The position numbers and the translations under genes were made by a program. Shown here piece by piece: positions 1 to 64,000 of a DNA stretch of 64,000 nucleotides. Positions within the stretch are counted from its first letter, which is position 1; each line of letters opens with the position of its first letter. Origin of the DNA: an uncultured Thermotogae bacterium. Lineage in GTDB: Bacteria; Bipolaricaulota; Bipolaricaulia; UBA7950; UBA9294. The stretch covers positions 14,086-78,085 of the forward strand of contig CAZORQ010000006.1 in NCBI GenBank assembly GCA_964582285.1. Reading direction: 5' to 3'. The notes beneath the pieces were generated by a model. It was not told the DNA's origin. It ran no database searches and was given only the letters and a program-made list of their open reading frames with translations.

Positions 1-29
1 TGTAGCATTGTGACTGCCTCCCTGTGCTC

Positions 30-806
30 CTAGAAGATCTGGTGTGTCATCATGCCACCGTCGACCTGTAGATTGGCTCCGGTGATCCACTCCGCCGCAT
101 CGGAGGCGAAGAATAGACACGCGTTGGCGATATCCCTCGGCGTTCCAAGACGGGATAGCGGAGCAGCCGCTGTCCAGCGTGCGACGCCTTCCGGCCATGC
201 ATCCTCGATGCCTTCTCTCCAGATCAACCCGGGAGATACGCAGTTCACGCGAATCCCATGCGCACCGAGTTCTCCAGCCGAGGCCTTGGTGAGCATCACC
301 ACACCTGCTTTCGCCGTGCAGTAGTGAGCATGCATCGGCGCCGGGTTCTCCGCTTCGATCGACGCGATATTGATGATCGAACCACCGTTGCCTTGTTCGA
401 CCATCCTCCGGGCAACGACCTGACTGCAGAGAAACGTGCTTCTCAGGTTTGCGTCGATGACGCCGTCCCAGTCGTTCTCGCTCATGTCGATCAGCGTCGC
501 CATCGGATACGCACCGGCGTTGTTCACCAGGATGTTCACTTTGCCAAACGTCTCGATGCAGGTTCCGGCCAACCGCTCGACCTCCGCCTTGCTCGATACA
601 TTGGCCTGCACGGCGATTGCTTTTCGCCCTAGTGCTTCGATCTGACCAACCGTCTCATTCGCTGCGTCATGGCTCGATCGGCACACAACCACAATGTCGC
701 TCCCCGCTTCGGCAAAGCGCAGCGCGATGCCTGCGCCAATCCCTCGCGATCCCCCAGTGACAATCGTTACCTTTCCGTTAAGCACGAATTCACGTCCGTT
801 CCCCAT
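30..806 (-). CDS. SDR-family NAD(P)-dependent oxidoreductase (FabG-like)
   Basis: 258-aa ORF. TGGSRGIG dinucleotide-binding motif, NNAG, and catalytic YCTAKAG (YxxxK). AGGAGGTG RBS upstream of the ATG. Confidence 0.85.
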   Translation of the reverse strand: MGNGREFVLNGKVTIVTGGSRGIGAGIALRFAEAGSDIVVVCRSSHDAANETVGQIEALGRKAIAVQANVSSKAEVERLAGTCIETFGKVNILVNNAGAYPMATLIDMSENDWDGVIDANLRSTFLCSQVVARRMVEQGNGGSIINIASIEAENPAPMHAHYCTAKAGVVMLTKASAGELGAHGIRVNCVSPGLIWREGIEDAWPEGVARWTAAAPLSRLGTPRDIANACLFFASDAAEWITGANLQVDGGMMTHQIF

Positions 807-1071
807 TCGTCCGACACCTCCTGTCAGGTCGTCATACAGATAAGATTCTACCGGATTCCGCTCCCCACGGCGTGTACAGTTTCGCCTTGTTTCAAATCAT
901 GTCTCGTCTCTTGTGCCGACTCACGATGTGCCTCAGAAAGCACTCCCCATCTGAATTGACTCGAGGAGAGGGGGGATCTATTATGGACGTAATGAGGGTC
1001 ACACCGGAGCGTGCGACCGAGAAGGCTCGGCCGCGCAATCCCGAAGGTTCAGGTCGCACAGGAGGTGCACC

Positions 1072-2094
1072 ATGCGTAAGGTAGTTGCTCTGGCGCTAAC
1101 CGCCGTGTTGGCGCTCGGCATCATCGGTCTCGCCCAGGAACTGGGCACGAGAGAGAGGCCGATCTACATGATTCTCGTTCCCTCGACGGAGAGTTCCACA
1201 GTCGAGGAGAACGGAGAGCTCATTGCACAGGCCTTGTCGGAGCGGACCGGCTACTACATCGAGGCTGACGTGAAGGCGGACTACACCGCCATGATCGAAG
1301 CCATGGCTGCGTCGGAAGGAGACACGTTCGGCTTTCCTGCGAGCGTACAGTACCTGCGAATCTACGACCGAACCGGCGGCAACTGCTCAATCCGGCTCGC
1401 ATCGGTGCGATATGGAACTGTTTTCTACTTCGGCGCAATCTACGCTCGCCGTGACAGTGGCATCGAATCGATTCTAGATCTCGACGATAAGGTCTGGGTG
1501 TACAACGACGTCGTTTCGGGGTCCGGTTACGTGATTCCGAAGCAGATTTTCGACACCATCGGGATCGTTCCCAGCGACACGATCGAGACCGGCGGACACA
1601 CCAACACGATCGCCGCCCTCTACGAGGGGCAGGGCGACTTCTGCACCGCCTACTACTCCAAGCCCACGCCGCCCGACGGCTGGACCGGAAGCGAGTGGGA
1701 GTACGGCGACTACATCGAACGGTGGGTCTGGGATCCACATAACGAGGACGTGTACACCGACGATCTCAGCGCAACCTGTCGCGACGTGCGGCGCGCGCTC
1801 CGTAGCACCTACGACTTCGCCGATGTCGTGCGCGAGATCAAGGTCTTGATGCTCGAAGGCGACGAGATCCCGAACGACGGCGTTTGCTTCGGACCGGACT
1901 TCCCGGTGGATGTTGCCGATACGCTTGTGGATGCCATCAAGTGGAACATCGGAACGCAAGCCAATCCGGGTCCTGGCAACGCGCTGTGGGCGGACGAGAA
2001 TTTCTACGAATGGAACGAAGTCACGGATGTCGATGACTCCTTCTACGACAGTCTTCGTACAACGCTTCTCATCCCGATTCCGGACCGCGACTAG
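1072..2094 (+). CDS. phnD: phosphate/phosphite/phosphonate ABC transporter substrate-binding protein (PhnD family)
   Basis: 340-aa ORF with a signal/anchor peptide (ALALTAVLALGIIGLA). PhnD-like core (YMILVPS...DYTAMIEAMA...FGFP...SGSGYVIP). AGGAGGTG RBS. Followed directly by phnC and phnE. Confidence 0.8.
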   Translation: MRKVVALALTAVLALGIIGLAQELGTRERPIYMILVPSTESSTVEENGELIAQALSERTGYYIEADVKADYTAMIEAMAASEGDTFGFPASVQYLRIYDRTGGNCSIRLASVRYGTVFYFGAIYARRDSGIESILDLDDKVWVYNDVVSGSGYVIPKQIFDTIGIVPSDTIETGGHTNTIAALYEGQGDFCTAYYSKPTPPDGWTGSEWEYGDYIERWVWDPHNEDVYTDDLSATCRDVRRALRSTYDFADVVREIKVLMLEGDEIPNDGVCFGPDFPVDVADTLVDAIKWNIGTQANPGPGNALWADENFYEWNEVTDVDDSFYDSLRTTLLIPIPDRD

Positions 2095-2129
2095 TCGCCC
2101 GGGAAACAGAAGGATACAAGACTAGGATG

Positions 2130-2159
2130 GCGGGAGGGAGAGACAAACCTCCCTCCCGC
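2130..2159 (+). terminator. intra-operon stem-loop after phnD (attenuating terminator or mRNA stabiliser)
   Basis: Perfect 11-bp stem GCGGGAGGGAG / CTCCCTCCCGC with an 8-nt loop, followed by TCGTTT. Sits between the binding-protein and ATPase genes. Confidence 0.45.
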
Positions 2160-2179
2160 TCGTTTACAGAAGGTGACCG

Positions 2180-2950
2180 ATGAACCCCCAGCTGGCGGTT
2201 GAATATCTCACCAAGGTCTACGCACGAGGCGAGGTTCTCGCTCTGGATGGCATGAGCTTCACAGTTGACAAGGGCGAGTTTCTCGTACTGATTGGATTGT
2301 CCGGCTCAGGCAAATCGACACTGCTTCGTTGCATCAATCGCCTGATCGAACCCACAGCCGGAACCGTCACGTTCGATGGCGTGGATGTAACCCAAGCATC
2401 GCCCCGCGAGCTACGTCGGGTTCGGCGGCGAATGGCGATGATCTTCCAGCACTTCAACCTCGTGAAGCGCTCGACGGTTCTTACCAACGTGCTGTCAGGG
2501 AAACTTGGGTATATGAGTCCATGGGCATCAGCCGCACACAGATTCACGCGTGCAGACATCGACCGGGCGATGGCGAATCTGGAGCGGGTTGGAATCCCGG
2601 AACAGGCACACAAGCGTGCCGATGAGCTTTCAGGAGGGCAGCAACAGCGTGTCGGGATTGCGCGAGCATTGATGCAGGAACCGGTCATGCTGATGGCCGA
2701 CGAACCGGTCTCGGCCCTGGATCCTGCCACATCGCACTCCGTCATGCAGTACCTTGAGGTGATGAACCAAGAGGATGATGTTACTGTGCTCGCAAGTCTC
2801 CACTTTCTCGGTCTGGCTAGGCGTTACGGAACGAGGATTCTGGCGCTGAAAGACGGGCAGATTGTCTACGAGGGGCTTCCAAGCGACATCGACGAAGTCC
2901 GCTTCAGGGAGATCTATGGTGAAGAAGCAGAGGAAGTCGAGGTCCGCTAG
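2180..2950 (+). CDS. phnC: phosphonate ABC transporter ATP-binding protein
   Basis: 256 aa. Walker A GLSGSGKST, signature LSGGQQQR, Walker B LMADEP. PhnC-typical LLRCINRLIEPTAG and LSGKLGY. Confidence 0.9.
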   Translation: MNPQLAVEYLTKVYARGEVLALDGMSFTVDKGEFLVLIGLSGSGKSTLLRCINRLIEPTAGTVTFDGVDVTQASPRELRRVRRRMAMIFQHFNLVKRSTVLTNVLSGKLGYMSPWASAAHRFTRADIDRAMANLERVGIPEQAHKRADELSGGQQQRVGIARALMQEPVMLMADEPVSALDPATSHSVMQYLEVMNQEDDVTVLASLHFLGLARRYGTRILALKDGQIVYEGLPSDIDEVRFREIYGEEAEEVEVR

Positions 2951-4226
2951 GCGCAATACCTTCCTCAAGAAGGCCAACGCGCTTCGTCCCCGTTTCTTCG
3001 CATTCCTACTGGATTGGGCAGCATGGGGGTACATCGCCTATGCAGTCATGTACTTCCTCAATCTATACTGGTACACCTGGTACGTCAATTGGTACGGAAG
3101 GCTGACGCTTCCCGTTTGGGGATGGCCAATCGTTATCGTGGCAACCCTTGAACTGACTGTCTTGATGCATGCCTTCGGCCACAGCATGGGAATGAGCCTT
3201 TTCGAGCGCCGATTGATCACGACGGATATGGACTACCCGTCGCGAGAACATCGCTGGAAGCGCTTCCTGTGGATGCATGTATCGATTGCGGCTCTTCCGG
3301 TTGCGCTCCTGCAGACCGAGAGCGATGGGACCGTGCTCCACGATCGTCACTCCCAGACTCGCATGCGAGCGTGGAAGGACATCAAGGAGGACCTCCCACG
3401 ACGCAAGCCGCGCGCCTGGATCAAGACGCAATCCGGAATCATGATCCTTGTGCTCGTCGCCGTCACCTTCTGGCTTGGATGGGAGATCACCGAGATCGAC
3501 CTTGCCAACCTATTCAGCCGTGCCGGGATGTCGGCCCGCATCTGGAAGGATCTGATCAACCCCGACTTCGTCCACTTCTTCGAGCCCGAGCCGCAGCTTG
3601 GAGAATCGATTGTGCAAGGTCTGATTGAATCCATCTTCATCGCACTGTTGGCGACCCTCACGGGAGGCATCATCGCGTTCCCGCTGAGCTTCCTCGGTGC
3701 TCGCAATCTCATGGGCTTCAGCCCGCTGGGATGGCTTGTTTACGCTGTCATGCGCGCCTTCTTTAATGTTTTCCGATCAATCGAGTCCATTCTCTGGGGA
3801 GTGGTCTTTGCCGTGTGGGTCGGTTTTGGCCCGTTCGCCGGCGTCCTTGCGTTGATGCTTCACACGATCGCTGCACTCGGCAAGCTCTACTCCGAGCAGG
3901 TTGAAGGCATCGATCCAGGTCCACTGGAGGCTATCGCGTCCACTGGAGGCAGCCGGATCGAGGTCGTGTTGTATGGCGTCATTCCTCAGATCATCCCATC
4001 CTACCTCGCGTTCTCTCTGTATCGGTGGGACATCAACATTCGCATGGCCACCGTTATCGCACTCGTCGGAGGAGGAGGCATTGGCCGGGTTCTCTTCTAC
4101 TACAAGAACCAAGTCGGGTTCCTACCCAACGCGTGGAACCAAGTGGGAGCCGTCGTCATTGCGATTGTCGCTGTCGTCTGGTTGCTGGACTATATCAGTG
4201 GACGTGTAAGGGAGAAGATCATCTAG
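2916..4226 (+). CDS. phnE: phosphonate ABC transporter permease PhnE with N-terminal RDD-like membrane domain
   Basis: The ORF is open from 2862. The preferred start is ATG 2916 (AGGGAG RBS). The C-terminal half has the PhnE signature (EAIASTGGSRIEVVLYGVIPQ...LYRWDINIRMATVIALVGGGGIG). The N-terminal ~200 aa is multi-pass and RDD-like (RFFAFLLDWAAWGYI...GHSMGMSLFERRL). Confidence 0.8.
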   Translation: MVKKQRKSRSARRNTFLKKANALRPRFFAFLLDWAAWGYIAYAVMYFLNLYWYTWYVNWYGRLTLPVWGWPIVIVATLELTVLMHAFGHSMGMSLFERRLITTDMDYPSREHRWKRFLWMHVSIAALPVALLQTESDGTVLHDRHSQTRMRAWKDIKEDLPRRKPRAWIKTQSGIMILVLVAVTFWLGWEITEIDLANLFSRAGMSARIWKDLINPDFVHFFEPEPQLGESIVQGLIESIFIALLATLTGGIIAFPLSFLGARNLMGFSPLGWLVYAVMRAFFNVFRSIESILWGVVFAVWVGFGPFAGVLALMLHTIAALGKLYSEQVEGIDPGPLEAIASTGGSRIEVVLYGVIPQIIPSYLAFSLYRWDINIRMATVIALVGGGGIGRVLFYYKNQVGFLPNAWNQVGAVVIAIVAVVWLLDYISGRVREKII

Positions 4227-4227
4227 C

Positions 4228-5454
4228 ATGAAGGATCGCTACTACGCAGGCTTCATGAAGGAGATGCCGGTTTGGATGAAGAACTTCCGTCATCTTCGAA
4301 AGCCAATGCTTGCGTATGCTCTCGATGCTGTAACCCTTCTCTATGCGTGGACGATCCTCTCGTTCATCTATAACACCTATGCGTATGGCATGCCAAGCTA
4401 CACAACCCTCCCATGGTGGTGGATGCTGCTTATAGTCATCGAAGCGGCAGCTCTCTGGGAGAACTTTGGTGTCTCCTTAGGCTTGAAGCTCCTCGGGATT
4501 CGTGTCGCAACACCGGAAGGCAGCTCGCCCAGATTCGGTCGCCGCGTGGTTCGCTACCTCGTGTGGCACGTCTCCGGACTTCCTCTCATTGGATACATCG
4601 CCTCCAAAGAGGCAACCGCGTGGCATGACTTGGCGAGCGGTCTGCGAATCGTAAGCCAGGAGGATGTTCCGTCGAGGCGCCTTCCTTGGTACCGGAATAG
4701 CTGGTCCGTAGCCATGTTCTTTCTCTTCATCGCGACAATCATCGCAGCGTTTCTCATTACGGAGGTGGATTGGCACGCGCTCATGTCCAACGCGGGGAAG
4801 ACGGCCAACATCTGGAAGGCGTTCCTCAGTCCCGATTGGTCGCTACTGGGTACCGGGTTTCGCCTTCTGCTGGTCACGATTTTCATGGCCTTCATGGCGA
4901 CAATCTTCGCCGTATTCGTCGCCGCCCCCCTGAGCTTCCTTGCGGCGCGAAACCTCACGCAAGGCATCGTGGGAAGAACTATCTACATCGTTGTGCGAAC
5001 GATAATGAGCATCACACGATCGATCGAGCCGATCATCTGGGCGATCGTTTTCGTGGTCTGGGTACGCGGAGGGGCCTTCCCGGGTGTCATGGCTCTGCTG
5101 ATTCACTCCATCGCTGACCTGACCAAGCTCTACTCGGAACGACTGGAGTCAATCGATCCAGGTCCGGTAGAAGCCATTCGCGCCACCGGCGGCAGCAAGC
5201 TACAAGTCATCCTGTATGGCATCCTTCCGCAGATCATCAACCCGTATCTGTCGTTTACGTTGTACCGCTGGGACATCAACGTGCGGATGGCAACGATTAT
5301 CGGCCTTGTCGGTGGCGGCGGAATCGGTCAACGATTGCTGCAGTACACTCGCGTGTGGCAATGGAGCTCCGCCAGCATGATGATGTTCCTCATCATGCTC
5401 GTCGTATGGGTGATGGACTACTCGTCCTCAAGACTCCGTGCGCGTCTCATGTAG
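4228..5454 (+). CDS. phnE: second phosphonate ABC transporter permease PhnE with N-terminal RDD-like domain
   Basis: 408 aa. PhnE signature (EAIRATGGSKLQVILYGILPQ...LYRWDINVRMATIIGLVGGGGIG). N-terminal LAYALDAV...GVSLGLKLLGIRVATPEGSSPRFGRRVVRYL is RDD-family-like. Confidence 0.8.
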   Translation: MKDRYYAGFMKEMPVWMKNFRHLRKPMLAYALDAVTLLYAWTILSFIYNTYAYGMPSYTTLPWWWMLLIVIEAAALWENFGVSLGLKLLGIRVATPEGSSPRFGRRVVRYLVWHVSGLPLIGYIASKEATAWHDLASGLRIVSQEDVPSRRLPWYRNSWSVAMFFLFIATIIAAFLITEVDWHALMSNAGKTANIWKAFLSPDWSLLGTGFRLLLVTIFMAFMATIFAVFVAAPLSFLAARNLTQGIVGRTIYIVVRTIMSITRSIEPIIWAIVFVVWVRGGAFPGVMALLIHSIADLTKLYSERLESIDPGPVEAIRATGGSKLQVILYGILPQIINPYLSFTLYRWDINVRMATIIGLVGGGGIGQRLLQYTRVWQWSSASMMMFLIMLVVWVMDYSSSRLRARLM

Positions 5455-5489
5455 CCGTCGTCCGCCCTGGATGACGGGTTTGGAACACC

Positions 5490-5699
5490 CTAGGATGTCA
5501 GCTGCTCCAGATACTCCCGAATGTCCTCCAACCCAAACGTCGTCTTCAGCGCGACGCTGTCTTCAAACCACGCATCTTTGATCGTGTCGTCCCGGCGAAT
5601 CTCTACATCCTTGATCCCGAAGGACGCAATCATCTTGCTGGCCTCTTCTTCGATCTGTCGATCCTTCACCCGAAACAGAAACCGCGGGAAACTCGGCAT
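5490..5699 (-). CDS. small hypothetical protein (69 aa)
   Basis: The internal ATG at 5699 is preceded by GGAGGTGCGACA. The translation MPSFPRFLFRVKDRQIEEEASKMIASFGIKDVEIRRDD... has normal protein composition. No family recognised. Confidence 0.5.
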   Translation of the reverse strand: MPSFPRFLFRVKDRQIEEEASKMIASFGIKDVEIRRDDTIKDAWFEDSVALKTTFGLEDIREYLEQLTS

Positions 5700-5787
5700 T
5701 GTCGCACCTCCAGAAGGAGAGTATACCTCGTCGGAACACCGATCTTCGATCGCGAAGCTCTCAAGCGCCAGCTGGCCGGAGTATCTT

Positions 5788-6300
5788 CTGGACACGCAAC
5801 CCGAGCCTCACGCCGGCATCAGCGTCCTCCGTGCGACTGCGCAAGATCGAGAGGATCTGGAACAGCTCGTCGCACAGATCGAAGCAGAGGATCATCCCAG
5901 CGATATCGAAGCGGCTCTCCATGCGCCGGAGGGCATGGCCAGAAGCCTGGATTGCTTCGACGCGTTGTCTTGCGATTCGGCTTGGTTCCTGATCGCTCGT
6001 CTGGGAGATTGCCCGGTCGGGCTCGCTGTCTGCACGCGCATTCCCAAACTCGATGACCGCATCGGCTTCCTCTATCTTGACGAGATCCACGCCCTCTCGG
6101 AGCATCGCCGCCAAGGCATCGGCACGGCGCTGATGCGCTCGGTCGCGGATCTGGCCAAAACGCTTGGTCTCGCGGGAGTCCGTCTTCTCACCGAACCGGA
6201 CAACCGCGCAGCACAGGATCTCTACAACTCGCTCGGTGGACAGCGGAGCAAAACGCTCTTGTATCAGATCCCTGTTGTGCCGCGCGATTCATCGCTCTAG
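5788..6300 (+). CDS. GNAT-family N-acetyltransferase (start uncertain)
   Basis: The C-terminal part has the acetyl-CoA-binding motif (LYLDEIHALSEHRRQGIGTALM...DNRAAQDLYNSLGG). No in-frame ATG/GTG/TTG lies between 5700 and 5933. CTG 5788 is given only as a placeholder start. Confidence 0.55.
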   Translation: MDTQPEPHAGISVLRATAQDREDLEQLVAQIEAEDHPSDIEAALHAPEGMARSLDCFDALSCDSAWFLIARLGDCPVGLAVCTRIPKLDDRIGFLYLDEIHALSEHRRQGIGTALMRSVADLAKTLGLAGVRLLTEPDNRAAQDLYNSLGGQRSKTLLYQIPVVPRDSSL

Positions 6301-6311
6301 AATGGGCTCCC

Positions 6312-7631
6312 ATGAATACGGTCGATCTGATTGCCAGCAAGCGTGACGGGAAGACGCTCAATCAAGAAGAGATCCAATACTGGATCAGCGGAACGGTCGA
6401 CCAAACCATCCCCGAATACCAGAGTTCCGCGTTACTGATGGCGATCCGTCTGCGCGGGATGACCGACGAAGAGACGACAATCCTGACCGATATCATGGCT
6501 CACTCGGGTTCGATGTTCACTCCGGAGGATCTGGGCGGCTTCACCGTCGACAAGCATTCCACGGGCGGTGTCGGCGACACCACAACGCTCGTCTTGATCC
6601 CGCTGCTTGCCGCCGCGGGTCTGACCGTTGGAAAGCTGTCCGGCCGAGCCCTCGGACACACAGGAGGCACGATCGACAAACTTGAGTCGATCCCGGGATT
6701 CCGCACGGACCTCTCGCGCGAGCAGTTCCTTGAGCTGGTTCATAGCAGCGGGCTTGCACTCGCCGATCACACCGAGGACATGGTCCCAGCCGATCGGATC
6801 CTCTATGAGCTTCGCGACGTCACGGCGACGATCGACTCGCTTCCGCTGATCGTCGCGTCGATCATGTCGAAGAAGATCGCGGGAGGCGCACAGGGGATTG
6901 TCATCGACGTCAAGGCAGGCGTCGGGGCGTTCCTTCCGGAACTCGAGGATGCCCGGACGTTGGCCAAATCGTTGGTGTCCATCGGCGCAAGACTCGGACG
7001 GAAGATGGCGGCGCTGATCACCGACATGTCGCAACCGTTGGGGCGGATGATCGGAAACGCCCTCGAGGTACGCGAGGCAATCGACACGCTTCGCGGCGAG
7101 GGTCCCGAGGATCTGGCGGAGCTATGTTGCGAACTCGGGGCGGAGCTGGTCGTTTTTGCAGGCGGTGCCGACGGCCGAGACGCCGCGATCGAACGGCTTC
7201 GCGGTCATCTTCTCGATGGCACGGCACTCGCCAAGTTTCGTGAGCTTGTCGTCAACCAGGGCGGAAATCCCGCCGTAATCGAAGATTTCTCGCTCCTTCC
7301 GAGCGCCGCCCGACAAGTCGAGGTCCGCGCATCGCTTGCCGGTACCGTGCGTGCTCTCAACGCACTCGATATCGGCCGTGCCGCAAACCTCCTCGGCGCC
7401 GGACGGTTCACCAAGGAGGCCTCGATTGATCCCGCCGTTGGCGTCGAACTGATCGCCAAGATTGGCGATCGGGTAGCACATGAGGAACTCCTCGCCATTC
7501 TCCACGTCAACGACGAGGTACAGATCAAGACCGCACGCCGGATAATCGAGACCGCCTATGTGATCGATCCGGACGCAGCGACACTCACGGCCCCGCCGCT
7601 CGTGATCGAGCGGATTGTGGGTCACGCTTAG
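6312..7631 (+). CDS. pdp: pyrimidine-nucleoside (thymidine) phosphorylase
   Basis: 439 aa. Hallmark DKHSTGGVGDTTTLVLIPLLAAAG and SGRALGHTGGTIDKLESIPGF. Confidence 0.9.
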   Translation: MNTVDLIASKRDGKTLNQEEIQYWISGTVDQTIPEYQSSALLMAIRLRGMTDEETTILTDIMAHSGSMFTPEDLGGFTVDKHSTGGVGDTTTLVLIPLLAAAGLTVGKLSGRALGHTGGTIDKLESIPGFRTDLSREQFLELVHSSGLALADHTEDMVPADRILYELRDVTATIDSLPLIVASIMSKKIAGGAQGIVIDVKAGVGAFLPELEDARTLAKSLVSIGARLGRKMAALITDMSQPLGRMIGNALEVREAIDTLRGEGPEDLAELCCELGAELVVFAGGADGRDAAIERLRGHLLDGTALAKFRELVVNQGGNPAVIEDFSLLPSAARQVEVRASLAGTVRALNALDIGRAANLLGAGRFTKEASIDPAVGVELIAKIGDRVAHEELLAILHVNDEVQIKTARRIIETAYVIDPDAATLTAPPLVIERIVGHA

Positions 7632-7683
7632 GAGAACGCCGCCGTCCGTGCACCGCTCGTCCTGGCGTACGCCACCTACACCC

Positions 7684-8061
7684 TCACAATGAGAATGCGT
7701 CCGGAAGCAGCGCGCGGAGGGTTGTCCGGACCATCTTGCCTTCCGGGTTCCCCATGATGATCTCGATATCTGGCGCGTGTTCGTGGAGCACCTGCCGACA
7801 GGCGCCACATGGGCGGCAGTGATCCGAGGCGCAGGACACGGCGAGCTTCTTGAACCCGCGCCGTCCGTCGGAGATCGCTTTGAACAGCGCCACACGCTCG
7901 GCACAGATGGAGAGCCCGTTCACGCCGTTCTCCACGTTGACTCCGGTATGGACCGTTCCGTCATCGCAGAGAAGCGCTGCACCCACAGTAAACTCGGAAT
8001 ATACCGCGTACGCGTTCGCTCGCGCTTCGTTCGCCAACTGCAGCAGTTCCTGATCGTTCAT
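7684..8061 (-). CDS. cdd: cytidine deaminase
   Basis: Zinc motifs CAERVALFKA and CRPCGACRQVL. Start ATG 8061 (MNDQELLQLA...) overlaps the upstream stop as TGATG. Confidence 0.9.
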   Translation of the reverse strand: MNDQELLQLANEARANAYAVYSEFTVGAALLCDDGTVHTGVNVENGVNGLSICAERVALFKAISDGRRGFKKLAVSCASDHCRPCGACRQVLHEHAPDIEIIMGNPEGKMVRTTLRALLPDAFSL

Positions 8062-8906
8062 CAGAATCGGATCACGACTCCCAGCACGGCAGCCAGTCCA
8101 CCCGTACGAAGACCCCACCAGTTCGCTTCGGAACTGATCGGGAGAAGGAACCGAACGTCCGCGTAGAGGCGCAAGAACGGCGGTCCGATCTCAAACCCCA
8201 CCACGCCGTGCACCGCGAAGCTCGACCACTCCAGCTCATCGATATGAAGCGCCGCCAGTGCATCGTCCGCCGCGTCGTCCCATTCAGGGGGAAGATCGAG
8301 GTCGATGAGGGGTTGGACCTCTCCGCGCACGAGATCGACGCCTCCCCCAAGCGTGACTGCCAGGACAAGCAGGTCGAACCGTTTCACCACATCGGTCGAC
8401 ATCATCCAAGAGGAGAATACGACGTCGATCAACGCACCGCCGGTGAATCCGTCCATGTCGAACGTTTCATCCACAAGCGGTGCAGGGATCTCCGTTCCAA
8501 CCCATCGCGCCACGCCGCGCAGCAGGTCGTCATTGAGCATCCCCCCGGTGAAGCGAAGACTGTCGACGACGATCAAAGGAAGGGAGAACTCGATCGTCCC
8601 CCCGAGCAGCGGGATAGGAAGGAGAGGCGGGACGGTTTGCCAGAGCTCCTCGATCTGCACGAGTGACTCGTCGACTCGATCCCGGATCTCATCCACTTCC
8701 TCCGGCGCAAGGCCGTAGTCAATCAGTGCGCCTTCCACCCCGGCGAATGCTGCCTCCACCGCGACGGGAACCTGGTCCATGGCCCCAGAGAGGTCGAGTG
8801 TGTACATCGGAACAGCGAAGGTCACTCCTCCCGCACTCGCAGCCACAGCATGAATAAGGACACCGCAAATCGCGACTGCAAGCGCACAGAGCGACCGTTC
8901 CTTCAT
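8061..8906 (-). CDS. secreted hypothetical protein, possibly a beta-barrel outer-membrane protein
   Basis: Start ATG 8906 overlaps the upstream stop (ATGA). Signal peptide MKERSLCALAVAICGVLIHAVAASA. C-terminus ...LRTGGLAAVLGVVIRF ends in Phe with an alternating hydrophobic pattern. No family recognised. Confidence 0.6.
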   Translation of the reverse strand: MKERSLCALAVAICGVLIHAVAASAGGVTFAVPMYTLDLSGAMDQVPVAVEAAFAGVEGALIDYGLAPEEVDEIRDRVDESLVQIEELWQTVPPLLPIPLLGGTIEFSLPLIVVDSLRFTGGMLNDDLLRGVARWVGTEIPAPLVDETFDMDGFTGGALIDVVFSSWMMSTDVVKRFDLLVLAVTLGGGVDLVRGEVQPLIDLDLPPEWDDAADDALAALHIDELEWSSFAVHGVVGFEIGPPFLRLYADVRFLLPISSEANWWGLRTGGLAAVLGVVIRF

Positions 8907-10528
8907 CGTCGTTCCCAGCCTTCCCATTCCTTTCGCTTAAGCTCGCCCCGTTTGATCTTGCCGCTGGTCGTCTTCGGAAGCTCCGTCACATAGTCGATCG
9001 CGCGGGGGTACTTGTACGGCGCGGTAACGTTCTTGACGTGATTCTGAAGCGCCTTGGTTAGCTCTTCGGTTGGCTCGAATCCCTCTGCCAAGATGATAAA
9101 CGCCTTGACAATCTCGCCGCGATCGTGGTGTGGAGCGGCGACCGCCGCCGCCTCGACGACCGCCGGGTGGCTGACCAGCGCATCTTCCACTTCGAATGGC
9201 CCGATCCGGTATCCCGACGTAAGAATCACGTCATCAGCCCGCCCCTCGAAGAACAGGTAGCCGTCTTCATCCATTCGGGCAAGATCCTTGGTCCGGTACC
9301 ACCCACCGGAGAACGCTTCAGAGTCAAGCTCTGGAGCGTTCCAGTAGCCATCGAAGATCGCCGGGCTGTCCGGTCTTAGGGAGATCTCGCCAACCTCTCC
9401 CTGCGGCACGGGATGGCCCGCCTCGTCGATCAGCACAACACCTGGGCCCGGCGTCGGCATGCCCATCGCTCCGGGCTTGACCGGCATACCAGGAAGATTA
9501 CAGACAAGGCAAACGCTCTCTGTCTGGCCGTAGCCATCTCGAATCGTCACCCCAAACGCTCGCTTGAACGCCTCGATCGGCTCGACATTAAGCGGCTCTC
9601 CGGCGGATAGCGCGTCCTTCAATACGATGCCCTCTCCGAAAAGGTTCGGAACCTGGGCGAACAGGCGATACTCGGTCGGGGTGCAGCACAGCTTGGTAAC
9701 CTTGTACTTCGCCAGCAACTCGATGTACTTCGGACCATCGAACCGCCCGTTGTACATCACCTGTGTCGCACCGCTGGTCAGTGACACACCGATTGGGCTC
9801 CAGTACCATTTGGCCCATCCCGGTGCCGTGGTAGCCCAGATGATGTCGTCCTCCCCCGCGCCGTACCAGTAGCGGGCGGTAATTCGGTGATGGCAGTACA
9901 TCCATCGGTGCTTGTGAACCACCGGCTTTGGGCTGCCGGTGGTTCCTGAAGTGAAGTTGATCGTCATCGGATCATCGGCGGCCAGAGGAACCTTGGCGAC
10001 CTTCGGATCGGCGCTTGCCATCAACTCGCTGAACAGAAGCCAGCCCTCGCGGGGTTTGTCGGTCCCGATAAGGATGAACGTCTCCAGCGGCCATCCATCT
10101 CGAGCCTGTTCGACCGTCTCCGCCGTGGACACATCGGCGACGATCACCTTGGCGCCGCTCGTCTCGGCGCGGTAGACGATCTCCTTTGGCTTGAGCATCT
10201 CCGAGCTGGGAATCGCCACGCCGCCCGCAACGAATGTTCCCAACTGGGCCATGTGCGCCTCGGGAAGGCGCGGCAAGATGTGGATAACCGGATCGTTCTT
10301 TCCAACGCCAAGACCGATCAGCGCAGCGCCGAAACGGCGCATTCCGTCAGCGATCTCGCTGTAGGTCACACGCCGTTCGTGCCCGTCGGCATCCTCCCAC
10401 AACACGGCGATCTTGCGCGGATTCCGGGCCGCGTGCGCTTCCACAACATCAACGATGTTGTAATCGTTCGGAATTTCCCAACGGAACTGCTCGACCTCCT
10501 GCCGATACTGCGCCTCGTCGTATTGCAT
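8903..10528 (-). CDS. AMP-forming acyl-CoA synthetase/ligase (ANL superfamily)
   Basis: 541 aa. AMP-binding motif FTSGTTGSPKP, YGQTE, and a C-terminal PKTTSGKIKR. Confidence 0.9.
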   Translation of the reverse strand: MQYDEAQYRQEVEQFRWEIPNDYNIVDVVEAHAARNPRKIAVLWEDADGHERRVTYSEIADGMRRFGAALIGLGVGKNDPVIHILPRLPEAHMAQLGTFVAGGVAIPSSEMLKPKEIVYRAETSGAKVIVADVSTAETVEQARDGWPLETFILIGTDKPREGWLLFSELMASADPKVAKVPLAADDPMTINFTSGTTGSPKPVVHKHRWMYCHHRITARYWYGAGEDDIIWATTAPGWAKWYWSPIGVSLTSGATQVMYNGRFDGPKYIELLAKYKVTKLCCTPTEYRLFAQVPNLFGEGIVLKDALSAGEPLNVEPIEAFKRAFGVTIRDGYGQTESVCLVCNLPGMPVKPGAMGMPTPGPGVVLIDEAGHPVPQGEVGEISLRPDSPAIFDGYWNAPELDSEAFSGGWYRTKDLARMDEDGYLFFEGRADDVILTSGYRIGPFEVEDALVSHPAVVEAAAVAAPHHDRGEIVKAFIILAEGFEPTEELTKALQNHVKNVTAPYKYPRAIDYVTELPKTTSGKIKRGELKRKEWEGWERR

Positions 10529-10617
10529 CGTGTCGAATCACCCTGTGGCTTTGGTTTTGATTTCCGAATCTGAATCTTATAGCATGGCGCCATCTCGCCG
10601 CCAGTTTGAGGAGTGTC

Positions 10618-11373
10618 ATGAAAGCCTCTGCCGTTCTTGCTCCCCATGCCGCCAAGCGTTTGATCGCTCGCGGCGTCGCTGCGCATCCATTGGTCACGCA
10701 CGCAATGACTGAGGGAACCGTTGTGATTGCCTTGGGGACAACCAATGCCTACGTCGCCGATGAGCTGCTCCGTGAGACCATTGACCACGGCGCATTCGCA
10801 GCCGGTGTAATCGACCGATGCTGGAACATCAATGCCCGCATCGGAGAGGCAAAAGAACTCGTCCTCCAGGGCGGGAAGTCCGTCGATGTCGAGGCCGACA
10901 AGCTGCTGGCGTCACTCGGCCCAAGTGATGTCATCATCAAGGGAGGCAACGCCCTCGATCCGTTTGGCACGGTCGGCGTGTTGATGGCATCTCCGACAGG
11001 CGGTACGGTCGGGCGGTATGTCGCGTCAGCGCTTGCTCGAGGCGTGGGTATCGTCATCCCGATCAGCGTCGGCAAGTCGATTCACACATCGATCGTCGAC
11101 CTTTCGCTCCAGATGGGAAGCAAGCGAACGGAGCTGTCAACCGGTCTTGCAAGCGGTATCTACCCGCTTGCAGGGCATGTGGTGAGTGAGATCGAGGCAC
11201 TGGACCTATTGTATGAGATTGAGGCAACGCACGTCGCCTCTGGAGGAATCGGCAAGGGCACGGGAAGCGTTTCATTATTGATGGAGGGCGAAGCCAATGC
11301 CGTTCGAGACGCGTTCTCCTTCATCGAATCCTTGGCAAGCGAGGAAGAGCCCACCGTTCAAGGGCGGCAATGA
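10618..11373 (+). CDS. conserved hypothetical protein
   Basis: The ORF track starts at TTG 10606. ATG 10618 has a GAGGAG RBS. Globular composition. It is first in a translationally coupled string with yigZ-ruvA-ruvX. No family recognised. Confidence 0.6.
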   Translation: MKASAVLAPHAAKRLIARGVAAHPLVTHAMTEGTVVIALGTTNAYVADELLRETIDHGAFAAGVIDRCWNINARIGEAKELVLQGGKSVDVEADKLLASLGPSDVIIKGGNALDPFGTVGVLMASPTGGTVGRYVASALARGVGIVIPISVGKSIHTSIVDLSLQMGSKRTELSTGLASGIYPLAGHVVSEIEALDLLYEIEATHVASGGIGKGTGSVSLLMEGEANAVRDAFSFIESLASEEEPTVQGRQ

Positions 11374-11981
11374 TCGACTCGTATCGAACAATCTCTGCAC
11401 CTGCCACTGCACGGATCACTCGAAAGAAATCTCGCTTCATCGGGGATGCGTTTCCGATTGCATCGGCCGATGAGGCTCGAAACAGAGTATCTACAGTACG
11501 AAAGCGACGTCACGATGCATCGCATCACTGCTTCGCCTACCGCCTGCTCGGGCCCGATGGCCCGGCAAGCTACTTGGAGGACGCCGGCGAGCCGTCCGGA
11601 TCGGCCGGTCTCCCGATCCTCCAACAGATCGAATCATCCAGCTTGCTGAATGTTCTTGTTGTCATCACACGCTACTTCGGAGGAACCAAGCTCGGCATCG
11701 GAGGCCTTGTCCGAGCCTATGGCGATGCTGCTCGTGCCGCACTGGAGGCCACCAATGTCGTTGAGAAGATGCTCCGCGTTGTGGTTTCGCTTCGCTTCCC
11801 GATCGAGGTAAACTCAAACGTCATGGCTACGATCCACCGCTACAAGGCTGATGTGAAGGATATTGCGTACGATGAGCACGTATCCGTCCATGTCTCCCTA
11901 CCGCCAAGTCGTGTGGCCGGTTTCCGCGATGCGCTGGTGGAGGTCACAGGCAACCGGACGCGTGTCGAGGAGAGCCAATGA
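11370..11981 (+). CDS. yigZ: YigZ / IMPACT-family (UPF0029) protein
   Basis: KSRFIG...HHCFAYRL...DAGEPSGSAGLPIL...VVITRYFGGTKLGIGGLVRAYG. ATGA overlap with the upstream gene. Confidence 0.8.
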   Translation: MIDSYRTISAPATARITRKKSRFIGDAFPIASADEARNRVSTVRKRRHDASHHCFAYRLLGPDGPASYLEDAGEPSGSAGLPILQQIESSSLLNVLVVITRYFGGTKLGIGGLVRAYGDAARAALEATNVVEKMLRVVVSLRFPIEVNSNVMATIHRYKADVKDIAYDEHVSVHVSLPPSRVAGFRDALVEVTGNRTRVEESQ

Positions 11982-12562
11982 TTGATTCCATCGCGGGGAA
12001 GGTCGTGGAGGTCGGAGCCGATCATGCGGTGATTGATACCGGAGGGATTGCCTACCGAGCATCCGCGACTGCAGCGGCGCTCCGAGAGTTGGCCGTGGGT
12101 CACGAGTCCCTGCTCTACACACAGCTGATCGTACGCGATGACTCCATGCAGCTCTTCGGGTTCGCTTCACGTGACGAGCGAGAGGTATTCGGCCAACTAC
12201 TTACCGTAGGACAGGTTGGGCCAAAGCTTGCATTGCAGATTCTGTCCGCCTTGCCGCTCAACGACCTCATCCAAGCGGTCACCGGCGGACATGTCGATCG
12301 CCTCACAGCGGTCAAGGGCGTTGGCAAGAAAACCGCGGAGCGGATTCTTGTGGATCTGCGAGACAAGATGGGTGCCCCCGGTCCAGGTTCTTCGGGAGAT
12401 TTCCTGCTTTCAAGTCGTGAGGAGACAGCGCTGCTGGCGCTTACGTCCAAGCTTGGATACTCGCCACGTGAGGCGCGTGAGGCGCTTCAGCGTCTCCGCG
12501 GACGAGATCTCTCCCCCGAAGACCTCGTTCGGGGCGCACTACAGATCCTCGGCAGCGGATGA
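11978..12562 (+). CDS. ruvA: Holliday junction DNA helicase subunit RuvA
   Basis: 194 aa. MIDSIAGKVVEV...LYTQLIVRDDSMQLFGF...EREVFGQLLTVGQVGPKLALQILS and VKGVGKKTAERI HhH motifs. Confidence 0.9.
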   Translation: MIDSIAGKVVEVGADHAVIDTGGIAYRASATAAALRELAVGHESLLYTQLIVRDDSMQLFGFASRDEREVFGQLLTVGQVGPKLALQILSALPLNDLIQAVTGGHVDRLTAVKGVGKKTAERILVDLRDKMGAPGPGSSGDFLLSSREETALLALTSKLGYSPREAREALQRLRGRDLSPEDLVRGALQILGSG

Positions 12563-12990
12563 GAACCCTGGGCATCGACTACGGCCGGCGAAGGATCGGG
12601 CTGGCTCTCAGCGACGAGGAGGGCATCCTCGCGAGCCCTCTGCGAGTCTACATCCGCGGGCACTCCGAAGAGAAAGACATGGCAGCGTTGGTATCGCTAA
12701 TTAGGAAACTCGAAGCAACAGAACTCGTGATTGGACTACCGCTCAACATGGATGGCTCTCACGGAGAGATGGCGCTTGAGGTTGCCGAATTCGCACGTCG
12801 GATTCAGCAGGAGACCGGGCTTCAAGTCGAGTTGTACGACGAACGGCTCACCAGCCAGGAGGCAGAACGCGTCCTTATCGAGGCAAACCTCTCGCGGCGG
12901 CGGCGGCGAGAGCATAGAGACAGCCTCTCCGCGGTGCTGATCCTACAGGGGCATCTTGATCGACGGCGTTCCTCCAAGCACTCCTTGTAG
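12559..12990 (+). CDS. ruvX: Holliday junction resolvase-like nuclease RuvX (YqgF)
   Basis: 143 aa. MRTLGIDYGRRRIGLALSD...VIGLPLNMDGS...DERLTS. ATGA overlap with ruvA. Confidence 0.9.
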   Translation: MRTLGIDYGRRRIGLALSDEEGILASPLRVYIRGHSEEKDMAALVSLIRKLEATELVIGLPLNMDGSHGEMALEVAEFARRIQQETGLQVELYDERLTSQEAERVLIEANLSRRRRREHRDSLSAVLILQGHLDRRRSSKHSL

Positions 12991-13010
12991 AGTGAGGAAA
13001 AGGAAAGCTG

Positions 13011-13181
13011 CTAGCCTTTTTTCTCTTCTCGTTTGAGAAATTCCAGAATCGCTTCGACGACCAAGTAATTCACCGAACGGTCCTTCTTCGCAGCCAACTT
13101 GAGAAGCCGCTCGACCGGCTTCTGCCCGATTTTGCTCTTCGGCACATAGATCGAGATCTTGTCCAGGAGCTGTTTCGGCAC
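13011..13181 (-). CDS. small ribbon-helix-helix (CopG/Arc-like) protein
   Basis: GTG 13181 is preceded by AAGGGGGA. The 56-aa product (VPKQLLDKISIYVPKS...ERLLKLAAKKDRSVNYLVVEAILEFLKREEKKG) fits a beta-strand plus two-helix RHH pattern. Visibly more AT-rich than its neighbours. Confidence 0.55.
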   Translation of the reverse strand: MPKQLLDKISIYVPKSKIGQKPVERLLKLAAKKDRSVNYLVVEAILEFLKREEKKG

Positions 13182-13261
13182 GAGATCCCCCTTTTCGCTG
13201 TACGTTGTAGATTGTATTGTAGCAGCCTTAGTTAGAGAGGGCAAGGCGGTGCCAGACGTGG

Positions 13262-14357
13262 TTACGCGCATTCCATGGCCGATTGCTCCAAGTATGCTTC
13301 GATGAAGCCTCCGAGGTCGCCATCGAGGACTGCATCGATGTTCCCCGTCTCGTGTTCCGTACGATGATCTTTCACCATTTGATACGGATGGAGGACGTAC
13401 GAGCGGATCTGACTTCCCCACTCGATCTCCTTCAGCTCTCCTTGCAGTTCCTCGAGTTGTTTCGCTTGTTGCTCGCGGAGGATGTCATTCAGCCGGGCGC
13501 GAAGGACTCGCATCGCGTTATCCTTGTTCTGGTGCTGGCTTCGCTCATTCTGGCAAGACACGGCAATGCCCGTTGGGATGTGCGTGATCCGTACGGCAGA
13601 GTCAGTCACGTTGACATGCTGGCCGCCCGCCCCAGAGGATCGATACGTGTCAATGCGAAGCTCTTTTGGGTCAATCTGGAGGACAGCTTCTTCGACCTCG
13701 GGCATGACGGACACCGCAGCGAATGATGTGTGCCTCCTATGGGCAGAGTCAAACGGAGAAAGACGTACCAACCGGTGAACCCCCTTCTCCCCCCGGAGAT
13801 TTCCGTACGCATACCGTCCCTTAACTTCCAGTGTAGCACCGCGGATTCCGGCCACTTCGGCAGGGTTTGACTCGAGCAGTACGGCTTTGAATCCCATCCG
13901 CTCGCAGAACCGACCGTACATTCTCAACAGCATCTCTGCCCAATCCTGCGAATCGGTCCCCCCAGCACCGGCGTTGATGGACACGTAGCAGTTCCCTAGG
14001 TCATACTCGCCTGAGAATGACAGCTCGACCCTTAGCTGCTGCACGCGTTCAGTAACGTTAGTGATGCGCTCGTCGAGATCATCGAGTTCGGCAGTGTCCC
14101 CAGTGTCCTCTGCCATCTGGTGAAGAAGCTCAATCTCCTCGACCTCTGTGGCGATGCTGTCGTAGCCGGTCAGCCTCGTCCGGGCGTGCTCGACCTGTTG
14201 AGCGACGGCCTTGGATCGGTCGCGATCCTCCCAGAACCCTGGGTTCGCCATTTCCGCTTCGAGCTGCTGGATCTCCTTGCGAAGCCCTGTCGGGTCAAAC
14301 GCAATCGCCGATCCGTTTCACGAGTTCCTTCAACCTTGTGATCCTCTCTTCGTGCAT
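13262..14357 (-). CDS. prfB: peptide chain release factor 2, requiring a programmed +1 ribosomal frameshift
   Basis: Frame 0 runs from ATG 14357: MHEERITRLKELVKRIGDCV, then TGA (14297-14295). The +1 frame continues DPTGLRKEIQQLEAEMANPGFWEDRDR... into the 329-aa ORF of the track. SPF (RLSPFDS) and GGQ (SGAGGQHVN) motifs are present. The joined length is 364 aa, typical of RF2. Confidence 0.9.
14295..14300 (-). other. prfB: RF2 +1 frameshift site GTT TGA (C)
   Basis: Minus strand reads ...GGC GAT TGC GTT TGA CCC. The position aligns with the E. coli CTT TGA C site (RGYL*DYD versus GDCV*DPT). Confidence 0.85.
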
Positions 14358-14491
14358 CGTCGCCCTTTCCCTTGTTCCTCGAACGTTTATAGGCGAATCG
14401 GCGGCCGTCCTCAACCGCCCACAGCATCATGCCCCTCATTGACAGCAGCAGGATCGGTCACTACGATGACGGCCCCAGGGAGGCCAGCCGC

Positions 14492-16009
14492 ATGAGGGAG
14501 TCGATCCACATCATAGGAGGCGGAATCGCTGGCCTATCTGCAGGCTGCTATGCACAGATGAACGGCTACCAGAGCCGGGTCTTCGAGATGAATTCCGTTC
14601 CAGGTGGGTTGTGTACGGCATGGCGGAGAGACGGCTACACGATTGATGGCTGCATCCACTGGCTTGTCGGTTCGTCTCCAACCCATCGGCTCCACCGTGT
14701 TTGGCGGGAAGTCGGTGCCGTACCGCATCAACCGATCTACAACCATGATCTGTTCATCCAGATCGAAGGAGAGTCTGGTGACGCCTTCACTCTCTTCACA
14801 AACATCGATCGATTGGCTGCACATCTGATCGAACTTGCCCCAGAGGATCGGGATGTTCTGTCCGAATGGATTCGCGGACTGCATCGATTTGCTCGAATGG
14901 ATCTCCCAATCGAGCAGCCAATTGACTGGATCGGCGCCATCCGGAAGCTTGGTTCTTCATTGCGGTTCCTTCCTCACATCGGGGCATTTCGACGCTGGGC
15001 GCAGACAACGGTTCGTCAGTTCGCGGATGATCTCGATAACCCGTTCTTGCGGCAAACGTTTCCATTGGCGTTCGACTTCCCGGACTTTCCGATGGTTGCC
15101 ATGATGATGACGCTCGCTTGGATGCACAACAACGGCTCGGGATACCCCATCGGAGGGTCCCTCCCCTTCGCTCGGTCCATCGAGCAGCGGTATCTCGATC
15201 TAGGTGGGGTCATCGAGTACGGTGCACGCGTTGAGAAGATTCTTGTTGATGAGAACCGCGCCGTCGGGATACGCCTTGCCGACGGAACAGAGTGCAACTC
15301 TGATCTCGTCGTTTCCGCTGCCGATGGGCACGCGACGATCTTCGATCTCCTTGAGGGGAGTTATTGCGGCGCAGCTGTTCGCAGCCATTACGAACAGCTT
15401 CCCATTTTCCCACCGCTCCTCCTTCTCGGTATCGGAGTGAATCGGATCCTCGATGGATTTCCACACGCGGCGTCAGGACTGAATTTTCCCCTTCACGATG
15501 CCATCACCGTGGACTGCCGTAAACTGACCAGGTTGTCCGTGCAGGCAAACACGTTTGATCCTACGCTCGCTCCACATGGGAAGACCGTGCTGAAAGTCAC
15601 GATCCCGTCGAACTACGAACGGTGGCGGAAACTTTCTGAGGAGCCCCACGCGTATCGCGAGGAGAAGGACGCCATCGTCGCTGAAGTGCTTCGCGGCCTG
15701 GATCAGCGCTTCCCTGGGCTGTCGAGTGACGTCGAGATGATCGATGTCGCAACTCCGATGACATGGTACCGTCACACAGGCAATTGGCAGGGAAGCTTCG
15801 AAGGATGGCTCCCTTCCCCGAAATCGCTTGCCCTGCGGATGCCCAACACACTCCCCGGGCTCTATGGCTTCTATATGGCCGGCCAATGGGTTCTGCCGGG
15901 TGGCGGTCTTCCCGCAGCGGTGATTTCAGCTCGCCACGCCATTCGGTTGATCTGCAAGAATGACAACAAGCGATTCAGAACCAGCACTCCCCGGGCACCG
16001 GCAAGCTAG
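14492..16009 (+). CDS. phytoene desaturase-family (CrtI-like) FAD/NAD(P)-dependent oxidoreductase
   Basis: The ORF is open from 14429. ATG 14492 has a GGGAGG RBS. Rossmann motif IHIIGGGIAGLSAGCYAQMNGY...VFE...PGG. Length and C-terminal FYMAGQWVLPGGGLP are typical of the family. Confidence 0.8.
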   Translation: MRESIHIIGGGIAGLSAGCYAQMNGYQSRVFEMNSVPGGLCTAWRRDGYTIDGCIHWLVGSSPTHRLHRVWREVGAVPHQPIYNHDLFIQIEGESGDAFTLFTNIDRLAAHLIELAPEDRDVLSEWIRGLHRFARMDLPIEQPIDWIGAIRKLGSSLRFLPHIGAFRRWAQTTVRQFADDLDNPFLRQTFPLAFDFPDFPMVAMMMTLAWMHNNGSGYPIGGSLPFARSIEQRYLDLGGVIEYGARVEKILVDENRAVGIRLADGTECNSDLVVSAADGHATIFDLLEGSYCGAAVRSHYEQLPIFPPLLLLGIGVNRILDGFPHAASGLNFPLHDAITVDCRKLTRLSVQANTFDPTLAPHGKTVLKVTIPSNYERWRKLSEEPHAYREEKDAIVAEVLRGLDQRFPGLSSDVEMIDVATPMTWYRHTGNWQGSFEGWLPSPKSLALRMPNTLPGLYGFYMAGQWVLPGGGLPAAVISARHAIRLICKNDNKRFRTSTPRAPAS

Positions 16010-16070
16010 TCCGCATCCCGTTTCTGCGTAAAGGCCGCGGTTCAATGCACGATCATGGGAAGGAGAGAGA

Positions 16071-16364
16071 ATGCCAGACGAGAATATCCGCACCGAAGAA
16101 TTGACGATCGACGCAGAGAAACTTGTGGCGACGGTGAAGGAGATCATCCACAAGGGAAACGTACGTCGGATTGGTGTCCGAAACACAAGTGGAGAAACGC
16201 TGCTCGAGATCCCTCTCACGCTCGGCGTGGTTGGTGCGCTGCTTCTCCCGACACTCGCCGCCCTCGGCGCAATTGCCGCACTGGTGACACAGTGCACAAT
16301 CGTCATTGAACGAATCGAGACGTCGCCCCATTCAGAGGATGTGACACTCCAGGGGAGATCCTGA
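16071..16364 (+). CDS. DUF4342-domain protein
   Basis: 97 aa. KEIIHKGNVRRIGVRNTSGETLLEIPLTLGVVGALLLPTLAALGAIAALVTQCTIVIER matches the DUF4342 pattern. GGAAGGAGAG RBS. Confidence 0.7.
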   Translation: MPDENIRTEELTIDAEKLVATVKEIIHKGNVRRIGVRNTSGETLLEIPLTLGVVGALLLPTLAALGAIAALVTQCTIVIERIETSPHSEDVTLQGRS

Positions 16365-16547
16365 ATCAGGCAGTTCGTTCGCTCCGCGAAGATTGCTGGA
16401 GATGCCGTTCCGTCCTTGTACGCTCGCGATGCGTCGTTTTGCCCATAGCCGCAGGCTTCTCCGCGCCTCTTGATTCCAGTTGCCTCTATCCGAAACGGAT
16501 GCTAGGGTCGAAGGAGATCATCTGCAAATGGGGCAAGGAGGCCACAC

Positions 16548-18917
16548 GTGCAAACGCGCCCTGTACCGGAGAAGAGGCGTGCTCCATCCATCTACAGGCT
16601 ACTCGCCTGCGCGCTCACGCTCTTCTTCGCAGTTGGGTGGATCATCCCTAAGAGCAGCCAATGGACTCAGACGGCTGGCCCGCCGGGCGGCGCGATTGGC
16701 TGCGTCGCAGTGGATGTCGAGGACTCGCAGATCGTGTACGCCGCGGTCGAGCAAGCGGGCATCTACCGGAGTACGGATGGCGGTCGTTCATGGAGTCTCT
16801 CGCATGAGGGGATCGGTCAGTGGATCTCCGATATTTGCTCAACGCCATACGGCGTCTTCGCTTCTTACAGTCACTTCGGGTTGCTGCACTCGAGCGATCA
16901 GGGGAAGACGTGGGATTGGATCACAGTGGCTGATGAACACCGAATCACCGGCGTCCACTACGGTGTCCACGGCGACACTCTGCTCGCGAGAACCGAGCGG
17001 GGACAGCTCTACGTCAGCAGGGATGGAGGCCAAACGTGGCAAGATGCAACCGGAGATCTTCCGCGAGATGAGATCCTGGCGATGGGCGTCCGTGGACCCG
17101 AGGAGTATTGGGTCGCCTCTGGTCGTGGCCTGATCAACGGGCTCTACGTCACAATCAACGGTGGGCAGACCTGGATCCGCTCGTCGCTTGTCTCCATTCC
17201 GGATGCGTGCGTTCGTCACATGCTGGTGGCCGACGACGAGTCGGACCTAATCCTAGTTGGGTTTCACAACATCCACAACGAGGGTCGCCCGGAGGGTGTC
17301 AGCTACTCGTGGATTTCCCGAGACGGGGGGGAGACATGGTCGCCCCATTGGGGCGGCTTCGATCCCGACAACGGGTGGTGGCCTCTCGCGCAGGGACCGG
17401 ATGGCGCGCTGTACGTGAACAACGCGAACCACATCTATCGCTCCTCCGATCGCGGTGCAACCTGGCAGAACCTTCATCTCGTCGAGGCGCTTGGAGGCCG
17501 ACGTCCGGGGGACATCAGCCGGATGGATGTGGATCCCGATCATCCTGACCGGCTCTACATAGCCGTACTCAACGGCATTGCGGTGAGCCGAGACGGCGGC
17601 GCATTCTGGACTCTCGAGAGCGATGGGATCCTTCGTACACGGATCAGCCTCGTCGCCGCCGATCCGCTCGATCCAAACACCGTCTACGCTGCGAGCGCAA
17701 ACGGCGGCGGAACATATCGCACGACAAACGGCGGCGATTCATGGATGTGGCTCAACGGTGGCGGGCTACCGCATCCATGGGTTGACGAACTCATGGTTCA
17801 TCCCGTCGACCCATCCATCGTCTACGAAATCGTCGACACATCCGAGGTCTACCGATCGGAGGATTACGGCGCGACATGGACGACCGTATGGGATGACTTC
17901 AACTTCAGCTCGGTCTACACGCTGGCGCCAGCTCCGTCGGATCCCGATGTTATCTATGCCTGCAAGAACGGATTTGGCCTGTTCAAGAGTGGCGACGGCG
18001 GACAGTGGTGGCAATTCCTGCATCATTCCGAAGTCGACTACACATACACGCTTGCCGTTCACCCGCAGAACGCAGATGTGGTGTTCTCCGGATACAACCC
18101 GAAGCCATTTCAGGACTACTCAATGATCCGCAAGTCGATCGACGGCGGGACTCACTGGGCCACTGTCCTGCGCCTGGAGGGGTCCAACGGGATTACGTCA
18201 ATCGTCTTCGACCCCTTGGATCCGGATACCCTTTACGCCGCGAGCATCGGCGAACACGGGGGACGCGTTCACGTTAGCCGCGATGCCGGCGAAACGTGGA
18301 CCGTCCTCAACGAACGGTTCACAATGTGCACGGTGTGGGGGCAACCACAGTTGATCGGCGATCCGACCGATCCAGAAACGGTTTACGCCGCCACCTGGCT
18401 TGGCGGGACGTGGAAGACGACGGATGCCGGCGCAACATGGTCCCGGCTTGCCGGGGCTCCCATCTCGGGAACGTCCGTAGCGATCGATCCAGTTCATCCA
18501 CATGTGCTGTTCGTCAGCGATCGCTCTTCGCCGACCGTCTGGCGCTCGCTGGACGCAGGAGTAACGTGGTGTCGCGTCGCGGATTTCACGCAGGACCGTG
18601 CACTTCTCGTCATGCGAACTGCTGTGTACAACGGGATCGCCTACGCTGCAACGTTCCATCACGGTCTGCGGGGCGGAGATCTGTACCGGTCGCGGGACAA
18701 CGGCGAGACATGGGATCGGATCACCGGTTCGCTACCCAAAGGGATCCTCGACATTGCGATCGATCCACGCAACACGGACACCGTGTACATCACAACGAAC
18801 ATCAACGGCGCGTACCTTTCACACGATGGGGGAAACACGTGGGCACCCATCGAGAACTTCCCCGACGTGGGTGCCTATGATCTTGAGGTTCACCCGACAG
18901 ATTCATCGATTCTGTAG
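16548..18917 (+). CDS. BNR/Asp-box repeat beta-propeller protein, N-terminal 789 aa (ends at an in-frame TAG)
   Basis: GTG start with AAGGAGG RBS and an N-terminal membrane anchor. 16 Asp-boxes (S-x-D-x-G-x-T-W, e.g. STDGGRSW, SRDGGQTW, SHDGGNTW). Confidence 0.8.
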   Translation: MQTRPVPEKRRAPSIYRLLACALTLFFAVGWIIPKSSQWTQTAGPPGGAIGCVAVDVEDSQIVYAAVEQAGIYRSTDGGRSWSLSHEGIGQWISDICSTPYGVFASYSHFGLLHSSDQGKTWDWITVADEHRITGVHYGVHGDTLLARTERGQLYVSRDGGQTWQDATGDLPRDEILAMGVRGPEEYWVASGRGLINGLYVTINGGQTWIRSSLVSIPDACVRHMLVADDESDLILVGFHNIHNEGRPEGVSYSWISRDGGETWSPHWGGFDPDNGWWPLAQGPDGALYVNNANHIYRSSDRGATWQNLHLVEALGGRRPGDISRMDVDPDHPDRLYIAVLNGIAVSRDGGAFWTLESDGILRTRISLVAADPLDPNTVYAASANGGGTYRTTNGGDSWMWLNGGGLPHPWVDELMVHPVDPSIVYEIVDTSEVYRSEDYGATWTTVWDDFNFSSVYTLAPAPSDPDVIYACKNGFGLFKSGDGGQWWQFLHHSEVDYTYTLAVHPQNADVVFSGYNPKPFQDYSMIRKSIDGGTHWATVLRLEGSNGITSIVFDPLDPDTLYAASIGEHGGRVHVSRDAGETWTVLNERFTMCTVWGQPQLIGDPTDPETVYAATWLGGTWKTTDAGATWSRLAGAPISGTSVAIDPVHPHVLFVSDRSSPTVWRSLDAGVTWCRVADFTQDRALLVMRTAVYNGIAYAATFHHGLRGGDLYRSRDNGETWDRITGSLPKGILDIAIDPRNTDTVYITTNINGAYLSHDGGNTWAPIENFPDVGAYDLEVHPTDSSIL

Positions 18918-18959
18918 GCATCGGCTCGAGGTGGATCGCTTCCCGGCTGGTTCACAGCA

Positions 18960-20609
18960 ATGTCGGGGGACCACCCCGAAGGTGTGATATTCGACGAGCC
19001 TGCTGGCGTCTATCGATCGAGCGACAGCGGAGCCACATGGTCCCAGATCCTCGAGACCTGGCCAAGTTGCCGTTCGGTACGCGTTCATCCCGACAACCCG
19101 GATCTGGTGTTTGCCGTCGATCTTGTTGATGGCCTGCTCGTCAGCCGCGATGCGGGAGCCACGTGGGCGAAGGAAAACGAGGCGATTGAGACCGTCGTCC
19201 CAACGTCACTCGTGGTCTCTGGAGAACACCTGTACATCGGGACGCAGGGCTGCGGCGTCTGGAGCGCCGATCTCTCCGTCTCGAGCGGAACGTTCTCATG
19301 GTGCGTCGAGCGAAGCAATCGCCCTGTACCCGCAGTGCACAGCGCGGAAATCCAAGTCGACCCGAACAACCCGAGCACTCTGTTCGTCGCCGCCAATCCT
19401 GGAGGCCTGATGCGGTCCACCGACGGAGGCGTGACATGGCGCGACCGAAACGGGATCAACCCCAGCGTCATTGTGGATGACCCGCTTCGCCAAGGCTACT
19501 ACGCGTTCGCCATCGACCCGACCAACGCCAATGAGATGTGGCTTGGAACATGGGGAAAGGGGATCTACCGATCACATGATGCGATGCTGCTCAACTACCC
19601 CGTGTTCGGCAGCGATCGCGAGATGCTGGGGATCGACATCTACCAGATCGTCCTCGACCCTTGTGACCCATCGCATGTCTACGTTGCAAGCGAGCAAGGC
19701 GTGTACTACACGCAGGATGATGGTATGACATGGAAACCGCTTCGTGCAGGGCTGCCCACCACGCAGGTTCGCACCTTGGCGTTCACCGCGGCCGGCCGCC
19801 TATTGGCTGGCACGCTTGGCTACGGGGTTTTCGCATGGGATACGCGTCGCGCCATGTGGGAGCCTCTCCAGGAGTTCCGCGAGTTCGGGACGTTCTGGCC
19901 GATGTGGGCTGGACGTCCGTTGTACCAGTACTCAACGCTGCTCATCGATCCAACCGACTCAGATACGATGTACGTCGGAACGTTCCCCGCCGGGATCTAC
20001 AAGACGGTAGACGGCGGCGAGCATTGGCTGGAGAAGAACGTCGGTTGGACGAACGACGGCGTATTCTGCCTGGCTTTCCATCCCGAGACCTCGGACATCG
20101 TCTACGCGGGAACGTACAACGGAGTCAATCGATCGGTGGACGGTGGGGAACACTGGGAGCTGTGGGATGTCGGCTGGCCGCCGGAGCAATGGGTCTTCCA
20201 TATCGCGTTCGATCCGATCGATGCTTCGATCATGTACGCGTGCTCGAAGAACGGCGAGAATGAGGGAGAGGGCCGCCGTGGATTCCACGGCACGGTGATG
20301 AAGTCGATCGATGGCGGGGCACATTGGGCTCCGATCACTACGGGCCTCAACCCAGATCAGGAGTTCCTCAGGATTCTCGTCGACCCGATCGATCGCGATA
20401 CGCTCTACCTCGCGACATCGTCTCAAGGGATCTGGATCAGTCGCGATGCAGGATCATCCTGGCGCGAGTGGAACGAAGGGCTCGACGCACGCGAAGCAGG
20501 AACCAACGGAAACAACGTCGCCAATGTGCTCACGTTCTCCGCAGACGAAAACACGCTGTACTTCGGCACGCTCGGCGGCGGCGTGTGGAAGCGGACCGTC
20601 AATCGGTAG
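18960..20609 (+). CDS. BNR/Asp-box repeat protein, C-terminal 549 aa (same frame as 16548..18917)
   Basis: 8 further Asp-boxes (SSDSGATW ... SRDAGSSW). There is no RBS before ATG 18960. The frame is continuous with the upstream ORF apart from TAG 18915-18917. Confidence 0.7.
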   Translation: MSGDHPEGVIFDEPAGVYRSSDSGATWSQILETWPSCRSVRVHPDNPDLVFAVDLVDGLLVSRDAGATWAKENEAIETVVPTSLVVSGEHLYIGTQGCGVWSADLSVSSGTFSWCVERSNRPVPAVHSAEIQVDPNNPSTLFVAANPGGLMRSTDGGVTWRDRNGINPSVIVDDPLRQGYYAFAIDPTNANEMWLGTWGKGIYRSHDAMLLNYPVFGSDREMLGIDIYQIVLDPCDPSHVYVASEQGVYYTQDDGMTWKPLRAGLPTTQVRTLAFTAAGRLLAGTLGYGVFAWDTRRAMWEPLQEFREFGTFWPMWAGRPLYQYSTLLIDPTDSDTMYVGTFPAGIYKTVDGGEHWLEKNVGWTNDGVFCLAFHPETSDIVYAGTYNGVNRSVDGGEHWELWDVGWPPEQWVFHIAFDPIDASIMYACSKNGENEGEGRRGFHGTVMKSIDGGAHWAPITTGLNPDQEFLRILVDPIDRDTLYLATSSQGIWISRDAGSSWREWNEGLDAREAGTNGNNVANVLTFSADENTLYFGTLGGGVWKRTVNR

Positions 20610-20641
20610 AATGAGACCATCTCCTGCAGTGAGGTGGATCG

Positions 20642-20968
20642 ATGCGCTTCTTCAAGATCGATGAGCTGCCGAAGACGCCGATGCTTCCTGGAATCGAGCG
20701 GTGCGCGGTCTGGTTGGACGATGTCATGCTGACATTCTTCACGTTCGAGCCTCATTCGGTCATCCCCGAGCACGCTCACCCCAACGAGCAGATCACACTG
20801 GTCACCAAGGGCGCCATGGACTTCATGATGGGTGGTGAAACACGCCGGATAGGCGCCGGAGAGGGGGTTTGCATCCCGCCGGACACGCCTCATCGTGCCG
20901 TCATCCTTGATGAGCCAACCGAGGCGGTCGATGCATGGAGTCCGCCACGCGACGATTACAAGACCTAG
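20642..20968 (+). CDS. cupin-domain protein
   Basis: 108 aa. Cupin motifs PEHAHPNEQITLVTKG and GEGVCIPPDTPH. GAGGTGG RBS. Confidence 0.8.
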   Translation: MRFFKIDELPKTPMLPGIERCAVWLDDVMLTFFTFEPHSVIPEHAHPNEQITLVTKGAMDFMMGGETRRIGAGEGVCIPPDTPHRAVILDEPTEAVDAWSPPRDDYKT

Positions 20969-21001
20969 CCATTGCTGCCAGCAAGCGGAGCGTTCCGACG
21001 G

Positions 21002-21030
21002 TTGACAGTCCACTCGAGACGTAGTACGGT
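21002..21030 (+). promoter_or_regulatory. candidate sigma70-type promoter for trpB2
   Basis: TTGACA (21002-21007), a 17-nt spacer, then TACGGT (21025-21030). This would give a ~185-nt leader. Confidence 0.3.
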
Positions 21031-21216
21031 ATGCCATTCCAGGGGAGGAAGAACATGAACAGAAGGAGGTCTGTTTGGCTCGGATAGAGCCGTAGCTGTT
21101 CACGTCTCGTTCTCCCCGTCGCGTTTGTCCATCCCGCCCATCAAGTCTTGGTGGCGACCTTTCGTTTGACGTCGTGTCGTTAGATTCACAGCAGCAAGCA
21201 AGCGAAAGGAGACCCA

Positions 21217-22569
21217 TTGAAGACGCTATTCCATCTCGATCAGAACGATTTGCCCACACGATGGTACAACGTACTCGCCGACCTTCAGACGCCGCTCGAT
21301 CCACCCTTGCATCCGGGAACCAAGCAGCCGATGGCGCCGGAGGAGCTGAGCGCTCTCTTCCCGCGGGCCTGCATCGAACAGGAGATGTCCACCGACCGGT
21401 TCATCGACATTCCCGAACCGGTGCTCGATGTGTATCGGCGATGGCGGCCGACCCCATTGCAGCGGGCAATCCATCTCGAACGGGCGCTCGAGACGCCGGC
21501 TCACATCTACTTCAAGTATGAGGGAGCCAGCCCGACGGGCTCGCACAAGACAAACACGGCCGTCGCCCAGGCCTACTACAACGCGCAGGAGGGAAATCGG
21601 AGCCTGACCACAGAGACTGGAGCGGGGCAATGGGGAAGCGCGCTATCCTTCTCCTGCCAGCTGTTCGGCCTCGCATGCAAAGTGTTCATGGTTCGGATTT
21701 CCTACGACCAGAAGCCGTACCGGCGGTCGATGATCCGGGCATTTGGCGCGGAGATTCACCCGTCGCCATCGAGACAGACAGAGGCAGGTCGGGCAGTGCT
21801 TGAGAAGGATCCCGACTCGTCTGGTTCCCTCGGCATCGCGATCTCCGAGGCGATCGAAGCTGCGATGACTCAGCAAGGGACCAAGTACTCCCTCGGCTCA
21901 GTCCTCAACCATGTGCTGCTTCACCAGACGGTCATCGGGCTTGAGGCCCAGCGACAGATGGAGATGGCGGGCGAGAGCCCGGATGTCGTTGTCGGATGCG
22001 TTGGCGGCGGATCGAATTTCGGAGGGATCGCACTGCCATTCTACTGCGATGCGCTCAAGCGACAGCGCCAGGTGGAATTCGTCGCTGTCGAACCTACCGT
22101 CTGCCCGACGCTGACCGCCGGAGAGTATCGGTATGACTTCGGGGATACCGCGATGACGACGCCACTACTGAAGATGCACACCCTCGGCCACGATTTCGTT
22201 CCACCGCCAATTCACGCGGGTGGACTACGCTACCACGGAATGGCTCCGATTATCAGTCGGTTGGTCAAGGATGGTGTGATCTGCCCCGTAGCGTTCGACC
22301 AGGTCGACGTCTTCGAAAGCGCCGTGCTGTTTGCTCGTACGGAGGGCATCATTCCTGCGCCGGAAACGGCTCACGCGGTCCATGCAGCGGTTCGGCTCGC
22401 ACGCGAATGCGCCCATCGCGGAGAAGAACGGGTCATCCTGATCGGCTTCTCAGGACACGGTCACTTCGACATGTCCGCATACGATGCGTTCCTCGGTGGC
22501 AGGCTGGTCGTTTCAGGGAGTGCCCCCAGCACGCTGTTTGACACGTGTACTAGCCGCTTGTTCTGCTAG
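21217..22569 (+). CDS. trpB: TrpB-like PLP-dependent enzyme (tryptophan synthase beta, TrpB2 type)
   Basis: TTG start with AAGGAG RBS. 450 aa. [12 protein letters not shown]...[12 protein letters not shown]...[25 protein letters not shown] with the PLP-lysine context. Confidence 0.9.
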
Positions 22570-22577
22570 TGAAATGG

Positions 22578-22607
22578 CAGCGGCCGGCCCCCGATCACCG
22601 GCCGCTG
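22578..22607. terminator. stem-loop between convergent trpB2 and the DUF2087 gene
   Basis: Perfect 10-bp GC-rich stem CAGCGGCCGG / CCGGCCGCTG with a 10-nt loop, 9 nt after the trpB2 stop. Weak T-tract (TCTTCC). Confidence 0.55.
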
Positions 22608-22658
22608 TCTTCCTGCTGTTCCCTCCATGGCGACCATGTGGGAATGACATCGTTCCTG

Positions 22659-22979
22659 TCAACCGCACAACCTTTCCCCAGCTGCCGGATCCTCCGTTCG
22701 CCAGTAGTCACCGCCACCCCCTTGGCGGTGCAGGTAGCCGAACTCAAACAACTCGCGACGGAGCGTCGCACAGTCTGGATGGTGCTTTCGGAGGATGCGA
22801 TTCACCTCGGCCTCTGGATAGAGAATCCCCGGCTCAAACCGCTGCTTTAGCCACCGCAGTATGACATCTCGCTTCTTGCGCTTCGCGGGGATCCGTGTGA
22901 GCTCTTCCCCATTCAGAAACGTGTCAAGCACCTTCTCCTCCTGAGCCGACCATTCAGGTGTCATGGGTCCATCGTACAC
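22659..22979 (-). CDS. DUF2087-domain protein
   Basis: 106 aa. RIPAKRKKRDVILRWLKQRFEPGILYPEAEVNRILRKHHPDCATLRRELFEFGYL matches DUF2087. The start (GTG 22979 or ATG 22964) is uncertain and has no clear RBS. Confidence 0.7.
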   Translation of the reverse strand: MYDGPMTPEWSAQEEKVLDTFLNGEELTRIPAKRKKRDVILRWLKQRFEPGILYPEAEVNRILRKHHPDCATLRRELFEFGYLHRQGGGGDYWRTEDPAAGERLCG

Positions 22980-23257
22980 GGAAGCGAGCGTGGCGATTTT
23001 CTACTGGGAAGCCCATCCATTGGATCGGCCGGGGATCCGTCCACTGTGACTCCGCACTTCCCGCTCTCTCCCCAATCGGCGAGCATCTCGGATCGTCTGA
23101 GGCTTTGACATGGGGGCCCTTTCGCGCCGAAGGCCAATTGGATTAACGCTTTCACACCCATCCCACCCGCTATTCACAGACTGCTCACAACACAGGCATA
23201 TCGTCGCGCAGGCAAGTTTAACGTACCTCCTTGCCAGAGCCAGTCTTCCGTGACGAC

Positions 23258-23281
23258 AAGAGGCCCCTTACGGGGCCTCTT
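23258..23281 (-). terminator. stem-loop downstream of the PKD-domain gene
   Basis: AAGAGGCCCC-TTAC-GGGGCCTCTT: a perfect 10-bp stem with a tetraloop, 33 nt past the stop at 23314. No U-tract. Confidence 0.5.
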
Positions 23282-23313
23282 GTTCACTGCATCGATGCTG
23301 CACGACAAACGTG

Positions 23314-24297
23314 CTACATTCCGTCGCGATTCACAATTGCAAGTCGGATTTGGTCATAGCTTCGTCCCCCAGAGCTATCGTGGACGGCAAGCGTGATCGT
23401 TGCCGTTTCGCCATCGCGGCGATGGCTTTCCGGGGCATGGTAGATCGGCTGCAATGTGTCCGCTCCCTCAAGCCACCCCTTGTTCACTGACCAAGTGAAG
23501 CACACAGACAGGCAAGCCGGATTGCTGATGTATCCGCTGATCGGCACTGCACTTCCCTCGTTGATCACCGAGTGGTAGTGTCTGTGGATGCGGGGTTTTG
23601 CCCGATCACGTGGGTGTTCGGGTTGAGGGGCAAACGGCCAATTCCAGCCCCACCCGCCTTCGCAACCATCCGTACTGCATGGGCAGGGAACCGGAGCCTC
23701 TGGACAACCGTCGGGGACCGGGGCGCTCGAGACGCATGGTGAGGAGCAAGCTTCTGCAGGCCGTGCGGGGCATGTTGCCTCGTCGCCCACATACCTGCAT
23801 GGATCGATCTGGGTCACGAAGCATCCGCCAGCATCGTAGGTTTCTGTGGGGCAATTGAGCGGATCCTGGACCGATAGAACCATGGAATCGCTAGCGCTCA
23901 TTCCGTTCGCACCAGTTGCCGTAAGGGTCAGGATGACCGTCTCTTGACAGTCACACGCAGATGGAGCGGTGTACAACGTCGCTGGGCTGTGCGCGTTTTC
24001 GAAGAACCCAATGCCCCCTTCGGCTGTCCACCGGTAGGTCACAGCGCCTCCGCCCAGTCCGTGACCCTCTCCACTGAGCTGTACCGTTTCCCTTTCACGA
24101 ACCGCCCGATCCGGTCCGGCATGGACCACCGGAGCACCGTACACCTGCGACACAGGCTCCACGCCAATTGGCGTAGAACTCGTCTGATTCGCAGGCGAGG
24201 GTTCGATCATTGGCTCTGCCGATCCCCACAAGAGCAATGCAATCACAACAGCGGCTCCAGCCGCCAGTAGAATCCACATGGTCGAGCTGCTACTCAT
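23314..24297 (-). CDS. membrane-anchored extracellular protein with two PKD/Ig-like domains and a Cys-rich linker
   Basis: Preferred start ATG 24297 (GGAGGTG RBS) gives MSSSSTMWILLAAGAAVVIALLLWG as a TM anchor. HAGPDRAV...VTYRWTA...TLTATGANG is PKD-like. A central ~70-aa stretch is rich in Cys and Pro. Confidence 0.7.
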   Translation of the reverse strand: MSSSSTMWILLAAGAAVVIALLLWGSAEPMIEPSPANQTSSTPIGVEPVSQVYGAPVVHAGPDRAVRERETVQLSGEGHGLGGGAVTYRWTAEGGIGFFENAHSPATLYTAPSACDCQETVILTLTATGANGMSASDSMVLSVQDPLNCPTETYDAGGCFVTQIDPCRYVGDEATCPARPAEACSSPCVSSAPVPDGCPEAPVPCPCSTDGCEGGWGWNWPFAPQPEHPRDRAKPRIHRHYHSVINEGSAVPISGYISNPACLSVCFTWSVNKGWLEGADTLQPIYHAPESHRRDGETATITLAVHDSSGGRSYDQIRLAIVNRDGM

Positions 24298-24571
24298 CGC
24301 CTCACACCTCCCCCAGCGGGGACCAGGACAAGCTCCACTGAGCCTTCCAAGAGAGGCAGTCCAAACAAAGACCGCCTTCGACAAACTACCCTCTGTCTCC
24401 AACGCGGGTCAATACCTGTGTCTCTCGGCCATCCCCCATTTGATCCGATTCGACACGACAGAAGCACTCCTACGATACACCGTGGCAGTGAATCGGGACA
24501 TCCCAACGGCCTCACAGTTTGGCTCAGGCAACGCATTGATAGACAACAACCCGGTCACTATGCTCTGATGC

Positions 24572-25417
24572 ATGACAGTCGGGAAGCTATTCTTGGTGGC
24601 ACTCCCCATCGGGAACATGGAAGACATTACCATCCGGGCAATCCGTACGCTCCGCACAGTGAGCGGGATTCTCGCCGAGGACACAAGGACTACGAGGAAG
24701 ATCCTCGATCGATACCGAATCGCGACACCGTTCTTCTCGAGCGTTTTCCAGGGTGGAGAACGTCAAAGAGCCCGTTGGCTCGTTGAGCAGCTCCGCTCTG
24801 GAAAGATGCTCGCTCTTGTCAGCGATGCCGGAACTCCTTTGATCAACGATCCCGGGTTCTTTCTGGTTCGCACAGCAATCGCAGCGGGGATACCCGTGGT
24901 CCCAATCCCTGGTCCGTCCGCTTCAATCGCCGGATTGATCGCCTCAGGAATGCCTCCGGACCGGTTCTGTTTCGAGGGTGCTGTTCCTAGAAAGAGCGGC
25001 GAGAGAACCACGCTGTTTGAGCAACTCCGTCACGAGCCGCGAACGACGATCCTGTTCGAGTCTCCGCATCGCTTGCTTGCGACACTTCGCGATCTGGCGA
25101 TGGTTCTCCCTGATCGAAACATCACGCTGGCCCGCGAACTGACGAAGCATCACGAGGAGTTCCTCCGCGGTCATCCAGAAGAACTCCTTCGAACGATGTC
25201 CTCCCGTGACCAAGTACGAGGGGAGTACGTTCTCGTGCTTGCAGGCGGCGGCACGGAGACACCCGACCAGAAACGAATCGAAGAGGTGCTGAACCTACTG
25301 CAGGAGGCCGGACTGGCCAACAAATCGATCGTCCAGGTTCTCGTCGCCGCATTCGGGCTGGCGCGCAACGCGGCGTATTCATTCGTGCACAATCAGGACG
25401 GGATCCCCGCGGACTAG
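24572..25417 (+). CDS. rsmI: 16S rRNA (cytidine1402-2'-O)-methyltransferase
   Basis: 281 aa. GKLFLVALPIGNMEDITIRAIRTLRTVSGILAEDTRTTRKIL...SDAGTPLINDPG is typical of RsmI. Confidence 0.9.
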   Translation: MTVGKLFLVALPIGNMEDITIRAIRTLRTVSGILAEDTRTTRKILDRYRIATPFFSSVFQGGERQRARWLVEQLRSGKMLALVSDAGTPLINDPGFFLVRTAIAAGIPVVPIPGPSASIAGLIASGMPPDRFCFEGAVPRKSGERTTLFEQLRHEPRTTILFESPHRLLATLRDLAMVLPDRNITLARELTKHHEEFLRGHPEELLRTMSSRDQVRGEYVLVLAGGGTETPDQKRIEEVLNLLQEAGLANKSIVQVLVAAFGLARNAAYSFVHNQDGIPAD

Positions 25418-25893
25418 GTGTGCTTGTCTGCAACCGCTGAAGCGGCGTAGGCATGCGGCTTGATCCGAACCGCAAGCCCGTTGCCCATAATCATCCCGAC
25501 GACTTCGTCGATCAGCTCCTTGGTCCGCCCGTTCTCTCCGATATCGACGTGGATCTCCAGATCGAACTGGAGGAACGAGACTGCGCCGAGACGTTCGATG
25601 ACGTGTTGTGCAAGTTCGAACGACAACCAGGCCTCGCGCCAGATTTGTTGCCGCAAGGAAGGCGAGCGTCGCTCTCGACGGCGAGCCCAGAAGTAGCGAC
25701 CTCCCCGTCCGATGTTGTGGAGGACGATCGCGCTGACGAGATCAAGATGGTTCGGCGTCGTCGATGAATCGGTCCCGATCAGGATCTCGAATCGATCCTT
25801 CGGGTGTTCCTTCATCTCTCTGACAAGCGTCGAGATCACCTCGGTGAAGGTCATCTCACCGTCGTGTGGATTGTGGAACGGCTGGTTCAACAT
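25414..25893 (-). CDS. YkuK-like RNase H-fold protein (DUF458)
   Basis: Start ATG 25893 avoids overlap with the kinase gene. FHNPHDGEMTFTEV...FEILIGTDSS...LVSAIVLHNIGRGGRYFW matches the YkuK/DUF458 pattern. Confidence 0.7.
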   Translation of the reverse strand: MLNQPFHNPHDGEMTFTEVISTLVREMKEHPKDRFEILIGTDSSTTPNHLDLVSAIVLHNIGRGGRYFWARRRERRSPSLRQQIWREAWLSFELAQHVIERLGAVSFLQFDLEIHVDIGENGRTKELIDEVVGMIMGNGLAVRIKPHAYAASAVADKHT

Positions 25894-25924
25894 GCTCCAT
25901 CGTAGCGGATGCAGTGTCACATCA

Positions 25925-27325
25925 TCAAGACATCGGTATCCGCAGGACGAATCGGGCGCCGCCTCCCTTTCGGTTCTCCGCTCGGATTGCGCCTCCGTGT
26001 GCCTCGACCCACTGCCGCACAATGGCAAGGCCCAAGCCGCTTCCCCCCGTACGTCCTCTCGCGGGGTCGCCCCGGTAGAACCGCTCGAACAGGTGCGGCA
26101 GGTCCTTTTCGGAGATGCCGGGACCGGTGTCCGAAACGCTCAATTCGATCGAACCGTCCATCCGCCGCACCCGCACGCAGATTTCGCCGTCTGCCGGTGT
26201 GTAGATCAGCGCGTTGCTCAACAGGTTGGCGAGCACCTGTCTGAATCGCTTCGGGTCAAGGGATACGGGAGGGATCCCCCCGTCGACATCGACCCGGACC
26301 GTCGGCGATTGGTCGACTGACGCTCCGGCGCTCTCGCTAACCTGCCGGACAAGCTCGCCGACGTCGGTCGCCTCCTTGGTTAGGCGCAGCTCGCCGGCTT
26401 CAGCCAGCGCGAGATCACGAAGGTCATCAATCAGACTCCCCAGATGGAGTGTCTCCTCGTAGATTGGCGCAATCGTTTCATTCGATGCGTCGTAGATCCC
26501 GTCAAGGATCGCCTCAAGCGTCCCTTGGATGATCGTCACCGGTGTACGAAGCTCGTGAGCGATGTCAGCGGTCATCGTCCGACGTAGCGTCTCCGACCGG
26601 CGAAGCCCTTCAACCATATGAGTGAACGATGAGCCAAGCTGTCCCAGCTCGTCACGCGATTTGAGCCGGATCTCCTCCGAGAGATCCCCCTCCGCGATCC
26701 GCTCGGTCGCCCGCGTCAGCACGCGCAACGGCGATAGGATCTGTGCGATCAGCAAGAACGACAGGACAAGTGCCACGCCAATCGCGATGCCACCACCAAG
26801 CAGCGCAGATCGGGTCACTGTCGACAGGAATGCCTGCTCCGATCGACTCAGATCGGTAACCTCTCGGACGAGCAGTGTCCCTTCGCGCTGCTCGTTGACA
26901 ACGAGCGGGATCCCTTGAGAGAGGTCCTCTTCCGTCGCCCATCGCCGCTGATTCTCGTCGGACTCGTGGCTGTTCAGCCACGTCAAATCCGTCGCGGCAA
27001 TAACCCGTCCGTCTCGATCGAAAAGCACAAGCGGAACCTGGAAGATCGCCACGCTGCCCTCGAGGCTTTGCACACCCAGCGGCACGACAATGTGCTGATA
27101 GAGCACCCTTTCCGCGACTCCAACCCATCCCCCCTCTCGATCCCGGTATGCCGTAAGCAGTGCTGCGATCTCCGAGGCGGAATTCTCACGGCTGGTCCGT
27201 CGATACTGGTCGAACTGGCGCATGATCGACTGCGTGGTTAGCAGGTAGACCAACGTAACGGCAAGCATGATCAGGACGACAAATGCAACACCGAGCTTGA
27301 GGGCAAGCGGAATCCGTCGCCTCAT
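25925..27325 (-). CDS. sensor histidine kinase (TM-sensor-TM-HAMP-HisKA-HATPase_c)
   Basis: H-box [13 protein letters not shown]-box [10 protein letters not shown]-boxes DTGPGI and [10 protein letters not shown]. Preferred start ATG 27325 (GGGAGAG RBS) lies 1 nt after the regulator stop. Confidence 0.85.
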
Positions 27326-27326
27326 G

Positions 27327-28010
27327 CTAGCTCTCCCGGGCAAATCGGTAGCCGACACCATGAACTGTAAGGATGTACCGTGGGCTCTTCGGATCCTTTT
27401 CGATCTTGCGGCGGAGGTTTTTTACATGCGTATCGATCGTTCGGGCAAACGAGTCATACGTATACCCCTGGACCTCTCGAAGAAGCTGGAGTCGCGTGAA
27501 CACCTGTCCGGGATGGCGGGCCAGATAGGCGAGCAAGTCGAACTCAGTAGGTGTGAGCTCGACATCCTGTTCATTCGCCGTGACTTCACGCGTCTTCAGA
27601 TCGATCTCCAAACCGCTGATCACGATCCGATCGATCTCCATACCCTCACCTTCGTATCGTCTGAGGACCGCGCGAATACGGGCGACCAACTCGCGTGGGC
27701 TGAATGGTTTGACCACGTAATCGTCGGCTCCTAGTTCTAGCCCAACCACACGGTCGGCCTCTGCCGCCTTGGCGGTCAGCATGATGATTGGCACAGAGGA
27801 CTTGGAGCGAATCGAGCGAGTGACCTCGATTCCGCTTACCTTCGGGAGCATCAAGTCAAGCACGATAAGATCCGGTCCTTTGTCGTCGAACGCACGGAGA
27901 GCTTCCTCGCCATCGTACGCGGTGTAGGTCTTGAATCCCTCGCGATCGAGATATGCCTTGACCGTCCGAACGATCATCTCTTCGTCATCAACAATCAGAA
28001 TCCGTTTCAT
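27327..28010 (-). CDS. OmpR/PhoB-family response regulator
   Basis: [11 protein letters not shown]...[10 protein letters not shown] receiver domain plus a winged-helix C-terminus ([22 protein letters not shown]...VHGVGYRF). Confidence 0.9.
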
Positions 28011-28251
28011 TGGAGCCCCATTATAGTCCGTCATCCCAGAGGACAAATAGCCCGCGTCCGTTCGACCGTGATCTTCCCATCCAGCCGAGTGGCACCCATT
28101 CTACCTTTCAGTATTGATGCCCGATTGGAAAACCGAGGTTGGAGGCGTGAGGATTCGGTGTACGCCGTCACGCTCTCGTTGTCTTCGCCATGTGACGGTA
28201 CTACTATCAGAGAAACAGGAATCTCACCGCAAAGGACCAGGGACAAGTCAT

Positions 28252-29325
28252 ATGAAGCGGATCTTGATCGTCTCAACCGAGAAACACTCTGGCAAGAGCC
28301 TCTTGGCGCTCGCTCTTGGGAGAGCGCTCCAGGAGAGAGCGCTCTCCATTGCCTACATGAAGCCGATTAGCTTTGAGGTCTCCTATGCCACAGGGGAACC
28401 GATCGATCGAGATGCCGATGCGATCCGATCGCTTCTTGGCCTTGATGATGATCTTCGCGACATCGCGCCGGTTCCGCTCGAAGGTCCGTTCTTGCGCGAA
28501 GCAATCGAGTCAGGGGATCGCGGATTCAGGAAGCGTATCGACGACGCATTCGCCCGCGTCACTGCAGGACGAGATGTCGCGATCATCGAAGGCCGCAACT
28601 ACCTCGGACTAGGCGTTGGTGCTGGGCTGAGCGATCTTGACCTTGCTTCGCTGCTGAATGCTGATGTGCTGTTGCTGACCTCATACGACGGAGAAGAGGC
28701 GATCGATCGGATCCTGTGCGCCCTTCGTCTGTTTGAGGAGGGGCCGCGAATCCTCGGAGTCATCCTCAAGGACATTCCAATGGACCGATCGGTCAATCTC
28801 GTCAACGAGGTGCTTGTATCTTTCCTTGGAAGCCGGGGAGCAGAGGTCCTGGGGATGATACCTCAAGATCGAAATCTGCGCTCAGTCAGCACGATGGAGA
28901 TTGCACGACGAGTTGGAGGCCGAGTCTTGAACGCCGAGGTTCCCGAGCAGGAGGTCAGCCATTTCGTCATCGGGGCGATGGGGCCGGAAGCATCGTTGCG
29001 CAAGTTCAGACGGACGCCCGAGCTGGCCGTAATAACTGGCGGAGACCGCGAAGAGATCCAGGAAACGGCGCTCGCAGTTCCGAGCCTGCGGTGTCTTGTC
29101 CTCACCGGAGATCACCGCCCATCCCGCCGAATCGTCGAGCGTGCAACTGCCTCCGGCATCGTCGTCATCCTCACCGGACAAGAGACTATGGTTACCGCAG
29201 CAGTCTGCGAGGAGATGCTCACGCGCTTGTGGGTCCGTCCCGGACAGACACTCGACTACGCAGTGGATCACATCCGCTTCAATGTCGATATCGATCGAAT
29301 CCTTGAGAAGTCCGCCGATCAGTGA
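28252..29325 (+). CDS. BioD-like P-loop + DRTGG domain protein (homologue of the Pta N-terminal region; no PTA catalytic domain)
   Basis: ATG 28252. MKRILIVSTEKHSGKSLLALALGRAL...YMKPI, then a DRTGG-type segment LAVITGGDREEI...CLVLTGDHRPS...IVVILTGQETMVTA. Confidence 0.7.
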   Translation: MKRILIVSTEKHSGKSLLALALGRALQERALSIAYMKPISFEVSYATGEPIDRDADAIRSLLGLDDDLRDIAPVPLEGPFLREAIESGDRGFRKRIDDAFARVTAGRDVAIIEGRNYLGLGVGAGLSDLDLASLLNADVLLLTSYDGEEAIDRILCALRLFEEGPRILGVILKDIPMDRSVNLVNEVLVSFLGSRGAEVLGMIPQDRNLRSVSTMEIARRVGGRVLNAEVPEQEVSHFVIGAMGPEASLRKFRRTPELAVITGGDREEIQETALAVPSLRCLVLTGDHRPSRRIVERATASGIVVILTGQETMVTAAVCEEMLTRLWVRPGQTLDYAVDHIRFNVDIDRILEKSADQ

Positions 29326-29738
29326 GCCGCTTCGATTCTGACCTCAGACGTGATTCGAGCCACGCCGACAAGCGTGTTGGCAATTGGGCAGTACCTCTCC
29401 AATGATAGGTCAATCGCTTTTGAAGCATTCGCGATCGGAACATCGCCTTCGACAATGTAGCTCAGATGGATCCTCGTGATGGCTCGGGGGTAGTCGGGCT
29501 CCCGCTCATCTTCGATCTCGATGCGGAGCCCCTTCGGCTCGGTCTTCATCTTCCGCAAGATTGAAATCACGTCCATCCCGGTACAGCCGCCAAGCGCGGA
29601 GAGGAGAACCTCCACAGGACGTGGGGCCGAATCGGCACCCCCAACCTCATGACTCGCATCCATTGTGGTCTCATGTCCGCTCGCCCCACATCCGCAAAAT
29701 GCCATTCCTCCCGCGTAGGTAACGATAGTTCGTCCCAT
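29319..29738 (-). CDS. OsmC-family peroxiredoxin-like protein
   Basis: ATG 29738 with GGAGG RBS. APRPVEVLLSALGGCTGMDVISILRKMK...ERYCPIANTL carries both conserved Cys contexts. Confidence 0.85.
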   Translation of the reverse strand: MGRTIVTYAGGMAFCGCGASGHETTMDASHEVGGADSAPRPVEVLLSALGGCTGMDVISILRKMKTEPKGLRIEIEDEREPDYPRAITRIHLSYIVEGDVPIANASKAIDLSLERYCPIANTLVGVARITSEVRIEAAH

Positions 29739-29758
29739 GCCGCCTCCAATCTTGTAAA

Positions 29759-29768
29759 TATTTAAATA
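29759..29768. promoter_or_regulatory. AT-rich palindrome in the OsmC/ArsR divergent intergenic region (candidate ArsR operator)
   Basis: Perfect 10-bp palindrome TATTTAAATA lies within CTTGTAAATATTTAAATACTTGATTATT, the most AT-rich patch seen in the window. It is flanked by TTGTAA / TTGATT -35-like hexamers. Confidence 0.3.
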
Positions 29769-29828
29769 CTTGATTATTCCGCTTCGATTCATTATCATCC
29801 TATGGCGTATCGAATCAAGGAGCAATCC

Positions 29829-30119
29829 ATGGACGATCAACAACGGAGAATTCACTGGGCTGAGGTTTTCGCCGCTTTGGCAAGCGAAGCACGGTTGCAC
29901 ATTGTAGAGCTTCTCTCCAAGGAGGCCGTTCAGTGTCAGGAGATCCTCGGTCAGATCGAGCTGAGTCAGCCAGCCGTCTCATATCACCTGGCGAAACTCG
30001 AGCGGGCTGGCGTACTTGAAAAGGACCGCCAGGGAACGCGGAACTGCTATCGGCTCCACGAGGCGCTCCGGCCTCTGGTTAGGACCATCATGAAGGAGGA
30101 ATCATGGAACACACAGTAA
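29829..30119 (+). CDS. ArsR/SmtB-family transcriptional regulator
   Basis: The ORF is open from 29802, but ATG 29829 has AAGGAG 6 nt upstream. FAALASEARLHIVELL...CQEILGQIELSQPAVSYHLAKLERAGVL is a winged HTH. Confidence 0.85.
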   Translation: MDDQQRRIHWAEVFAALASEARLHIVELLSKEAVQCQEILGQIELSQPAVSYHLAKLERAGVLEKDRQGTRNCYRLHEALRPLVRTIMKEESWNTQ

Positions 30120-30343
30120 CTGTCTACTCGACACCTTCTTGTTCGTGGTGTCAGGCCGCGAAAGATCATCTACAGGCGCACGGCATTCCATTTGAGGATG
30201 TTGACGTATCCGCCGACATGGACCGTGCACGGGCAATGGTTGAGAAGAGCGGTCAGTACGGTGTCCCGGTTCTGGAGATCGATGGGGACATCGTGATCGG
30301 TTTCGACCGTGCGCGAATCAACGAACTGCTGGAGATCACGTAG
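30104..30343 (+). CDS. glutaredoxin-like protein (NrdH/YruB type)
   Basis: 79 aa. VTVYSTPSCSWCQAAKDHL carries CxxC, followed by GVPVLEIDG. Overlaps the arsR-like gene by 16 nt. Confidence 0.85.
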   Translation: MEHTVTVYSTPSCSWCQAAKDHLQAHGIPFEDVDVSADMDRARAMVEKSGQYGVPVLEIDGDIVIGFDRARINELLEIT

Positions 30344-30376
30344 CTGTACAGACCCGGGACAATTGAAACGCAGATC

Positions 30377-30409
30377 GCTTCCACCGGCATCATCTCTGCC
30401 GGTGGAAGC
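30377..30409. terminator. bidirectional stem-loop between convergent genes
   Basis: Perfect 13-bp stem GCTTCCACCGGCA / TGCCGGTGGAAGC with a 7-nt loop, between the glutaredoxin gene (+) and the P-loop kinase gene (-). Confidence 0.6.
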
Positions 30410-30417
30410 CATTCATC

Positions 30418-31002
30418 CTAGGGGACGAATAGAGGCAGTGGCTCTCTCTTCTCGATTCGCTTTTTTCGAAGTGGTTTGCCCTTTACCTCTCGGCGAGTTG
30501 CCGCCAACGTAGTATCTGGGGGCATCTCCGCGCTCTCAACTCGAGCGAATCCCTCCCGCATGTCAACTGGATCGTACGAACGGACAAGCATGTCGAATCG
30601 GTGTCTGTCGAAGTCGGCTACAGAGATGTTTGGATCTGATGCGGAGAGCTGCGCCAGACTGAGTTGTACCCGCGAGTACAACTCATCGGGGTCCACAGAC
30701 GGCATGACGTAAGCGATCGCTTCTCTCCCCGACAGCAGGGCCAATTCGACGAGCTGGCTGCGTACGCTTCGAGAGAGGTTGAGATCATCCACACAGACGA
30801 CTTCGACATCGGAACCGATGACTTCGACCAGGACCGAAGCGAAGATCCGGTCAACGACGTCCTCATATCTTGGCGTGAAGTTGCAGTGGAAGATCTCGCG
30901 ACGTATCGCATCCTTCGAGACAGCCGCCCACTCAGGGTGTCTCTTCTGGAACGCGGTCTTCCCGGAGCCGGGGAGACCGACGAGCACAACCAGTCTTCTC
31001 AT
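30418..31002 (-). CDS. P-loop ATPase/kinase (AAA_33, polynucleotide-kinase-like)
   Basis: ATG 31002 (GGTGAGGGG RBS). MRRLVVLVGLPGSGKTAF is a Walker A motif. ~195 aa with a basic C-terminal tail. Confidence 0.65.
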   Translation of the reverse strand: MRRLVVLVGLPGSGKTAFQKRHPEWAAVSKDAIRREIFHCNFTPRYEDVVDRIFASVLVEVIGSDVEVVCVDDLNLSRSVRSQLVELALLSGREAIAYVMPSVDPDELYSRVQLSLAQLSASDPNISVADFDRHRFDMLVRSYDPVDMREGFARVESAEMPPDTTLAATRREVKGKPLRKKRIEKREPLPLFVP

Positions 31003-31086
31003 CCCCTCACCTTCCATTTGCAGCAACCGCCAGTATGGATGAGACGCCGCCTCAGATCAAGAACTCTGTCAGAGACCTCGGACACG

Positions 31087-32457
31087 TCAGTCGGAGACAG
31101 CATCGTACACATTGATCAGTCCGTGCCCGAACCTCTCATCGAACCCGTGTGCTCCCAAATCAATGGTTGATCTTCGAAGGATCTCGATGGCCCTATTCGG
31201 TGAGATTCCCGGATGCGATGAGAGAACCAACGCGAGAGCTCCGGCAACGTGCGGTGCCGCAAACGATGTTCCCGAGCGGGTTGACGTCCCTCCGCCTGGC
31301 ACGAATGACACAATCCACTCGCCAGGAGCACAGACAAACACCTCGGGTCCGTACGAGCTGAATCCCGCGGCGAGGTCGTCTTGGGTGGTTGCGGAGACAG
31401 CGTAGACCGAGTCGTACTTCCCGGGATACTGAACGCCTGCTTCCCCGGTATTCCCGGTGATCCCTATGATCAGTACACCACGCGTCGCCGCTCTCCGCAG
31501 CGCGTCCTCGAAGTAGCTTGGAGGTCTCCCGTGCGCAAACACGCTCATGTTGATGATCTTCGCCCCATTGTCGACAGCGTACTCAATCGCGTCGGCAAAC
31601 GTTCGCCAATCGGAGGACAGGAACTGGTTGTCCGAATTTAGAAACCGCACGTCCATGATCCGCACACCGGGCGCAATGCCGACAATCGGGGTCTCGCCAG
31701 GACGTGCTGCGATGATCCCCGCGCTAAACGTACCGTGCCAATGAATCGGCGTGCCGACAAGAGAGCTGTTGTCGTCATCTCGGAAATCCCACCCATTCAC
31801 GTCATCGACGTAGCCGTTGTGATCGTCATCTATCCCATTGCCAGGAATCTCGTCGTCGTTAATCCATAGGCTCTCTTGCAGCTGGGGAATCGACGTATCG
31901 ATTCCAGAATCGATCACGGCCACCACAACGTTCGGGTCCCCATGCTCGATCCACCAGGCTTCAGGGGCAAAGATCCGTTGCAGTCCCCAATTGACCGGTT
32001 CCTGATACACCGTGTATAGCCCTTCACCTTCCGTGATCGGAGTCTCTTCCAATGGTAGTTGGATGGGGAGAACCCGAAACGCGAGCGCCTTCGAGATGGG
32101 TCCATCTGCTCCAAGATCCAGCGCTGCCTCCACGAGGTAGATGCCCGTCCTTTGAAAGTCCCATCGGCTTCTTGCAATCGCACTTGCCGTTTCTCCGGGC
32201 GCAACGGAGAACGTCTCCACCGGGACAACCTCGATCACGCGGCCGAGTCGGTCTCGCAGGCTAACTCTCCCTTCGGCAAAAGTCAGAGGAGTGGTTCCCC
32301 GGTTTGAGAAGGCAAGCTCCACTTCAAACGGTGCCAAACTACGAATCTCGATCCGCTCGATCCACTCGCTTGAGGGCACCGCCGAGGCAACCTGTGCTAT
32401 GCAGGCTACCGCCAGAAGAACAGCCAAGTACCGGAGGACCATCGAGCGTCGTCTCAT
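31087..32457 (-). CDS. secreted subtilisin-like serine protease (peptidase S8) with an N-terminal beta-sandwich domain
   Basis: Signal peptide MRRRSMVLRYLAVLLAVACIAQVASA. Catalytic triad contexts VAVIDSGID, HGTFSAGII, GTSFAAPHVAG. ATGA overlap with the upstream GGDEF gene. Confidence 0.9.
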   Translation of the reverse strand: MRRRSMVLRYLAVLLAVACIAQVASAVPSSEWIERIEIRSLAPFEVELAFSNRGTTPLTFAEGRVSLRDRLGRVIEVVPVETFSVAPGETASAIARSRWDFQRTGIYLVEAALDLGADGPISKALAFRVLPIQLPLEETPITEGEGLYTVYQEPVNWGLQRIFAPEAWWIEHGDPNVVVAVIDSGIDTSIPQLQESLWINDDEIPGNGIDDDHNGYVDDVNGWDFRDDDNSSLVGTPIHWHGTFSAGIIAARPGETPIVGIAPGVRIMDVRFLNSDNQFLSSDWRTFADAIEYAVDNGAKIINMSVFAHGRPPSYFEDALRRAATRGVLIIGITGNTGEAGVQYPGKYDSVYAVSATTQDDLAAGFSSYGPEVFVCAPGEWIVSFVPGGGTSTRSGTSFAAPHVAGALALVLSSHPGISPNRAIEILRRSTIDLGAHGFDERFGHGLINVYDAVSD

Positions 32458-33752
32458 CCACGTGTAGTGTCGTCGGAACCGACAACCTGAGCGATGACCT
32501 CATCGATTCCCGGTGCTCCGGATTCTCCCCATCCCATATGCGTGATGGACACGTCAAAAGGGAATCCGAATTGGGCTGTTACATCGGGCACCAAGGCACG
32601 CAACCGTTCTGCAGCAACGCTTGCACCGTCTTCAGGCGTTTCGGGAAGCAATGAGGCAAACCGATGTTCCCCAACACGGAAGAGAACATCCACATTGCGC
32701 AGATTGCCAACAAGGAAGCTTGCTGTCCGAACGAGAACCCTGGCACGATCTTCCTCGCTCTGGGACTCCAGTCCGTCAAGTTGAGCTAGAAGGAGCGATG
32801 TCGCATGCCCGTACCGACGTGTCTTGTTCAACTCGCGGTCAAGTTCGGCCTGCAGATGATCCAGCGTGTAGGCGCCGGTGAGCTCATCGAGCACGACAAG
32901 CTTCATCAACTCCTGCTCGTGTGAGTGGATGACTTTCGTCATCAGGTTGAATCCCGAGATGAGCTGTCCGACCTCGTCGCGCAACGGCGTCCCTGGAATC
33001 CTTCGGAACGGAGCGGAGACCTCCACATCGTACTTCCGTTCCGCAACCGAACTCATCGCTTCGGCCAGTCGTCCGACCGGCTTGGTCACAATCGTCTGGA
33101 GCGCGATGTACAGGAACCCTCCAAGCAACAGAAATCCGACTATGGAGGCAACACCGAATCGCAATGAAAGCCGCGAGATGAACCATGCCTGCTCTGCAAG
33201 TGACATGTCGACGACGACAACACCCAGAAGGTCCGGTCCTGAGAAAATCGGATGGTGTGCCCTCAGGTAGGATATCCCGCCAAGCTGGATTGTGCTGACT
33301 TCGACACTCCTGAGCGTCTCGAAGTGGTCCTGTTCTGCCTCTGTTGCCAGGATGCCAACCATCGTCGGATCGGTACTCGCAACGGCCAGGAATCCACGAG
33401 CACTGAGACCGACGACTGTGATCCCTACGACTGATTCGTACCGCTCAAGCAATCGGGCGATGTCCGCATCGAGTTCATCCGAGTAGTAGAGGATGTATTG
33501 CTCTTCCTGTATCGATTTCGAGATGACTGCAGCGACGCTTCGGGCACGTTGCTCGTAGATCGATGCGATTGAACTTCGCAGAGAGATGGAAGCAAACGCG
33601 TACAGGGCACCGACGACCAAGAAAGCAATGACTAGGACAAGTACGACAAGTTTGGTCCGTAGGCTCACACCGTATCGGATCCAGGATCGGAAGCGCAGCA
33701 GCAGCTTGGGCCATCGAATCCGCTTCTGCACGGCAGCCTCTTTCGTCTCCAT
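32454..33752 (-). CDS. membrane sensor with HAMP and degenerate GGDEF domain
   Basis: Two TM segments flank a ~150-aa extracytoplasmic domain, followed by HAMP (PVGRLAEAMSSVAERKYDVEV...). In the GGDEF fold (DELTGAYTLDHL...) the active site reads GEHRF and the upstream RNVD (RxxD) is kept. AAAGGAG RBS. Confidence 0.8.
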   Translation of the reverse strand: METKEAAVQKRIRWPKLLLRFRSWIRYGVSLRTKLVVLVLVIAFLVVGALYAFASISLRSSIASIYEQRARSVAAVISKSIQEEQYILYYSDELDADIARLLERYESVVGITVVGLSARGFLAVASTDPTMVGILATEAEQDHFETLRSVEVSTIQLGGISYLRAHHPIFSGPDLLGVVVVDMSLAEQAWFISRLSLRFGVASIVGFLLLGGFLYIALQTIVTKPVGRLAEAMSSVAERKYDVEVSAPFRRIPGTPLRDEVGQLISGFNLMTKVIHSHEQELMKLVVLDELTGAYTLDHLQAELDRELNKTRRYGHATSLLLAQLDGLESQSEEDRARVLVRTASFLVGNLRNVDVLFRVGEHRFASLLPETPEDGASVAAERLRALVPDVTAQFGFPFDVSITHMGWGESGAPGIDEVIAQVVGSDDTTRG

Positions 33753-33766
33753 CGAATCTCCTTTTC

Positions 33767-36217
33767 CTACTCCGCGAGGACTCCCTGTTCTACGAGGTAC
33801 TCCCGCACGATCATCTCCGGTCGGCGCTGCAATAGGCGAACGCGGCTGCTCAAATCGTGGACCACGGAGGATGTCAGTGCGGCTGCGAGAGTTTCCAGTT
33901 CGTTGAGAAGCTCGGGGAACTGCGCACGAACGGTGGAGCGTAAGGCCACAACCACGCCTTCGGACCCGAACACGCCAAGATCATCTTCGAGCGCGACAAA
34001 CCCCGAAGCGGTCAGCACCTCTTCCAGACTATCCACGATGGCCATCTCGACCGCCCCGAACTTGAGAAGGACTTCCGTCTCCTCAAGCGTATGCGCCCAG
34101 TTGACGGAGTCCACCCAATCCGTCAATCCGTATTCCGCCTCCAGAGAGGTGGCGGCGTCCTTGCTCAATGACTCCGAGACGGCATACCGGAATGAATGCT
34201 GAGACTGATGGATCATCCCAGCAAACGAAGAGAGCGTTGCTTCTGACAAGCGGTCCGCTGTATCAGACGAAACAATGCTGGTCCAGCCCCTGGTTGCTGG
34301 AATCGGCAGAGCTTCGATATCCCCCTCCGTCTCGGAGATACCTGATGCGAGCCCCCTGTCTCCAATCGCGAGATCCACGTCTTGCGCTCGAAGCGCCTCG
34401 TGGACGCTATTCTCATCTCCCATGCCAATCAGATCGATCACCCGGAATCCAGCCTCAACCAACACATGCTGGAGAATGCGGCCCAGGATCTCTTGAGAGA
34501 GACTCCCCTCGGTTCCAATCGCCACCGTTCCGCGCCAAGCGGAACCTTCGAGAGTGACACCATTCGAGATCATCGCCAAGTTGGCATCACGAATATCCTT
34601 CACACCGCCCCACCAGTTTCCTCCCGCATAGAAGGCCTCGCCGGTTTCGTTTGCGATATCCAAAGACCCGCTCTCCGCGAAGACGTTGTTTACAGCAATC
34701 GGGGAAGCGATTTCGCCTCCCTCAATTGGCAACTCGGGAATCCCCTCAATGCTTGTTGCGCCCGTATGCCGAAGTCCGATGCGATTCCGTCGGATGGTGT
34801 TCCCCTCGATTCGGATACCAGTCCCGGAGCGGAGAAGAAGCATCCCAGTGTCGTTTGCAACAATGTCATTGTTCAGCACCTCGCTCCTCGAGGAAGCGAC
34901 AATCAGGATCCCGACAAATCCATCGAGTAGCCGATTCGCCGAAACACTCGTTTCTCGGGATCCGTCCAGCAGACAGAGGCCGACGGCCTCATGATCCTCA
35001 ATCCAATTTCGCAGCAGCGTATTCCCGGGGGAGCCCGCTAACACAACCCCCATCTCTCCCCCAGATATCCGGTTGTCAAAGAGGCTATTCAGGCTTCCCC
35101 CACTGAGGACGATTCCGGTTTGACGACTCGAGGAAATGCTGTTCCGAAGGATACGATTGCCCCTGCATCCCTCCGCTTCAATCGCGACGGTGTTCTCCAC
35201 CAGCCAGCTGCCAATCACTAGATTGCGGTCGCTGCCTGCAAGTCGGATCCCCGCCCCACCGCAGTTCTCGATTCGGTTATACGACAATGCGTTTTCGGCG
35301 CTCTGGGAGAGAAGGATCCCGTCATCTTGGGATGCATGGATTGCGCTTCCTATCGCTCGATTGCGCACAGCCTGTCGAAAGGACAGACCAGCAACGCTGG
35401 ATTCCTCGATCTCGCACTGGACGATCTCATTCCCGGTTGCGCCCTCAAGGAGGACGCCGATGCCCGAACCACGGATAGTCGTGCGTACGAGCTTGTTGTC
35501 GTTTGCTCCTCGGAATCCCACCGCTATGTTTGAGGATCGCTCAACCAGGCAATCCCGTAGCTCGTTTTCCGTCGATCCCTGCTCGATCAAGATGCCCATC
35601 GGAGCATCGGAGACGACGATCCGCTCGATGACGTTCTCCCACGATGCGAGTGCGGTCAGGCCGCTTTGGTCAGCACCGCGAACTGTGATATCAGCAAGCA
35701 GGTTGCCACCGGAAGAGACAAGCTCAATCCCGATCTGCTCGACATCCAGGTCGATCGCTTTGAGATTTGATGCCCGTGCGTCGCGCAGCTGGATTCCAAT
35801 CGGAGCGCCCGAGACACGTATGTCCTCAATCCTACAGCGCGCCGATTCCACACGAATGCCTATGCTCTCCGAGACAATGTCAAGTCCGCGCAGAGTAACT
35901 CCGTCCGCGCGGATCGCGAGCGCAGGCTCTGTACCATCCGCCTCCAACACCGCGGCCCTATCCACAATGAGCTTGAGTTCGGGAACATCAATCGACACAG
36001 GCCCTTTGAATGGTTCACCGCGCGATTGCAGGACGATTGTCCCGCCCGCGACGGCGTGGTCGACAGCCAACTGCACGGTAGCAAAATCCCGCGGGACGAA
36101 GATCGTCCCGTCGGGCCACCGGCGTACACCCACCACCAGGAAGATCGTGACCGAAATAGCAGCAACCACGGCCAACCCCAGAAGCGCGATTCCTGCCTTG
36201 CGTAGACGACGATTCAT
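33767..36217 (-). CDS. membrane-anchored right-handed beta-helix (NosD-like) protein fused to a C-terminal OpuAC-type substrate-binding domain
   Basis: 816 aa with an N-terminal TM anchor. ~500 aa of parallel beta-helix repeats (recurring ...N.I..N..GI.L... turns). The C-terminal ~290 aa resembles glycine-betaine-binding proteins (VAIGTEGSLSQEILGRILQHVLVEAGFRVIDL...DVDLAIGD...FPELLNELETLAAALTSSVVHDLSSRV). Confidence 0.7.
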   Translation of the reverse strand: MNRRLRKAGIALLGLAVVAAISVTIFLVVGVRRWPDGTIFVPRDFATVQLAVDHAVAGGTIVLQSRGEPFKGPVSIDVPELKLIVDRAAVLEADGTEPALAIRADGVTLRGLDIVSESIGIRVESARCRIEDIRVSGAPIGIQLRDARASNLKAIDLDVEQIGIELVSSGGNLLADITVRGADQSGLTALASWENVIERIVVSDAPMGILIEQGSTENELRDCLVERSSNIAVGFRGANDNKLVRTTIRGSGIGVLLEGATGNEIVQCEIEESSVAGLSFRQAVRNRAIGSAIHASQDDGILLSQSAENALSYNRIENCGGAGIRLAGSDRNLVIGSWLVENTVAIEAEGCRGNRILRNSISSSRQTGIVLSGGSLNSLFDNRISGGEMGVVLAGSPGNTLLRNWIEDHEAVGLCLLDGSRETSVSANRLLDGFVGILIVASSRSEVLNNDIVANDTGMLLLRSGTGIRIEGNTIRRNRIGLRHTGATSIEGIPELPIEGGEIASPIAVNNVFAESGSLDIANETGEAFYAGGNWWGGVKDIRDANLAMISNGVTLEGSAWRGTVAIGTEGSLSQEILGRILQHVLVEAGFRVIDLIGMGDENSVHEALRAQDVDLAIGDRGLASGISETEGDIEALPIPATRGWTSIVSSDTADRLSEATLSSFAGMIHQSQHSFRYAVSESLSKDAATSLEAEYGLTDWVDSVNWAHTLEETEVLLKFGAVEMAIVDSLEEVLTASGFVALEDDLGVFGSEGVVVALRSTVRAQFPELLNELETLAAALTSSVVHDLSSRVRLLQRRPEMIVREYLVEQGVLAE

Positions 36218-36627
36218 AATCTCACTCTACCACACTCGAACTGATACCGTCCAAAACATTGATCCCTTGGTTGGATTCGCATGCAGGATTGCTCGCGGAG
36301 CACGGTGTTGATCCATTGGGCCCTATGTGCCAATCCCCGCATCGGAGGAGCCAGCGGTGCGGTTTGCGCAAACGCCCTTCATTGCCCGAAATCACCAAGT
36401 GCCGGCCTCCTCGGCGCAATCCAAGCATTGCACCCTTCCGCCCGATTCTTCCTGGGTCGGAGTTGCTCAAGACACGATCTTGATCGGCGTTGCCATGGCC
36501 TGCCGTCTCTCTATCGGAATCAGCAGTTCTTCCATGTCGTTCTCACAGGCCCCCAAAGAGGAAGCGCTGGCTTGCTGTGCCCTCAACAGCCAAACCCATG
36601 AGGTCTCGGCGAGCCGCTCCACCGCCT

Positions 36628-36945
36628 CTATGTATCGGACAAGAGCTCCACGCCAATCGCAGCCAGCCAGCACAGAAAGCTTCGCTCAATCGCCGTGTCA
36701 TAGAAGTGGAGTGCCTCCGGTCCATGGGCTGTCGTGAACCGACCGATGTAGGCCATGATGCCTTCCCAATCCTCTTGCGGCATCCCGTCGCGAATCTGTT
36801 GTGCCCTATCGACACAGAGCATCGTCAGAACGCTGTCGACAGTGTAGTCCGTGAGCTCCGCAATCTGATCGAAACGGATGTCCCGCCCTTCGTCGAGAAG
36901 ACTGAGCACGCCTTGAATGAACTTGCGAACGGAACTTCGATACAT
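36628..36945 (-). CDS. hypothetical protein (weak call, possibly frameshifted)
   Basis: MYRSSVRKFIQGVLSLLDEGRDIRFDQIAELTDYTVDSVL... has protein-like composition, unlike the overlapping + strand ORF. A second protein-like frame continues at 36467-36673. Confidence 0.3.
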   Translation of the reverse strand: MYRSSVRKFIQGVLSLLDEGRDIRFDQIAELTDYTVDSVLTMLCVDRAQQIRDGMPQEDWEGIMAYIGRFTTAHGPEALHFYDTAIERSFLCWLAAIGVELLSDT

Positions 36946-37329
36946 GGGATCTCCCTTCCTCGGTCTCGCGGTGAGTCCATGCCGCTGATCAAAACGATGG
37001 TAACGATTTCTTGGGGGCATGCGCCAATGATCTCGACGGGCATGCCCGCGATTCGTTCAGTAACTTCATCAGGCCATCCCTGCCGAGTGGAGAGTCGATG
37101 TCATGATCTACAGATGCACGCCCTCTCCCTCTCATTGTCGCCCGAAACGTCAAATGCCGAACGTCTTAATGCCGTTCGGACAAGGCATAATCCGTTCGCT
37201 GCAAGTCAACCGAATGCATGAGCCTGACCGGCACGTGCAGACCGGGCATGGAAGGTGAGAAGCAACGCCGGTGCCTTCACATCTCGGGAGAGGGAGGACC
37301 GGCTGATACACAGCCAGAGGAGGCCAAGC

Positions 37330-40300
37330 ATGCTGGGTCAGAAGAAGCGCGCAAGAAGAGGTTCCCGATCAACTGACCCTTCCGGCCTTTCCGGTCGAAG
37401 TGGATTGATTCTACGAACGGCCATCGTTGCTGCGATCCTTATCGCGGGTCTTGTAGCCATGGCAAGCGCCAATGGAGCCCTCGAAATCGGCAGAGGGAGA
37501 GATGCTCACAGGTTCGAGTTCCTCGGTGTGGACTACAACAAGGACGGAACATCCACATGGATATATCGTGTCACCTCGGGGCGCAGACCGTCTCTCAGCC
37601 ACTGGGTTCTCGAGGTCGATCGCTCATTGAGCGACGACGCCATTGTCGATGCTTCGGAAGACTGCGAAGTTGGGAAGGATCCAACGACAGGCATATACGG
37701 ATTCAAGTTTGATCGGGGATACGATGACAGAGAGAGCCGCACAGTATCGTTCACTCTGGATGCTTCGTACGAGGCTGTAGACACGCAAATAGCCATCAAG
37801 GCTGGCAGAGATGCACTCGTGAGTGGATCCATCCCAGGCCCCAGTTCGGCCGCCGGTGCAGGTGGAGATAACCAGTCTCCCACGGCGGCTGACGATGAGG
37901 CAACAATCAACGAAGGTGCGAATCTGAAAATCTCCGTCTTGGACAACGATAGCGATGCGGATGGGGACAATCTTTCAATCGAATCCTTCACTCAGCCGGA
38001 TCATGGCAAAGTCAAGCAGAACGGCAAGAAGAGGATCAGGTACACACCGGAGAAGGGATTCAGAGGAATCGATGCGTTCACCTACACAATCTCCGATGGA
38101 AACGGTGGAACGGACACGGCGAAAGTCACTGTGACCGTAGGCAAAATGAGTGTGGAACCTGAGGCTCATGATGACCATGCGACAACCGATGCCGGCGTTG
38201 CGGTGAGCATCGACATCCTCGCCAACGACACAGACAGTGATGGGACAATCGACCCGGCAACGGTTGACATCACCGAGGCTCCCGGAGATGGAAAACTAAG
38301 CGTTGATCAAGCAACCGGCATCGTAACCTACTCCCCCGACCCAGGGAGCTGCGGAAGCGACCGCTTCGCGTACAGAGTCCGTGACAACGACGACGCCATG
38401 TCGAATGAGGCACGTGTCGAGATCCAGATCCTGTGTAACGCTCCTCCCAAGGCAAACGACGACGAGGCCATCGTAGGAGAGAATGCGGCGGTAGAGATCG
38501 ATGTGGTTGTCAATGACATCGATGAAGACGGTTCGATTGATGCGACAAGCCTTCTGATCAGCAACCAACCGAAGCATGGATCCTTGAGCGCGAATCCAGC
38601 CAACGGAGAGGTAACGTACAAGCCCGATAGGGGATTCTGCGGCGACGACGACTTCGAGTACACAATTGCCGACAACGATGGTGCGTCGTCCAACGAGGCG
38701 AGGGTCACCATCACTGTGGTGTGCAACCAACCTCCCGAGGCGGGTGACGATTCGGCAACAACAGATGAGAACACGTCAGTCGGAGTCGATATCGTCGCCA
38801 ATGATGTGGACAGAGACGGTTCGATCGATCCAGCAACGATCGTGATCACCAGAGAGCCCAAGAACGGAAGGCTGAGCGTTCACCCGACAACCGGCGTTGC
38901 AACGTATACGCCGGATCCCGGAAGCTGCGGGAACGATAGCTTCGGATACACGATCGATGATGATGACGGCGAAACGTCGCGGGAAGCACGTGTCGATATC
39001 GAGGTCCTATGCGATGATCCACCCTTGGCAATAGACGACCTTCACATGACAGATGAAGGGGACGTCCTCACCGTGACAGCGCCGGGCATCCTCGCCAACG
39101 ATGTGGACGCACCCGGCAAACCGTTGTTTGCGAAGCTTGTCAGGGACGTCCGTCACGGGTCGCTTTCTCTGCAATCGGATGGGTCGTTCGTCTATGAACA
39201 CGACGGCAGTGAGACAACAAGCGACGAATTCACCTATGTCGCCAACGATTCGAACAACGATTCGAACGTCGCTACAGTCAGCATCGTCATTGCACCGACA
39301 AACGATGAGCCGTCCGCCGCCGACGACGACGCAAGCACCGACGAGGACAACAGCGTACGCATCGACGTGCTGAAGAATGACACCGACCCGGATGGCGACA
39401 GGCTGACGGTTGACTGGGTCAAGTCGCCTGCAAGCGGCTCCGCGGCCAACAATGGAGATGACGTAACCTATACGCCGGATCCGGACTTCCACGGAACCGA
39501 CAGCTTCGCCTACGGCGTTTCCGACGGAAGTGGCGGCACCGCAAGCGCCACAGTCATAATCAATGTCACAGCAAGGAACGATCCCCCAAGCGCCGAAGAG
39601 GACAGCGCCGCCACGGATGAGGATACGTTGGTTGAAATCGATGTTCTCTCGAACGATTCCGATCCAGACGGTGATTCTCTTGTGATCACGTCGGTCAAGC
39701 AGCCGAGCAACGGCGATGTCGATAACAATGGGACAAAGGTTGTATACATCCCGGATCAGCAATTCAGCGGTGTGGATACGTTTGCGTATACCGTTTCCGA
39801 TGGGAACGACGGCCAAGCAACTGCGAAGGTTTCTGTCACGGTATTCGCGGTGAACGACCGTCCGATCGCTCAGGATGACTCCAGCACGACCAATGAGGAT
39901 CTCCCAATTGCCCTTGAGATTCTTGGCAACGATACCGATCCGGATGGCGATCGCTTGATCGTCCAATCGGTGACCCAGCCGGACCATGGGTCGGTCACGA
40001 CCAATGGCGAAGACGTAACCTATACTCCCAATCCGAATTTCAATGGGTACGATGCATTCAGTTACGTCATCTCCGATGGAAACGGCGGAACCGATACCGC
40101 AACCGTTCAGCTCACTATCGATCCGGTCAATGATGATCCCATCGCACAGGATGATTCCGCCGCAACCGATGAGGATCTCCCGACCGGTTTCAGCGTCCTC
40201 GGCAACGATGCCGATCCGGATGGCGATCGCTTGATCGTCCAATCGGTGACCCAGCCGGACCATGGGTCGGTCACGACCAATGGCGAAGACGTAGCCTATA

Positions 40301-43300
40301 CCCCCGATCCGGACTTCCATGGCTACGATGCGTTCAGCTACAGCATCTCCGACGGAAGCGGCGGAACCGATACCGCGACCGTTCAGATCACCATTGATCC
40401 GGTCAATGATGATCCCATCGCGCAGGATGACTCCAGCACAACCGATGAAGACATTCCGGCTACCTTCGACGTCCTCGGCAACGATACCGATCCAGACGGT
40501 GACAGTGTAACCATCCAGTCAGTGACCCAGCCGGATCATGGGTCGGTCACCAGCGATGGACGTGACGTGACCTACGTCCCGGATCCGAATTTCCATGGCT
40601 CCGACGCATTCAGCTACGGCATCTCCGACGGGAACGGTGGAACTGATACCGCGACCGTTCAGATCACCATCGATCCGGTCAACGATGACCCCATCGCACA
40701 GGATGATTCCGGCGCAACCGATGAAGATGTTCCGGTGACCTTCGACGTCCTCGGCAACGACACTGACCCCGAGGGTGACCGCGTGGCCGTTCAAGCGGTA
40801 ACTCAGCCAGATCACGGGTCGGTCACCACCGACGGGTCCGCGGTGACGTACGCTCCTAACCCAGACGTCCACGGCTCCGACGCATTCACCTACAGCATCT
40901 CCGACGGAAACGGCGGAACCAGCACAGCGACCGTCCAAGTCATCGTCAATCCGGTCAACGATGACCCCATCGCGCAGGATGATTCCGGCGCAACCGATGA
41001 AGATGTTCCGGTGACCTTCGACGTCCTCGGCAACGACACCGACCCGGAGGGCGACAGTCTGACCATCCAGTCCGTGACCCAGCCGGATCACGGATCGGTC
41101 ACCACCGACGGCGCCCGCGTGACCTACGTCCCCGATCCCGGCTTCAACGGAAATGATGCGTTTGCTTACATCGTGACCGACGGAAGCGGCGGAACCGATA
41201 CCGCCACGGTCACGATCGCCGTTGCCACCGTCAATGATGCCCCAGTAGCCGAGAACGATTCCGGTTTAACCGATGAGGACCTCCCGGTTACCCTCGATGT
41301 CCTCGACAACGATACCGATCCCGATGGTGATCGTTTGATCATCCAATCCGTGACTCAGCCGGATCACGGATCGGTTACCAACGACGGTGCCAGCGTGACC
41401 TATGTCCCCGAGTCGGACTACAGCGGCTCCGACACACTGACCTACAGCGTCTCCGACGGAAATGGTGGAACCGATACCGCTACGGTCACGATCATCGTCG
41501 ATCCCGTTAACGATGAGCCGGTCGCTCAGGATGATTCCGGCGCAACCGATGAGGACCTCTCCGTTACCCTCGATGTTCTCGACAACGACACCGATCCCGA
41601 CGGCGATGCACTGACCGTTCAATCCGTGACCCAGCCGGATCACGGATCGATTGAGAACGACGGCTCCGATGTCACCTACATCCCTAGTCCAGGCTTCAAC
41701 GGGAACGATACGTTCAGCTATACCGTGTCCGACGGAAGCGGTGGAACCGATACCGCCACGGTCACGATCGCCGTCGCCACCGTCAATGACGCACCCGTCG
41801 CAGAGAACGACTCCACGCTGACCGCTGAGGATCTCCCGGTCACCCTCAACGTCCTCGACAACGACACCGATCCCGACGGCGATGCACTGACCGTTCAATC
41901 CGTGACCCAGCCGGACCACGGATCGGTCACCACCGACGGCGCCCGCGTGATCTACACCCCCGAACCGAACTACAGCGGCTCCGACAATCTCACCTACAGC
42001 ATCTCCGACGGCAACGGTGAAACCGATACCGCAACGGTCACGATCACCGTCGATCCCGTCAACGATGAGCCGGTCGCTCAGGGTGATTCCGGCGCAACCG
42101 ATGAGGACCTCTCCGTTACCCTCGATGTCCTCGACAACGACACCGATCCCGACGGCGATGCACTGACCGTTCAATCCGTGACCCAGCCGGATCACGGATC
42201 GGTCACCAGTGACGGCGCTCGTGTGACCTACGTCCCCGATCCCGGCTTCAACGGAAATGATGCGTTCAGCTACACCGTGACCGACGGAAGCGGCGGAACC
42301 GATACCGCAACCGTGCAGGTCTCAGTGGCCACCGTCAATGATGCCCCCATGGCCGAGAACGACTCCGGCGCAACCGATGAGGACCTCTCCGTTACCCTCG
42401 ATGTCCTCGACAACGACACCGATCCCGACGGCGATGCACTGACCGTTCAATCCGTGACCCAGCCGGATCACGGATCGGTCACCAACGACGGTACCCGCGT
42501 GACCTACGTCCCCAATCCGAATTTCCATGGCTCCGACGCATTTACCTACAGCATCTCCGACGGAAACGGTGGAACCGATACAGCCACCGTTCAGCTCTCT
42601 ATCGATCCGGTCAACGACGAACCGAACGCCCAAGATGACTCCAGCGCAACCGATGAAGACCTCTCGGTTACCGTGGACGTCCTCGGCAACGACGCGGACC
42701 TGGACGGTGACAGCTTGCTCGTCCAATCCACGACTCAGCCAGATCACGGATCGATTGAGAACAATGGCTCCGATGTCACCTACATCCCCGATTCCGGCTT
42801 CAACGGAAACGATGTGTTCAGCTACGTTGTCTCCGACGGAAACGGTGGAATCGATACAGCGACCGTGACGATCGCAGTCGCAACGGTCAACGATCCACCA
42901 GAGGTGCTCGACGATACCGCGACAACCACGGAGGACGTTCCTGTGACTGTCTCCGCATTGGCAAACGACGTGGATCCAGATGGTGACAGCCTCCAAGTGG
43001 AGTCGGCGACCCAGCCATCCCATGGTGCTATTGTCCTCAGCAATGCGAGCATCGTGTACACACCGGCTCCCGACTTCTTCGGGACGGACCGCTTCACATA
43101 CACGGCAAGCGATGGCCATGGCGGTACCGGCACCGCCACGGTAGCCATTGTGATCCTCCCGATCAATGATTCACCGAGAGCTCAAGACGACAGTTCATCC
43201 ACAAGCGAAGACAAGGCGATCACGCTTCCTGTGCTCCAGAACGACAGCGATCCGGACGGCGACAATCTGGCAGTCCAAGCCGTGGTTCAGCCCGACCACG

Positions 43301-45297
43301 GCTCGGCCGTTAACAATGGCACCGACGTGACATACATTCCTGACCCCGGATTCAACGGCACGGACATCTTCACCTATACCCTCTCGGACGGCAGCGGCGG
43401 CACAGACACCGCGACCGTGATCGTCTCCGTTTCCGCGACAAACAATCCTCCTGCCGCACAACCCGATAGCGTCCCCACTGAGGCCGGAAGCATGGTAGCT
43501 ATCCCGGTTCTCGCCAACGACAGCGATCCGGATGGCGACTTCCTGTTGATCGAGTCATTCAGCCAACCGGCCAATGGCTCGGTTCTCAACGCCAGAACAA
43601 GCATCTCCTACATACCAGATTCAGGGTTCCAAGGAGTTGATACGTTCACGTATACCGTCTCCGATGGAAACGGCGGCACGAGCATTGCCACAGTGACCGT
43701 GTCCGTCGCTTCGTCAAATCGCCCGCCGGATGCACAAGATGACAATGCCGTTGGAACCGAGGGATTCCCAACGACCGTCCTCGTGCTGCTGAACGACAGC
43801 GATCCAGAGGGTGATCCCCTCGCTGTTGAGTCTGTAACTCAGGCGGAGAACGGAAAGGTCTCGACAGACGGCATCGAAATCGCGTACACGCCGGCTCCCG
43901 GCTTCAGCGGCGTCGACTCGTTCCTCTACACCGTCTCTGATGGAAACGGTGGAACTGATACAGCGACCGTCTTTGTTGCCGTCGCTGCAGTGAACGATCC
44001 ACCTATCGCCCAAGACGATAGTGGCGAGACTGAACGCGATGTGCCAATCGAAATCTCCGTGATGGACAATGATAGCGACCCGGACGGCGAGTCACTGACC
44101 ATCGCATCGGTAGCGCAACCTCTCAACGGCACGGTCGTCAACGCAGGGCAGTCCCTTGTCTACACGCCGGATGTAGGATTCACCGGGACAGATACGTTCA
44201 CGTATGTCGTCGCCGATGGGCGCGGCAACGTCGCCACAGCCACCGTAACAGTTGGTGTTTCCGGCGAGGCCGGAACCGGTGGTGCAACTGCGGAATCCGT
44301 ATGCGAAGGTAAGGCCATTATCAGTGAGGTCGCTTGGGCCGGAACAGCAGCAGATCCTCGAGATGAGTGGATCGAACTCCGCAATCTCGGGACAACACCT
44401 ATCAGCCTCGACGGGTGGGAACTGCGCTGGCGCCGAACCCATCCATCGACTCCAGAAGAACAGATGTGGAAGGTCATCGAACTATCAGGCATTCTTCCTG
44501 CCTCGTCGGGTCAAGCCTGCAATGGCACATCCTCTGCCATTGAGCCTCCTGTCCACCTCGCCAGGGACAACTCGAAGGATCCTGCGTGGTTCCTAACGAG
44601 CAGGATCGAGGACGAGGATACCGGGTTCTTCCTTCTCGAACGAAGACACGACAGTGTGATCAGCAATCGCAAGGCCGACCTTCTCTACGACACATCACAA
44701 ACTCTCGACCTGGAACTGTCGGATCTCGGCGAGGTCATCATGCTGGTCAACGATCGTGGAGACATCGTGGATACCGCAAACGCCTCGAATATGGGCCGGG
44801 ACGGATGGGCAGGAGGAAGTGCATCGACGTTCGGCACGATGGAACGAATCGACCCACAATCTGCTGACACGACTGCGAATTGGCACACGAACGCAGGAAT
44901 CGTTACTCATGGGGAGAACTCTAGAGAGCACCTTCTTCGTGCGACACCTGGCGGACTGAACTCGCCCGTTTTCGAGGATCTGGGCGCCTATGCAGCCATT
45001 GAACCAACAACAATGCGCGCTGGCGAACTTGTAAGCGTAGACTTCCCCCTGCCACGACAGGATCGCCGCACGACCGGATGGCCCTGGATCAGCGTATCAA
45101 GACCGGGCTTCACAGGGGCAGCCGGCGCCGGTGGCGCCGACGATCTTGCGGGCTACTCCTTCTCTGGTCGATATGAGGATGGTGATCGATACGTTCTCGA
45201 CATTGGCACGGAGAGCCTCCCCCCAGGGTTGTACGTCTTCTGGGTGACGTACGGACGAGGAAAGGCTGCTATTGTGCCAATTGTCGTGACGCGATAG
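37330..45297 (+). CDS. giant secreted adhesin-like protein: N-terminal domain, 23 cadherin-like ('tandem-95'-type) repeats, lamin-tail domain (LTD), C-terminal beta-rich tail
   Basis: The ORF track starts at GTG 37255. ATG 37330 has GAGGAGG 7 nt upstream. Signal peptide LILRTAIVAAILIAGLVAMASANG. Repeat consensus NDxPxAxDDSxxTDEDxxVxxDVLxNDTDPDGDxLxxxSVTQPDHGSVxxxGxxVTYxPxxxFxGxDxFxYxxSDGxGGTDTATVxxxV. LTD motif AIISEVAWAGTAADPRDEWIELRNLGTTPISLDGWELRW. Length 2,655 aa. Confidence 0.9.
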   Translation: MLGQKKRARRGSRSTDPSGLSGRSGLILRTAIVAAILIAGLVAMASANGALEIGRGRDAHRFEFLGVDYNKDGTSTWIYRVTSGRRPSLSHWVLEVDRSLSDDAIVDASEDCEVGKDPTTGIYGFKFDRGYDDRESRTVSFTLDASYEAVDTQIAIKAGRDALVSGSIPGPSSAAGAGGDNQSPTAADDEATINEGANLKISVLDNDSDADGDNLSIESFTQPDHGKVKQNGKKRIRYTPEKGFRGIDAFTYTISDGNGGTDTAKVTVTVGKMSVEPEAHDDHATTDAGVAVSIDILANDTDSDGTIDPATVDITEAPGDGKLSVDQATGIVTYSPDPGSCGSDRFAYRVRDNDDAMSNEARVEIQILCNAPPKANDDEAIVGENAAVEIDVVVNDIDEDGSIDATSLLISNQPKHGSLSANPANGEVTYKPDRGFCGDDDFEYTIADNDGASSNEARVTITVVCNQPPEAGDDSATTDENTSVGVDIVANDVDRDGSIDPATIVITREPKNGRLSVHPTTGVATYTPDPGSCGNDSFGYTIDDDDGETSREARVDIEVLCDDPPLAIDDLHMTDEGDVLTVTAPGILANDVDAPGKPLFAKLVRDVRHGSLSLQSDGSFVYEHDGSETTSDEFTYVANDSNNDSNVATVSIVIAPTNDEPSAADDDASTDEDNSVRIDVLKNDTDPDGDRLTVDWVKSPASGSAANNGDDVTYTPDPDFHGTDSFAYGVSDGSGGTASATVIINVTARNDPPSAEEDSAATDEDTLVEIDVLSNDSDPDGDSLVITSVKQPSNGDVDNNGTKVVYIPDQQFSGVDTFAYTVSDGNDGQATAKVSVTVFAVNDRPIAQDDSSTTNEDLPIALEILGNDTDPDGDRLIVQSVTQPDHGSVTTNGEDVTYTPNPNFNGYDAFSYVISDGNGGTDTATVQLTIDPVNDDPIAQDDSAATDEDLPTGFSVLGNDADPDGDRLIVQSVTQPDHGSVTTNGEDVAYTPDPDFHGYDAFSYSISDGSGGTDTATVQITIDPVNDDPIAQDDSSTTDEDIPATFDVLGNDTDPDGDSVTIQSVTQPDHGSVTSDGRDVTYVPDPNFHGSDAFSYGISDGNGGTDTATVQITIDPVNDDPIAQDDSGATDEDVPVTFDVLGNDTDPEGDRVAVQAVTQPDHGSVTTDGSAVTYAPNPDVHGSDAFTYSISDGNGGTSTATVQVIVNPVNDDPIAQDDSGATDEDVPVTFDVLGNDTDPEGDSLTIQSVTQPDHGSVTTDGARVTYVPDPGFNGNDAFAYIVTDGSGGTDTATVTIAVATVNDAPVAENDSGLTDEDLPVTLDVLDNDTDPDGDRLIIQSVTQPDHGSVTNDGASVTYVPESDYSGSDTLTYSVSDGNGGTDTATVTIIVDPVNDEPVAQDDSGATDEDLSVTLDVLDNDTDPDGDALTVQSVTQPDHGSIENDGSDVTYIPSPGFNGNDTFSYTVSDGSGGTDTATVTIAVATVNDAPVAENDSTLTAEDLPVTLNVLDNDTDPDGDALTVQSVTQPDHGSVTTDGARVIYTPEPNYSGSDNLTYSISDGNGETDTATVTITVDPVNDEPVAQGDSGATDEDLSVTLDVLDNDTDPDGDALTVQSVTQPDHGSVTSDGARVTYVPDPGFNGNDAFSYTVTDGSGGTDTATVQVSVATVNDAPMAENDSGATDEDLSVTLDVLDNDTDPDGDALTVQSVTQPDHGSVTNDGTRVTYVPNPNFHGSDAFTYSISDGNGGTDTATVQLSIDPVNDEPNAQDDSSATDEDLSVTVDVLGNDADLDGDSLLVQSTTQPDHGSIENNGSDVTYIPDSGFNGNDVFSYVVSDGNGGIDTATVTIAVATVNDPPEVLDDTATTTEDVPVTVSALANDVDPDGDSLQVESATQPSHGAIVLSNASIVYTPAPDFFGTDRFTYTASDGHGGTGTATVAIVILPINDSPRAQDDSSSTSEDKAITLPVLQNDSDPDGDNLAVQAVVQPDHGSAVNNGTDVTYIPDPGFNGTDIFTYTLSDGSGGTDTATVIVSVSATNNPPAAQPDSVPTEAGSMVAIPVLANDSDPDGDFLLIESFSQPANGSVLNARTSISYIPDSGFQGVDTFTYTVSDGNGGTSIATVTVSVASSNRPPDAQDDNAVGTEGFPTTVLVLLNDSDPEGDPLAVESVTQAENGKVSTDGIEIAYTPAPGFSGVDSFLYTVSDGNGGTDTATVFVAVAAVNDPPIAQDDSGETERDVPIEISVMDNDSDPDGESLTIASVAQPLNGTVVNAGQSLVYTPDVGFTGTDTFTYVVADGRGNVATATVTVGVSGEAGTGGATAESVCEGKAIISEVAWAGTAADPRDEWIELRNLGTTPISLDGWELRWRRTHPSTPEEQMWKVIELSGILPASSGQACNGTSSAIEPPVHLARDNSKDPAWFLTSRIEDEDTGFFLLERRHDSVISNRKADLLYDTSQTLDLELSDLGEVIMLVNDRGDIVDTANASNMGRDGWAGGSASTFGTMERIDPQSADTTANWHTNAGIVTHGENSREHLLRATPGGLNSPVFEDLGAYAAIEPTTMRAGELVSVDFPLPRQDRRTTGWPWISVSRPGFTGAAGAGGADDLAGYSFSGRYEDGDRYVLDIGTESLPPGLYVFWVTYGRGKAAIVPIVVTR
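37870..44258 (+). repeat. 23 tandem coding repeats of ~276-285 nt (cadherin-like modules)
   Basis: Counted from the translation. Central units are near-identical at the DNA level: 39941-40017 equals 40217-40293 (77 nt), and 42088-42208 equals 42364-42484 (121 nt), both letter for letter. Confidence 0.9.
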
Positions 45298-45615
45298 CAC
45301 ACGGACGGGACGCCTAATCAGTGAATCAATGAAGCGTCCGCACCGCTTTCATCGCCGTTTCCTGGGCGCAAGTCATCGCGGACCGGGAGGTAAGCGAAGG
45401 CAAGAGCCAAGCACCCCAGAGATTTCGGATTCCGCGTTCAAGCCTGCGGATGCCGACGGAGTACATCTCGCTCTGTCTCTCGCAGTTCCCTTGACAGACA
45501 AGACAGTCCGGTGTGCTCTTAGTGGGCAGCGAGGCGCCGCCTCGCAATGATCCATGCTATGATGCTGGGACAGGCATCCTCACATAGGAAGGACCCAGGG
45601 AGAAAAGAGGTTACC

Positions 45616-47610
45616 ATGAGATGCCGACCGAAGCACCTGGATACCGTCTTCCTTCGATGTCCGGTGCTGATGCTGCTCCTGCCGGCGCTTCTCCTTCTCA
45701 CATCGATCGGGGCGTTCGGCTCGTTGAATCTGACAGTCCGTGATTCCAGCACCGGAGACGACATCGCTCACGTCATTCTGTTCTACCCCGATGCCAGCCA
45801 GCTGGACCTAGGCTACACGCCGTTGGGGGTCATTGGACGCACGTGGGATCTTCTGACAGAGAGCCAGATCTTGACCAAGGGGGCAGGAACCTACACCCTA
45901 CGGATCATCCATGACGAGGACTTCGGTGCACCGTGCAATCCTCCAAACTGTGAGGTCCGCGGGACCTACGATATCACGTTCGGAGGCGGCATCGTCGTCT
46001 CTGCTGTGAGCGAAAACGCCACGGTAACCGCCGGCCAACCCGTGACCATCAACGTGCTGGACAACGACCTTCTTGTCAATGCATTGGCGTTCTCGTTCGG
46101 AACGATCCCTTGCCCGTTGACATTCCCGGACCCGACCTGCGCATGCAGTACTTATGGTTCAGGCACACAGTGTCCGAGCGGCCTAGAGGAGGGAGTGAAC
46201 TACGTGCAGGGCCAGTTCACGGTCACCGTCGGCGATCCGAGCCTGAGCATCCTATTCGTAAGCTCTCCGCCTCACGGGACAGCTACCATTGTCGGCGACA
46301 GCATCCTCTATACCCCTAATCCGGGATACTGCGGCCTGGAGACCTTCACATATACTGCACAGCGTAGCGGCGCTATTCCTGATACTGGCACAGTGACCGT
46401 AGCCGTTGCTGCTGCGCCCCCCGTCGCGCAGAACGATCTGGCGACAACTCTCGAGGGGATGCCAATCGTCATTGACGTTCTGCAGAACGACACCACTGCA
46501 GGCAATGGTCCACTCTCACTAGGCAGCGTCGGCAGTCCGTCCCATGGGAGCGCGATGATTGTCGGAGACACGATTCGCTATGTACCGCAGACGCGTTTCG
46601 AGGGACTCGATCGCTTCACCTACACCGCTCGGAACGCCTGCGGAGGAGTCGATGAAGCGTCGGTTGAGGTGAGCGTGATCCATGCCAATCATCCCCCCAC
46701 AGCCTCCGCAGGAGGTGTCTATCAAGGATTTGTCGGCGAACCAATGGAACTCAACGCGGGTTTCAGCACCGATTCCGATATCACGGATACTCTTCAGTTT
46801 CGGTGGGATCTTGATGAGGACGGCCAGTTCGATACAGATTGGCTATCCGACCCCGCCTACTCCGCAACCTTCGCATCGGCGTTTGTTGGCCGCGTGATGG
46901 TTGAAGTGCGAGATATCTACCGCGGGCAGCCTACTGGAGACATGGACCGTGCAACAGCACTGGTACGGATCGAACAGCGGCAGCCGGAACTACGAGGCGT
47001 CCTATTTGTGGATTTCGATGGCGATGGTTTGCCGGGGGAGGGAGACCCTCCGTTGCCGAAGATCCAGTTGGCACTTGACAGCGAGATGTACGCCATCACA
47101 GGAGACGACGGGCAGGCAATCTTCTCGAATCTCGCTGCAGGCCAGCATACCGTGACGATCACGCCCGACGGGTTGGCCCTGCTCCAGCTACAGGGTTTCG
47201 GTGTCGATCTGAGGAGCCCGTCGATAACGCTCGATATTCAGTCCGGGCCCCCAACCGTCGCGTTGTTCCCCATCCGCTCAATCGTCGGCTCGCTGGCCGG
47301 TCTCATCTACATCGATACGGATGGATCCGGCGAGCGAGAGCAGGGCGAGCCCGCCGTGCCGGACCTGACTGTGTCCCTACGCGAAGGACTCACGCGAACG
47401 ACGAACCAGGCCGGTCGCTTCCTGTTCATGAATGTTACCGCTGGAGAATACGTCTTGACGATCACGAGCGCGCAGCACCAATGGCAGGACCTCATTGGCA
47501 TCGAGTCGGGCGAGAGCACAGACATACTGATCGCCTGGCCATCGCCTGACTCCGGCTTCCTCGAGGTGAAAATCCAACCCGACCAACTGAGCTCGGAGGA
47601 GGAAGAGTGA
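45616..47610 (+). CDS. secreted modular protein: 2 cadherin-like modules, a PKD-like domain, 2 SdrD-B/CarboxypepD_reg-like domains
   Basis: ATG 45616 (GGGAGAAAAGAGG upstream). Signal peptide VLMLLLPALLLLTSIGAFG. Modules include TVTAGQPVTINVLDNDLL..., VAQNDLATTLEGMPIVIDVLQNDT..., LQFRWDLDEDGQFD (PKD-like), and GVLFVDFDGDGLPGEGDPPLPKIQ.../GLIYIDTDGSGEREQGEPAVPDLTV... (SdrD-B-like). Confidence 0.8.
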   Translation: MRCRPKHLDTVFLRCPVLMLLLPALLLLTSIGAFGSLNLTVRDSSTGDDIAHVILFYPDASQLDLGYTPLGVIGRTWDLLTESQILTKGAGTYTLRIIHDEDFGAPCNPPNCEVRGTYDITFGGGIVVSAVSENATVTAGQPVTINVLDNDLLVNALAFSFGTIPCPLTFPDPTCACSTYGSGTQCPSGLEEGVNYVQGQFTVTVGDPSLSILFVSSPPHGTATIVGDSILYTPNPGYCGLETFTYTAQRSGAIPDTGTVTVAVAAAPPVAQNDLATTLEGMPIVIDVLQNDTTAGNGPLSLGSVGSPSHGSAMIVGDTIRYVPQTRFEGLDRFTYTARNACGGVDEASVEVSVIHANHPPTASAGGVYQGFVGEPMELNAGFSTDSDITDTLQFRWDLDEDGQFDTDWLSDPAYSATFASAFVGRVMVEVRDIYRGQPTGDMDRATALVRIEQRQPELRGVLFVDFDGDGLPGEGDPPLPKIQLALDSEMYAITGDDGQAIFSNLAAGQHTVTITPDGLALLQLQGFGVDLRSPSITLDIQSGPPTVALFPIRSIVGSLAGLIYIDTDGSGEREQGEPAVPDLTVSLREGLTRTTNQAGRFLFMNVTAGEYVLTITSAQHQWQDLIGIESGESTDILIAWPSPDSGFLEVKIQPDQLSSEEEE

Positions 47611-47611
47611 C

Positions 47612-50600
47612 GTGGTAGGCATTCGAGCTGCTGTGGGAGTCGCTCTTCTGCTGGTCTCGGTTTCTTTCGTGACAGCTCTTGCGCAGGTCGCCGGCCCATC
47701 GCAGATGGACCCATGCGATCAGCAGACGTTCACGATTACGCTCGTGAACAACAGCCCCACCCAGGCAGCGTGCGATATCATCGTCACCGCAACGCCTCCG
47801 GGGACGGGCTTCTCTCATGTCGACGGAACCGCCGCGGTGACCCTGCACGATACTCCGGAGCCCATTGCGGCCGATCCGGTCGCCAATGCCTGGGACATCG
47901 ACGCGATCGTCGGAGACGACTACCAGCTTCCGCCCGGTGAGCAGATCTCAGTCGCGTTCGACCTCGCCACCGATTGCACCGCTGCTTCGGGCAATATCGA
48001 AGTCTCCATAGATTACGAGGACTGCACCACAGCGCAGCCGTACCAAGAGATCGACTCTCTCTCGATCGAGATCCTTCCCGGCGCTCTGATCGTCAGCAAG
48101 ACACCGTCCGTGCAGGATGCCTCCGTCGGTGAAGAAGTGACCTGGACCCTCACCGTTGAGTCGTCCGGTCTCGGGACAATCTCGAACGTTGTGGTCACCG
48201 ATGAACTCGGATCAGGTCTGGCGTACGTCTCCGACACCGGCGGCGGCTCGAACGTCGGTCAGACCACCACCTGGAATCTCGGCACGATCGCTGCCGGGAG
48301 CAGTGTAGCGGTCGATCTGACGGCGGAAGTGATCGCCTGTTCCAACTTGGTCAACGACGCCGACGCGTCATGGGGCTGTAGCAGCCCGGCAAGCACGTGC
48401 TTCGACACCGCCATCGATGGCGGAACGGCGACCGCGTCGCTGAATCTAATCGTCGACAACCCGGCGCTCTCCTTCACGGCGCCAAACGTTACCGTCGCGT
48501 ACTGTACCGATGAGACAGGTGGGCTGGTTCAGATCACCAACTCCGGTACTGGAACCGCGCGCAACGTCGGACTCTGTTGCGACGTCGCCCACTTGCAGGT
48601 CGACCCGACACGCTTGCCGCTTGGAGCGACGTACTCGGATGGGTGCTTCCAACTACCCGACATCGCGCCCGACACGACGTTCGATCTAACCTTCTATGTC
48701 CTCCACTCCGAGGTCGACTGGTGCAACGGTCCGCTGCCGAGTGGTGACAACGTCTTCCAGCTGACGTACGCCAATGATTGCGGCATCCCGTTCCTCGCCT
48801 ATCCCCAGTTCTCAACGCTTTCCTCGGAGCCCGGTCCCTCGCTTGACGTCACGAAGAGCAGCCCCGCGCCGCTGCAGCTCGGCGAGGTTGCCTCCTACGA
48901 CATCACCGTCGCCTACTCTGGCAACCTCGGCTGCTACGGAGGGTCGCCTGGCCCAGTCACGATCGAAGACGACTATCCCGACGGGTTCACCGTCGTCGAT
49001 GCGGACGGCGGAACCGACAACGGCGATACGCTCGCGTGGATCTATGACCCCGCAGCCGATCCTCCGTTTGACCGAACGGTTCAGCTCCGAGTTCCGAACG
49101 ACTGCGCCTCTTGTGTCGGCCTCGCCGGCACGATCGCGAACACCGTCACCGCAACCACGATCGACTGCTGCGGCTGCACACTGACCGGCAGTGCCACGGC
49201 ACAGACGACGATCCTCTGTGAGGGTCTCGAGGACATCGAGCTGTTCACCTCCACGTTCTCCCCGTTGGTCCCCTCCAGTCCGCTGGTGCGATGCGGTCCG
49301 ACCGACACATTCCGTGTCGAACACACCTACGAGTTTTCGAACGACACGCGGCTCAACGACCTCTTTCTCGACGAATTCACCTACTTCGTCGAAGGCAACG
49401 GCGAGCTCCAGTACGCCGGGTCGCTTGCCGTGAGTGGAGCATCGGTCGATACCGTCACCGACGGCACCCCCGCTGGACAGCTCGAGATCCGCCTTGCCGA
49501 TGATGGGAATCCTGTGACCAACCGGACGATCACGCTTGCCTATGACCTGACCTACGTCGATCTAAACGCCCCTGAGGCACCGCCATGCGCCAACGACTCG
49601 GCCAGCATCGACGCGGGCATCGACCTCGACCCTGGGGCGACGACCGTCGGATTCTGTAGCCGAATGTACGGGGATGAAGCCGATCCGCCTACGATGGTTG
49701 TGGAAGCTCCGGCGATGGCTGTCTCGATCGACGGAATCCCGACGATCCAGGAGTCCTGCGCAACATGCGACATTGCGATCACACTGACGAAGACCTCCGA
49801 TGTCGCCAATCCCCACGATGTCCGGCTGGTGCTGACGAACGGCAGCGGCTCGCTGATCGACCTTTCGGGCGCGCTTTGCACCGGTGTCTCACCCACCGAT
49901 GGCACAACCTGCACCACACCGATCGAAGGGACGGATACCTACGAGTGGCGGTTCGCCGACGGGTTCGTCGCCGGGAGCAGCACGACCATCGGTCCGATTC
50001 GGGTCACCGTGCCGTGCGGAGGGACGCTCGCCGATCTGTCGGTCGTCGCCTGGTTCGATGGCCTTTGTCAAGATGATGCAACGGATGACAGCCCCGATCC
50101 GGCGGTTGCCGGCTACGACGATTCCTGCTCTGCGAATGCCTCGGACAGCGCATCGCTGTCGCTCATGGCCGACGTCTATACCCGCAAATCGCCGGAGGTC
50201 CTCTACGCAACGACGAAGTACGTCACTTGGTTCCTCGTCGTGCACAACACCGGGAACGGGGCGGCGTACAACGTCTGGGTCGATGACGTCCTGGGCAGCG
50301 GGCTGATCTTCGACGAAGCGAATACGTTGCCGGTCGGCGCGACCGTCTCGGCAAACCTCGATCACGCAGGCGCTCCGATCAACGGGGCGTCCTTCCTGTT
50401 TGACGAGCTAGCCGCAGGAGAGCTGAAGACGATCACGCTTGCCGCCGAACTCGTCGATTGCGAGAACCTAACGAACGATATCGCCGTCTCCTGGGGTTGC
50501 GGCGGCTCCGACTGCCAGGCGCCGAGGACCGACAGCTCGTCGGTCCTCGTACCCGGGGCACAGGTCGTCGCCACGTCGTTCAGCCCCACCCCCATCGACG

Positions 50601-53600
50601 TCTGTACGGGCTCATGGGCCAACGTCACGGTCAAGAGCGCTGGTATCGGCACCGCGTACAACATCGTTGCCAACGTGACGCTTCCCGATGGGATCGCCTA
50701 CGCGGGGAACCCGCGATTCAGTCTCGATGGCAGATCGACCTGGCTGACAACGGGAATCTCCGATCCAACGCAGGTCGGACAGGTTCTCACATGGACATCC
50801 ACCGAGTTGTCGGTGCTTTCCGAGCTTCCGCCGGGAGAGCAGGTCGACATCCGGTTCGATATCGATGGGGGATGTGATTTCGTCGGCGGGAATCTGACCT
50901 TCCAGGCCGGATATGAGAACCCGTGTGGAAACGCGTTCGACTCCAACGTTGGATCGTTCTCGATCTCCGCCCGGATCCCGGACGTCTCCGTCGCGATGGT
51001 CCAGGATCCGGACGACGCGATCCCATGCGGCGGAAGTGCCACCTGGACGATCACCGTTCGGAACGACGGGCCAGTCTCCGCCCCGTACATCCGCGTCGTC
51101 AGTACGCTCGACGCTGGGTGGGACTACGTTTCGTCAACCGGCAGCGGAAACAACGTTGGACAGATCACCACGTGGATCATCAACGATCTTGGTCCGAGCG
51201 CGTCGACCGATCTCACGATCACCGCAGACTCGGCGTCCGATGGCGCCAGCTGTGACGCCCTCAACCACCAGGTGCAATCGTTCTGGGCCTGCGACGAGAC
51301 TGATACCCAGTGTCTCCTCTCAGCATCCGATACGGCATCGATCATCGGGGCACGGACACCGCCGGTGACCGTCGGCGCCGCGCTTGCCCCAGACTCGGTC
51401 GATGTCTGCACCGACACCACGACGTTCACACTGACCGTAGCCAACGGAAGCGCGACCGCCCCCGCCAGCTATGTCGATGCCCGTGTCACGCTGCCCGTAG
51501 GGCTATCGTACGTCCTCGGAACCACGCAGATCGACTGTGGTTCGGGGTTCGTCTCCAGCCCCGATCCGGCGGTTTCCGGGCAACAACTGACGTGGTACGA
51601 CACGACGGTCGACGGCGGCGCCAACGACGCCTGCGCAACACTCGCAGCAAACGGACAGATTCAGATCCGGTTCGATGTCGATTCGTCCTGCTACTTCACC
51701 GCTGGCAGTGCGAACTCGCGGATCTTCTACTACGACTGCTGCGGCGTGACCCAGACACAGCAGAGCCGAAATGACACGATCGCAAGCGATCAACCGAATC
51801 TGACGATCACCAAATCGACCGCCGACACGCCAACGTGCGGTGAAACGGCCACGTGGACGATTGAAGTCACAAATACCAGCGCCAACGCGATCGCCGAGGT
51901 CGTGCGGATCGAAGACTTCCTTGGAGCCAATCTGAGCTATGTCTCGTCGACCGGTGGGGCGGTCGCCCTCAGCGGCGGACAGATTCTCTACGCAACGCCG
52001 CCACAATACGGCGCGGCATACGGCTGGGAACTCGGTCCACTGGCTCCGCTCGCCTCGACCTCCGTCACGATCACTGCTCAACTCGTCGCGCCGGCCGACT
52101 GCGCCAACGCGCTGCGGACGAACACCGCCGTCACGACTTGGGCATGCGGGGCGCCGGACGGCGATCCGGCGACCGCCGACTACGACTGCTCGAGCGACGA
52201 GTGGAGCTCTGCGTCTGATCGCGTGGCGATGCCGAATCTGTCGATCGCTCCATCGGACATCACGCCGGCCTTCTCTTGCTCCGGAGACGGGATCGATCCG
52301 GGTGCCGAAATCGCGATTGTCGTCCGCAATACAGGAGACGCCCCGATCCAGGCCGGGGACAACTTCACCCTCACCGTGACCGAGACGACCACCGGCTACT
52401 CTGCGACGGACAGCTTCACGAACCTCGGCGGATCGTTGCCTCTTGCCGCCGGGGGCTCTGACACGCTCACCTTCCCGTGGGCCGTCGCATGTACGAGCTG
52501 TGCCTACATAATCGATATCACGCTGGATACGCTCAACGACGTCTGCGAATGCGATGAGACTGACAACGCTGCGGTCCTCAACGAGACCATCACCCTGCCC
52601 AACCTCGCCGTCGATGCGGCCGACCTTGCCATCACATGTGCCGGCGACGGGCAGATACGGATCCAGGGACCGGTCACCCTGCGAAACGACGGCTGCGGCG
52701 ACGCACTGACCGGAACTGTCCGTGTCCGGCTCCGCCTGTTCGACGGCGCCGATTGCACCGGCTCGGAACTCGATACGTTCACGGTCGATTTCACCAGCCT
52801 GTCGATCGCTGCGGGCGGGGGCACGCAGCAACACACCCTGGATGTCACACGCACGCTCGACGCGTGCGGCACCTGTCAGATCTCTGTCCGGATCGAGGCC
52901 GACGACAACGATGCGGTCTGCGAGTGCGACGGGACGAACAACGATCTCTGCGCCGGAACGTTCCCCATCGCGTTCCCTGACCTCACCGTCTTCGACATTG
53001 ACTTCTCGCAGGTCGGCTGTGCGTCGGACGAGATCTCTGGGCTCGTTCGCGTCACGGTGGAGAATACGGGCTGCGGTACATCGGGCCCGTTCACGCTTCG
53101 TCTCGAAACCGACGGCTGTCTATCCTTTGCCGACGAAGCAGTCGCAAGTCTGGCCGCTTCAGGGTCGACAACGGTCGACTTCGCACTGACCGGTTCGTGG
53201 ACCAATTGCACCGACTGTTCCTGCACGTTCACCGCAACGGTCGATCCTGCGGACGCGATCTGCGAGTGCGATGGGACAAACAACGACCGCTCCGAGCCAT
53301 TCACATCGACCCTGCCCGACCTCGAGATCTCAGGCGCCACCGCATTGATCGGCTGCTCGGTGGACGGGCAGGCGACGCTCGATGCCGGCGTCACCGTGAC
53401 AAACACCGGTTGCGCCGACGTGACCGGGCCGTTCGATATCCGGGTTACGATCTACGAGGATGCCAACTGCTCCGGCGCCGTCGTTGACACGTGGAACGAG
53501 ACACTCACCGACGATGTCCTGGCCTCCGGCTCGACCGTCATTTCCCTCACAACGCACGTCCTGTCTCAGGCGCTGTGCGCCGGCGACTGCGATTACTCCG

Positions 53601-56600
53601 CCCGATTCGAGGTCGACACAGGTGATGACATCTGCGAATGCGATGGAACCGACAATACGTTCTGCCTCTCGTCGATCTCGTCTGAAGTACCGGATCTCGT
53701 TGTCACTAATGTCGATCCATCGGTCGACTGCCGGGCGGAAACCGCAAACGTGACCGCAACGGTCGCGAACGTTGGTTGCGGCAATGCGACCGGAGCGGTC
53801 TTCAGGCTGACCAGCGCCGCCTGTGGCTTGTCGATCGATAGCGATCCGATCGACGTGGCGGCCGGGGCGTCTCAGGATGTCGTTTTTGACTACACACCGG
53901 ACTGCGGCGCCTGGAACTGCACCTATACCGTCACCGCGGATCCGGGTGCCGCAATCTGCGAGTGCGCTGGGTCGAACGCGCTGACGTTCGACCCGTACGC
54001 CGGGATCGGATCGATCGGAGACCGCGTCTGGTTCGATAGCGACGGCGACGGCGTCCAAGACCCCGACGAAGACGGGATCCCGAACGTCACGCTCATCCTG
54101 GAGGGAGATCTGGACGGCGATGGCTCGATCGACTACACCACCGAGGTGCCCACCGACGCGAACGGCGAGTATCTCTTTGACAACCTGCCGGCCGGGGAGT
54201 ACACAATCACCGTCGACGACACAACGCTTCCCGGCAGACTTGACCAGACGTACGACGCTGACGGACTCGGAACGGCTCACACATCCGGCTATACGCTTGC
54301 TGAGAACGAACACAACCGTGAACAGGACTTCGGCTACCGTGGCTCCGGGTCCATTGGCGATTATGTCTGGATCGACCTCAACGGCGACGGGGTCCAGGAT
54401 CCGAGCGAGAAGCCGATCGAGAACGTTACCGTCACACTTGAGGGCGACGTCGACGGCGACGGGGTCGATGAGATTCTGACCACGACAACCGACGCAGACG
54501 GACTGTACCTGTTCGATTTCCTCCCGGCCGGCCCGTACACGATCACTGTTGACGATGCGACGCTGCCGCCAGGACTGGAGCAGACGTACGACAACGACGG
54601 ACTCGGAACGCCGCATGCCTCCGACTACGTCCTCGGCTCCGGGGTGGACAATCGGGAGCAGGACTTCGGCTATCGTGGCTCCGGGTCGATCGGTGACTTC
54701 GTTTGGTTCGATCTCGACGGGGACGGCGTGCAGGATCCGGGCGAACCGGGCATCGAGAACGTCACCGTAACGCTGGTCGGAGACATCGATCTCGATGGCA
54801 TCGATGATACCCTCACGACGACCACGGACGCCGACGGCCTCTATCTGTTCGAGGTTCTTCCCGCCGGACCGTATACGATCACCGTCGATGACACGACCTT
54901 GCCGGATGGTTTGACCCAGACCTATGACTACGATGGCCTTGGTACGTCCCACACCTCCGACTACGCGCTCGGCGCCGGGGAGCACAACCGAGAGCAGGAC
55001 TTCGGTTACGCCACACCGGCGCTGTCGGTCGACAAGACAATCGCGGACATCCTCCGGAACGGCTCGTCGGTCGGAAGCACCGGACCGGTCGAGCCGGGCG
55101 ACCTCATCGTCTACCGGTTCGTGATCGAGAACGTCGGATTCGTTCCCGCATACAACGTCGGATTCGACGACACCCTGCCGCCCGGCACTGTGGTCGAAAC
55201 CGCCGCGCCGGGAGATGCCGGCAGCTACGTTGTCAACGCTCCGTCATCAAGTGGATCGCTGGGACTGAGCGACGAGGCAACGTCATTCACCGCATCGATT
55301 GATGCGACGATCGATGCAAGCGCAACGCTGACCGCGGAGTTCACCGCCCGTGTCACGTCCGCCGTGGCGCAAGGGACCGATCTGACCAACACCGCGCACG
55401 CGTTCGGCGAGCGGGAGGACGGAACGCCGATCCCTCCGGAGAACGTGGTCCTCGGCGACACGTCCGACAGCGACGAAGAGGACCCCGATGCAGACGATAC
55501 CGGCATTGCCGCCGTCGCTGTCCTCCAGCCGGGGCTTTCGGTCGACAAGACGATCGTCGACATCACCCGACAGGGCGTCAGCATTGGCACAACCGGGCCG
55601 GTTCAGGCTGGGGACGTGGTGCTCTACCGGTTCGTCGTCCGCAACGTCGGCGGCGGAACGGCGTACGACATCGACTTCACAGACACGCTCCCGGCAGGGC
55701 TTCTCACCGAGATCGACCCGCCAGGAGATACCGGCAGCTACACAGTCACGCAACCTTCTGCATCCGGAAGTCTCGGACTGGCGGACGGCATTGGCACATT
55801 CACCACCTCGATCGCCGCGACGATCGACGGCGGCGAAAGCTTGACCGCTGAGTTCACCGCCATCGTAACCAGCAGCATCGAGCAGGGCGCCGATCTCGTG
55901 AACACTGCGGAAGCAACGGGTGTCGACGGCTTCGGTACGGAGATCCAGGACGAGAACGCCAGTATCGGCGATACGTCCGATGATGACGCCGAGGATCCGG
56001 ATGCCGACGATACCGGGATCGCGATCATCGGAACGCAGCAGCCAGCGCTCTCAGTCGACAAGATCATCTCCGACATCCTCCGAGGCGGTTCGAGCATTGG
56101 GGCGTCCGGCCCTGTCGAGCCGGGAGACGTCATCGTCTTCGAGTACACGATCCGCAACGTTGGGCTGGGCATCGCCTACGCGGTCGACTTCACCGATACG
56201 CTGCCCACCGGACTGGTGACGGAAACGGACGCCCCGGGTGATGCCGGATCGTACGCTGTATCCGGCCCCGCGGCCGCCGGATCGCTCGCGGTCCCCGACG
56301 CTGCGGGCACGTTCACCACATCGATTGGCGCCACCATCGCGGGCGGTGAACAGTTGGTCGCAACCTACACCGTCTGGGTCACAAGCGATATCGAGCAGGG
56401 CGTCGATCTCGTCAATGTCGCCGTCACGACGGGCGTGGACGGTGCCGGAACTCCCATCCCGGCAGAGAATGTCACACTGGGGGATACGTCGGATGACGAC
56501 GCGGAGGATCCGGACGCCGACGACACTGGGATCGCCGTCGTGGCGACCCGCGAGCCAGCCCTGTCGATCGACAAGATCATCACCGACATCCTGCGGAACG

Positions 56601-59600
56601 GATCGAGTATCGGGGCATCCGGCCCTGTGGAGCCGGGCGACATTGTTCTCTATCAATACACGATCACCAACGTCGGCCTCGGGACGGCCTACGCGGTCGA
56701 CTTCACCGATACGCTGCCAATCGGGCTGATCACGGAGACCGACGCACCCGGAGATGCGGGCAGCTACACGGTGACCGCCCCCGCCGCGTCGGGAAGCCTG
56801 AACCTCCTGGATGGCGTCAGCTCGTTCACCACGGGAACCGGCGCCGTCATCGCCGGCGGAGAGACCCTGACGGCGAACTACACCGTCGTGGTCACCAGCG
56901 ATATCGAGCAAGGCGTTGATCTGATCAACATCGCCACCACAAGCGGAACCGACGGCACCGGAACGCCGATCCCGAGCGAGAATGTTGCCCTCGGCGACAC
57001 GTCCGACGGAGATGCGGAGGATCCGGATGCCGATGACACCGGCATCACTTCGCTTGGGACTACGCAACCGGCCCTGTCGGTCGACAAGATCATCACCGAC
57101 ATCCTTCGAGACGGATCGAGCATCGGAGCGTCCGGGCCGGTCGAGCCAGGCGACATCATCATCTTCCAGTACACGATTCGAAACACAGGATTGGCCACGG
57201 CCTATGAGGTCGATTTCACCGACACGCTGCCGCCCGGTCTCGTTACCGAGACCGACGCGCCAGGGGTCTCGGGATCCTACGATATAAGCGATCCATCCGT
57301 GACCGGTGCGCCGCTGCTCGGCTTGAGCGACGGAGCTACAAGCTTCACCACATCGATCGCCGCCACCATCGGCGGCGCAGAGCAGCTGGTTGCCGTCTAC
57401 TCGGCTCGCGTCACCAGCGGCATCGTGCAGGGAGTGGATCTCGTCAATGCGGCCAGGGCGACCGGCATAGACGGCTACGGGACGGAGATTCCCGCCGAGA
57501 ACGCCGCCCTCGGCGACACCGCTGATGACGACGTGGATGACCCCGACGCCGACGATACCGGCATCGCGGTCATCGCGACCATCGAACCAGCGCTGTCGGT
57601 CGACAAGATCATCACCGACATCGTGCGCCGAGGCGCGAGCCTCGGCAGCATCACCGGACCCGTTGAGCCGGGTGACGTCATCGTCTACCAGTACACAATC
57701 CGCAACGTCGGTCTAGGAACCGCCTACACGGTGAACTTCACCGACACGCTGCCGACCGGGATCGTCACCGAGACCGATGCGCCCGGCGGCCCGGGCAGCT
57801 ATGCCGTCACGAGCCCCGCGGCCTCCGGGAGTCTTGGACTCACCGACAACACCTCGACGTTCACCACATCGGTCGGCGCGACCATCGCCGGTGGGGAGCA
57901 ACTCGTCGCGGAGTACACTGTCCTCGTCACGAGCGACGTCCAGCAAGGAATCGATCTGGTGAACGTCGCCATAGCATCCGGCGTCGATGGCGACGGGACA
58001 CCGATCCCGGAAGAGAATGCCGACGTTGGCGACACGTCGGACGCCGACGCGGAAGACCCGGACGCCGACGACACCGGCATTGCCGTCGTGACCCCCGTCG
58101 TCCCGGCGCTGACAATCGACAAGCAGGTCGTGGACATCCTTCGCGGCGGTGCATCGGTCGGCGTCGTCGATCCGGTGCTGTACGGCGACGTCATCGTCTA
58201 TCGAACGACGATCCGGAATGTCGGTCTCGGGACTGCCTATGATGTCGAATTCGCCGACACGCTGCCCGCCGGGCTCGCCATCGAGACCGGTGCGGCGCCG
58301 GGCGCTGGAAGCTATGTGGTGACGAGCCCTACGGCATCCGGGAGCCTAGGCCTGAGCCACGGCACCACGACATTCACCACGTCGATGAATGCAACGATCG
58401 CTGGCGGAGAGACGTTGACAGCAACCTATGCAGCGATCGTGACGCCCGCTGCGCGGCCGGCGCTCGACCTGGTCAACGTTGCCGAGACGACCGGCGAAGA
58501 CGGTGCAGGGACGGAGATACCAGACGAGAACGCCGACGTCGGAGACACATCAGACGATGACGAGGAAGACCCCGACGCCGACGACACCGGCATCGCCTTG
58601 ATCCGCGTCGGAGCTCCAGCACTCGTCACGACCAAGTCCGTTGCGTCCATCCGAAGGCAAGGCATCTCGATCGAAGGCGAGATTGTCGAAATCAACGATG
58701 TTGTCACCTACGAGGTCAGCATCACCAATGTGGGCAATGGGCCGGCATACCATGTCGCCTTGTTCGATGAACTCCCTCTGGGGTTCCTCTACGCGGGGAA
58801 CTCCGATGCGACCTGGCCATCGGGGAGCTCGACCGCCGATCCTTTTGGCATCCCCGGACCTCTCCTGTCCTGGCCTCTGGATGCAGCGCTTGAGGCAGGC
58901 GAGCAGCTCGTGCTGCGCTTTGATGCGTCTGCATCCGGGCCGATCACGCAGACAACGTACACGAACACCGTCACCGCCGTGGGTAGGGACGGGGCGGATG
59001 AGGAGATCCCCTCCGATCAGAGCGGCACCGTTCCTGAGGATGACGATCCAGATGATTCGAGTGATGTCAGCCTGACCGGCGGCGTTCCGGCTCTTGTGAC
59101 CGACAAGGCGATCCTCAATGTGCGCAGGAACGGACGACTTCTCGGTTCGATCAACACGGTAGAGGCTGGGGATGTCGTTCTGTACAGACTTCGAGTTGCG
59201 AACGTCGGCTTGGGGACAGCCTATGACGTCGATGTACGCGACCTCCTGCCCGCTCCGTTCGACTACGTCTCGAGTACAACCACCGGCGAGTGGCCGTTCC
59301 GCACGGGAGCGTATGACGACGACCCCTCCGGCGCCCCGGGTCCGACCCTCTTGTGGGACACGAGCGCCACCCTTGGCCACAACGAATCGATCGTTCTCAC
59401 ATTCGAGGCCGCGATTGCAGGCTCTGTTCAGGCCGGCAGTACATACATCAACGAACTGCATGCCACGGGAGTCGATGGGGCCGGCGAAAGCATTCCCGCG
59501 AACAACGCCGATGACGTGGCAGAGGATGACGATCCGGACGATCGGGATCGTGTGGCCGTCACCATCGTCGAGGAGGTTCCGGCACTGGTCACGACCAAGC

Positions 59601-62600
59601 GCGTGATCGATGTGTACCGTGGTGGAATCTCAACCTCCGACCGCATGGTTGAGGAAGACGACGTCATCCGGTTCGAGCTGACCGTGCGCAATGTCGGAGC
59701 CGCAACCGCGTATCGTGTTGGACTAGAAGATCTCCTGCCGTTCGAGTTCGAGTACATCCCCGGTTCCACACGCGCCGCCTGGCCACGTGGCTCGTCGTCG
59801 ATCGAACCGCTTCCTGGCGCTGCAGGATGGACATGGCGTCTCAATGCAGCGCTGGCCTCCGGCGAGCGTCTGATACTAGCCTTCGATGCGCTCGCCGTTG
59901 GCCCACTGTTCGACGGAAACGCGTACACGAACAGGATGCACGCATTCGGCGAGGATGCATCCGGCCAACCGATCCCGGAGGATCAGAGCCCCGGCGCCCC
60001 TGACGACATCGATCCCGATGATGCGAGTGATGTGACCCTGATCGCCCGCTCGGCGTTCCTTGAAGGTGCGGGCGGCTTGATCGCCGTTCCGATTCTCCGC
60101 AAGAGAGCCGAGGTTCTTGGAGATGCCGTGTGCGAGGGATGGGCCGCAACGACCGATCGTCTCTGGTTCCAGACAGATATTGCGATGTTCGCTGCCTCGG
60201 AACTCGATGGGCTCAACCAAGACCTGTGGGGGCCCGCTCTCCGCGCCGAGACACTCCTTCCCACATGGCTGCAGACAACTCGAAACGAGGGTGCGTCCGC
60301 CGCGCGAGATAATCTGCTTCAGACAGATCTTCTGTCGTCGATCGGATTCCCGCTTCTCGAGGCTCCCCGAATTCGGCAGTTGGCCACTGACCGCAGGACG
60401 ACCGCAGAGATGGCCCTTCGCCAACGATTGGATGCACTTGCCGATCATGCGGGAATCGACGTTGACCAGCGTCCTCTCGATGAGCGGTGGATTTTCCTCG
60501 AATTCGCCGCGGGAGAGCCGATCTACGAGACTCTGCTCGCAGACCCACTCGGACCCGCAGGTGCATGGACCATCGTCGATGAGCAGATCATCGGAAGCGC
60601 ACTCGGCATGGGCCTCCTCAAGCAGGTTCTCGCCATGGAGTCCCTGCTTGCGAGTGACCAAGCAATCGATCGATACGTGGGATGGGTCATCCTTGAGATC
60701 ATCGCAAACAAGCTGATTGCGATGGACGAATCGTTGACGGTCATGGAGAACGGAGCGTCTCCGTACATTCCGCATGCCTATCGCGCAGGGTCCAAGGGAT
60801 TCGTTATCGAAGATTCCGCAAGCCACCTATTCGACCAGCTCTCCCTCTTGTGGGGACTGTCCTCTCTAATTGGGGCGCTCGACGAACCAACGACAGCTTG
60901 GCGTGCAGAGGAGCCAGAGCTTCGAGATCTCCTGCATGAGACATCCTCTCGATTGATCGGTGAGGTCCTCAGCGCAATCATCTCGCGACACGTCGCGCCA
61001 TCCGGAGAGATCATCGACGTATCCTCCGAAGCAGATAGCGCCTCATCGACAGCGAATCTCGGGCTCCTGGTCGTGGCGCTCGATACTGTGCGACAGACGG
61101 TTCCATCGGAGATGGCTCGCCTCGAGCCGCTGCTTCACAGGGCCATCGAACAGCTTGCGCTCCGACAGTCGGATGATCAGCTGTTCGCGTCAAGCGAAGA
61201 CCGTACGCCGGACTTCGTTGAGCTGGGAGCCCAGTTCGGCGGCATTCGCGGCCTACTGGCTGCCTATGCGGCGACAGGAGCAACTGAGCACATCGAGAGC
61301 GCGAAGGCCGCCTTCGCCGCGCTGGACGAGCAATTGTGGGAATCGGAACCCGGTCTTGGGCTCTACGCCAGTTCGCGTTTCGGCGATGCGAGAGCGTATT
61401 GCTACACGCCATTTGAGGTTGGACTGGCCGTCGGAGCGCTTCGTGAGCTATTCTTCGTGGCGCCGGAACAGCAGGCTCTGATTGCCGATCGCCTAGGCGG
61501 ATTCGTTCGCTCGATCGTCGATGAGGCGGCTCTGCAGCTCTCGAACGTCCTCTCGACCGGCGCAGACATAACCATCGGCGGTGGGAAGCATGCGATCTTG
61601 CCGCTTGCTATCGCGGAAGACGCAGACCGCCTGGCCCCGGTTCTCCAGCAACGCCTTTGTCTCGATGAGCCGGACTCGGAAGCCGCATGCTCCGGATGGT
61701 GGGTATCACCGCATGAGCCCTGGTACCAGACGGACATTTCGATGTACGCCGCATACGTGATCCAGAACCGGCTACCGGGCTGGGAGGACTACGCTGACGC
61801 GAATCTGGCCGCTGTCGTCTTCCACTCAGATCTCGGGATTCCGCTTGGCGAAAGCACGCCGTTCGGGCTGGTAGCAGAGGATCTTGGGACGCTTCGGGTC
61901 GATCCGATCGCGCTGCCCTATGCCTCGGGAGGCCCGCGCATCAAGGAGGCAAGCTCGCTTGAGTGGGATCCGTCCACATTCGATACAGCGATCGTCACAT
62001 CGGCCATCGGCATGACGCTTCTTCGCGAGGCACAAGAGATTCGCCAGATCCTTGATGAGCACGCGCCGACGATAGAACGCAACGCGGAGGCCAGGATCCT
62101 CGCCGCTTCGATCCTCGCCAAGCTGAATGCGCTGGAGAGCCTCCGTAACGCCGGACCTGCTGGAGTCGACTACGTCCCGCACGCCGCGCGCTGGGAGACG
62201 ACGGCGCAGCGTCTGATCGTGACCGACCCAACGTCCCTCTTGTTCGATCAGGCCGCGCTGGTTTGGGGCCTGGGCGAGGCACACGCCCTCTTCGCCGATT
62301 CGCGAAGCACAGAGCTGATCGATGAGGAACGCCGCGAGACCCTGGAGATCGTGGAGGATCTTCTGGCCTCGGTCTTGTCCACGCTTGAGGTCGCGCACGT
62401 TGGTCTAGACACTCGAATTCTCATCGATACAACCCAACCCATCGATGGCGTGTGGCATCTTGGAACGACGGTCTCAACGGAGAATCTTGGAGTGATCGCC
62501 GCCGCTCTTGAATCCATCATCGACCAATTCGGCAGCAGCTCGGACGTGGGCACGAAAGCCGTGGATCTTCTGCAGACCATTACCTCGTTCATTCGCACCA

Positions 62601-64000
62601 ACGCGTGGCTGGGCGTTGGGACGTACGAGGAAACGATCGATCTTGGTTCGGGAGCAGGCGCCAGCTCGTGCCAGAATGAGACACTCTCGGGGCAGCTGGG
62701 AGCGCTCCGCGTGTTGCTGGCCGCACATCGGTATCTTGGTCTGGAGACAGCAGCTGTGACCGAAGCATTCCACTCGATTGATGCGCGGTTCTGGGATCCC
62801 GAAATGCTTGTCTATCGGAGCCATCCGGGGCAAATCGAGTGGTGTGCTACGCCGTTTGACCTCGGCATGGCGATCGATGCCATGGACCGAGTTTCCGGCC
62901 TCCTTCCCCCACATGAAGCCTTCATCGCTCAGGAACGGCTGCGCCGACATGCCGATCGCATGCTCGATGCCGCCGGGATGCAGGTACGATCGAGACAGGC
63001 GGACAGCGGGCGGTTTGCCCCGGTCTTCGATCGGAGGGTTTGCTTCCGTCCTGCCGATCTCGTCGGCGGAATCGGATGGGCAAAGGCGGGGGACATCATC
63101 CGCTACACGATCACGGTACAGAACTCAACCGACGAGCAGTTTGTCGACCTGCTCCTTGCGGATACCCTCCCTGAGACAGTCACCGCAATCTCAAGCGACC
63201 CACCCGGAGAGATCGCAGGCGACGTTATCTCTTGGCCGTTCGATGATCTCTACTCCTCCGAGACTCGAACTTGGCAACTGCTAGTACGCGCGAGAGAGGA
63301 CAGCAGGTTCGGCGATGATCTCTTGAACTGCGCTGTGCTTTCCTTCTCGGACCTCTCCGGCAATCCGCAGCCCTCAAGAGAAGCGTGCGCCACAACGTAC
63401 GTTCAGGATCCGGATAGAGAACGTCACGCTCTCATCTCGAACTCGTCAGTATGGTACGAGACCGATTCGGCCATGCGTCTGGCTTCGCTTCTCGCTGATC
63501 TCGCTTGCAGAGAAACAGATGCGTGGGACCGTGCCAAGACGGCACGTGAGATGGCCGCTGCGAATCTGGGCTCTCTCCTTGGCAGCTCGGCCCTCGGTGT
63601 TCCGCTCCAGTATGCTCCATTCGTGTCAATCTCCACCGTTCGACGTGATGCGTTGTCGAACCTCCTCGACATCTACGCCATCCAGGCAGGCTTGCCGCAT
63701 GCCCCGGAGCACATCATGCCGATCTTCCTCCCGTATGAGGGAGGACTGCCTGTTCTTGCAGGAGCGTCCGGTTTCATCGAGAAGTCCGACCTGGTCACGC
63801 CGGCGGCGCTCGGATGGACTCTCGTCGAGGAAGTGCAGTTCGTCGATGCCTGCCAGGGAGAGATCTCGCCGCTCTTGTCGTACTTGCGAGACCTGGTCGA
63901 ATACACGGTAGACAATCAAGTGGAGTGGCTTTCTCAGATGATTCTCTCTTCGAGGACCGACATCACCTATCTTCCCCATGGCCTGCGTGCACCGTTGACA
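47612..64000 (+). CDS. giant secreted modular protein, 5' partial (>=5,463 codons, open to the window edge); NOT in the supplied ORF track
   Basis: GTG 47612 lies 1 nt after the upstream TGA, with GGAGGAGG at 47595-47602. Hand translation of this frame gives a signal peptide (VGIRAAVGVALLLVSVSFVTALAQVAG) followed by continuous DUF11/TIGR01451-like, CARDB-like, SdrD-B-like and helical modules with no stop through 64000. No listed + strand ORF downstream of 47612 is in this frame. Confidence 0.88.
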   Translation, partial: MVGIRAAVGVALLLVSVSFVTALAQVAGPSQMDPCDQQTFTITLVNNSPTQAACDIIVTATPPGTGFSHVDGTAAVTLHDTPEPIAADPVANAWDIDAIVGDDYQLPPGEQISVAFDLATDCTAASGNIEVSIDYEDCTTAQPYQEIDSLSIEILPGALIVSKTPSVQDASVGEEVTWTLTVESSGLGTISNVVVTDELGSGLAYVSDTGGGSNVGQTTTWNLGTIAAGSSVAVDLTAEVIACSNLVNDADASWGCSSPASTCFDTAIDGGTATASLNLIVDNPALSFTAPNVTVAYCTDETGGLVQITNSGTGTARNVGLCCDVAHLQVDPTRLPLGATYSDGCFQLPDIAPDTTFDLTFYVLHSEVDWCNGPLPSGDNVFQLTYANDCGIPFLAYPQFSTLSSEPGPSLDVTKSSPAPLQLGEVASYDITVAYSGNLGCYGGSPGPVTIEDDYPDGFTVVDADGGTDNGDTLAWIYDPAADPPFDRTVQLRVPNDCASCVGLAGTIANTVTATTIDCCGCTLTGSATAQTTILCEGLEDIELFTSTFSPLVPSSPLVRCGPTDTFRVEHTYEFSNDTRLNDLFLDEFTYFVEGNGELQYAGSLAVSGASVDTVTDGTPAGQLEIRLADDGNPVTNRTITLAYDLTYVDLNAPEAPPCANDSASIDAGIDLDPGATTVGFCSRMYGDEADPPTMVVEAPAMAVSIDGIPTIQESCATCDIAITLTKTSDVANPHDVRLVLTNGSGSLIDLSGALCTGVSPTDGTTCTTPIEGTDTYEWRFADGFVAGSSTTIGPIRVTVPCGGTLADLSVVAWFDGLCQDDATDDSPDPAVAGYDDSCSANASDSASLSLMADVYTRKSPEVLYATTKYVTWFLVVHNTGNGAAYNVWVDDVLGSGLIFDEANTLPVGATVSANLDHAGAPINGASFLFDELAAGELKTITLAAELVDCENLTNDIAVSWGCGGSDCQAPRTDSSSVLVPGAQVVATSFSPTPIDVCTGSWANVTVKSAGIGTAYNIVANVTLPDGIAYAGNPRFSLDGRSTWLTTGISDPTQVGQVLTWTSTELSVLSELPPGEQVDIRFDIDGGCDFVGGNLTFQAGYENPCGNAFDSNVGSFSISARIPDVSVAMVQDPDDAIPCGGSATWTITVRNDGPVSAPYIRVVSTLDAGWDYVSSTGSGNNVGQITTWIINDLGPSASTDLTITADSASDGASCDALNHQVQSFWACDETDTQCLLSASDTASIIGARTPPVTVGAALAPDSVDVCTDTTTFTLTVANGSATAPASYVDARVTLPVGLSYVLGTTQIDCGSGFVSSPDPAVSGQQLTWYDTTVDGGANDACATLAANGQIQIRFDVDSSCYFTAGSANSRIFYYDCCGVTQTQQSRNDTIASDQPNLTITKSTADTPTCGETATWTIEVTNTSANAIAEVVRIEDFLGANLSYVSSTGGAVALSGGQILYATPPQYGAAYGWELGPLAPLASTSVTITAQLVAPADCANALRTNTAVTTWACGAPDGDPATADYDCSSDEWSSASDRVAMPNLSIAPSDITPAFSCSGDGIDPGAEIAIVVRNTGDAPIQAGDNFTLTVTETTTGYSATDSFTNLGGSLPLAAGGSDTLTFPWAVACTSCAYIIDITLDTLNDVCECDETDNAAVLNETITLPNLAVDAADLAITCAGDGQIRIQGPVTLRNDGCGDALTGTVRVRLRLFDGADCTGSELDTFTVDFTSLSIAAGGGTQQHTLDVTRTLDACGTCQISVRIEADDNDAVCECDGTNNDLCAGTFPIAFPDLTVFDIDFSQVGCASDEISGLVRVTVENTGCGTSGPFTLRLETDGCLSFADEAVASLAASGSTTVDFALTGSWTNCTDCSCTFTATVDPADAICECDGTNNDRSEPFTSTLPDLEISGATALIGCSVDGQATLDAGVTVTNTGCADVTGPFDIRVTIYEDANCSGAVVDTWNETLTDDVLASGSTVISLTTHVLSQALCAGDCDYSARFEVDTGDDICECDGTDNTFCLSSISSEVPDLVVTNVDPSVDCRAETANVTATVANVGCGNATGAVFRLTSAACGLSIDSDPIDVAAGASQDVVFDYTPDCGAWNCTYTVTADPGAAICECAGSNALTFDPYAGIGSIGDRVWFDSDGDGVQDPDEDGIPNVTLILEGDLDGDGSIDYTTEVPTDANGEYLFDNLPAGEYTITVDDTTLPGRLDQTYDADGLGTAHTSGYTLAENEHNREQDFGYRGSGSIGDYVWIDLNGDGVQDPSEKPIENVTVTLEGDVDGDGVDEILTTTTDADGLYLFDFLPAGPYTITVDDATLPPGLEQTYDNDGLGTPHASDYVLGSGVDNREQDFGYRGSGSIGDFVWFDLDGDGVQDPGEPGIENVTVTLVGDIDLDGIDDTLTTTTDADGLYLFEVLPAGPYTITVDDTTLPDGLTQTYDYDGLGTSHTSDYALGAGEHNREQDFGYATPALSVDKTIADILRNGSSVGSTGPVEPGDLIVYRFVIENVGFVPAYNVGFDDTLPPGTVVETAAPGDAGSYVVNAPSSSGSLGLSDEATSFTASIDATIDASATLTAEFTARVTSAVAQGTDLTNTAHAFGEREDGTPIPPENVVLGDTSDSDEEDPDADDTGIAAVAVLQPGLSVDKTIVDITRQGVSIGTTGPVQAGDVVLYRFVVRNVGGGTAYDIDFTDTLPAGLLTEIDPPGDTGSYTVTQPSASGSLGLADGIGTFTTSIAATIDGGESLTAEFTAIVTSSIEQGADLVNTAEATGVDGFGTEIQDENASIGDTSDDDAEDPDADDTGIAIIGTQQPALSVDKIISDILRGGSSIGASGPVEPGDVIVFEYTIRNVGLGIAYAVDFTDTLPTGLVTETDAPGDAGSYAVSGPAAAGSLAVPDAAGTFTTSIGATIAGGEQLVATYTVWVTSDIEQGVDLVNVAVTTGVDGAGTPIPAENVTLGDTSDDDAEDPDADDTGIAVVATREPALSIDKIITDILRNGSSIGASGPVEPGDIVLYQYTITNVGLGTAYAVDFTDTLPIGLITETDAPGDAGSYTVTAPAASGSLNLLDGVSSFTTGTGAVIAGGETLTANYTVVVTSDIEQGVDLINIATTSGTDGTGTPIPSENVALGDTSDGDAEDPDADDTGITSLGTTQPALSVDKIITDILRDGSSIGASGPVEPGDIIIFQYTIRNTGLATAYEVDFTDTLPPGLVTETDAPGVSGSYDISDPSVTGAPLLGLSDGATSFTTSIAATIGGAEQLVAVYSARVTSGIVQGVDLVNAARATGIDGYGTEIPAENAALGDTADDDVDDPDADDTGIAVIATIEPALSVDKIITDIVRRGASLGSITGPVEPGDVIVYQYTIRNVGLGTAYTVNFTDTLPTGIVTETDAPGGPGSYAVTSPAASGSLGLTDNTSTFTTSVGATIAGGEQLVAEYTVLVTSDVQQGIDLVNVAIASGVDGDGTPIPEENADVGDTSDADAEDPDADDTGIAVVTPVVPALTIDKQVVDILRGGASVGVVDPVLYGDVIVYRTTIRNVGLGTAYDVEFADTLPAGLAIETGAAPGAGSYVVTSPTASGSLGLSHGTTTFTTSMNATIAGGETLTATYAAIVTPAARPALDLVNVAETTGEDGAGTEIPDENADVGDTSDDDEEDPDADDTGIALIRVGAPALVTTKSVASIRRQGISIEGEIVEINDVVTYEVSITNVGNGPAYHVALFDELPLGFLYAGNSDATWPSGSSTADPFGIPGPLLSWPLDAALEAGEQLVLRFDASASGPITQTTYTNTVTAVGRDGADEEIPSDQSGTVPEDDDPDDSSDVSLTGGVPALVTDKAILNVRRNGRLLGSINTVEAGDVVLYRLRVANVGLGTAYDVDVRDLLPAPFDYVSSTTTGEWPFRTGAYDDDPSGAPGPTLLWDTSATLGHNESIVLTFEAAIAGSVQAGSTYINELHATGVDGAGESIPANNADDVAEDDDPDDRDRVAVTIVEEVPALVTTKRVIDVYRGGISTSDRMVEEDDVIRFELTVRNVGAATAYRVGLEDLLPFEFEYIPGSTRAAWPRGSSSIEPLPGAAGWTWRLNAALASGERLILAFDALAVGPLFDGNAYTNRMHAFGEDASGQPIPEDQSPGAPDDIDPDDASDVTLIARSAFLEGAGGLIAVPILRKRAEVLGDAVCEGWAATTDRLWFQTDIAMFAASELDGLNQDLWGPALRAETLLPTWLQTTRNEGASAARDNLLQTDLLSSIGFPLLEAPRIRQLATDRRTTAEMALRQRLDALADHAGIDVDQRPLDERWIFLEFAAGEPIYETLLADPLGPAGAWTIVDEQIIGSALGMGLLKQVLAMESLLASDQAIDRYVGWVILEIIANKLIAMDESLTVMENGASPYIPHAYRAGSKGFVIEDSASHLFDQLSLLWGLSSLIGALDEPTTAWRAEEPELRDLLHETSSRLIGEVLSAIISRHVAPSGEIIDVSSEADSASSTANLGLLVVALDTVRQTVPSEMARLEPLLHRAIEQLALRQSDDQLFASSEDRTPDFVELGAQFGGIRGLLAAYAATGATEHIESAKAAFAALDEQLWESEPGLGLYASSRFGDARAYCYTPFEVGLAVGALRELFFVAPEQQALIADRLGGFVRSIVDEAALQLSNVLSTGADITIGGGKHAILPLAIAEDADRLAPVLQQRLCLDEPDSEAACSGWWVSPHEPWYQTDISMYAAYVIQNRLPGWEDYADANLAAVVFHSDLGIPLGESTPFGLVAEDLGTLRVDPIALPYASGGPRIKEASSLEWDPSTFDTAIVTSAIGMTLLREAQEIRQILDEHAPTIERNAEARILAASILAKLNALESLRNAGPAGVDYVPHAARWETTAQRLIVTDPTSLLFDQAALVWGLGEAHALFADSRSTELIDEERRETLEIVEDLLASVLSTLEVAHVGLDTRILIDTTQPIDGVWHLGTTVSTENLGVIAAALESIIDQFGSSSDVGTKAVDLLQTITSFIRTNAWLGVGTYEETIDLGSGAGASSCQNETLSGQLGALRVLLAAHRYLGLETAAVTEAFHSIDARFWDPEMLVYRSHPGQIEWCATPFDLGMAIDAMDRVSGLLPPHEAFIAQERLRRHADRMLDAAGMQVRSRQADSGRFAPVFDRRVCFRPADLVGGIGWAKAGDIIRYTITVQNSTDEQFVDLLLADTLPETVTAISSDPPGEIAGDVISWPFDDLYSSETRTWQLLVRAREDSRFGDDLLNCAVLSFSDLSGNPQPSREACATTYVQDPDRERHALISNSSVWYETDSAMRLASLLADLACRETDAWDRAKTAREMAAANLGSLLGSSALGVPLQYAPFVSISTVRRDALSNLLDIYAIQAGLPHAPEHIMPIFLPYEGGLPVLAGASGFIEKSDLVTPAALGWTLVEEVQFVDACQGEISPLLSYLRDLVEYTVDNQVEWLSQMILSSRTDITYLPHGLRAPLT
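52232..53995 (+). repeat. 5 tandem CARDB-like modules (339-378 nt units)
   Basis: Units begin with P(N/D)L at 52232, 52598, 52976, 53315 and 53690. Each ends in (V/I)CEC(D/A)x(T/S)(D/N)N. Confidence 0.75.
54002..55009 (+). repeat. 3 tandem SdrD-B-like modules (~340 nt units)
   Basis: GSIGD(R/Y/F)VW(F/I)D(S/L)(D/N)GDGVQDP...TTD(A)DG(E/L)YLF(D/E)xLPAG(E/P)YTITVDD(T/A)TLP... occurs three times. Confidence 0.8.
55010..60045 (+). repeat. 10 tandem DUF11/TIGR01451-type modules; period 513 nt for most units
   Basis: The (V/I)DK/TTK anchor codons fall at 55028, 55541, 56054, 56567, 57080, 57599, 58115, 58628, 59099 and 59591. Each unit ends with an acidic linker such as GDTSDDDAEDPDADDTGIA. Confidence 0.85.

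Follow-up and report, generated by a model that had tools for sequence, protein, structure and literature searches.

In an uncultured Bipolaricaulota bacterium (GCA_964582285.1, contig CAZORQ010000006.1), a minus-strand operon encodes a membrane protein with a degenerate GGDEF domain next to a secreted subtilase, and genes for giant repeat proteins of the cell surface diverge from it. The question raised by this locus is whether these genes form a switch through which cytoplasmic c-di-GMP controls a protease on the other side of the membrane, as a reading of the DNA made without database searches (the sequence-only reading) had proposed by analogy with LapD-LapG-LapA. The stretch of 64,000 nt that contains the operon, here called the window, was analyzed together with related loci. 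Our main reading, which we put at a probability of about 0.38, is that the operon specifies a Bipolaricaulota-specific envelope signalling module in which a c-di-GMP receptor gates a subtilase acting on giant surface proteins.

Layout of the locus and its recurrence in relatives

The three minus-strand ORFs of the sequence-only reading are present, and Pfam matches and translations give them the domains that had been claimed. Reading along the minus strand, they encode a TM-anchored, extracytoplasmic beta-helix/OpuAC fusion of 816 aa (33767..36217; Pfam NosD, Beta_helix, and OpuAC), a two-TM receptor of 432 aa (32454..33752; Pfam HAMP and GGDEF, and an AF2 model), and an S8 subtilase of 456 aa (31087..32457; Pfam Peptidase_S8). 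The ATGA overlap reported between the last two genes is real, the TGA stop of the receptor and the ATG start of the subtilase sharing positions 32454..32457. The operon is indeed divergent from the giant genes, but the 1.1-kb gap said to separate them holds the gene for a conserved small cytoplasmic protein of 105 aa, orf105 (36628..36945, minus strand), and the true intergenic region in front of giant gene 1 is ~384 bp (36946..37329). The evidence for orf105 comes from gene calls in relatives (L001-L006, L121, and L123-L124); it is the first operon gene in most relatives, where it is 72-85% identical, and it has no match in Pfam, NCBIfam, or the PDB.

Between orf105 and the fusion gene lies a 410-bp gap (36218..36627), and it is here that relatives have a PAS-GGDEF-EAL gene. 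Twelve relatives carry this gene in the same operon, at a position that it occupies with or without genes for a dockerin-bearing protein and a 166-aa protein, and in the L008 copy both the GGDEF motif and the signature residues of the EAL domain are intact. The window lacks the gene and any remnant of it, and no other GGDEF or EAL gene was found elsewhere in the 64 kb; many other loci also keep the pair of beta-helix/OpuAC and receptor genes without it. In L023, a PAS-GAF-GGDEF gene is located downstream, and L028 has a GGDEF-type match in a comparable place.

The arrangement recurs in ~36 related Bipolaricaulota loci, down to 52-53% receptor identity, and is thus beyond chance. The sequence-only reading had asked whether the genes stay linked in relatives, and largely they do. 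The 4-nt overlap is kept in 24/24 main-clade loci (the window and 23/23 related loci, with receptors of 53-82% identity); all nine full-length orthologues selected by S8 directly follow a receptor-family gene, and S8 directly follows such a gene in 17 of the 24 informative loci selected by receptor; and in 21/22 informative related loci the operon has a giant gene of the Big_9 or DUF11 type as its neighbor, as it does in the window itself. The linkage fails for the subtilase in the remaining 7/24 informative receptor-selected loci (clade B1 and the beta copy in L025), from which S8 is absent, whereas gene 1 and the beta-helix/OpuAC-receptor pair are kept. No tRNAs were found in the window, and a scan of 30.3-37.4 kb for promoter-like sites and terminators gave counts not above those of shuffles. 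An Rfam scan of the whole window matched zero families, and a c-di-GMP riboswitch in front of the giant genes is therefore not predicted.

The putative receptor and its candidate I-site

The order of parts in the receptor, by Pfam and its AF2 model, is TM1, a PAS/sCache-like outside domain, TM2, HAMP, a coiled coil, and a degenerate GGDEF domain. Hydropathy places hydrophobic segments at about residues 25-60 and 191-223, the AF2 model (mean pLDDT 74) has helices at residues 31-84 and 186-237, and the outside domain takes up about residues 57-195 (nt 33584-33168). The HAMP domain (nt 33089-32934) scores 29.4 bits against a Pfam cutoff of 25 and the GGDEF domain (nt 32891-32478) 36.9 bits against 23.8, although the latter match is weak and partial, covering only model positions 3-112 of 161. 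HAMP and GGDEF are all that Pfam gives, and the protein ends ~40 residues past the GGDEF domain; sCache_3_2 is, however, recorded in homologues. A Foldseek search with the model returned a WalK(-YycH) model and diguanylate cyclases at the top, with the GGDEF domains matched, and there is a weak NCBIfam match to the N-terminal part of WalK.

Both sites that had been read from the DNA, an intact RNVD and GEHRF in place of the GG[DE]EF motif, are present with canonical spacing in alignments to solved cyclases. RNVD (R352 and D355; 32688..32699, minus strand) aligns at the RxxD of those cyclases, five residues before GGDEF, and GEHRF lies at 32658..32672 on the same strand. A third I-site arginine is R383 (minus strand, 32606-32604), which by offset we take to correspond to R390 of PleD. 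Among 135 distinct receptor sequences, R352, D355, and R383 are conserved in 135/135, although only 23% of GGDEF-domain columns reach conservation of at least 99%. The A-site has drifted: positions 361-363 accept 6, 9, and 13 residue types, respectively, and position 364, the catalytic Glu of cyclases, is Arg in 133/135, followed by an invariant F365, which makes the family motif xxxRF. The receptor accordingly shares with the degenerate-GGDEF I-site class of the PelD/PopA/CdgG type both a GGDEF fold with a non-catalytic A-site and an RxxD five residues upstream of that site together with a further Arg. Relative to solved cyclases, there is also a 4-residue deletion in the loop preceding the I-site.

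The nearest outgroup proteins, which are 33-35% identical over the N-terminal half and have the same outside-domain signature, are intact GGDEF cyclases in which RxxD-x5-GGDEF and LTGxxNR are unbroken. Intact motifs in the outgroup together with a common outside domain argue that the receptor family is a decayed cyclase that kept its I-site, and we propose, from sequence comparison, that it descends from an active sCache-HAMP diguanylate cyclase and has lost catalysis. The contigs of the two outgroup active cyclases were too short for context; in one, a Trypsin_2 gene and an unrelated gene of 533 aa lie upstream.

One could also regard the GGDEF domain as a structural relic that binds no nucleotide, the receptor then being a c-di-GMP-independent membrane scaffold that assembles or matures the beta-helix/OpuAC protein and S8. 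The weak, truncated Pfam match, the loop deletion, and the lack of a second GGDEF or EAL gene in the 64-kb window agree with this, but it sits badly with three I-site residues that stay invariant while the A-site drifts, and with the recurrence of c-di-GMP turnover genes in the operons of relatives, and we consider it very improbable. Most likely, the protein is a membrane c-di-GMP receptor that would bind its ligand through the candidate I-site; that suggestion of the sequence-only reading appears stronger now that R352, D355, and R383 are seen to be 100% conserved in 135 sequences with a drifting A-site, and PAS-GGDEF-EAL genes are found in 12 relatives' operons.

Within the receptor, conservation is highest in the outside domain, and this is also the case where S8 is absent. 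Identity in this domain is 0.77 between members of the S8-less clade B1, compared to 0.74 within group A, and a search for relaxed constraint on it in S8-less loci found none. Since it is equally conserved without S8, binding of S8 is not its main constraint; and since the presumed ancestor was an outside-in sensor cyclase, the outside domain may still serve as input rather than output.

Proposed partners of the receptor

In the beta-helix/OpuAC protein, a single N-terminal hydrophobic segment (by hydropathy) precedes a right-handed beta-helix (about residues 40-540) and an OpuAC-type substrate-binding domain (about 561-816). The latter scores 39 bits against a Pfam cutoff of 21.2, which places it in the OpuAC type, and its relatives in the PDB are binding proteins of the OsmF/OpuBC type. 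Roles in NosD maturation or as an OsmF transporter component were considered and rejected, because scores fell far below the equivalog cutoffs (NosD TIGR04247, 93 bits against 300, with only generic parallel beta-helix repeats matching) and the gene context is not of that kind, the locus having no nos genes; nor is a partner ABC permease encoded in the operon. The fusion has been found only in Bipolaricaulota. Previously treated as a bystander, it is instead an invariant partner: in all ~35 loci with a flank, its gene immediately precedes that of the receptor, and the protein is the only universal partner of the receptor among the loci compared. At the position of DLYxEYTG, most family members have DVDFIWWGT, whose WW may correspond, by comparison with OpuBC/OpuCC structures, to the aromatic cage of the OpuBC type for quaternary amines; the window copy reads DVDLAIGDRG. 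In a mirror-tree analysis, residual rate correlations were 0.64-0.73 between beta-helix/OpuAC and receptor and 0.33-0.58 between receptor and S8, but control pairs reached r 0.59, so the analysis is weak and operon pairs are only marginally above controls.

Much of this evidence would suit an outside-in co-sensor, in which the beta-helix/OpuAC protein captures an extracellular ligand or reports the state of the envelope to the sCache domain, in the manner of NspS with MbaA or YycH/YycI with WalK. The dead GGDEF domain would then provide a protein-protein output, e.g., by modulating the PAS-GGDEF-EAL enzyme, while c-di-GMP bound to the I-site would give feedback, and S8 and the giants would be co-expressed surface functions rather than a gated protease and its substrate. 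Intact sensor cyclases with the same outside domain as nearest outgroup, an outside domain that stays the most conserved part without S8, a sole universal partner that is a binding-protein fusion with WW at the cage position in most family members, the higher rate correlation with that partner than with S8, and the similarity in fold and by NCBIfam to the sensor half of WalK all speak for it. Such a co-sensor nevertheless leaves the strict ATGA coupling to S8 unexplained; the receptor has neither an enzymatic nor a DNA-binding output; many loci retain the pair but, like the window, have no PAS-GGDEF-EAL gene; and the window copy of OpuAC has lost the aromatic motif. We regard it as rather unlikely.

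The subtilase consists, in its AF2 model, of a signal peptide (an N-terminal signal-like segment is evident), an Ig-like beta-sandwich N-domain (residues 33-134, nt 32361-32056; all-beta in the model), a disordered linker, and a subtilisin domain, with a Peptidase_S8 score of 161.6 bits. The D/H/S triad that had been called intact is so: D183, H241, and S398, in subtilisin order as in other members of Peptidase S8, are invariant along with the oxyanion N336 in sets of 15 and 47 orthologues. Matches in Foldseek and in the PDB are to subtilisin BPN', thermitase, and deseasin. Foldseek gives a target-normalised TM-score of ~0.8 to subtilisins; only the catalytic domain is matched, the N-domain having no match in that search. 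No Pfam match precedes the catalytic domain, and we therefore conclude that there is no propeptide of the I9 type. A dockerin-bearing protein encoded in the same operon has a second copy of the N-domain (E = 2e-14). Among NCBIfam models, the T7SS mycosin TIGR03921 scores best, but 189.3 bits is below the equivalog cutoff of 278.75 and no ESX genes are among the locus genes examined, and identity as a mycosin was rejected. Scanning metagenomes with the S8 alignment gave 80 loci, most of them unrelated subtilases because the degenerate patterns are generic S8 motifs; orthologues are only L039-L042, and L043 and L044 (~51-52% identity, over the catalytic domain only, with no N-domain match and no adjoining receptor gene) were set aside as paralogues.

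On the plus strand, giant gene 1 (37330..45297; 2,655 aa) most likely starts at ATG 37330, with the Shine-Dalgarno sequence GAGGAGG upstream. It encodes a Sec-type signal peptide, a conserved N-domain of ~150 aa with the motif SHWVLEF, a short, variable linker, 23 Big_9/cadherin-like repeats (Pfam), and, from nt 44302 on, ~330 C-terminal aa with a weak, below-cutoff LTD match. The N-domain has no match in Pfam, NCBIfam, or the PDB. Because the N-termini of gene 1 and its orthologues resemble cleavable Sec signal peptides, an N-terminal TM anchor was rejected as the means by which the protein is held. Gene 2 (45547..47610) has Big_9 and SdrD_B/CarboxypepD_reg domains, a weak PKD match below cutoff, and an N-terminal hydrophobic segment. 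Gene 3 (47612..64000, from a stop-to-stop scan and translation) is cut by the window end at >5,460 aa (>5,469 aa for the open frame) and encodes DUF11-type repeats (NCBIfam DUF11), SdrD_B-like units, and a long non-repeat C-terminal part; a candidate GTG start behind AGGAGG lies 1 nt past the gene 2 stop. Three giant proteins had been announced, and genes 1 and 3 deserve the name, whereas gene 2, a surface protein of 687 aa, does not. The linker PSSAAGAGG in gene 1, at 37840-37866, exists, but its suggested role as a processing site was not borne out: the linker varies in the alignment of orthologue N-termini, AA is found only in some orthologues, and no conserved cleavage motif follows the N-domain in that alignment. 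Gene 1 architecture is identical with or without S8 at the locus.

The protease of a c-di-GMP-linked envelope module might of course act elsewhere, on the beta-helix/OpuAC protein, on the receptor ectodomain by regulated proteolysis, or on external protein as food, and adjacency to the giants would then be inherited order. In group A, synteny reaches well past the operon and takes in much of the flanking chromosome (AAA_33, OsmC, DRTGG, RR, and HK), so part of the linkage could indeed be inherited. L009, a close relative, keeps the operon without an adjoining giant gene, and the type of adjacent giant gene varies, being gene 1 in most loci and of the gene 2/3 type in L022 and L031. The missing cleavage motif in gene 1 points the same way, as does a description of Bipolaricaulota according to which they ferment amino acids and have few extracellular proteases (PMC6092417). 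Nevertheless, giant genes still adjoin across a break of downstream synteny in clade B1, in the L014/L126 lineage, which has a paralogous module on either side of a single giant gene (gene 1), and in the 21 of 22 related loci noted above; and a 4-nt overlap with the receptor gene in every main-clade locus is unexpected for a purely nutritional protease. Another substrate seems unlikely to us.

The gated-subtilase reading, which we prefer, would work as follows. The two-TM protein with xxxRF would be the membrane c-di-GMP receptor, binding through RxxD and the third Arg. Its constant partner would be the outward-facing, membrane-anchored beta-helix/OpuAC fusion encoded immediately upstream, and the receptor gene is, in the majority of lineages, translationally coupled to that of a secreted subtilase whose Ig-like N-domain may be of a docking type. 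In many relatives, the PAS-GGDEF-EAL enzyme could make and break c-di-GMP locally. Occupancy of the receptor by cytoplasmic c-di-GMP would be signalled from the inside out, through HAMP to the outside domain; the complex of ectodomain and beta-helix/OpuAC protein would then alter its hold on, or the exposure of, the subtilase, and processing or shedding of the head-to-head-encoded Big_9/DUF11 giants might be controlled thereby. Hydropathy and AF2 models fit an extracytoplasmic meeting place for the receptor, S8, and the beta-helix/OpuAC protein. Against this reading we count the seven informative loci that lack S8 while the outside domain is no less conserved, the outside-in architecture of the presumed ancestor, the wider synteny of group A, L009 without a giant gene, the absence of PAS-GGDEF-EAL from the window, the weak rate covariation, and a gene 1 that is the same without S8 and has no conserved cleavage motif past its N-domain.

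Relation to known systems

We know of no established case other than LapD/LapG of a cytoplasmic second messenger whose signal passes outward to control an extracytoplasmic protease and, through it, the display of a giant adhesin. LapD-LapG-LapA of Pseudomonas fluorescens provides inside-out c-di-GMP control of periplasmic proteolysis (PMC3032553, PMC5231407). Like LapD, the receptor has two TM segments, an outside domain of PAS/Cache-like fold, HAMP as the relay, and a c-di-GMP domain that is catalytically dead; the protease gene adjoins the receptor gene, very large repeat surface proteins are encoded nearby, and c-di-GMP turnover enzymes are associated with the locus. Unlike LapD, which binds c-di-GMP by its EAL domain, the receptor has no EAL and its candidate site is the GGDEF I-site; it has no LapD_MoxY_N match in Pfam, and LapD is not among the top 50 Foldseek matches. 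LapG is a calcium-dependent cysteine protease (transglutaminase-like, DUF920), whereas the protease here is a serine S8 enzyme that is dispensable in some lineages. LapA is exported by a T1SS and has C-terminal RTX, a retention module, and a di-Ala LapG site, in contrast to the Sec-type, Big_9-containing gene 1 product without an RTX match; among the upstream window genes scanned, only components of the ABC-importer type appeared (Phosphonate-bd, ABC_tran, and BPD_transp_1). Finally, nothing in the Lap system corresponds to the beta-helix/OpuAC protein, the third constant component here. With no Lap family matched, a Lap orthologue is ruled out; as an analogue, the earlier comparison holds in part, by gene context, but not in its component families or in a conserved PSSAAGAGG site.

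Nearer to the receptor in its binding site are PelD, CdgG, and PopA, for which RxxD-mediated c-di-GMP binding is described in PMC3032553. They share with it the GGDEF fold, an inactive A-site, and a conserved RxxD, and PelD is also membrane-anchored, but they lack a HAMP-coupled outside sensor domain, control polysaccharide synthesis or intracellular proteolytic targeting, and are not known to have a secreted subtilase or a beta-helix/binding-protein fusion as partner.

A binding or accessory protein encoded by a neighboring gene acts on the outside domain of a sensor in NspS-MbaA of Vibrio cholerae and WalK-YycH/YycI of Firmicutes. These systems also have an sCache/PAS outside domain with HAMP, and an extracytoplasmic partner encoded alongside; the output, however, is an active EAL domain in MbaA and a kinase in WalK, whereas the receptor here has no enzymatic output, and the accessory protein here is a unique beta-helix and OpuAC fusion rather than NspS or YycH/YycI. 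Dedicated envelope S8 proteases process co-encoded large secreted or surface proteins in SphB1-FhaB of Bordetella and in mycosin (MycP) of ESX/T7SS. The subtilase here resembles them as a predicted envelope-located S8 encoded with large surface proteins, whose processing is our proposal, but SphB1 belongs to the autotransporters, mycosin is anchored by a C-terminal TM and encoded in a T7SS locus, and neither is known to be coupled to a c-di-GMP receptor.

The most far-reaching version of the switch would be an independently evolved, inside-out c-di-GMP system in a deep-branching uncultured phylum, in which a GGDEF-only I-site receptor and a beta-helix/binding-protein co-receptor sequester or release a subtilase that sheds giant Big_9/DUF11 surface proteins, a second and non-homologous solution to the LapD/LapG problem. 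This version, taken whole, we hold to be doubtful. If true, it would make this a recurrent design logic rather than a proteobacterial speciality; the components here, in an envelope that is Thermotoga-like or monoderm, would be a GGDEF I-site receptor, a partner that fuses a beta-helix to a binding protein, and a serine protease. Cell-surface adhesins were not reported for this phylum in an earlier genome study (PMC6092417), and the switch would be the first candidate mechanism of regulated surface attachment for the uncultured Bipolaricaulota. The cytoplasmic fragment and ectodomain of the receptor, the N-domain of the subtilase, and the N-terminus of the gene 1 product are small soluble pieces, and the proposal is therefore testable in vitro without culture. 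Bipolaricaulota genomes have only 1-4 GGDEF proteins each (PMC10086821), so the module with its own PAS-GGDEF-EAL enzyme could be the main or the original c-di-GMP output of the phylum.

Conservation of the operon

The three minus-strand genes described in the sequence-only reading are all present in the window and are tightly packed. The first (36217 to 33767) encodes an 816-aa protein with NosD/Beta_helix repeats, a C-terminal OpuAC domain, and one N-terminal hydrophobic segment. The ATG of the second gene, with AGGAG before it, lies 11 nt past the stop codon of the first. This second gene (33752 to 32454) encodes the 432-aa receptor, which has two hydrophobic segments around ~140 residues; HAMP comes next, and then a GGDEF match that is weak and truncated. 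The receptor TGA and the ATG of the third gene, which encodes a 456-aa Peptidase_S8 protein with a signal-like N-terminus (32457 to 31087), share four nucleotides as ATGA. The 1.1-kb gap noted earlier between the operon and the giant plus-strand genes exists but is not empty: it holds orf105, which encodes 105 aa on the same strand as the operon (36945 to 36628, minus) and which gene callers predicted on every copy of the window's contig. The orf105 product, 72-85% identical in relatives, is a conserved cytoplasmic protein with no Pfam, NCBIfam or PDB match; the gene heads the operon in most S8-containing loci and is missing from the S8-less clade. The OpuAC domain of the window copy (33770-34537, minus) reads DVDLAIGDRG where most family members have DVDFIWWGT, and its binding pocket therefore departs from the family consensus; OpuBC/OsmF-type binding proteins have DLYxEYTG at this motif.

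With each GTDB species represented by one genome, scanning yielded 26 Bipolaricaulota loci (25 distinct); an S8-based scan of metagenomes and look-ups of individual proteins supplied additional ones. The beta-helix/OpuAC fusion, found in Bipolaricaulota only, lies immediately 5' of the receptor gene wherever an upstream flank exists (~35 loci). Among receptor-selected loci, the S8 gene is immediately 3' in 17, and three are uninformative; in the remaining seven, its place is taken by unrelated genes (MFS, queuosine salvage, prismane, PAS-GAF-GGDEF). S8-less loci occupy two places on the receptor tree, namely clade B1 (L021, L023, L027, L028, L029, L032 and L119; its genomes include GCA_040961015.1) and L025, which groups with L014. 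All full-length S8 orthologues examined (i.e., those with the N-domain) directly follow a receptor-family gene, including 9/9 from the S8-query search. The linkage of receptor, protease and giant gene that had been proposed recurs in relatives, and the ATGA overlap is kept over deep divergence (23/23 main-clade relatives and the window, at receptor identities of 53-82%), which suggests that receptor and protease are co-translated. The constant partner of the receptor is, however, the beta-helix/OpuAC gene and not S8; the seven S8-less loci retain gene 1 and the beta-helix/OpuAC-receptor pair.

In the L014 lineage, two paralogous modules surround one giant gene (L126 1-7419, L127 1792-7041, L014 2-11296). 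The alpha module comprises beta-helix/OpuAC, a receptor 52-54% identical to that of the window, and S8, and it converges with the giant gene at the latter's 3' end; alpha receptors keep RxxD and have a degenerate A-site (VSENRF). The beta module, with a 69% identical receptor, is divergent from the 5' end, and because the L014 contig stops 617 nt past the receptor gene, an S8 gene is possible beyond. The sister locus L025 has unrelated genes downstream of the receptor. L016 and L017 are identical 21-kb copies of the locus on two contigs of one MAG (CAZUIM01), and could reflect assembly redundancy or a recent duplication.

The receptor and the protease

The AF2 model of the receptor (mean pLDDT 74) comprises TM1, a PAS/Cache-like outside domain, TM2, HAMP, a coiled coil and a GGDEF fold. 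When the receptor is aligned to solved cyclases, its RNVD coincides exactly with the RxxD inhibitory site, and five residues separate it from GEHRF. In the 135 distinct sequences of the family, R352, D355 and R383 are invariant; R383 corresponds by offset to PleD R390. A-site positions 1 to 3 vary among 6, 9 and 13 residue types, respectively, Arg occupies the catalytic Glu position in 133 of the 135 sequences, and conservation of at least 99% is reached in only 23% of GGDEF-domain columns. By these sequence criteria, catalysis has been lost and the c-di-GMP I-site retained under strict selection. PelD/CdgG-type receptors are known by the same signature (PMC3032553), and the window receptor has the sequence features of this degenerate-GGDEF I-site class. 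We infer that it binds c-di-GMP, a prediction now better supported than by the evidence of the sequence-only reading. A nucleotide-independent scaffold, against which the invariance of the I-site speaks, seems improbable.

The window belongs to an uncultured member of Candidatus Bipolaricaulota (Acetothermia): nine metagenome contigs have exact copies of the receptor protein, and every close relative of it that has a name is labelled Bipolaricaulota. An exhaustive HMMER search with the N-terminal half against 1.84 billion cluster representatives gave only five at E <= 1e-30. The closest proteins outside the family, P0279 and P0280 (33-35% identity), have the outside-domain signature in common with the receptor, and their LTGxxNR, RxxD and GGDEF motifs are intact. 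The family is accordingly a small, phylum-restricted branch of an active sensor cyclase, and the ancestral protein was an outside-in sensor. In L128 (2571-6756), a short contig, the gene of P0279, the nearest active-cyclase relative, is preceded by one for a Trypsin_2 protease and by an unannotated one of 533 aa that bears no relation to beta-helix/OpuAC.

Such ancestry bears on a second reading, that the module still works outside-in, as a co-sensor like NspS-MbaA or WalK-YycHI. Among structural matches of the receptor model, a WalK(-YycH) model ranks first and diguanylate cyclases come next; LapD is not in the best 50. The outside domain is the most conserved receptor region, and is equally conserved without S8 (identity 0.77 within clade B1 and 0.74 within group A). 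A co-sensor is a serious though unlikely alternative.

The fold of the protease's catalytic domain is that of an ordinary S8A subtilisin, and D183, H241, N336 and S398 do not vary; the closest curated model is T7SS mycosin, with a score well under the mycosin cutoff. Pfam recognized no family ahead of the catalytic domain, hence no I9-type propeptide; AF2 predicts there a seven-stranded Ig-like sandwich (the N-domain, residues 33-129) and a disordered linker to the subtilisin domain. In P0201, a 790-aa relative, the subtilisin domain is preceded by a cytoplasmic extension at the N-terminus, a TM anchor and a tandem pair of Ig-like N-domains.

In twelve relatives, a PAS-GGDEF-EAL gene separates orf105 from the beta-helix gene (e.g., L008 5762-7465, L123 2738-4408), the L008 copy having its GGDEF motif and EAL-domain signature residues intact. 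In L018, L123 and L124, this gene is followed by a dockerin protein and a 166-aa protein, and the S8 N-domain has a homologue (E = 2e-14) in the central domain of the dockerin-bearing protein of the fullest operons. The corresponding 410-bp gap in the window (36218-36627) holds no PAS-GGDEF-EAL remnant. As Bipolaricaulota genomes encode only 1-4 GGDEF proteins each in a published survey (PMC10086821), much of the c-di-GMP machinery of the phylum may reside in this locus.

The giant genes and a possible mechanism

The three genes previously called giant are of very different sizes (gene 1, 2,655 aa; gene 2, only 687 aa; gene 3, >5,460 codons). The most likely start of gene 1 is ATG 37330, with GAGGAGG before it; the gene encodes 23 Big_9/cadherin-like repeats and, towards the C-terminus, a weak, below-cutoff LTD match. 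The N-termini of gene 1 and six orthologues consist of a basic stretch and a hydrophobic helix with small residues at its end, and so look like cleavable Sec signal peptides and not like a retention anchor. PSSAAGAGG, previously suggested as a processing site, did not hold up as one: in the orthologues, it is a short, variable linker around which only I-x-GP before and N-x-P-P-x-A-x-DD after are conserved. Gene 3 (~47612-64000, plus) is missing from the ORF listing because its frame extends past the window end; it encodes DUF11 repeats, SdrD_B-like units, ~15 copies of a ~160-aa unit, each with DxxDPDADDTGIA at its end, and a ~1,300-aa helical, non-repeat C-terminal part. Long minus-strand ORFs within gene 1 (38296-44492, e.g., 39007-40320, 437 aa) are shadow frames of the repeats, and their overlap with Big_9 alone accounts for their matches in relatives. 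Across 38-44 kb, AT skew is high (0.13-0.21).

A giant Big_9/DUF11-type gene stands head-to-head with the operon in the window and in 21 of 22 informative related loci, L009 being the sole exception, and does so in clade B1 even though the other flank is rearranged. The adjacent giant gene differs by locus (gene 2/3-type in L022 and L031). We favor, tentatively and with a probability of roughly 0.38, a mechanism in which the receptor ectodomain, the beta-helix/OpuAC protein and S8 would form a three-component extracytoplasmic complex, its state governed by c-di-GMP at the cytoplasmic I-site, that would act on the neighboring giant surface proteins. With the species proxy removed, residual rate covariation was only marginally above controls: 0.64-0.75 for beta-helix/OpuAC with either partner and 0.33-0.58 for receptor-S8, against up to 0.59 for control pairs. 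On a further reading, the module is c-di-GMP-linked, its protease has another substrate, and inheritance alone keeps the giant genes adjacent; the near-constant head-to-head order speaks against this, and we consider it somewhat less probable still than the co-sensor.

The three-component complex would resemble LapD/LapG/LapA (PMC3032553, PMC5231407) in logic; of the features of Lap membership, the two-TM/HAMP layout alone was found. The receptor, unlike LapD, has neither an EAL nor a LapD_MoxY_N domain; LapG is a cysteine protease, whereas that of the window is a serine protease; and LapA is a T1SS RTX adhesin, whereas the neighbors here are Sec-type Big_9 repeat proteins. A literature search found no description in which a subtilase or a beta-helix/binding-protein fusion is paired with a degenerate-GGDEF I-site receptor. 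The main interest of the locus is that it could be a second, independent case of inside-out c-di-GMP control of surface proteolysis, and the module parts are small enough for in vitro work.

Elsewhere in the window, 16548-20609 (plus) holds two tandem BNR/Sortilin-Vps10 beta-propeller genes (789 and 549 aa), and 1072-5454 (plus) a phosphonate-type ABC importer with binding protein, ATPase and two permeases that are unusually long (454 and 408 aa).

Follow-up and report, generated by a model that had tools for sequence, protein, structure and literature searches.

A 5,720-residue protein of a Bipolaricaulota bacterium, probably a fibrillar-adhesin-type surface fibre with three (α/α)6 barrels

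The open frame that starts at GTG 47612 and runs off the end of the window (the whole 64,000-nt stretch of DNA analysed here) is one intact, real gene of a Bipolaricaulota (Acetothermia) bacterium. The product, 5,720 residues long and very acidic, is in our judgement likely to be secreted and to serve as a fibrillar-adhesin-type surface fibre, one end of which probably binds or processes glycans. The module order (Table 1) is a signal-like peptide, a Cys-rich CLIPPER-like region, five CARDB, three SdrD_B and ten CLIPPER modules, and a cassette of three (α/α)6 barrels with one CLIPPER module between barrels 2 and 3. Approximately 30 Ig-like β-sandwich modules precede this cassette and would form a long stalk, tough both mechanically and against proteolysis. 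For the barrels, the ligand would be a polysaccharide, which they may bind or modify on a substrate, on a partner cell or on the sheath of the cell itself.

Table 1. Features of the giant gene and its upstream neighbours (positions in the window; aa numbering of the giant protein)
Feature	Position	Strand	Basis or remark
Upstream 2,655-aa protein, 23 Big_9/cadherin-like repeats	37330..45297	+	Same strand as giant gene
Upstream 664-aa secreted Big_9 + SdrD_B protein	45616..47610	+	Ends 1 nt before giant gene
Shine-Dalgarno-like GGAGGAGG	47595..47602	+	9 nt 5' of start codon; read in sequence
Giant gene, codons 1-5,463 of 5,720	47612..64000	+	Stop ~771 nt past window edge
Signal-peptide-like N-terminus, aa 1-24, ...VTALA/QVAG	47612..47683	+	Hydrophobicity, orthologue conservation
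Cys-rich tandem β-sandwich region, aa 25-1540, 50 Cys	47684..52231	+	Pfam tiles, Cys positions
Top-scoring N-terminal CLIPPER (DUF11), triad K163/D197/N248	48086..48370	+	Pfam DUF11 aa 159-253; alignment to 9IFR
Pfam-silent stretch, aa 517-862, two predicted all-β adhesin-type Ig-like domains	49160..50197	+	AlphaFold, Foldseek
Five CARDB-like Cys-rich modules, aa 1541-2130	52232..54001	+	Pfam CARDB 119 bits; self-built HMM
Three SdrD_B modules, aa 2131-2466	54002..55009	+	Pfam SdrD_B 187 bits, 3 stretches; self-built HMM
Ten tandem ~171-aa CLIPPER (DUF11) repeats, aa 2467-4145	55010..60046	+	Self-built HMM; Pfam DUF11, 10 stretches
Barrel module 1, (α/α)6, aa 4170-4692	60119..61687	+	Family HMM E = 4e-159
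Barrel module 2, (α/α)6, aa 4689-5153	61676..63070	+	AlphaFold, Foldseek
Lone CLIPPER (DUF11), between barrels 2 and 3	63083..63334	+	Pfam DUF11 27 bits, TIGR01451
Divergent barrel module 3, aa 5271-5463 of ~5271-5720, cut by window edge	63422..64000	+	Family HMM E = 4e-24, positions 11-198

Translation of the window from GTG 47612 to base 64000 gave 5,463 codons and zero stops, as the original prediction had claimed, and the nearest in-frame stop on the 5' side is the TGA at 47588-47590 named there. The proposed start and ribosome-binding site were likewise recovered, with GGAGGAGG at 47595-47602 and the stop of the upstream gene (TGA 47608-47610) 1 nt ahead of the GTG. The G+C content at codon positions 1, 2 and 3 of the giant gene is 63, 50 and 74%, respectively, which is a typical coding pattern. 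On the 121-kb source contig, and likewise on two other independent assemblies, the publicly called gene has a product of 5,720 aa. The window therefore omits only the final 257 codons, and the gene, earlier described as not finished, ends just beyond the window edge; its orthologues run on for 255-275 aa past the equivalent point. Residue-level results given here cover aa 1-5463, the last 257 residues being known by number alone. The list of open reading frames prepared for the window has no entry of at least 150 aa in frame 2 of the + strand beyond 47.6 kb, and for ORFs of this size the earlier statement that none of the listed + strand ORFs lies in the giant-gene frame is correct. The gene is missing from that list because the ORF lister omits ORFs running off its source. 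It had been called unlisted, which applies to this list but not to the gene calls publicly available for the source contig, where it appears with the same Pfam domains.

The N-terminal 24 residues contain the sole strongly hydrophobic 19-residue stretch in the giant protein and were judged by eye to resemble a signal peptide. A signal-like N-terminus had been predicted, and the ALA/Q site is conserved in orthologues, but the peptide reads VVGIRAAV..., one V longer than in the earlier reading. The mature N-terminus Q-V-A-G-P-x-Q-M/L-x-x-C-D is kept in orthologues. The N-terminal 1,540 aa consist entirely of β-sandwiches and represent the best-conserved part of the protein (70% identity to the closest orthologue). 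About 11 Cys-containing DUF11-like modules had been counted in this region; its Cys-containing β-sandwich character was reproduced, but only ~6-8 of the modules are recognisable by Pfam as DUF11/CLIPPER. The AlphaFold model of the Pfam-silent stretch (aa 517-862) has a pLDDT of 68, and its top Foldseek matches were the C-terminal domains of AgI/II, SspB and the N2N3 domains of MSCRAMM proteins, suggesting with moderate confidence two adhesin-type Ig-like domains.

The stalk and barrel repeats were missed by BLAST self-comparison and required iterated HMMs, whereas Tandem Repeats Finder, with a longest period of 500, was blind to the 513-nt repeat and reported a period of 336 for the SdrD_B modules. 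HMMs derived from the repeats of the protein itself returned exactly ten 171-aa repeats, five CARDB-like and three SdrD_B units, in full agreement with the original counts, and Pfam also located the further DUF11-like module that had been placed at about 63.05-63.4 kb. The families expected from the first reading (DUF11/TIGR01451, CARDB and SdrD_B) were all found in the Pfam and NCBIfam searches, the Pfam ones far above their cut-offs. Three segments matched PF01345, at 176, 225 and 27 bits (cut-off 24.6), and TIGR01451 scored 89-131 bits (NCBIfam cut-off 24), while the NCBIfam isopeptide-forming domain TIGR04226 reached 55-63 bits in the 171-aa repeats (cut-off 30). The family DUF11 is now named CLIPPER.

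CLIPPER has been shown by experiment to be an isopeptide domain that builds the stalks of fibrillar adhesins (bioRxiv 10.1101/2025.04.25.650565). Each 171-aa repeat contains exactly one Lys, with K9, D54 and N127 invariant in 10 of the 10 repeats, although Lys makes up 0.6% of the giant protein. For comparison, we used the isopeptide triad of the CLIPPER crystal structure 9IFR, which comprises K715 (first-strand Lys), the catalytic D748 and N806 (last-strand Asn). In the top-scoring N-terminal module, K163 aligned with K715, N248 with N806, and D197 with the Asp within 'ND-TLG' (D748; the Asp numbering is off by one). From these sequence features we infer that the CLIPPER domains would be stapled by spontaneous Lys-Asn isopeptide bonds and the Cys-rich modules by disulfides, and that the acidic linkers of the 171-aa repeats (EDPDADDTG type) and the SdrD_B units probably bind Ca2+. 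An acidic, Lys-poor composition is also a feature by which a salt-in halophile might be suspected, but this was rejected, as the cytoplasmic proteins of the window have ordinary pI values of 5-6 or >9.

Among the closest known systems are the CLIPPER-stalk fibrillar adhesins (PF01345), such as B9T28_05395 of Acinetobacter silvestris (PDB 9IFR), which share with the giant protein a signal peptide, long tandem CLIPPER arrays mixed with SdrD_B and CARDB modules, and the Lys/Asp/Asn triad aligned to the crystallised isopeptide. The giant protein differs from them in its Bipolaricaulota host and in having no recognised anchor or adhesive domain. Of the hallmarks of fibrillar adhesins, a secretion signal and tandem stalk domains were found and a wall or membrane anchor was not: LPXTG is absent, no transmembrane-like segment occurs beyond the signal peptide within aa 1-5463, and the C-termini of close orthologues carry no hydrophobic tail or transmembrane helix. 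Known adhesive domains of Pfam gave no match in the giant protein, and the candidates for this role are the barrels and, according to the moderate-confidence model, the MSCRAMM/AgI-II-like region aa 517-862. The Staphylococcus MSCRAMM proteins SdrC and SdrD resemble the giant protein in three strong SdrD_B repeats (187 bits in Pfam; partial in NCBIfam), apparently a stalk element, but it falls far under their full-length cut-offs (140 versus 1700 bits) and is without A-domain, SD repeat and LPXTG. Among solved structures, the profile of the 171-aa repeats matched a single one (E = 1.4e-7), GhpA, the grappling hook of Aureispira (PDB 9FLP, 5,898 aa), which is of similar size and likewise a giant surface fibre. 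A grappling-hook reading was rejected because the likeness is confined to two DUF11-type domains; the remaining architecture is unrelated, and nothing in the giant protein points to a hook or to predation.

The C-terminal part of more than 1,300 aa, originally described as non-repetitive and helix-rich, is helix-rich, but iterated HMMs resolved it into three copies of an (α/α)6 barrel of ~500 aa. Barrels 1 and 2 share 27% identity, and module 3, truncated here, is whole in orthologues. The AlphaFold model of barrel 2 (pLDDT 86, pTM 0.90) has 12 helices, and its Foldseek matches were glucose and cellobiose 2-epimerases, AGE, YihS, GH76 and GH116 (probability 1.0, E = 9e-8 to 1e-5, TM ~0.5, ~350-390 aligned columns, ~12% identity). 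Profile searches against the PDB gave weak matches to cellobiose 2-epimerase and GH76 (E ~1e-3, 35-85 residues) around helices 9-11. The modelled fold thus resembles that of sugar 2-epimerases and GH76 α-1,6-mannanases, and this likeness is at the level of fold alone, with no sequence match of the barrel family to PF07221 (AGE) or to Pfam GH76. None of the modules matched any Pfam family at E <= 10, and NCBIfam gave no match either. The barrels also differ from these enzymes in being extracellular, in standing three in tandem on a giant repeat protein, and in being bracketed each by a conserved Cys pair. With ~480 representatives among 1.84 billion proteins, they define a previously undescribed domain family of six-hairpin fold. 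Its single-module relatives are secreted proteins, one with a type IX secretion tail. The triple barrel cassette is not reported among the CLIPPER neighbours surveyed in bioRxiv 10.1101/2025.04.25.650565.

It is conceivable, though rather unlikely, that the protein is instead a surface-displayed carbohydrate-active enzyme with three catalytic barrels (a new family of hydrolases, lyases or epimerases), for which the β-sandwich array is a mere spacer. All the best Foldseek matches are enzymes, the profile matches are to cellobiose 2-epimerase and GH76, and secreted single-module homologues exist. Across 125 barrel modules, the only conserved polar residues are Tyr166 and Asp191, and two Trp, Trp97 and Trp373, are also conserved in the wider family. 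There is a small but appreciable chance that these residues mark the catalytic centre, in an Asp191/Tyr166/Trp pocket, of a new extracellular carbohydrate-active enzyme family carried in three copies on a ~600-kDa isopeptide-stapled stalk. If so, a sheath-enclosed anaerobe would cut or remodel polysaccharide away from its cell body, on a substrate, a neighbour cell or its own toga. However, the known catalytic residues of 2-epimerases and GH76 are not evidently conserved: among residues conserved at >=80% in the 125 modules there is no His, hence no AGE-type His pair, and no GH76-type Asp-Asp pair. Against any enzyme the identity is only ~12% and the TM only ~0.5, no enzyme family of Pfam or NCBIfam matches even at E = 10, and three tandem copies, the third of them divergent, fit avidity as well as catalysis.

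Full-length collinear orthologues of 4,634-5,693 aa were found in Bipolaricaulota MAGs with the same domain order and different repeat numbers (SdrD_B 0-7, CLIPPER 5-10). Compared with the closest orthologue, conservation is lowest in the barrels, at 44% identity versus 70% for the N-terminal region, a point against the fibrillar-adhesin reading. The neighbouring genes are conserved at the orthologous loci, including the 664-aa Big_9 + SdrD_B gene in the same position; a look-up of this upstream gene from its longest-ORF start (45547) was without match, the called start being 45616. The Bipolaricaulota thus have a conserved, syntenic family of surface fibres of 4,600-5,700 aa and of the isopeptide type, whereas an early genome study of this group reported no surface adhesins (PMC6092417). 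Contigs with the conserved downstream gene family (P0288 looked up) showed no nucleotide similarity to the window, and the JGI metagenome collection contained no exact match to a 50-mer taken from the end of the window. Scans of the window for Rfam families and tRNAs found none, and the promoter and terminator scan gave fewer sites than in shuffled sequence.

Bipolaricaulota have a toga-like sheath bearing an S-layer (bioRxiv 10.1101/2025.11.21.689855; PMC6092417), and the giant protein might be a structural part of this envelope (a tether, spacer or sheath-associated fibre) rather than an external adhesin. The conservation and synteny of the gene across MAGs of the phylum speak for such a part, and in two more distant homologues barrel 2 is directly followed by a hydrophobic helix and then basic residues at the C-terminal end. 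We regard this explanation as improbable, since the repeat number varies freely between orthologues, as it typically does in adhesins and not in structural spacers of fixed length, S-layer-homology and membrane-anchor motifs were not detected, and the adjoining genes encode other adhesin-like repeat proteins.

The thioester domain of α-2-macroglobulins is likewise an (α/α)6 barrel. A macroglobulin-like protease trap, with β-sandwich 'MG' domains and such a thioester domain, would account for the sub-threshold Pfam bMG10 and MG4 matches in the repeats and for a faint TED_complement match (E = 0.087) in one single-module relative, but it was rejected as next to impossible, because the CxEQ thioester motif occurs nowhere in the protein, no thioester-domain structure is among the top 50 fold matches, and the MG matches fall below cut-off under stronger DUF11 matches.

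The tandem repeats of the gene, and the long spurious ORFs that G+C-rich DNA yields (antisense ones inside the giant gene reach 551 aa), might raise the suspicion that the frame arose by chance, belongs to a pseudogene or comes from an assembly that is chimeric or collapsed. This explanation is effectively refuted already, with a vanishingly small probability left to it. At ~62% G+C, ~2.9% of random codons are stops, that is one per ~34 codons, and simple arithmetic from the G+C content gives a chance probability of ~e^-160 for 5,463 open codons. Domain matches span the entire length and the orthologues are collinear. The window agrees with four independent contigs with 0-3 mismatches across 14-22 kb, and three independent assemblies contain the identical 5,720-aa product. 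The stalk repeat units share exact stretches of <=32 nt and have DNA identities of <=72%, and are therefore too diverged to collapse in assembly; together these results largely remove the initial worry about mis-assembled repeats.

The original prediction put the gene into one size class with the largest genes of bacteria, which is overstated for 5,720 aa, as the predicted length of bacterial proteins goes up to 85,804 aa (bioRxiv 10.1101/2023.11.21.568195), and UniProtKB contains more than 41,000 proteins of >5,000 aa (PMC11573180). In Omnitrophota and other bacteria, giant genes likewise encode secreted repeat proteins of great length that carry attachment and carbohydrate-related domains, and the West-Roberts et al. 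2023 preprint describes them as having >30,000 aa, many transmembrane regions and often SecA/DEAD domains; the present protein, at 5,720 aa and with no internal transmembrane segment, lies outside this 'giant gene' class. Though large, the gene is of an ordinary kind, and only the C-terminal barrel trio stands out as unusual. A false alarm is thereby removed, the gene being known to public gene callers and far from the size record, and the lesson for annotation is that an ORF list must include those ORFs that the edge of a window cuts.

The frame beginning at GTG 47612 was confirmed to be open up to position 64000, comprising 5,463 codons with no stops, against a chance expectation of one stop per ~34 codons at the base composition of this giant gene. 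Its G+C content at codon positions 1, 2 and 3 (63, 50 and 74%) represents a coding signature. The preceding in-frame stop is TGA 47588-47590, the sequence GGAGGAGG is present at 47595-47602 ahead of the GTG, and the GTG itself begins 1 nt past the TGA (47608-47610) of the upstream gene. This 1-nt gap suggests translational coupling with the upstream gene, which encodes a 664-aa secreted protein with Big_9 and SdrD_B domains (public gene calls start at 45616, not at the longest-ORF start 45547). The same arrangement is found in the orthologous locus L012. As originally noted, none of the + strand ORFs in the track past 47.6 kb is in the frame of the giant gene; its "unlisted" status has no biological meaning, because the ORF lister omits ORFs running off the source. 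The long antisense ORFs inside this gene (up to 551 aa) are not genes; G+C-rich third codon positions are expected to produce such frames.

Eight contigs on record encode exactly the protein of the upstream neighbour (start 45616). On the JGI contig Ga0310068_1000167 (121,346 bp), the gene that follows shares the start of the giant gene and has a called length of 5,720 residues, with annotated CLIPPER (PF01345), CARDB and SdrD_B matches, and a product of equal length is found on an ENA contig (27,290 bp) and a second JGI contig (22,947 bp). Thus, 5,463 of the 5,720 codons are inside the window, which leaves the last 771 nt beyond it. This agrees with the final window residue mapping 255-275 aa ahead of the stop of the closest orthologues. 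Three contigs are identical to the window over 43.6-57.6 kb, the 121-kb contig shows 3 mismatches in 22 kb compared, and any two of the 171-aa repeat units share at most 72% DNA identity and an exact match of 32 nt. Repeat collapse or chimeric assembly is therefore unlikely, and the reading of the gene as an artefact was rejected. PrfB encoded in the window has 100% identity to a protein on the same 121-kb contig, and its nearest named relatives are from Candidatus Bipolaricaulota (71-75% identity). The release-factor-2 gene appears to require a programmed +1 frameshift, with a short frame-0 ORF (ATG CAC ... TGC GTT TGA C) stopping at UGA and the +1 shift linking it to a 329-aa ORF starting MANPGFW; the annotated length of many homologues is 348-364 aa.

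Features of the giant protein and neighbouring genes
Feature	Position, nt (strand)	Residues	Basis or remark
Release-factor-2 gene	13262-14356 (-)
Two beta-propeller proteins	16548-18917, 18960-20609 (+)
NosD/OpuAC-type protein	33767-36217 (-)
Big_9/cadherin-like repeat protein	37330-45297 (+)
Big_9/SdrD_B protein	45616-47610 (+)
Antisense ORFs	48812-62950 (-)		e.g. 53330-54985, 51503-52834
Signal-like peptide		1-24
Cys-rich beta-sandwich modules		25-1540	50 Cys
5 CARDB-like units		1541-2130	Pfam, self-built HMM
3 SdrD_B units		2131-2466	Pfam, self-built HMM
10 DUF11/CLIPPER repeats (~171 aa each)		2467-4145	Pfam, self-built HMM
Barrel module 1		4170-4692	Iterated HMM
Cys bracketing module 1	60131-60133, 61658-61660	4174, 4683
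Barrel module 2		4689-5153	Iterated HMM, structure model
Cys bracketing module 2	61688-61690, 63041-63043	4693, 5144
Single DUF11 domain	63083-63334 (+)	~5158-5241	Pfam; between barrels 2 and 3
Barrel module 3, divergent		5271-5463+	Iterated HMM; cut by window edge
~380-aa downstream gene	L001 14851-15984; L002 14876-16063; L007 14921-16069; L012 21236-22432		Orthologous loci

HMMs made from the protein's own repeats recovered the predicted numbers of DUF11, CARDB and SdrD_B units. The N-terminal signal-like peptide reads VVGIRAAVGVALLLVSVSFVTALA and is followed by QVAG; its original spelling was one V short. The proposed count of about 11 beta-sandwich modules in the N-terminal 1,540 aa is plausible, but at the family level Pfam tiles detect only ~6-8 DUF11 domains. 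This tiled search gave no Pfam match for residues ~520-860; the AlphaFold model of residues 517-862 (pLDDT 68) is all-beta and resembles Ig-like domains of the AgI/II, SspB and MSCRAMM adhesins. The protein is strongly acidic and Lys-poor (D 9.9%, K 0.6%, pI ~4). Each 171-aa repeat has only one Lys, inside a PALxVDK motif, as well as invariant D31, D54 and N127 and an acidic linker of the EDPDADDTG type. DUF11 has been renamed CLIPPER, a domain typically found in fibrillar-adhesin stalks, and its crystal structure (9IFR) contains a K715-N806 isopeptide conferring thermal and protease resistance (bioRxiv 10.1101/2025.04.25.650565). In an alignment of residues 154-263 with 9IFR, K163 corresponds to K715, N248 to N806, and D197 to the motif Asp, and the isopeptide-forming domain TIGR04226 (NCBIfam) matches the giant protein with 55-63 bits (cut-off 30). 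From these sequence features, we infer that its CLIPPER domains would form Lys-Asn isopeptide bonds.

The C-terminal region, originally described as non-repetitive, contains two full ~505-position modules (27% identity to each other) and a divergent third. The module 2 model is a high-confidence barrel of twelve helices (pLDDT 86, pTM 0.90), whose best PDB matches are glucose and cellobiose 2-epimerases, N-acylglucosamine 2-epimerase (AGE), YihS and GH76 mannanases (probability 1.0, TM ~0.5, ~12% identity). The barrel sequence profile matches these enzymes with E ~1e-3 only, and no module matched a Pfam family at E ≤ 10 or any NCBIfam family. Residues conserved in at least 80% of 125 barrel modules are chiefly Gly, Pro, Leu and Trp, plus Tyr166 and Asp191, with no His pair or Asp-Asp pair at this level. 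Thus, the barrels share the fold of AGE and GH76 enzymes, but membership in either family is unsupported. The Cys residues bracketing modules 1 and 2 are conserved near the first and last strands, which pair in the model (E8-10 with E455-459), suggesting a disulfide that would staple the termini of each barrel. A profile search of 1.84 billion proteins revealed 482 representatives. Among them are giant proteins as well as secreted proteins of ~600 aa with a single module, and one of the latter has a type IX secretion tail.

All relatives found for the C-terminal region are from Bipolaricaulota/Acetothermia-type MAGs. Full-length orthologues (4,634-5,693 aa) share the domain order of the giant protein, and identity to the closest one, P0018 (5,154 aa), is 70% in the N-terminal region, 74% in CARDB, 69% in SdrD_B, 61% in the CLIPPER array and 44% in the barrels. 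Gene order is conserved, with Big_9/cadherin-type repeat proteins immediately upstream; in the window, a second very long gene there has a 2,655-aa product (pI ~4) containing 23 Big_9/cadherin-like repeats in tandem. Directly downstream of the orthologous genes is a conserved ~380-aa gene without a Pfam match, fused to CLIPPER_2/DUF11 domains in some genomes. No LPXTG motif, CxEQ motif or internal transmembrane segment was found in the 5,463 residues inside the window, and no hydrophobic tail at orthologue C-termini. In the more distant Acetothermia homologues L008 and L009, the place of barrel 3 after barrel 2 is taken by a stretch rich in Gly and Ser, followed by a hydrophobic helix and a basic tail (…LLVIMGLLAVYLHLLSARKM); this sequence resembles a sorting or anchor signal.

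The best-supported interpretation of the giant protein is a fibrillar adhesin-like surface fibre, in which covalently stapled Ig-like domains would form the long stalk and the terminal cassette of sugar-enzyme-like barrels is a putative glycan-binding or glycan-processing element. A toga-like sheath has been reported for Bipolaricaulota (PMC6092417; bioRxiv 10.1101/2025.11.21.689855), but the free variation in repeat numbers between orthologues (0-7 SdrD_B and 5-10 CLIPPER units) makes a structural role in it less likely. An alpha-2-macroglobulin-like reading was rejected on the missing CxEQ motif. At 5,720 aa, the adhesin-like protein is large but not exceptional, contrary to the original prediction: two reports give predicted bacterial proteins of up to 85,804 aa (bioRxiv 10.1101/2023.11.21.568195) and over 41,000 catalogued proteins above 5,000 aa (PMC11573180). 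The gene has already been called and domain-annotated by public pipelines. What is new is that such giant proteins are recognised as a conserved family in Bipolaricaulota, and that the six-hairpin barrels, of which three tandem copies are present here, are recognised as a domain family not described before.

Elsewhere in the window, two adjoining genes encode BNR/Asp-box, Sortilin-Vps10-type beta-propeller proteins, which may be further secreted glycan-related proteins. An 816-aa protein combines NosD/right-handed beta-helix repeats with an OpuAC-type substrate-binding domain, and is adjoined by a GGDEF/HAMP protein and an S8 subtilase.
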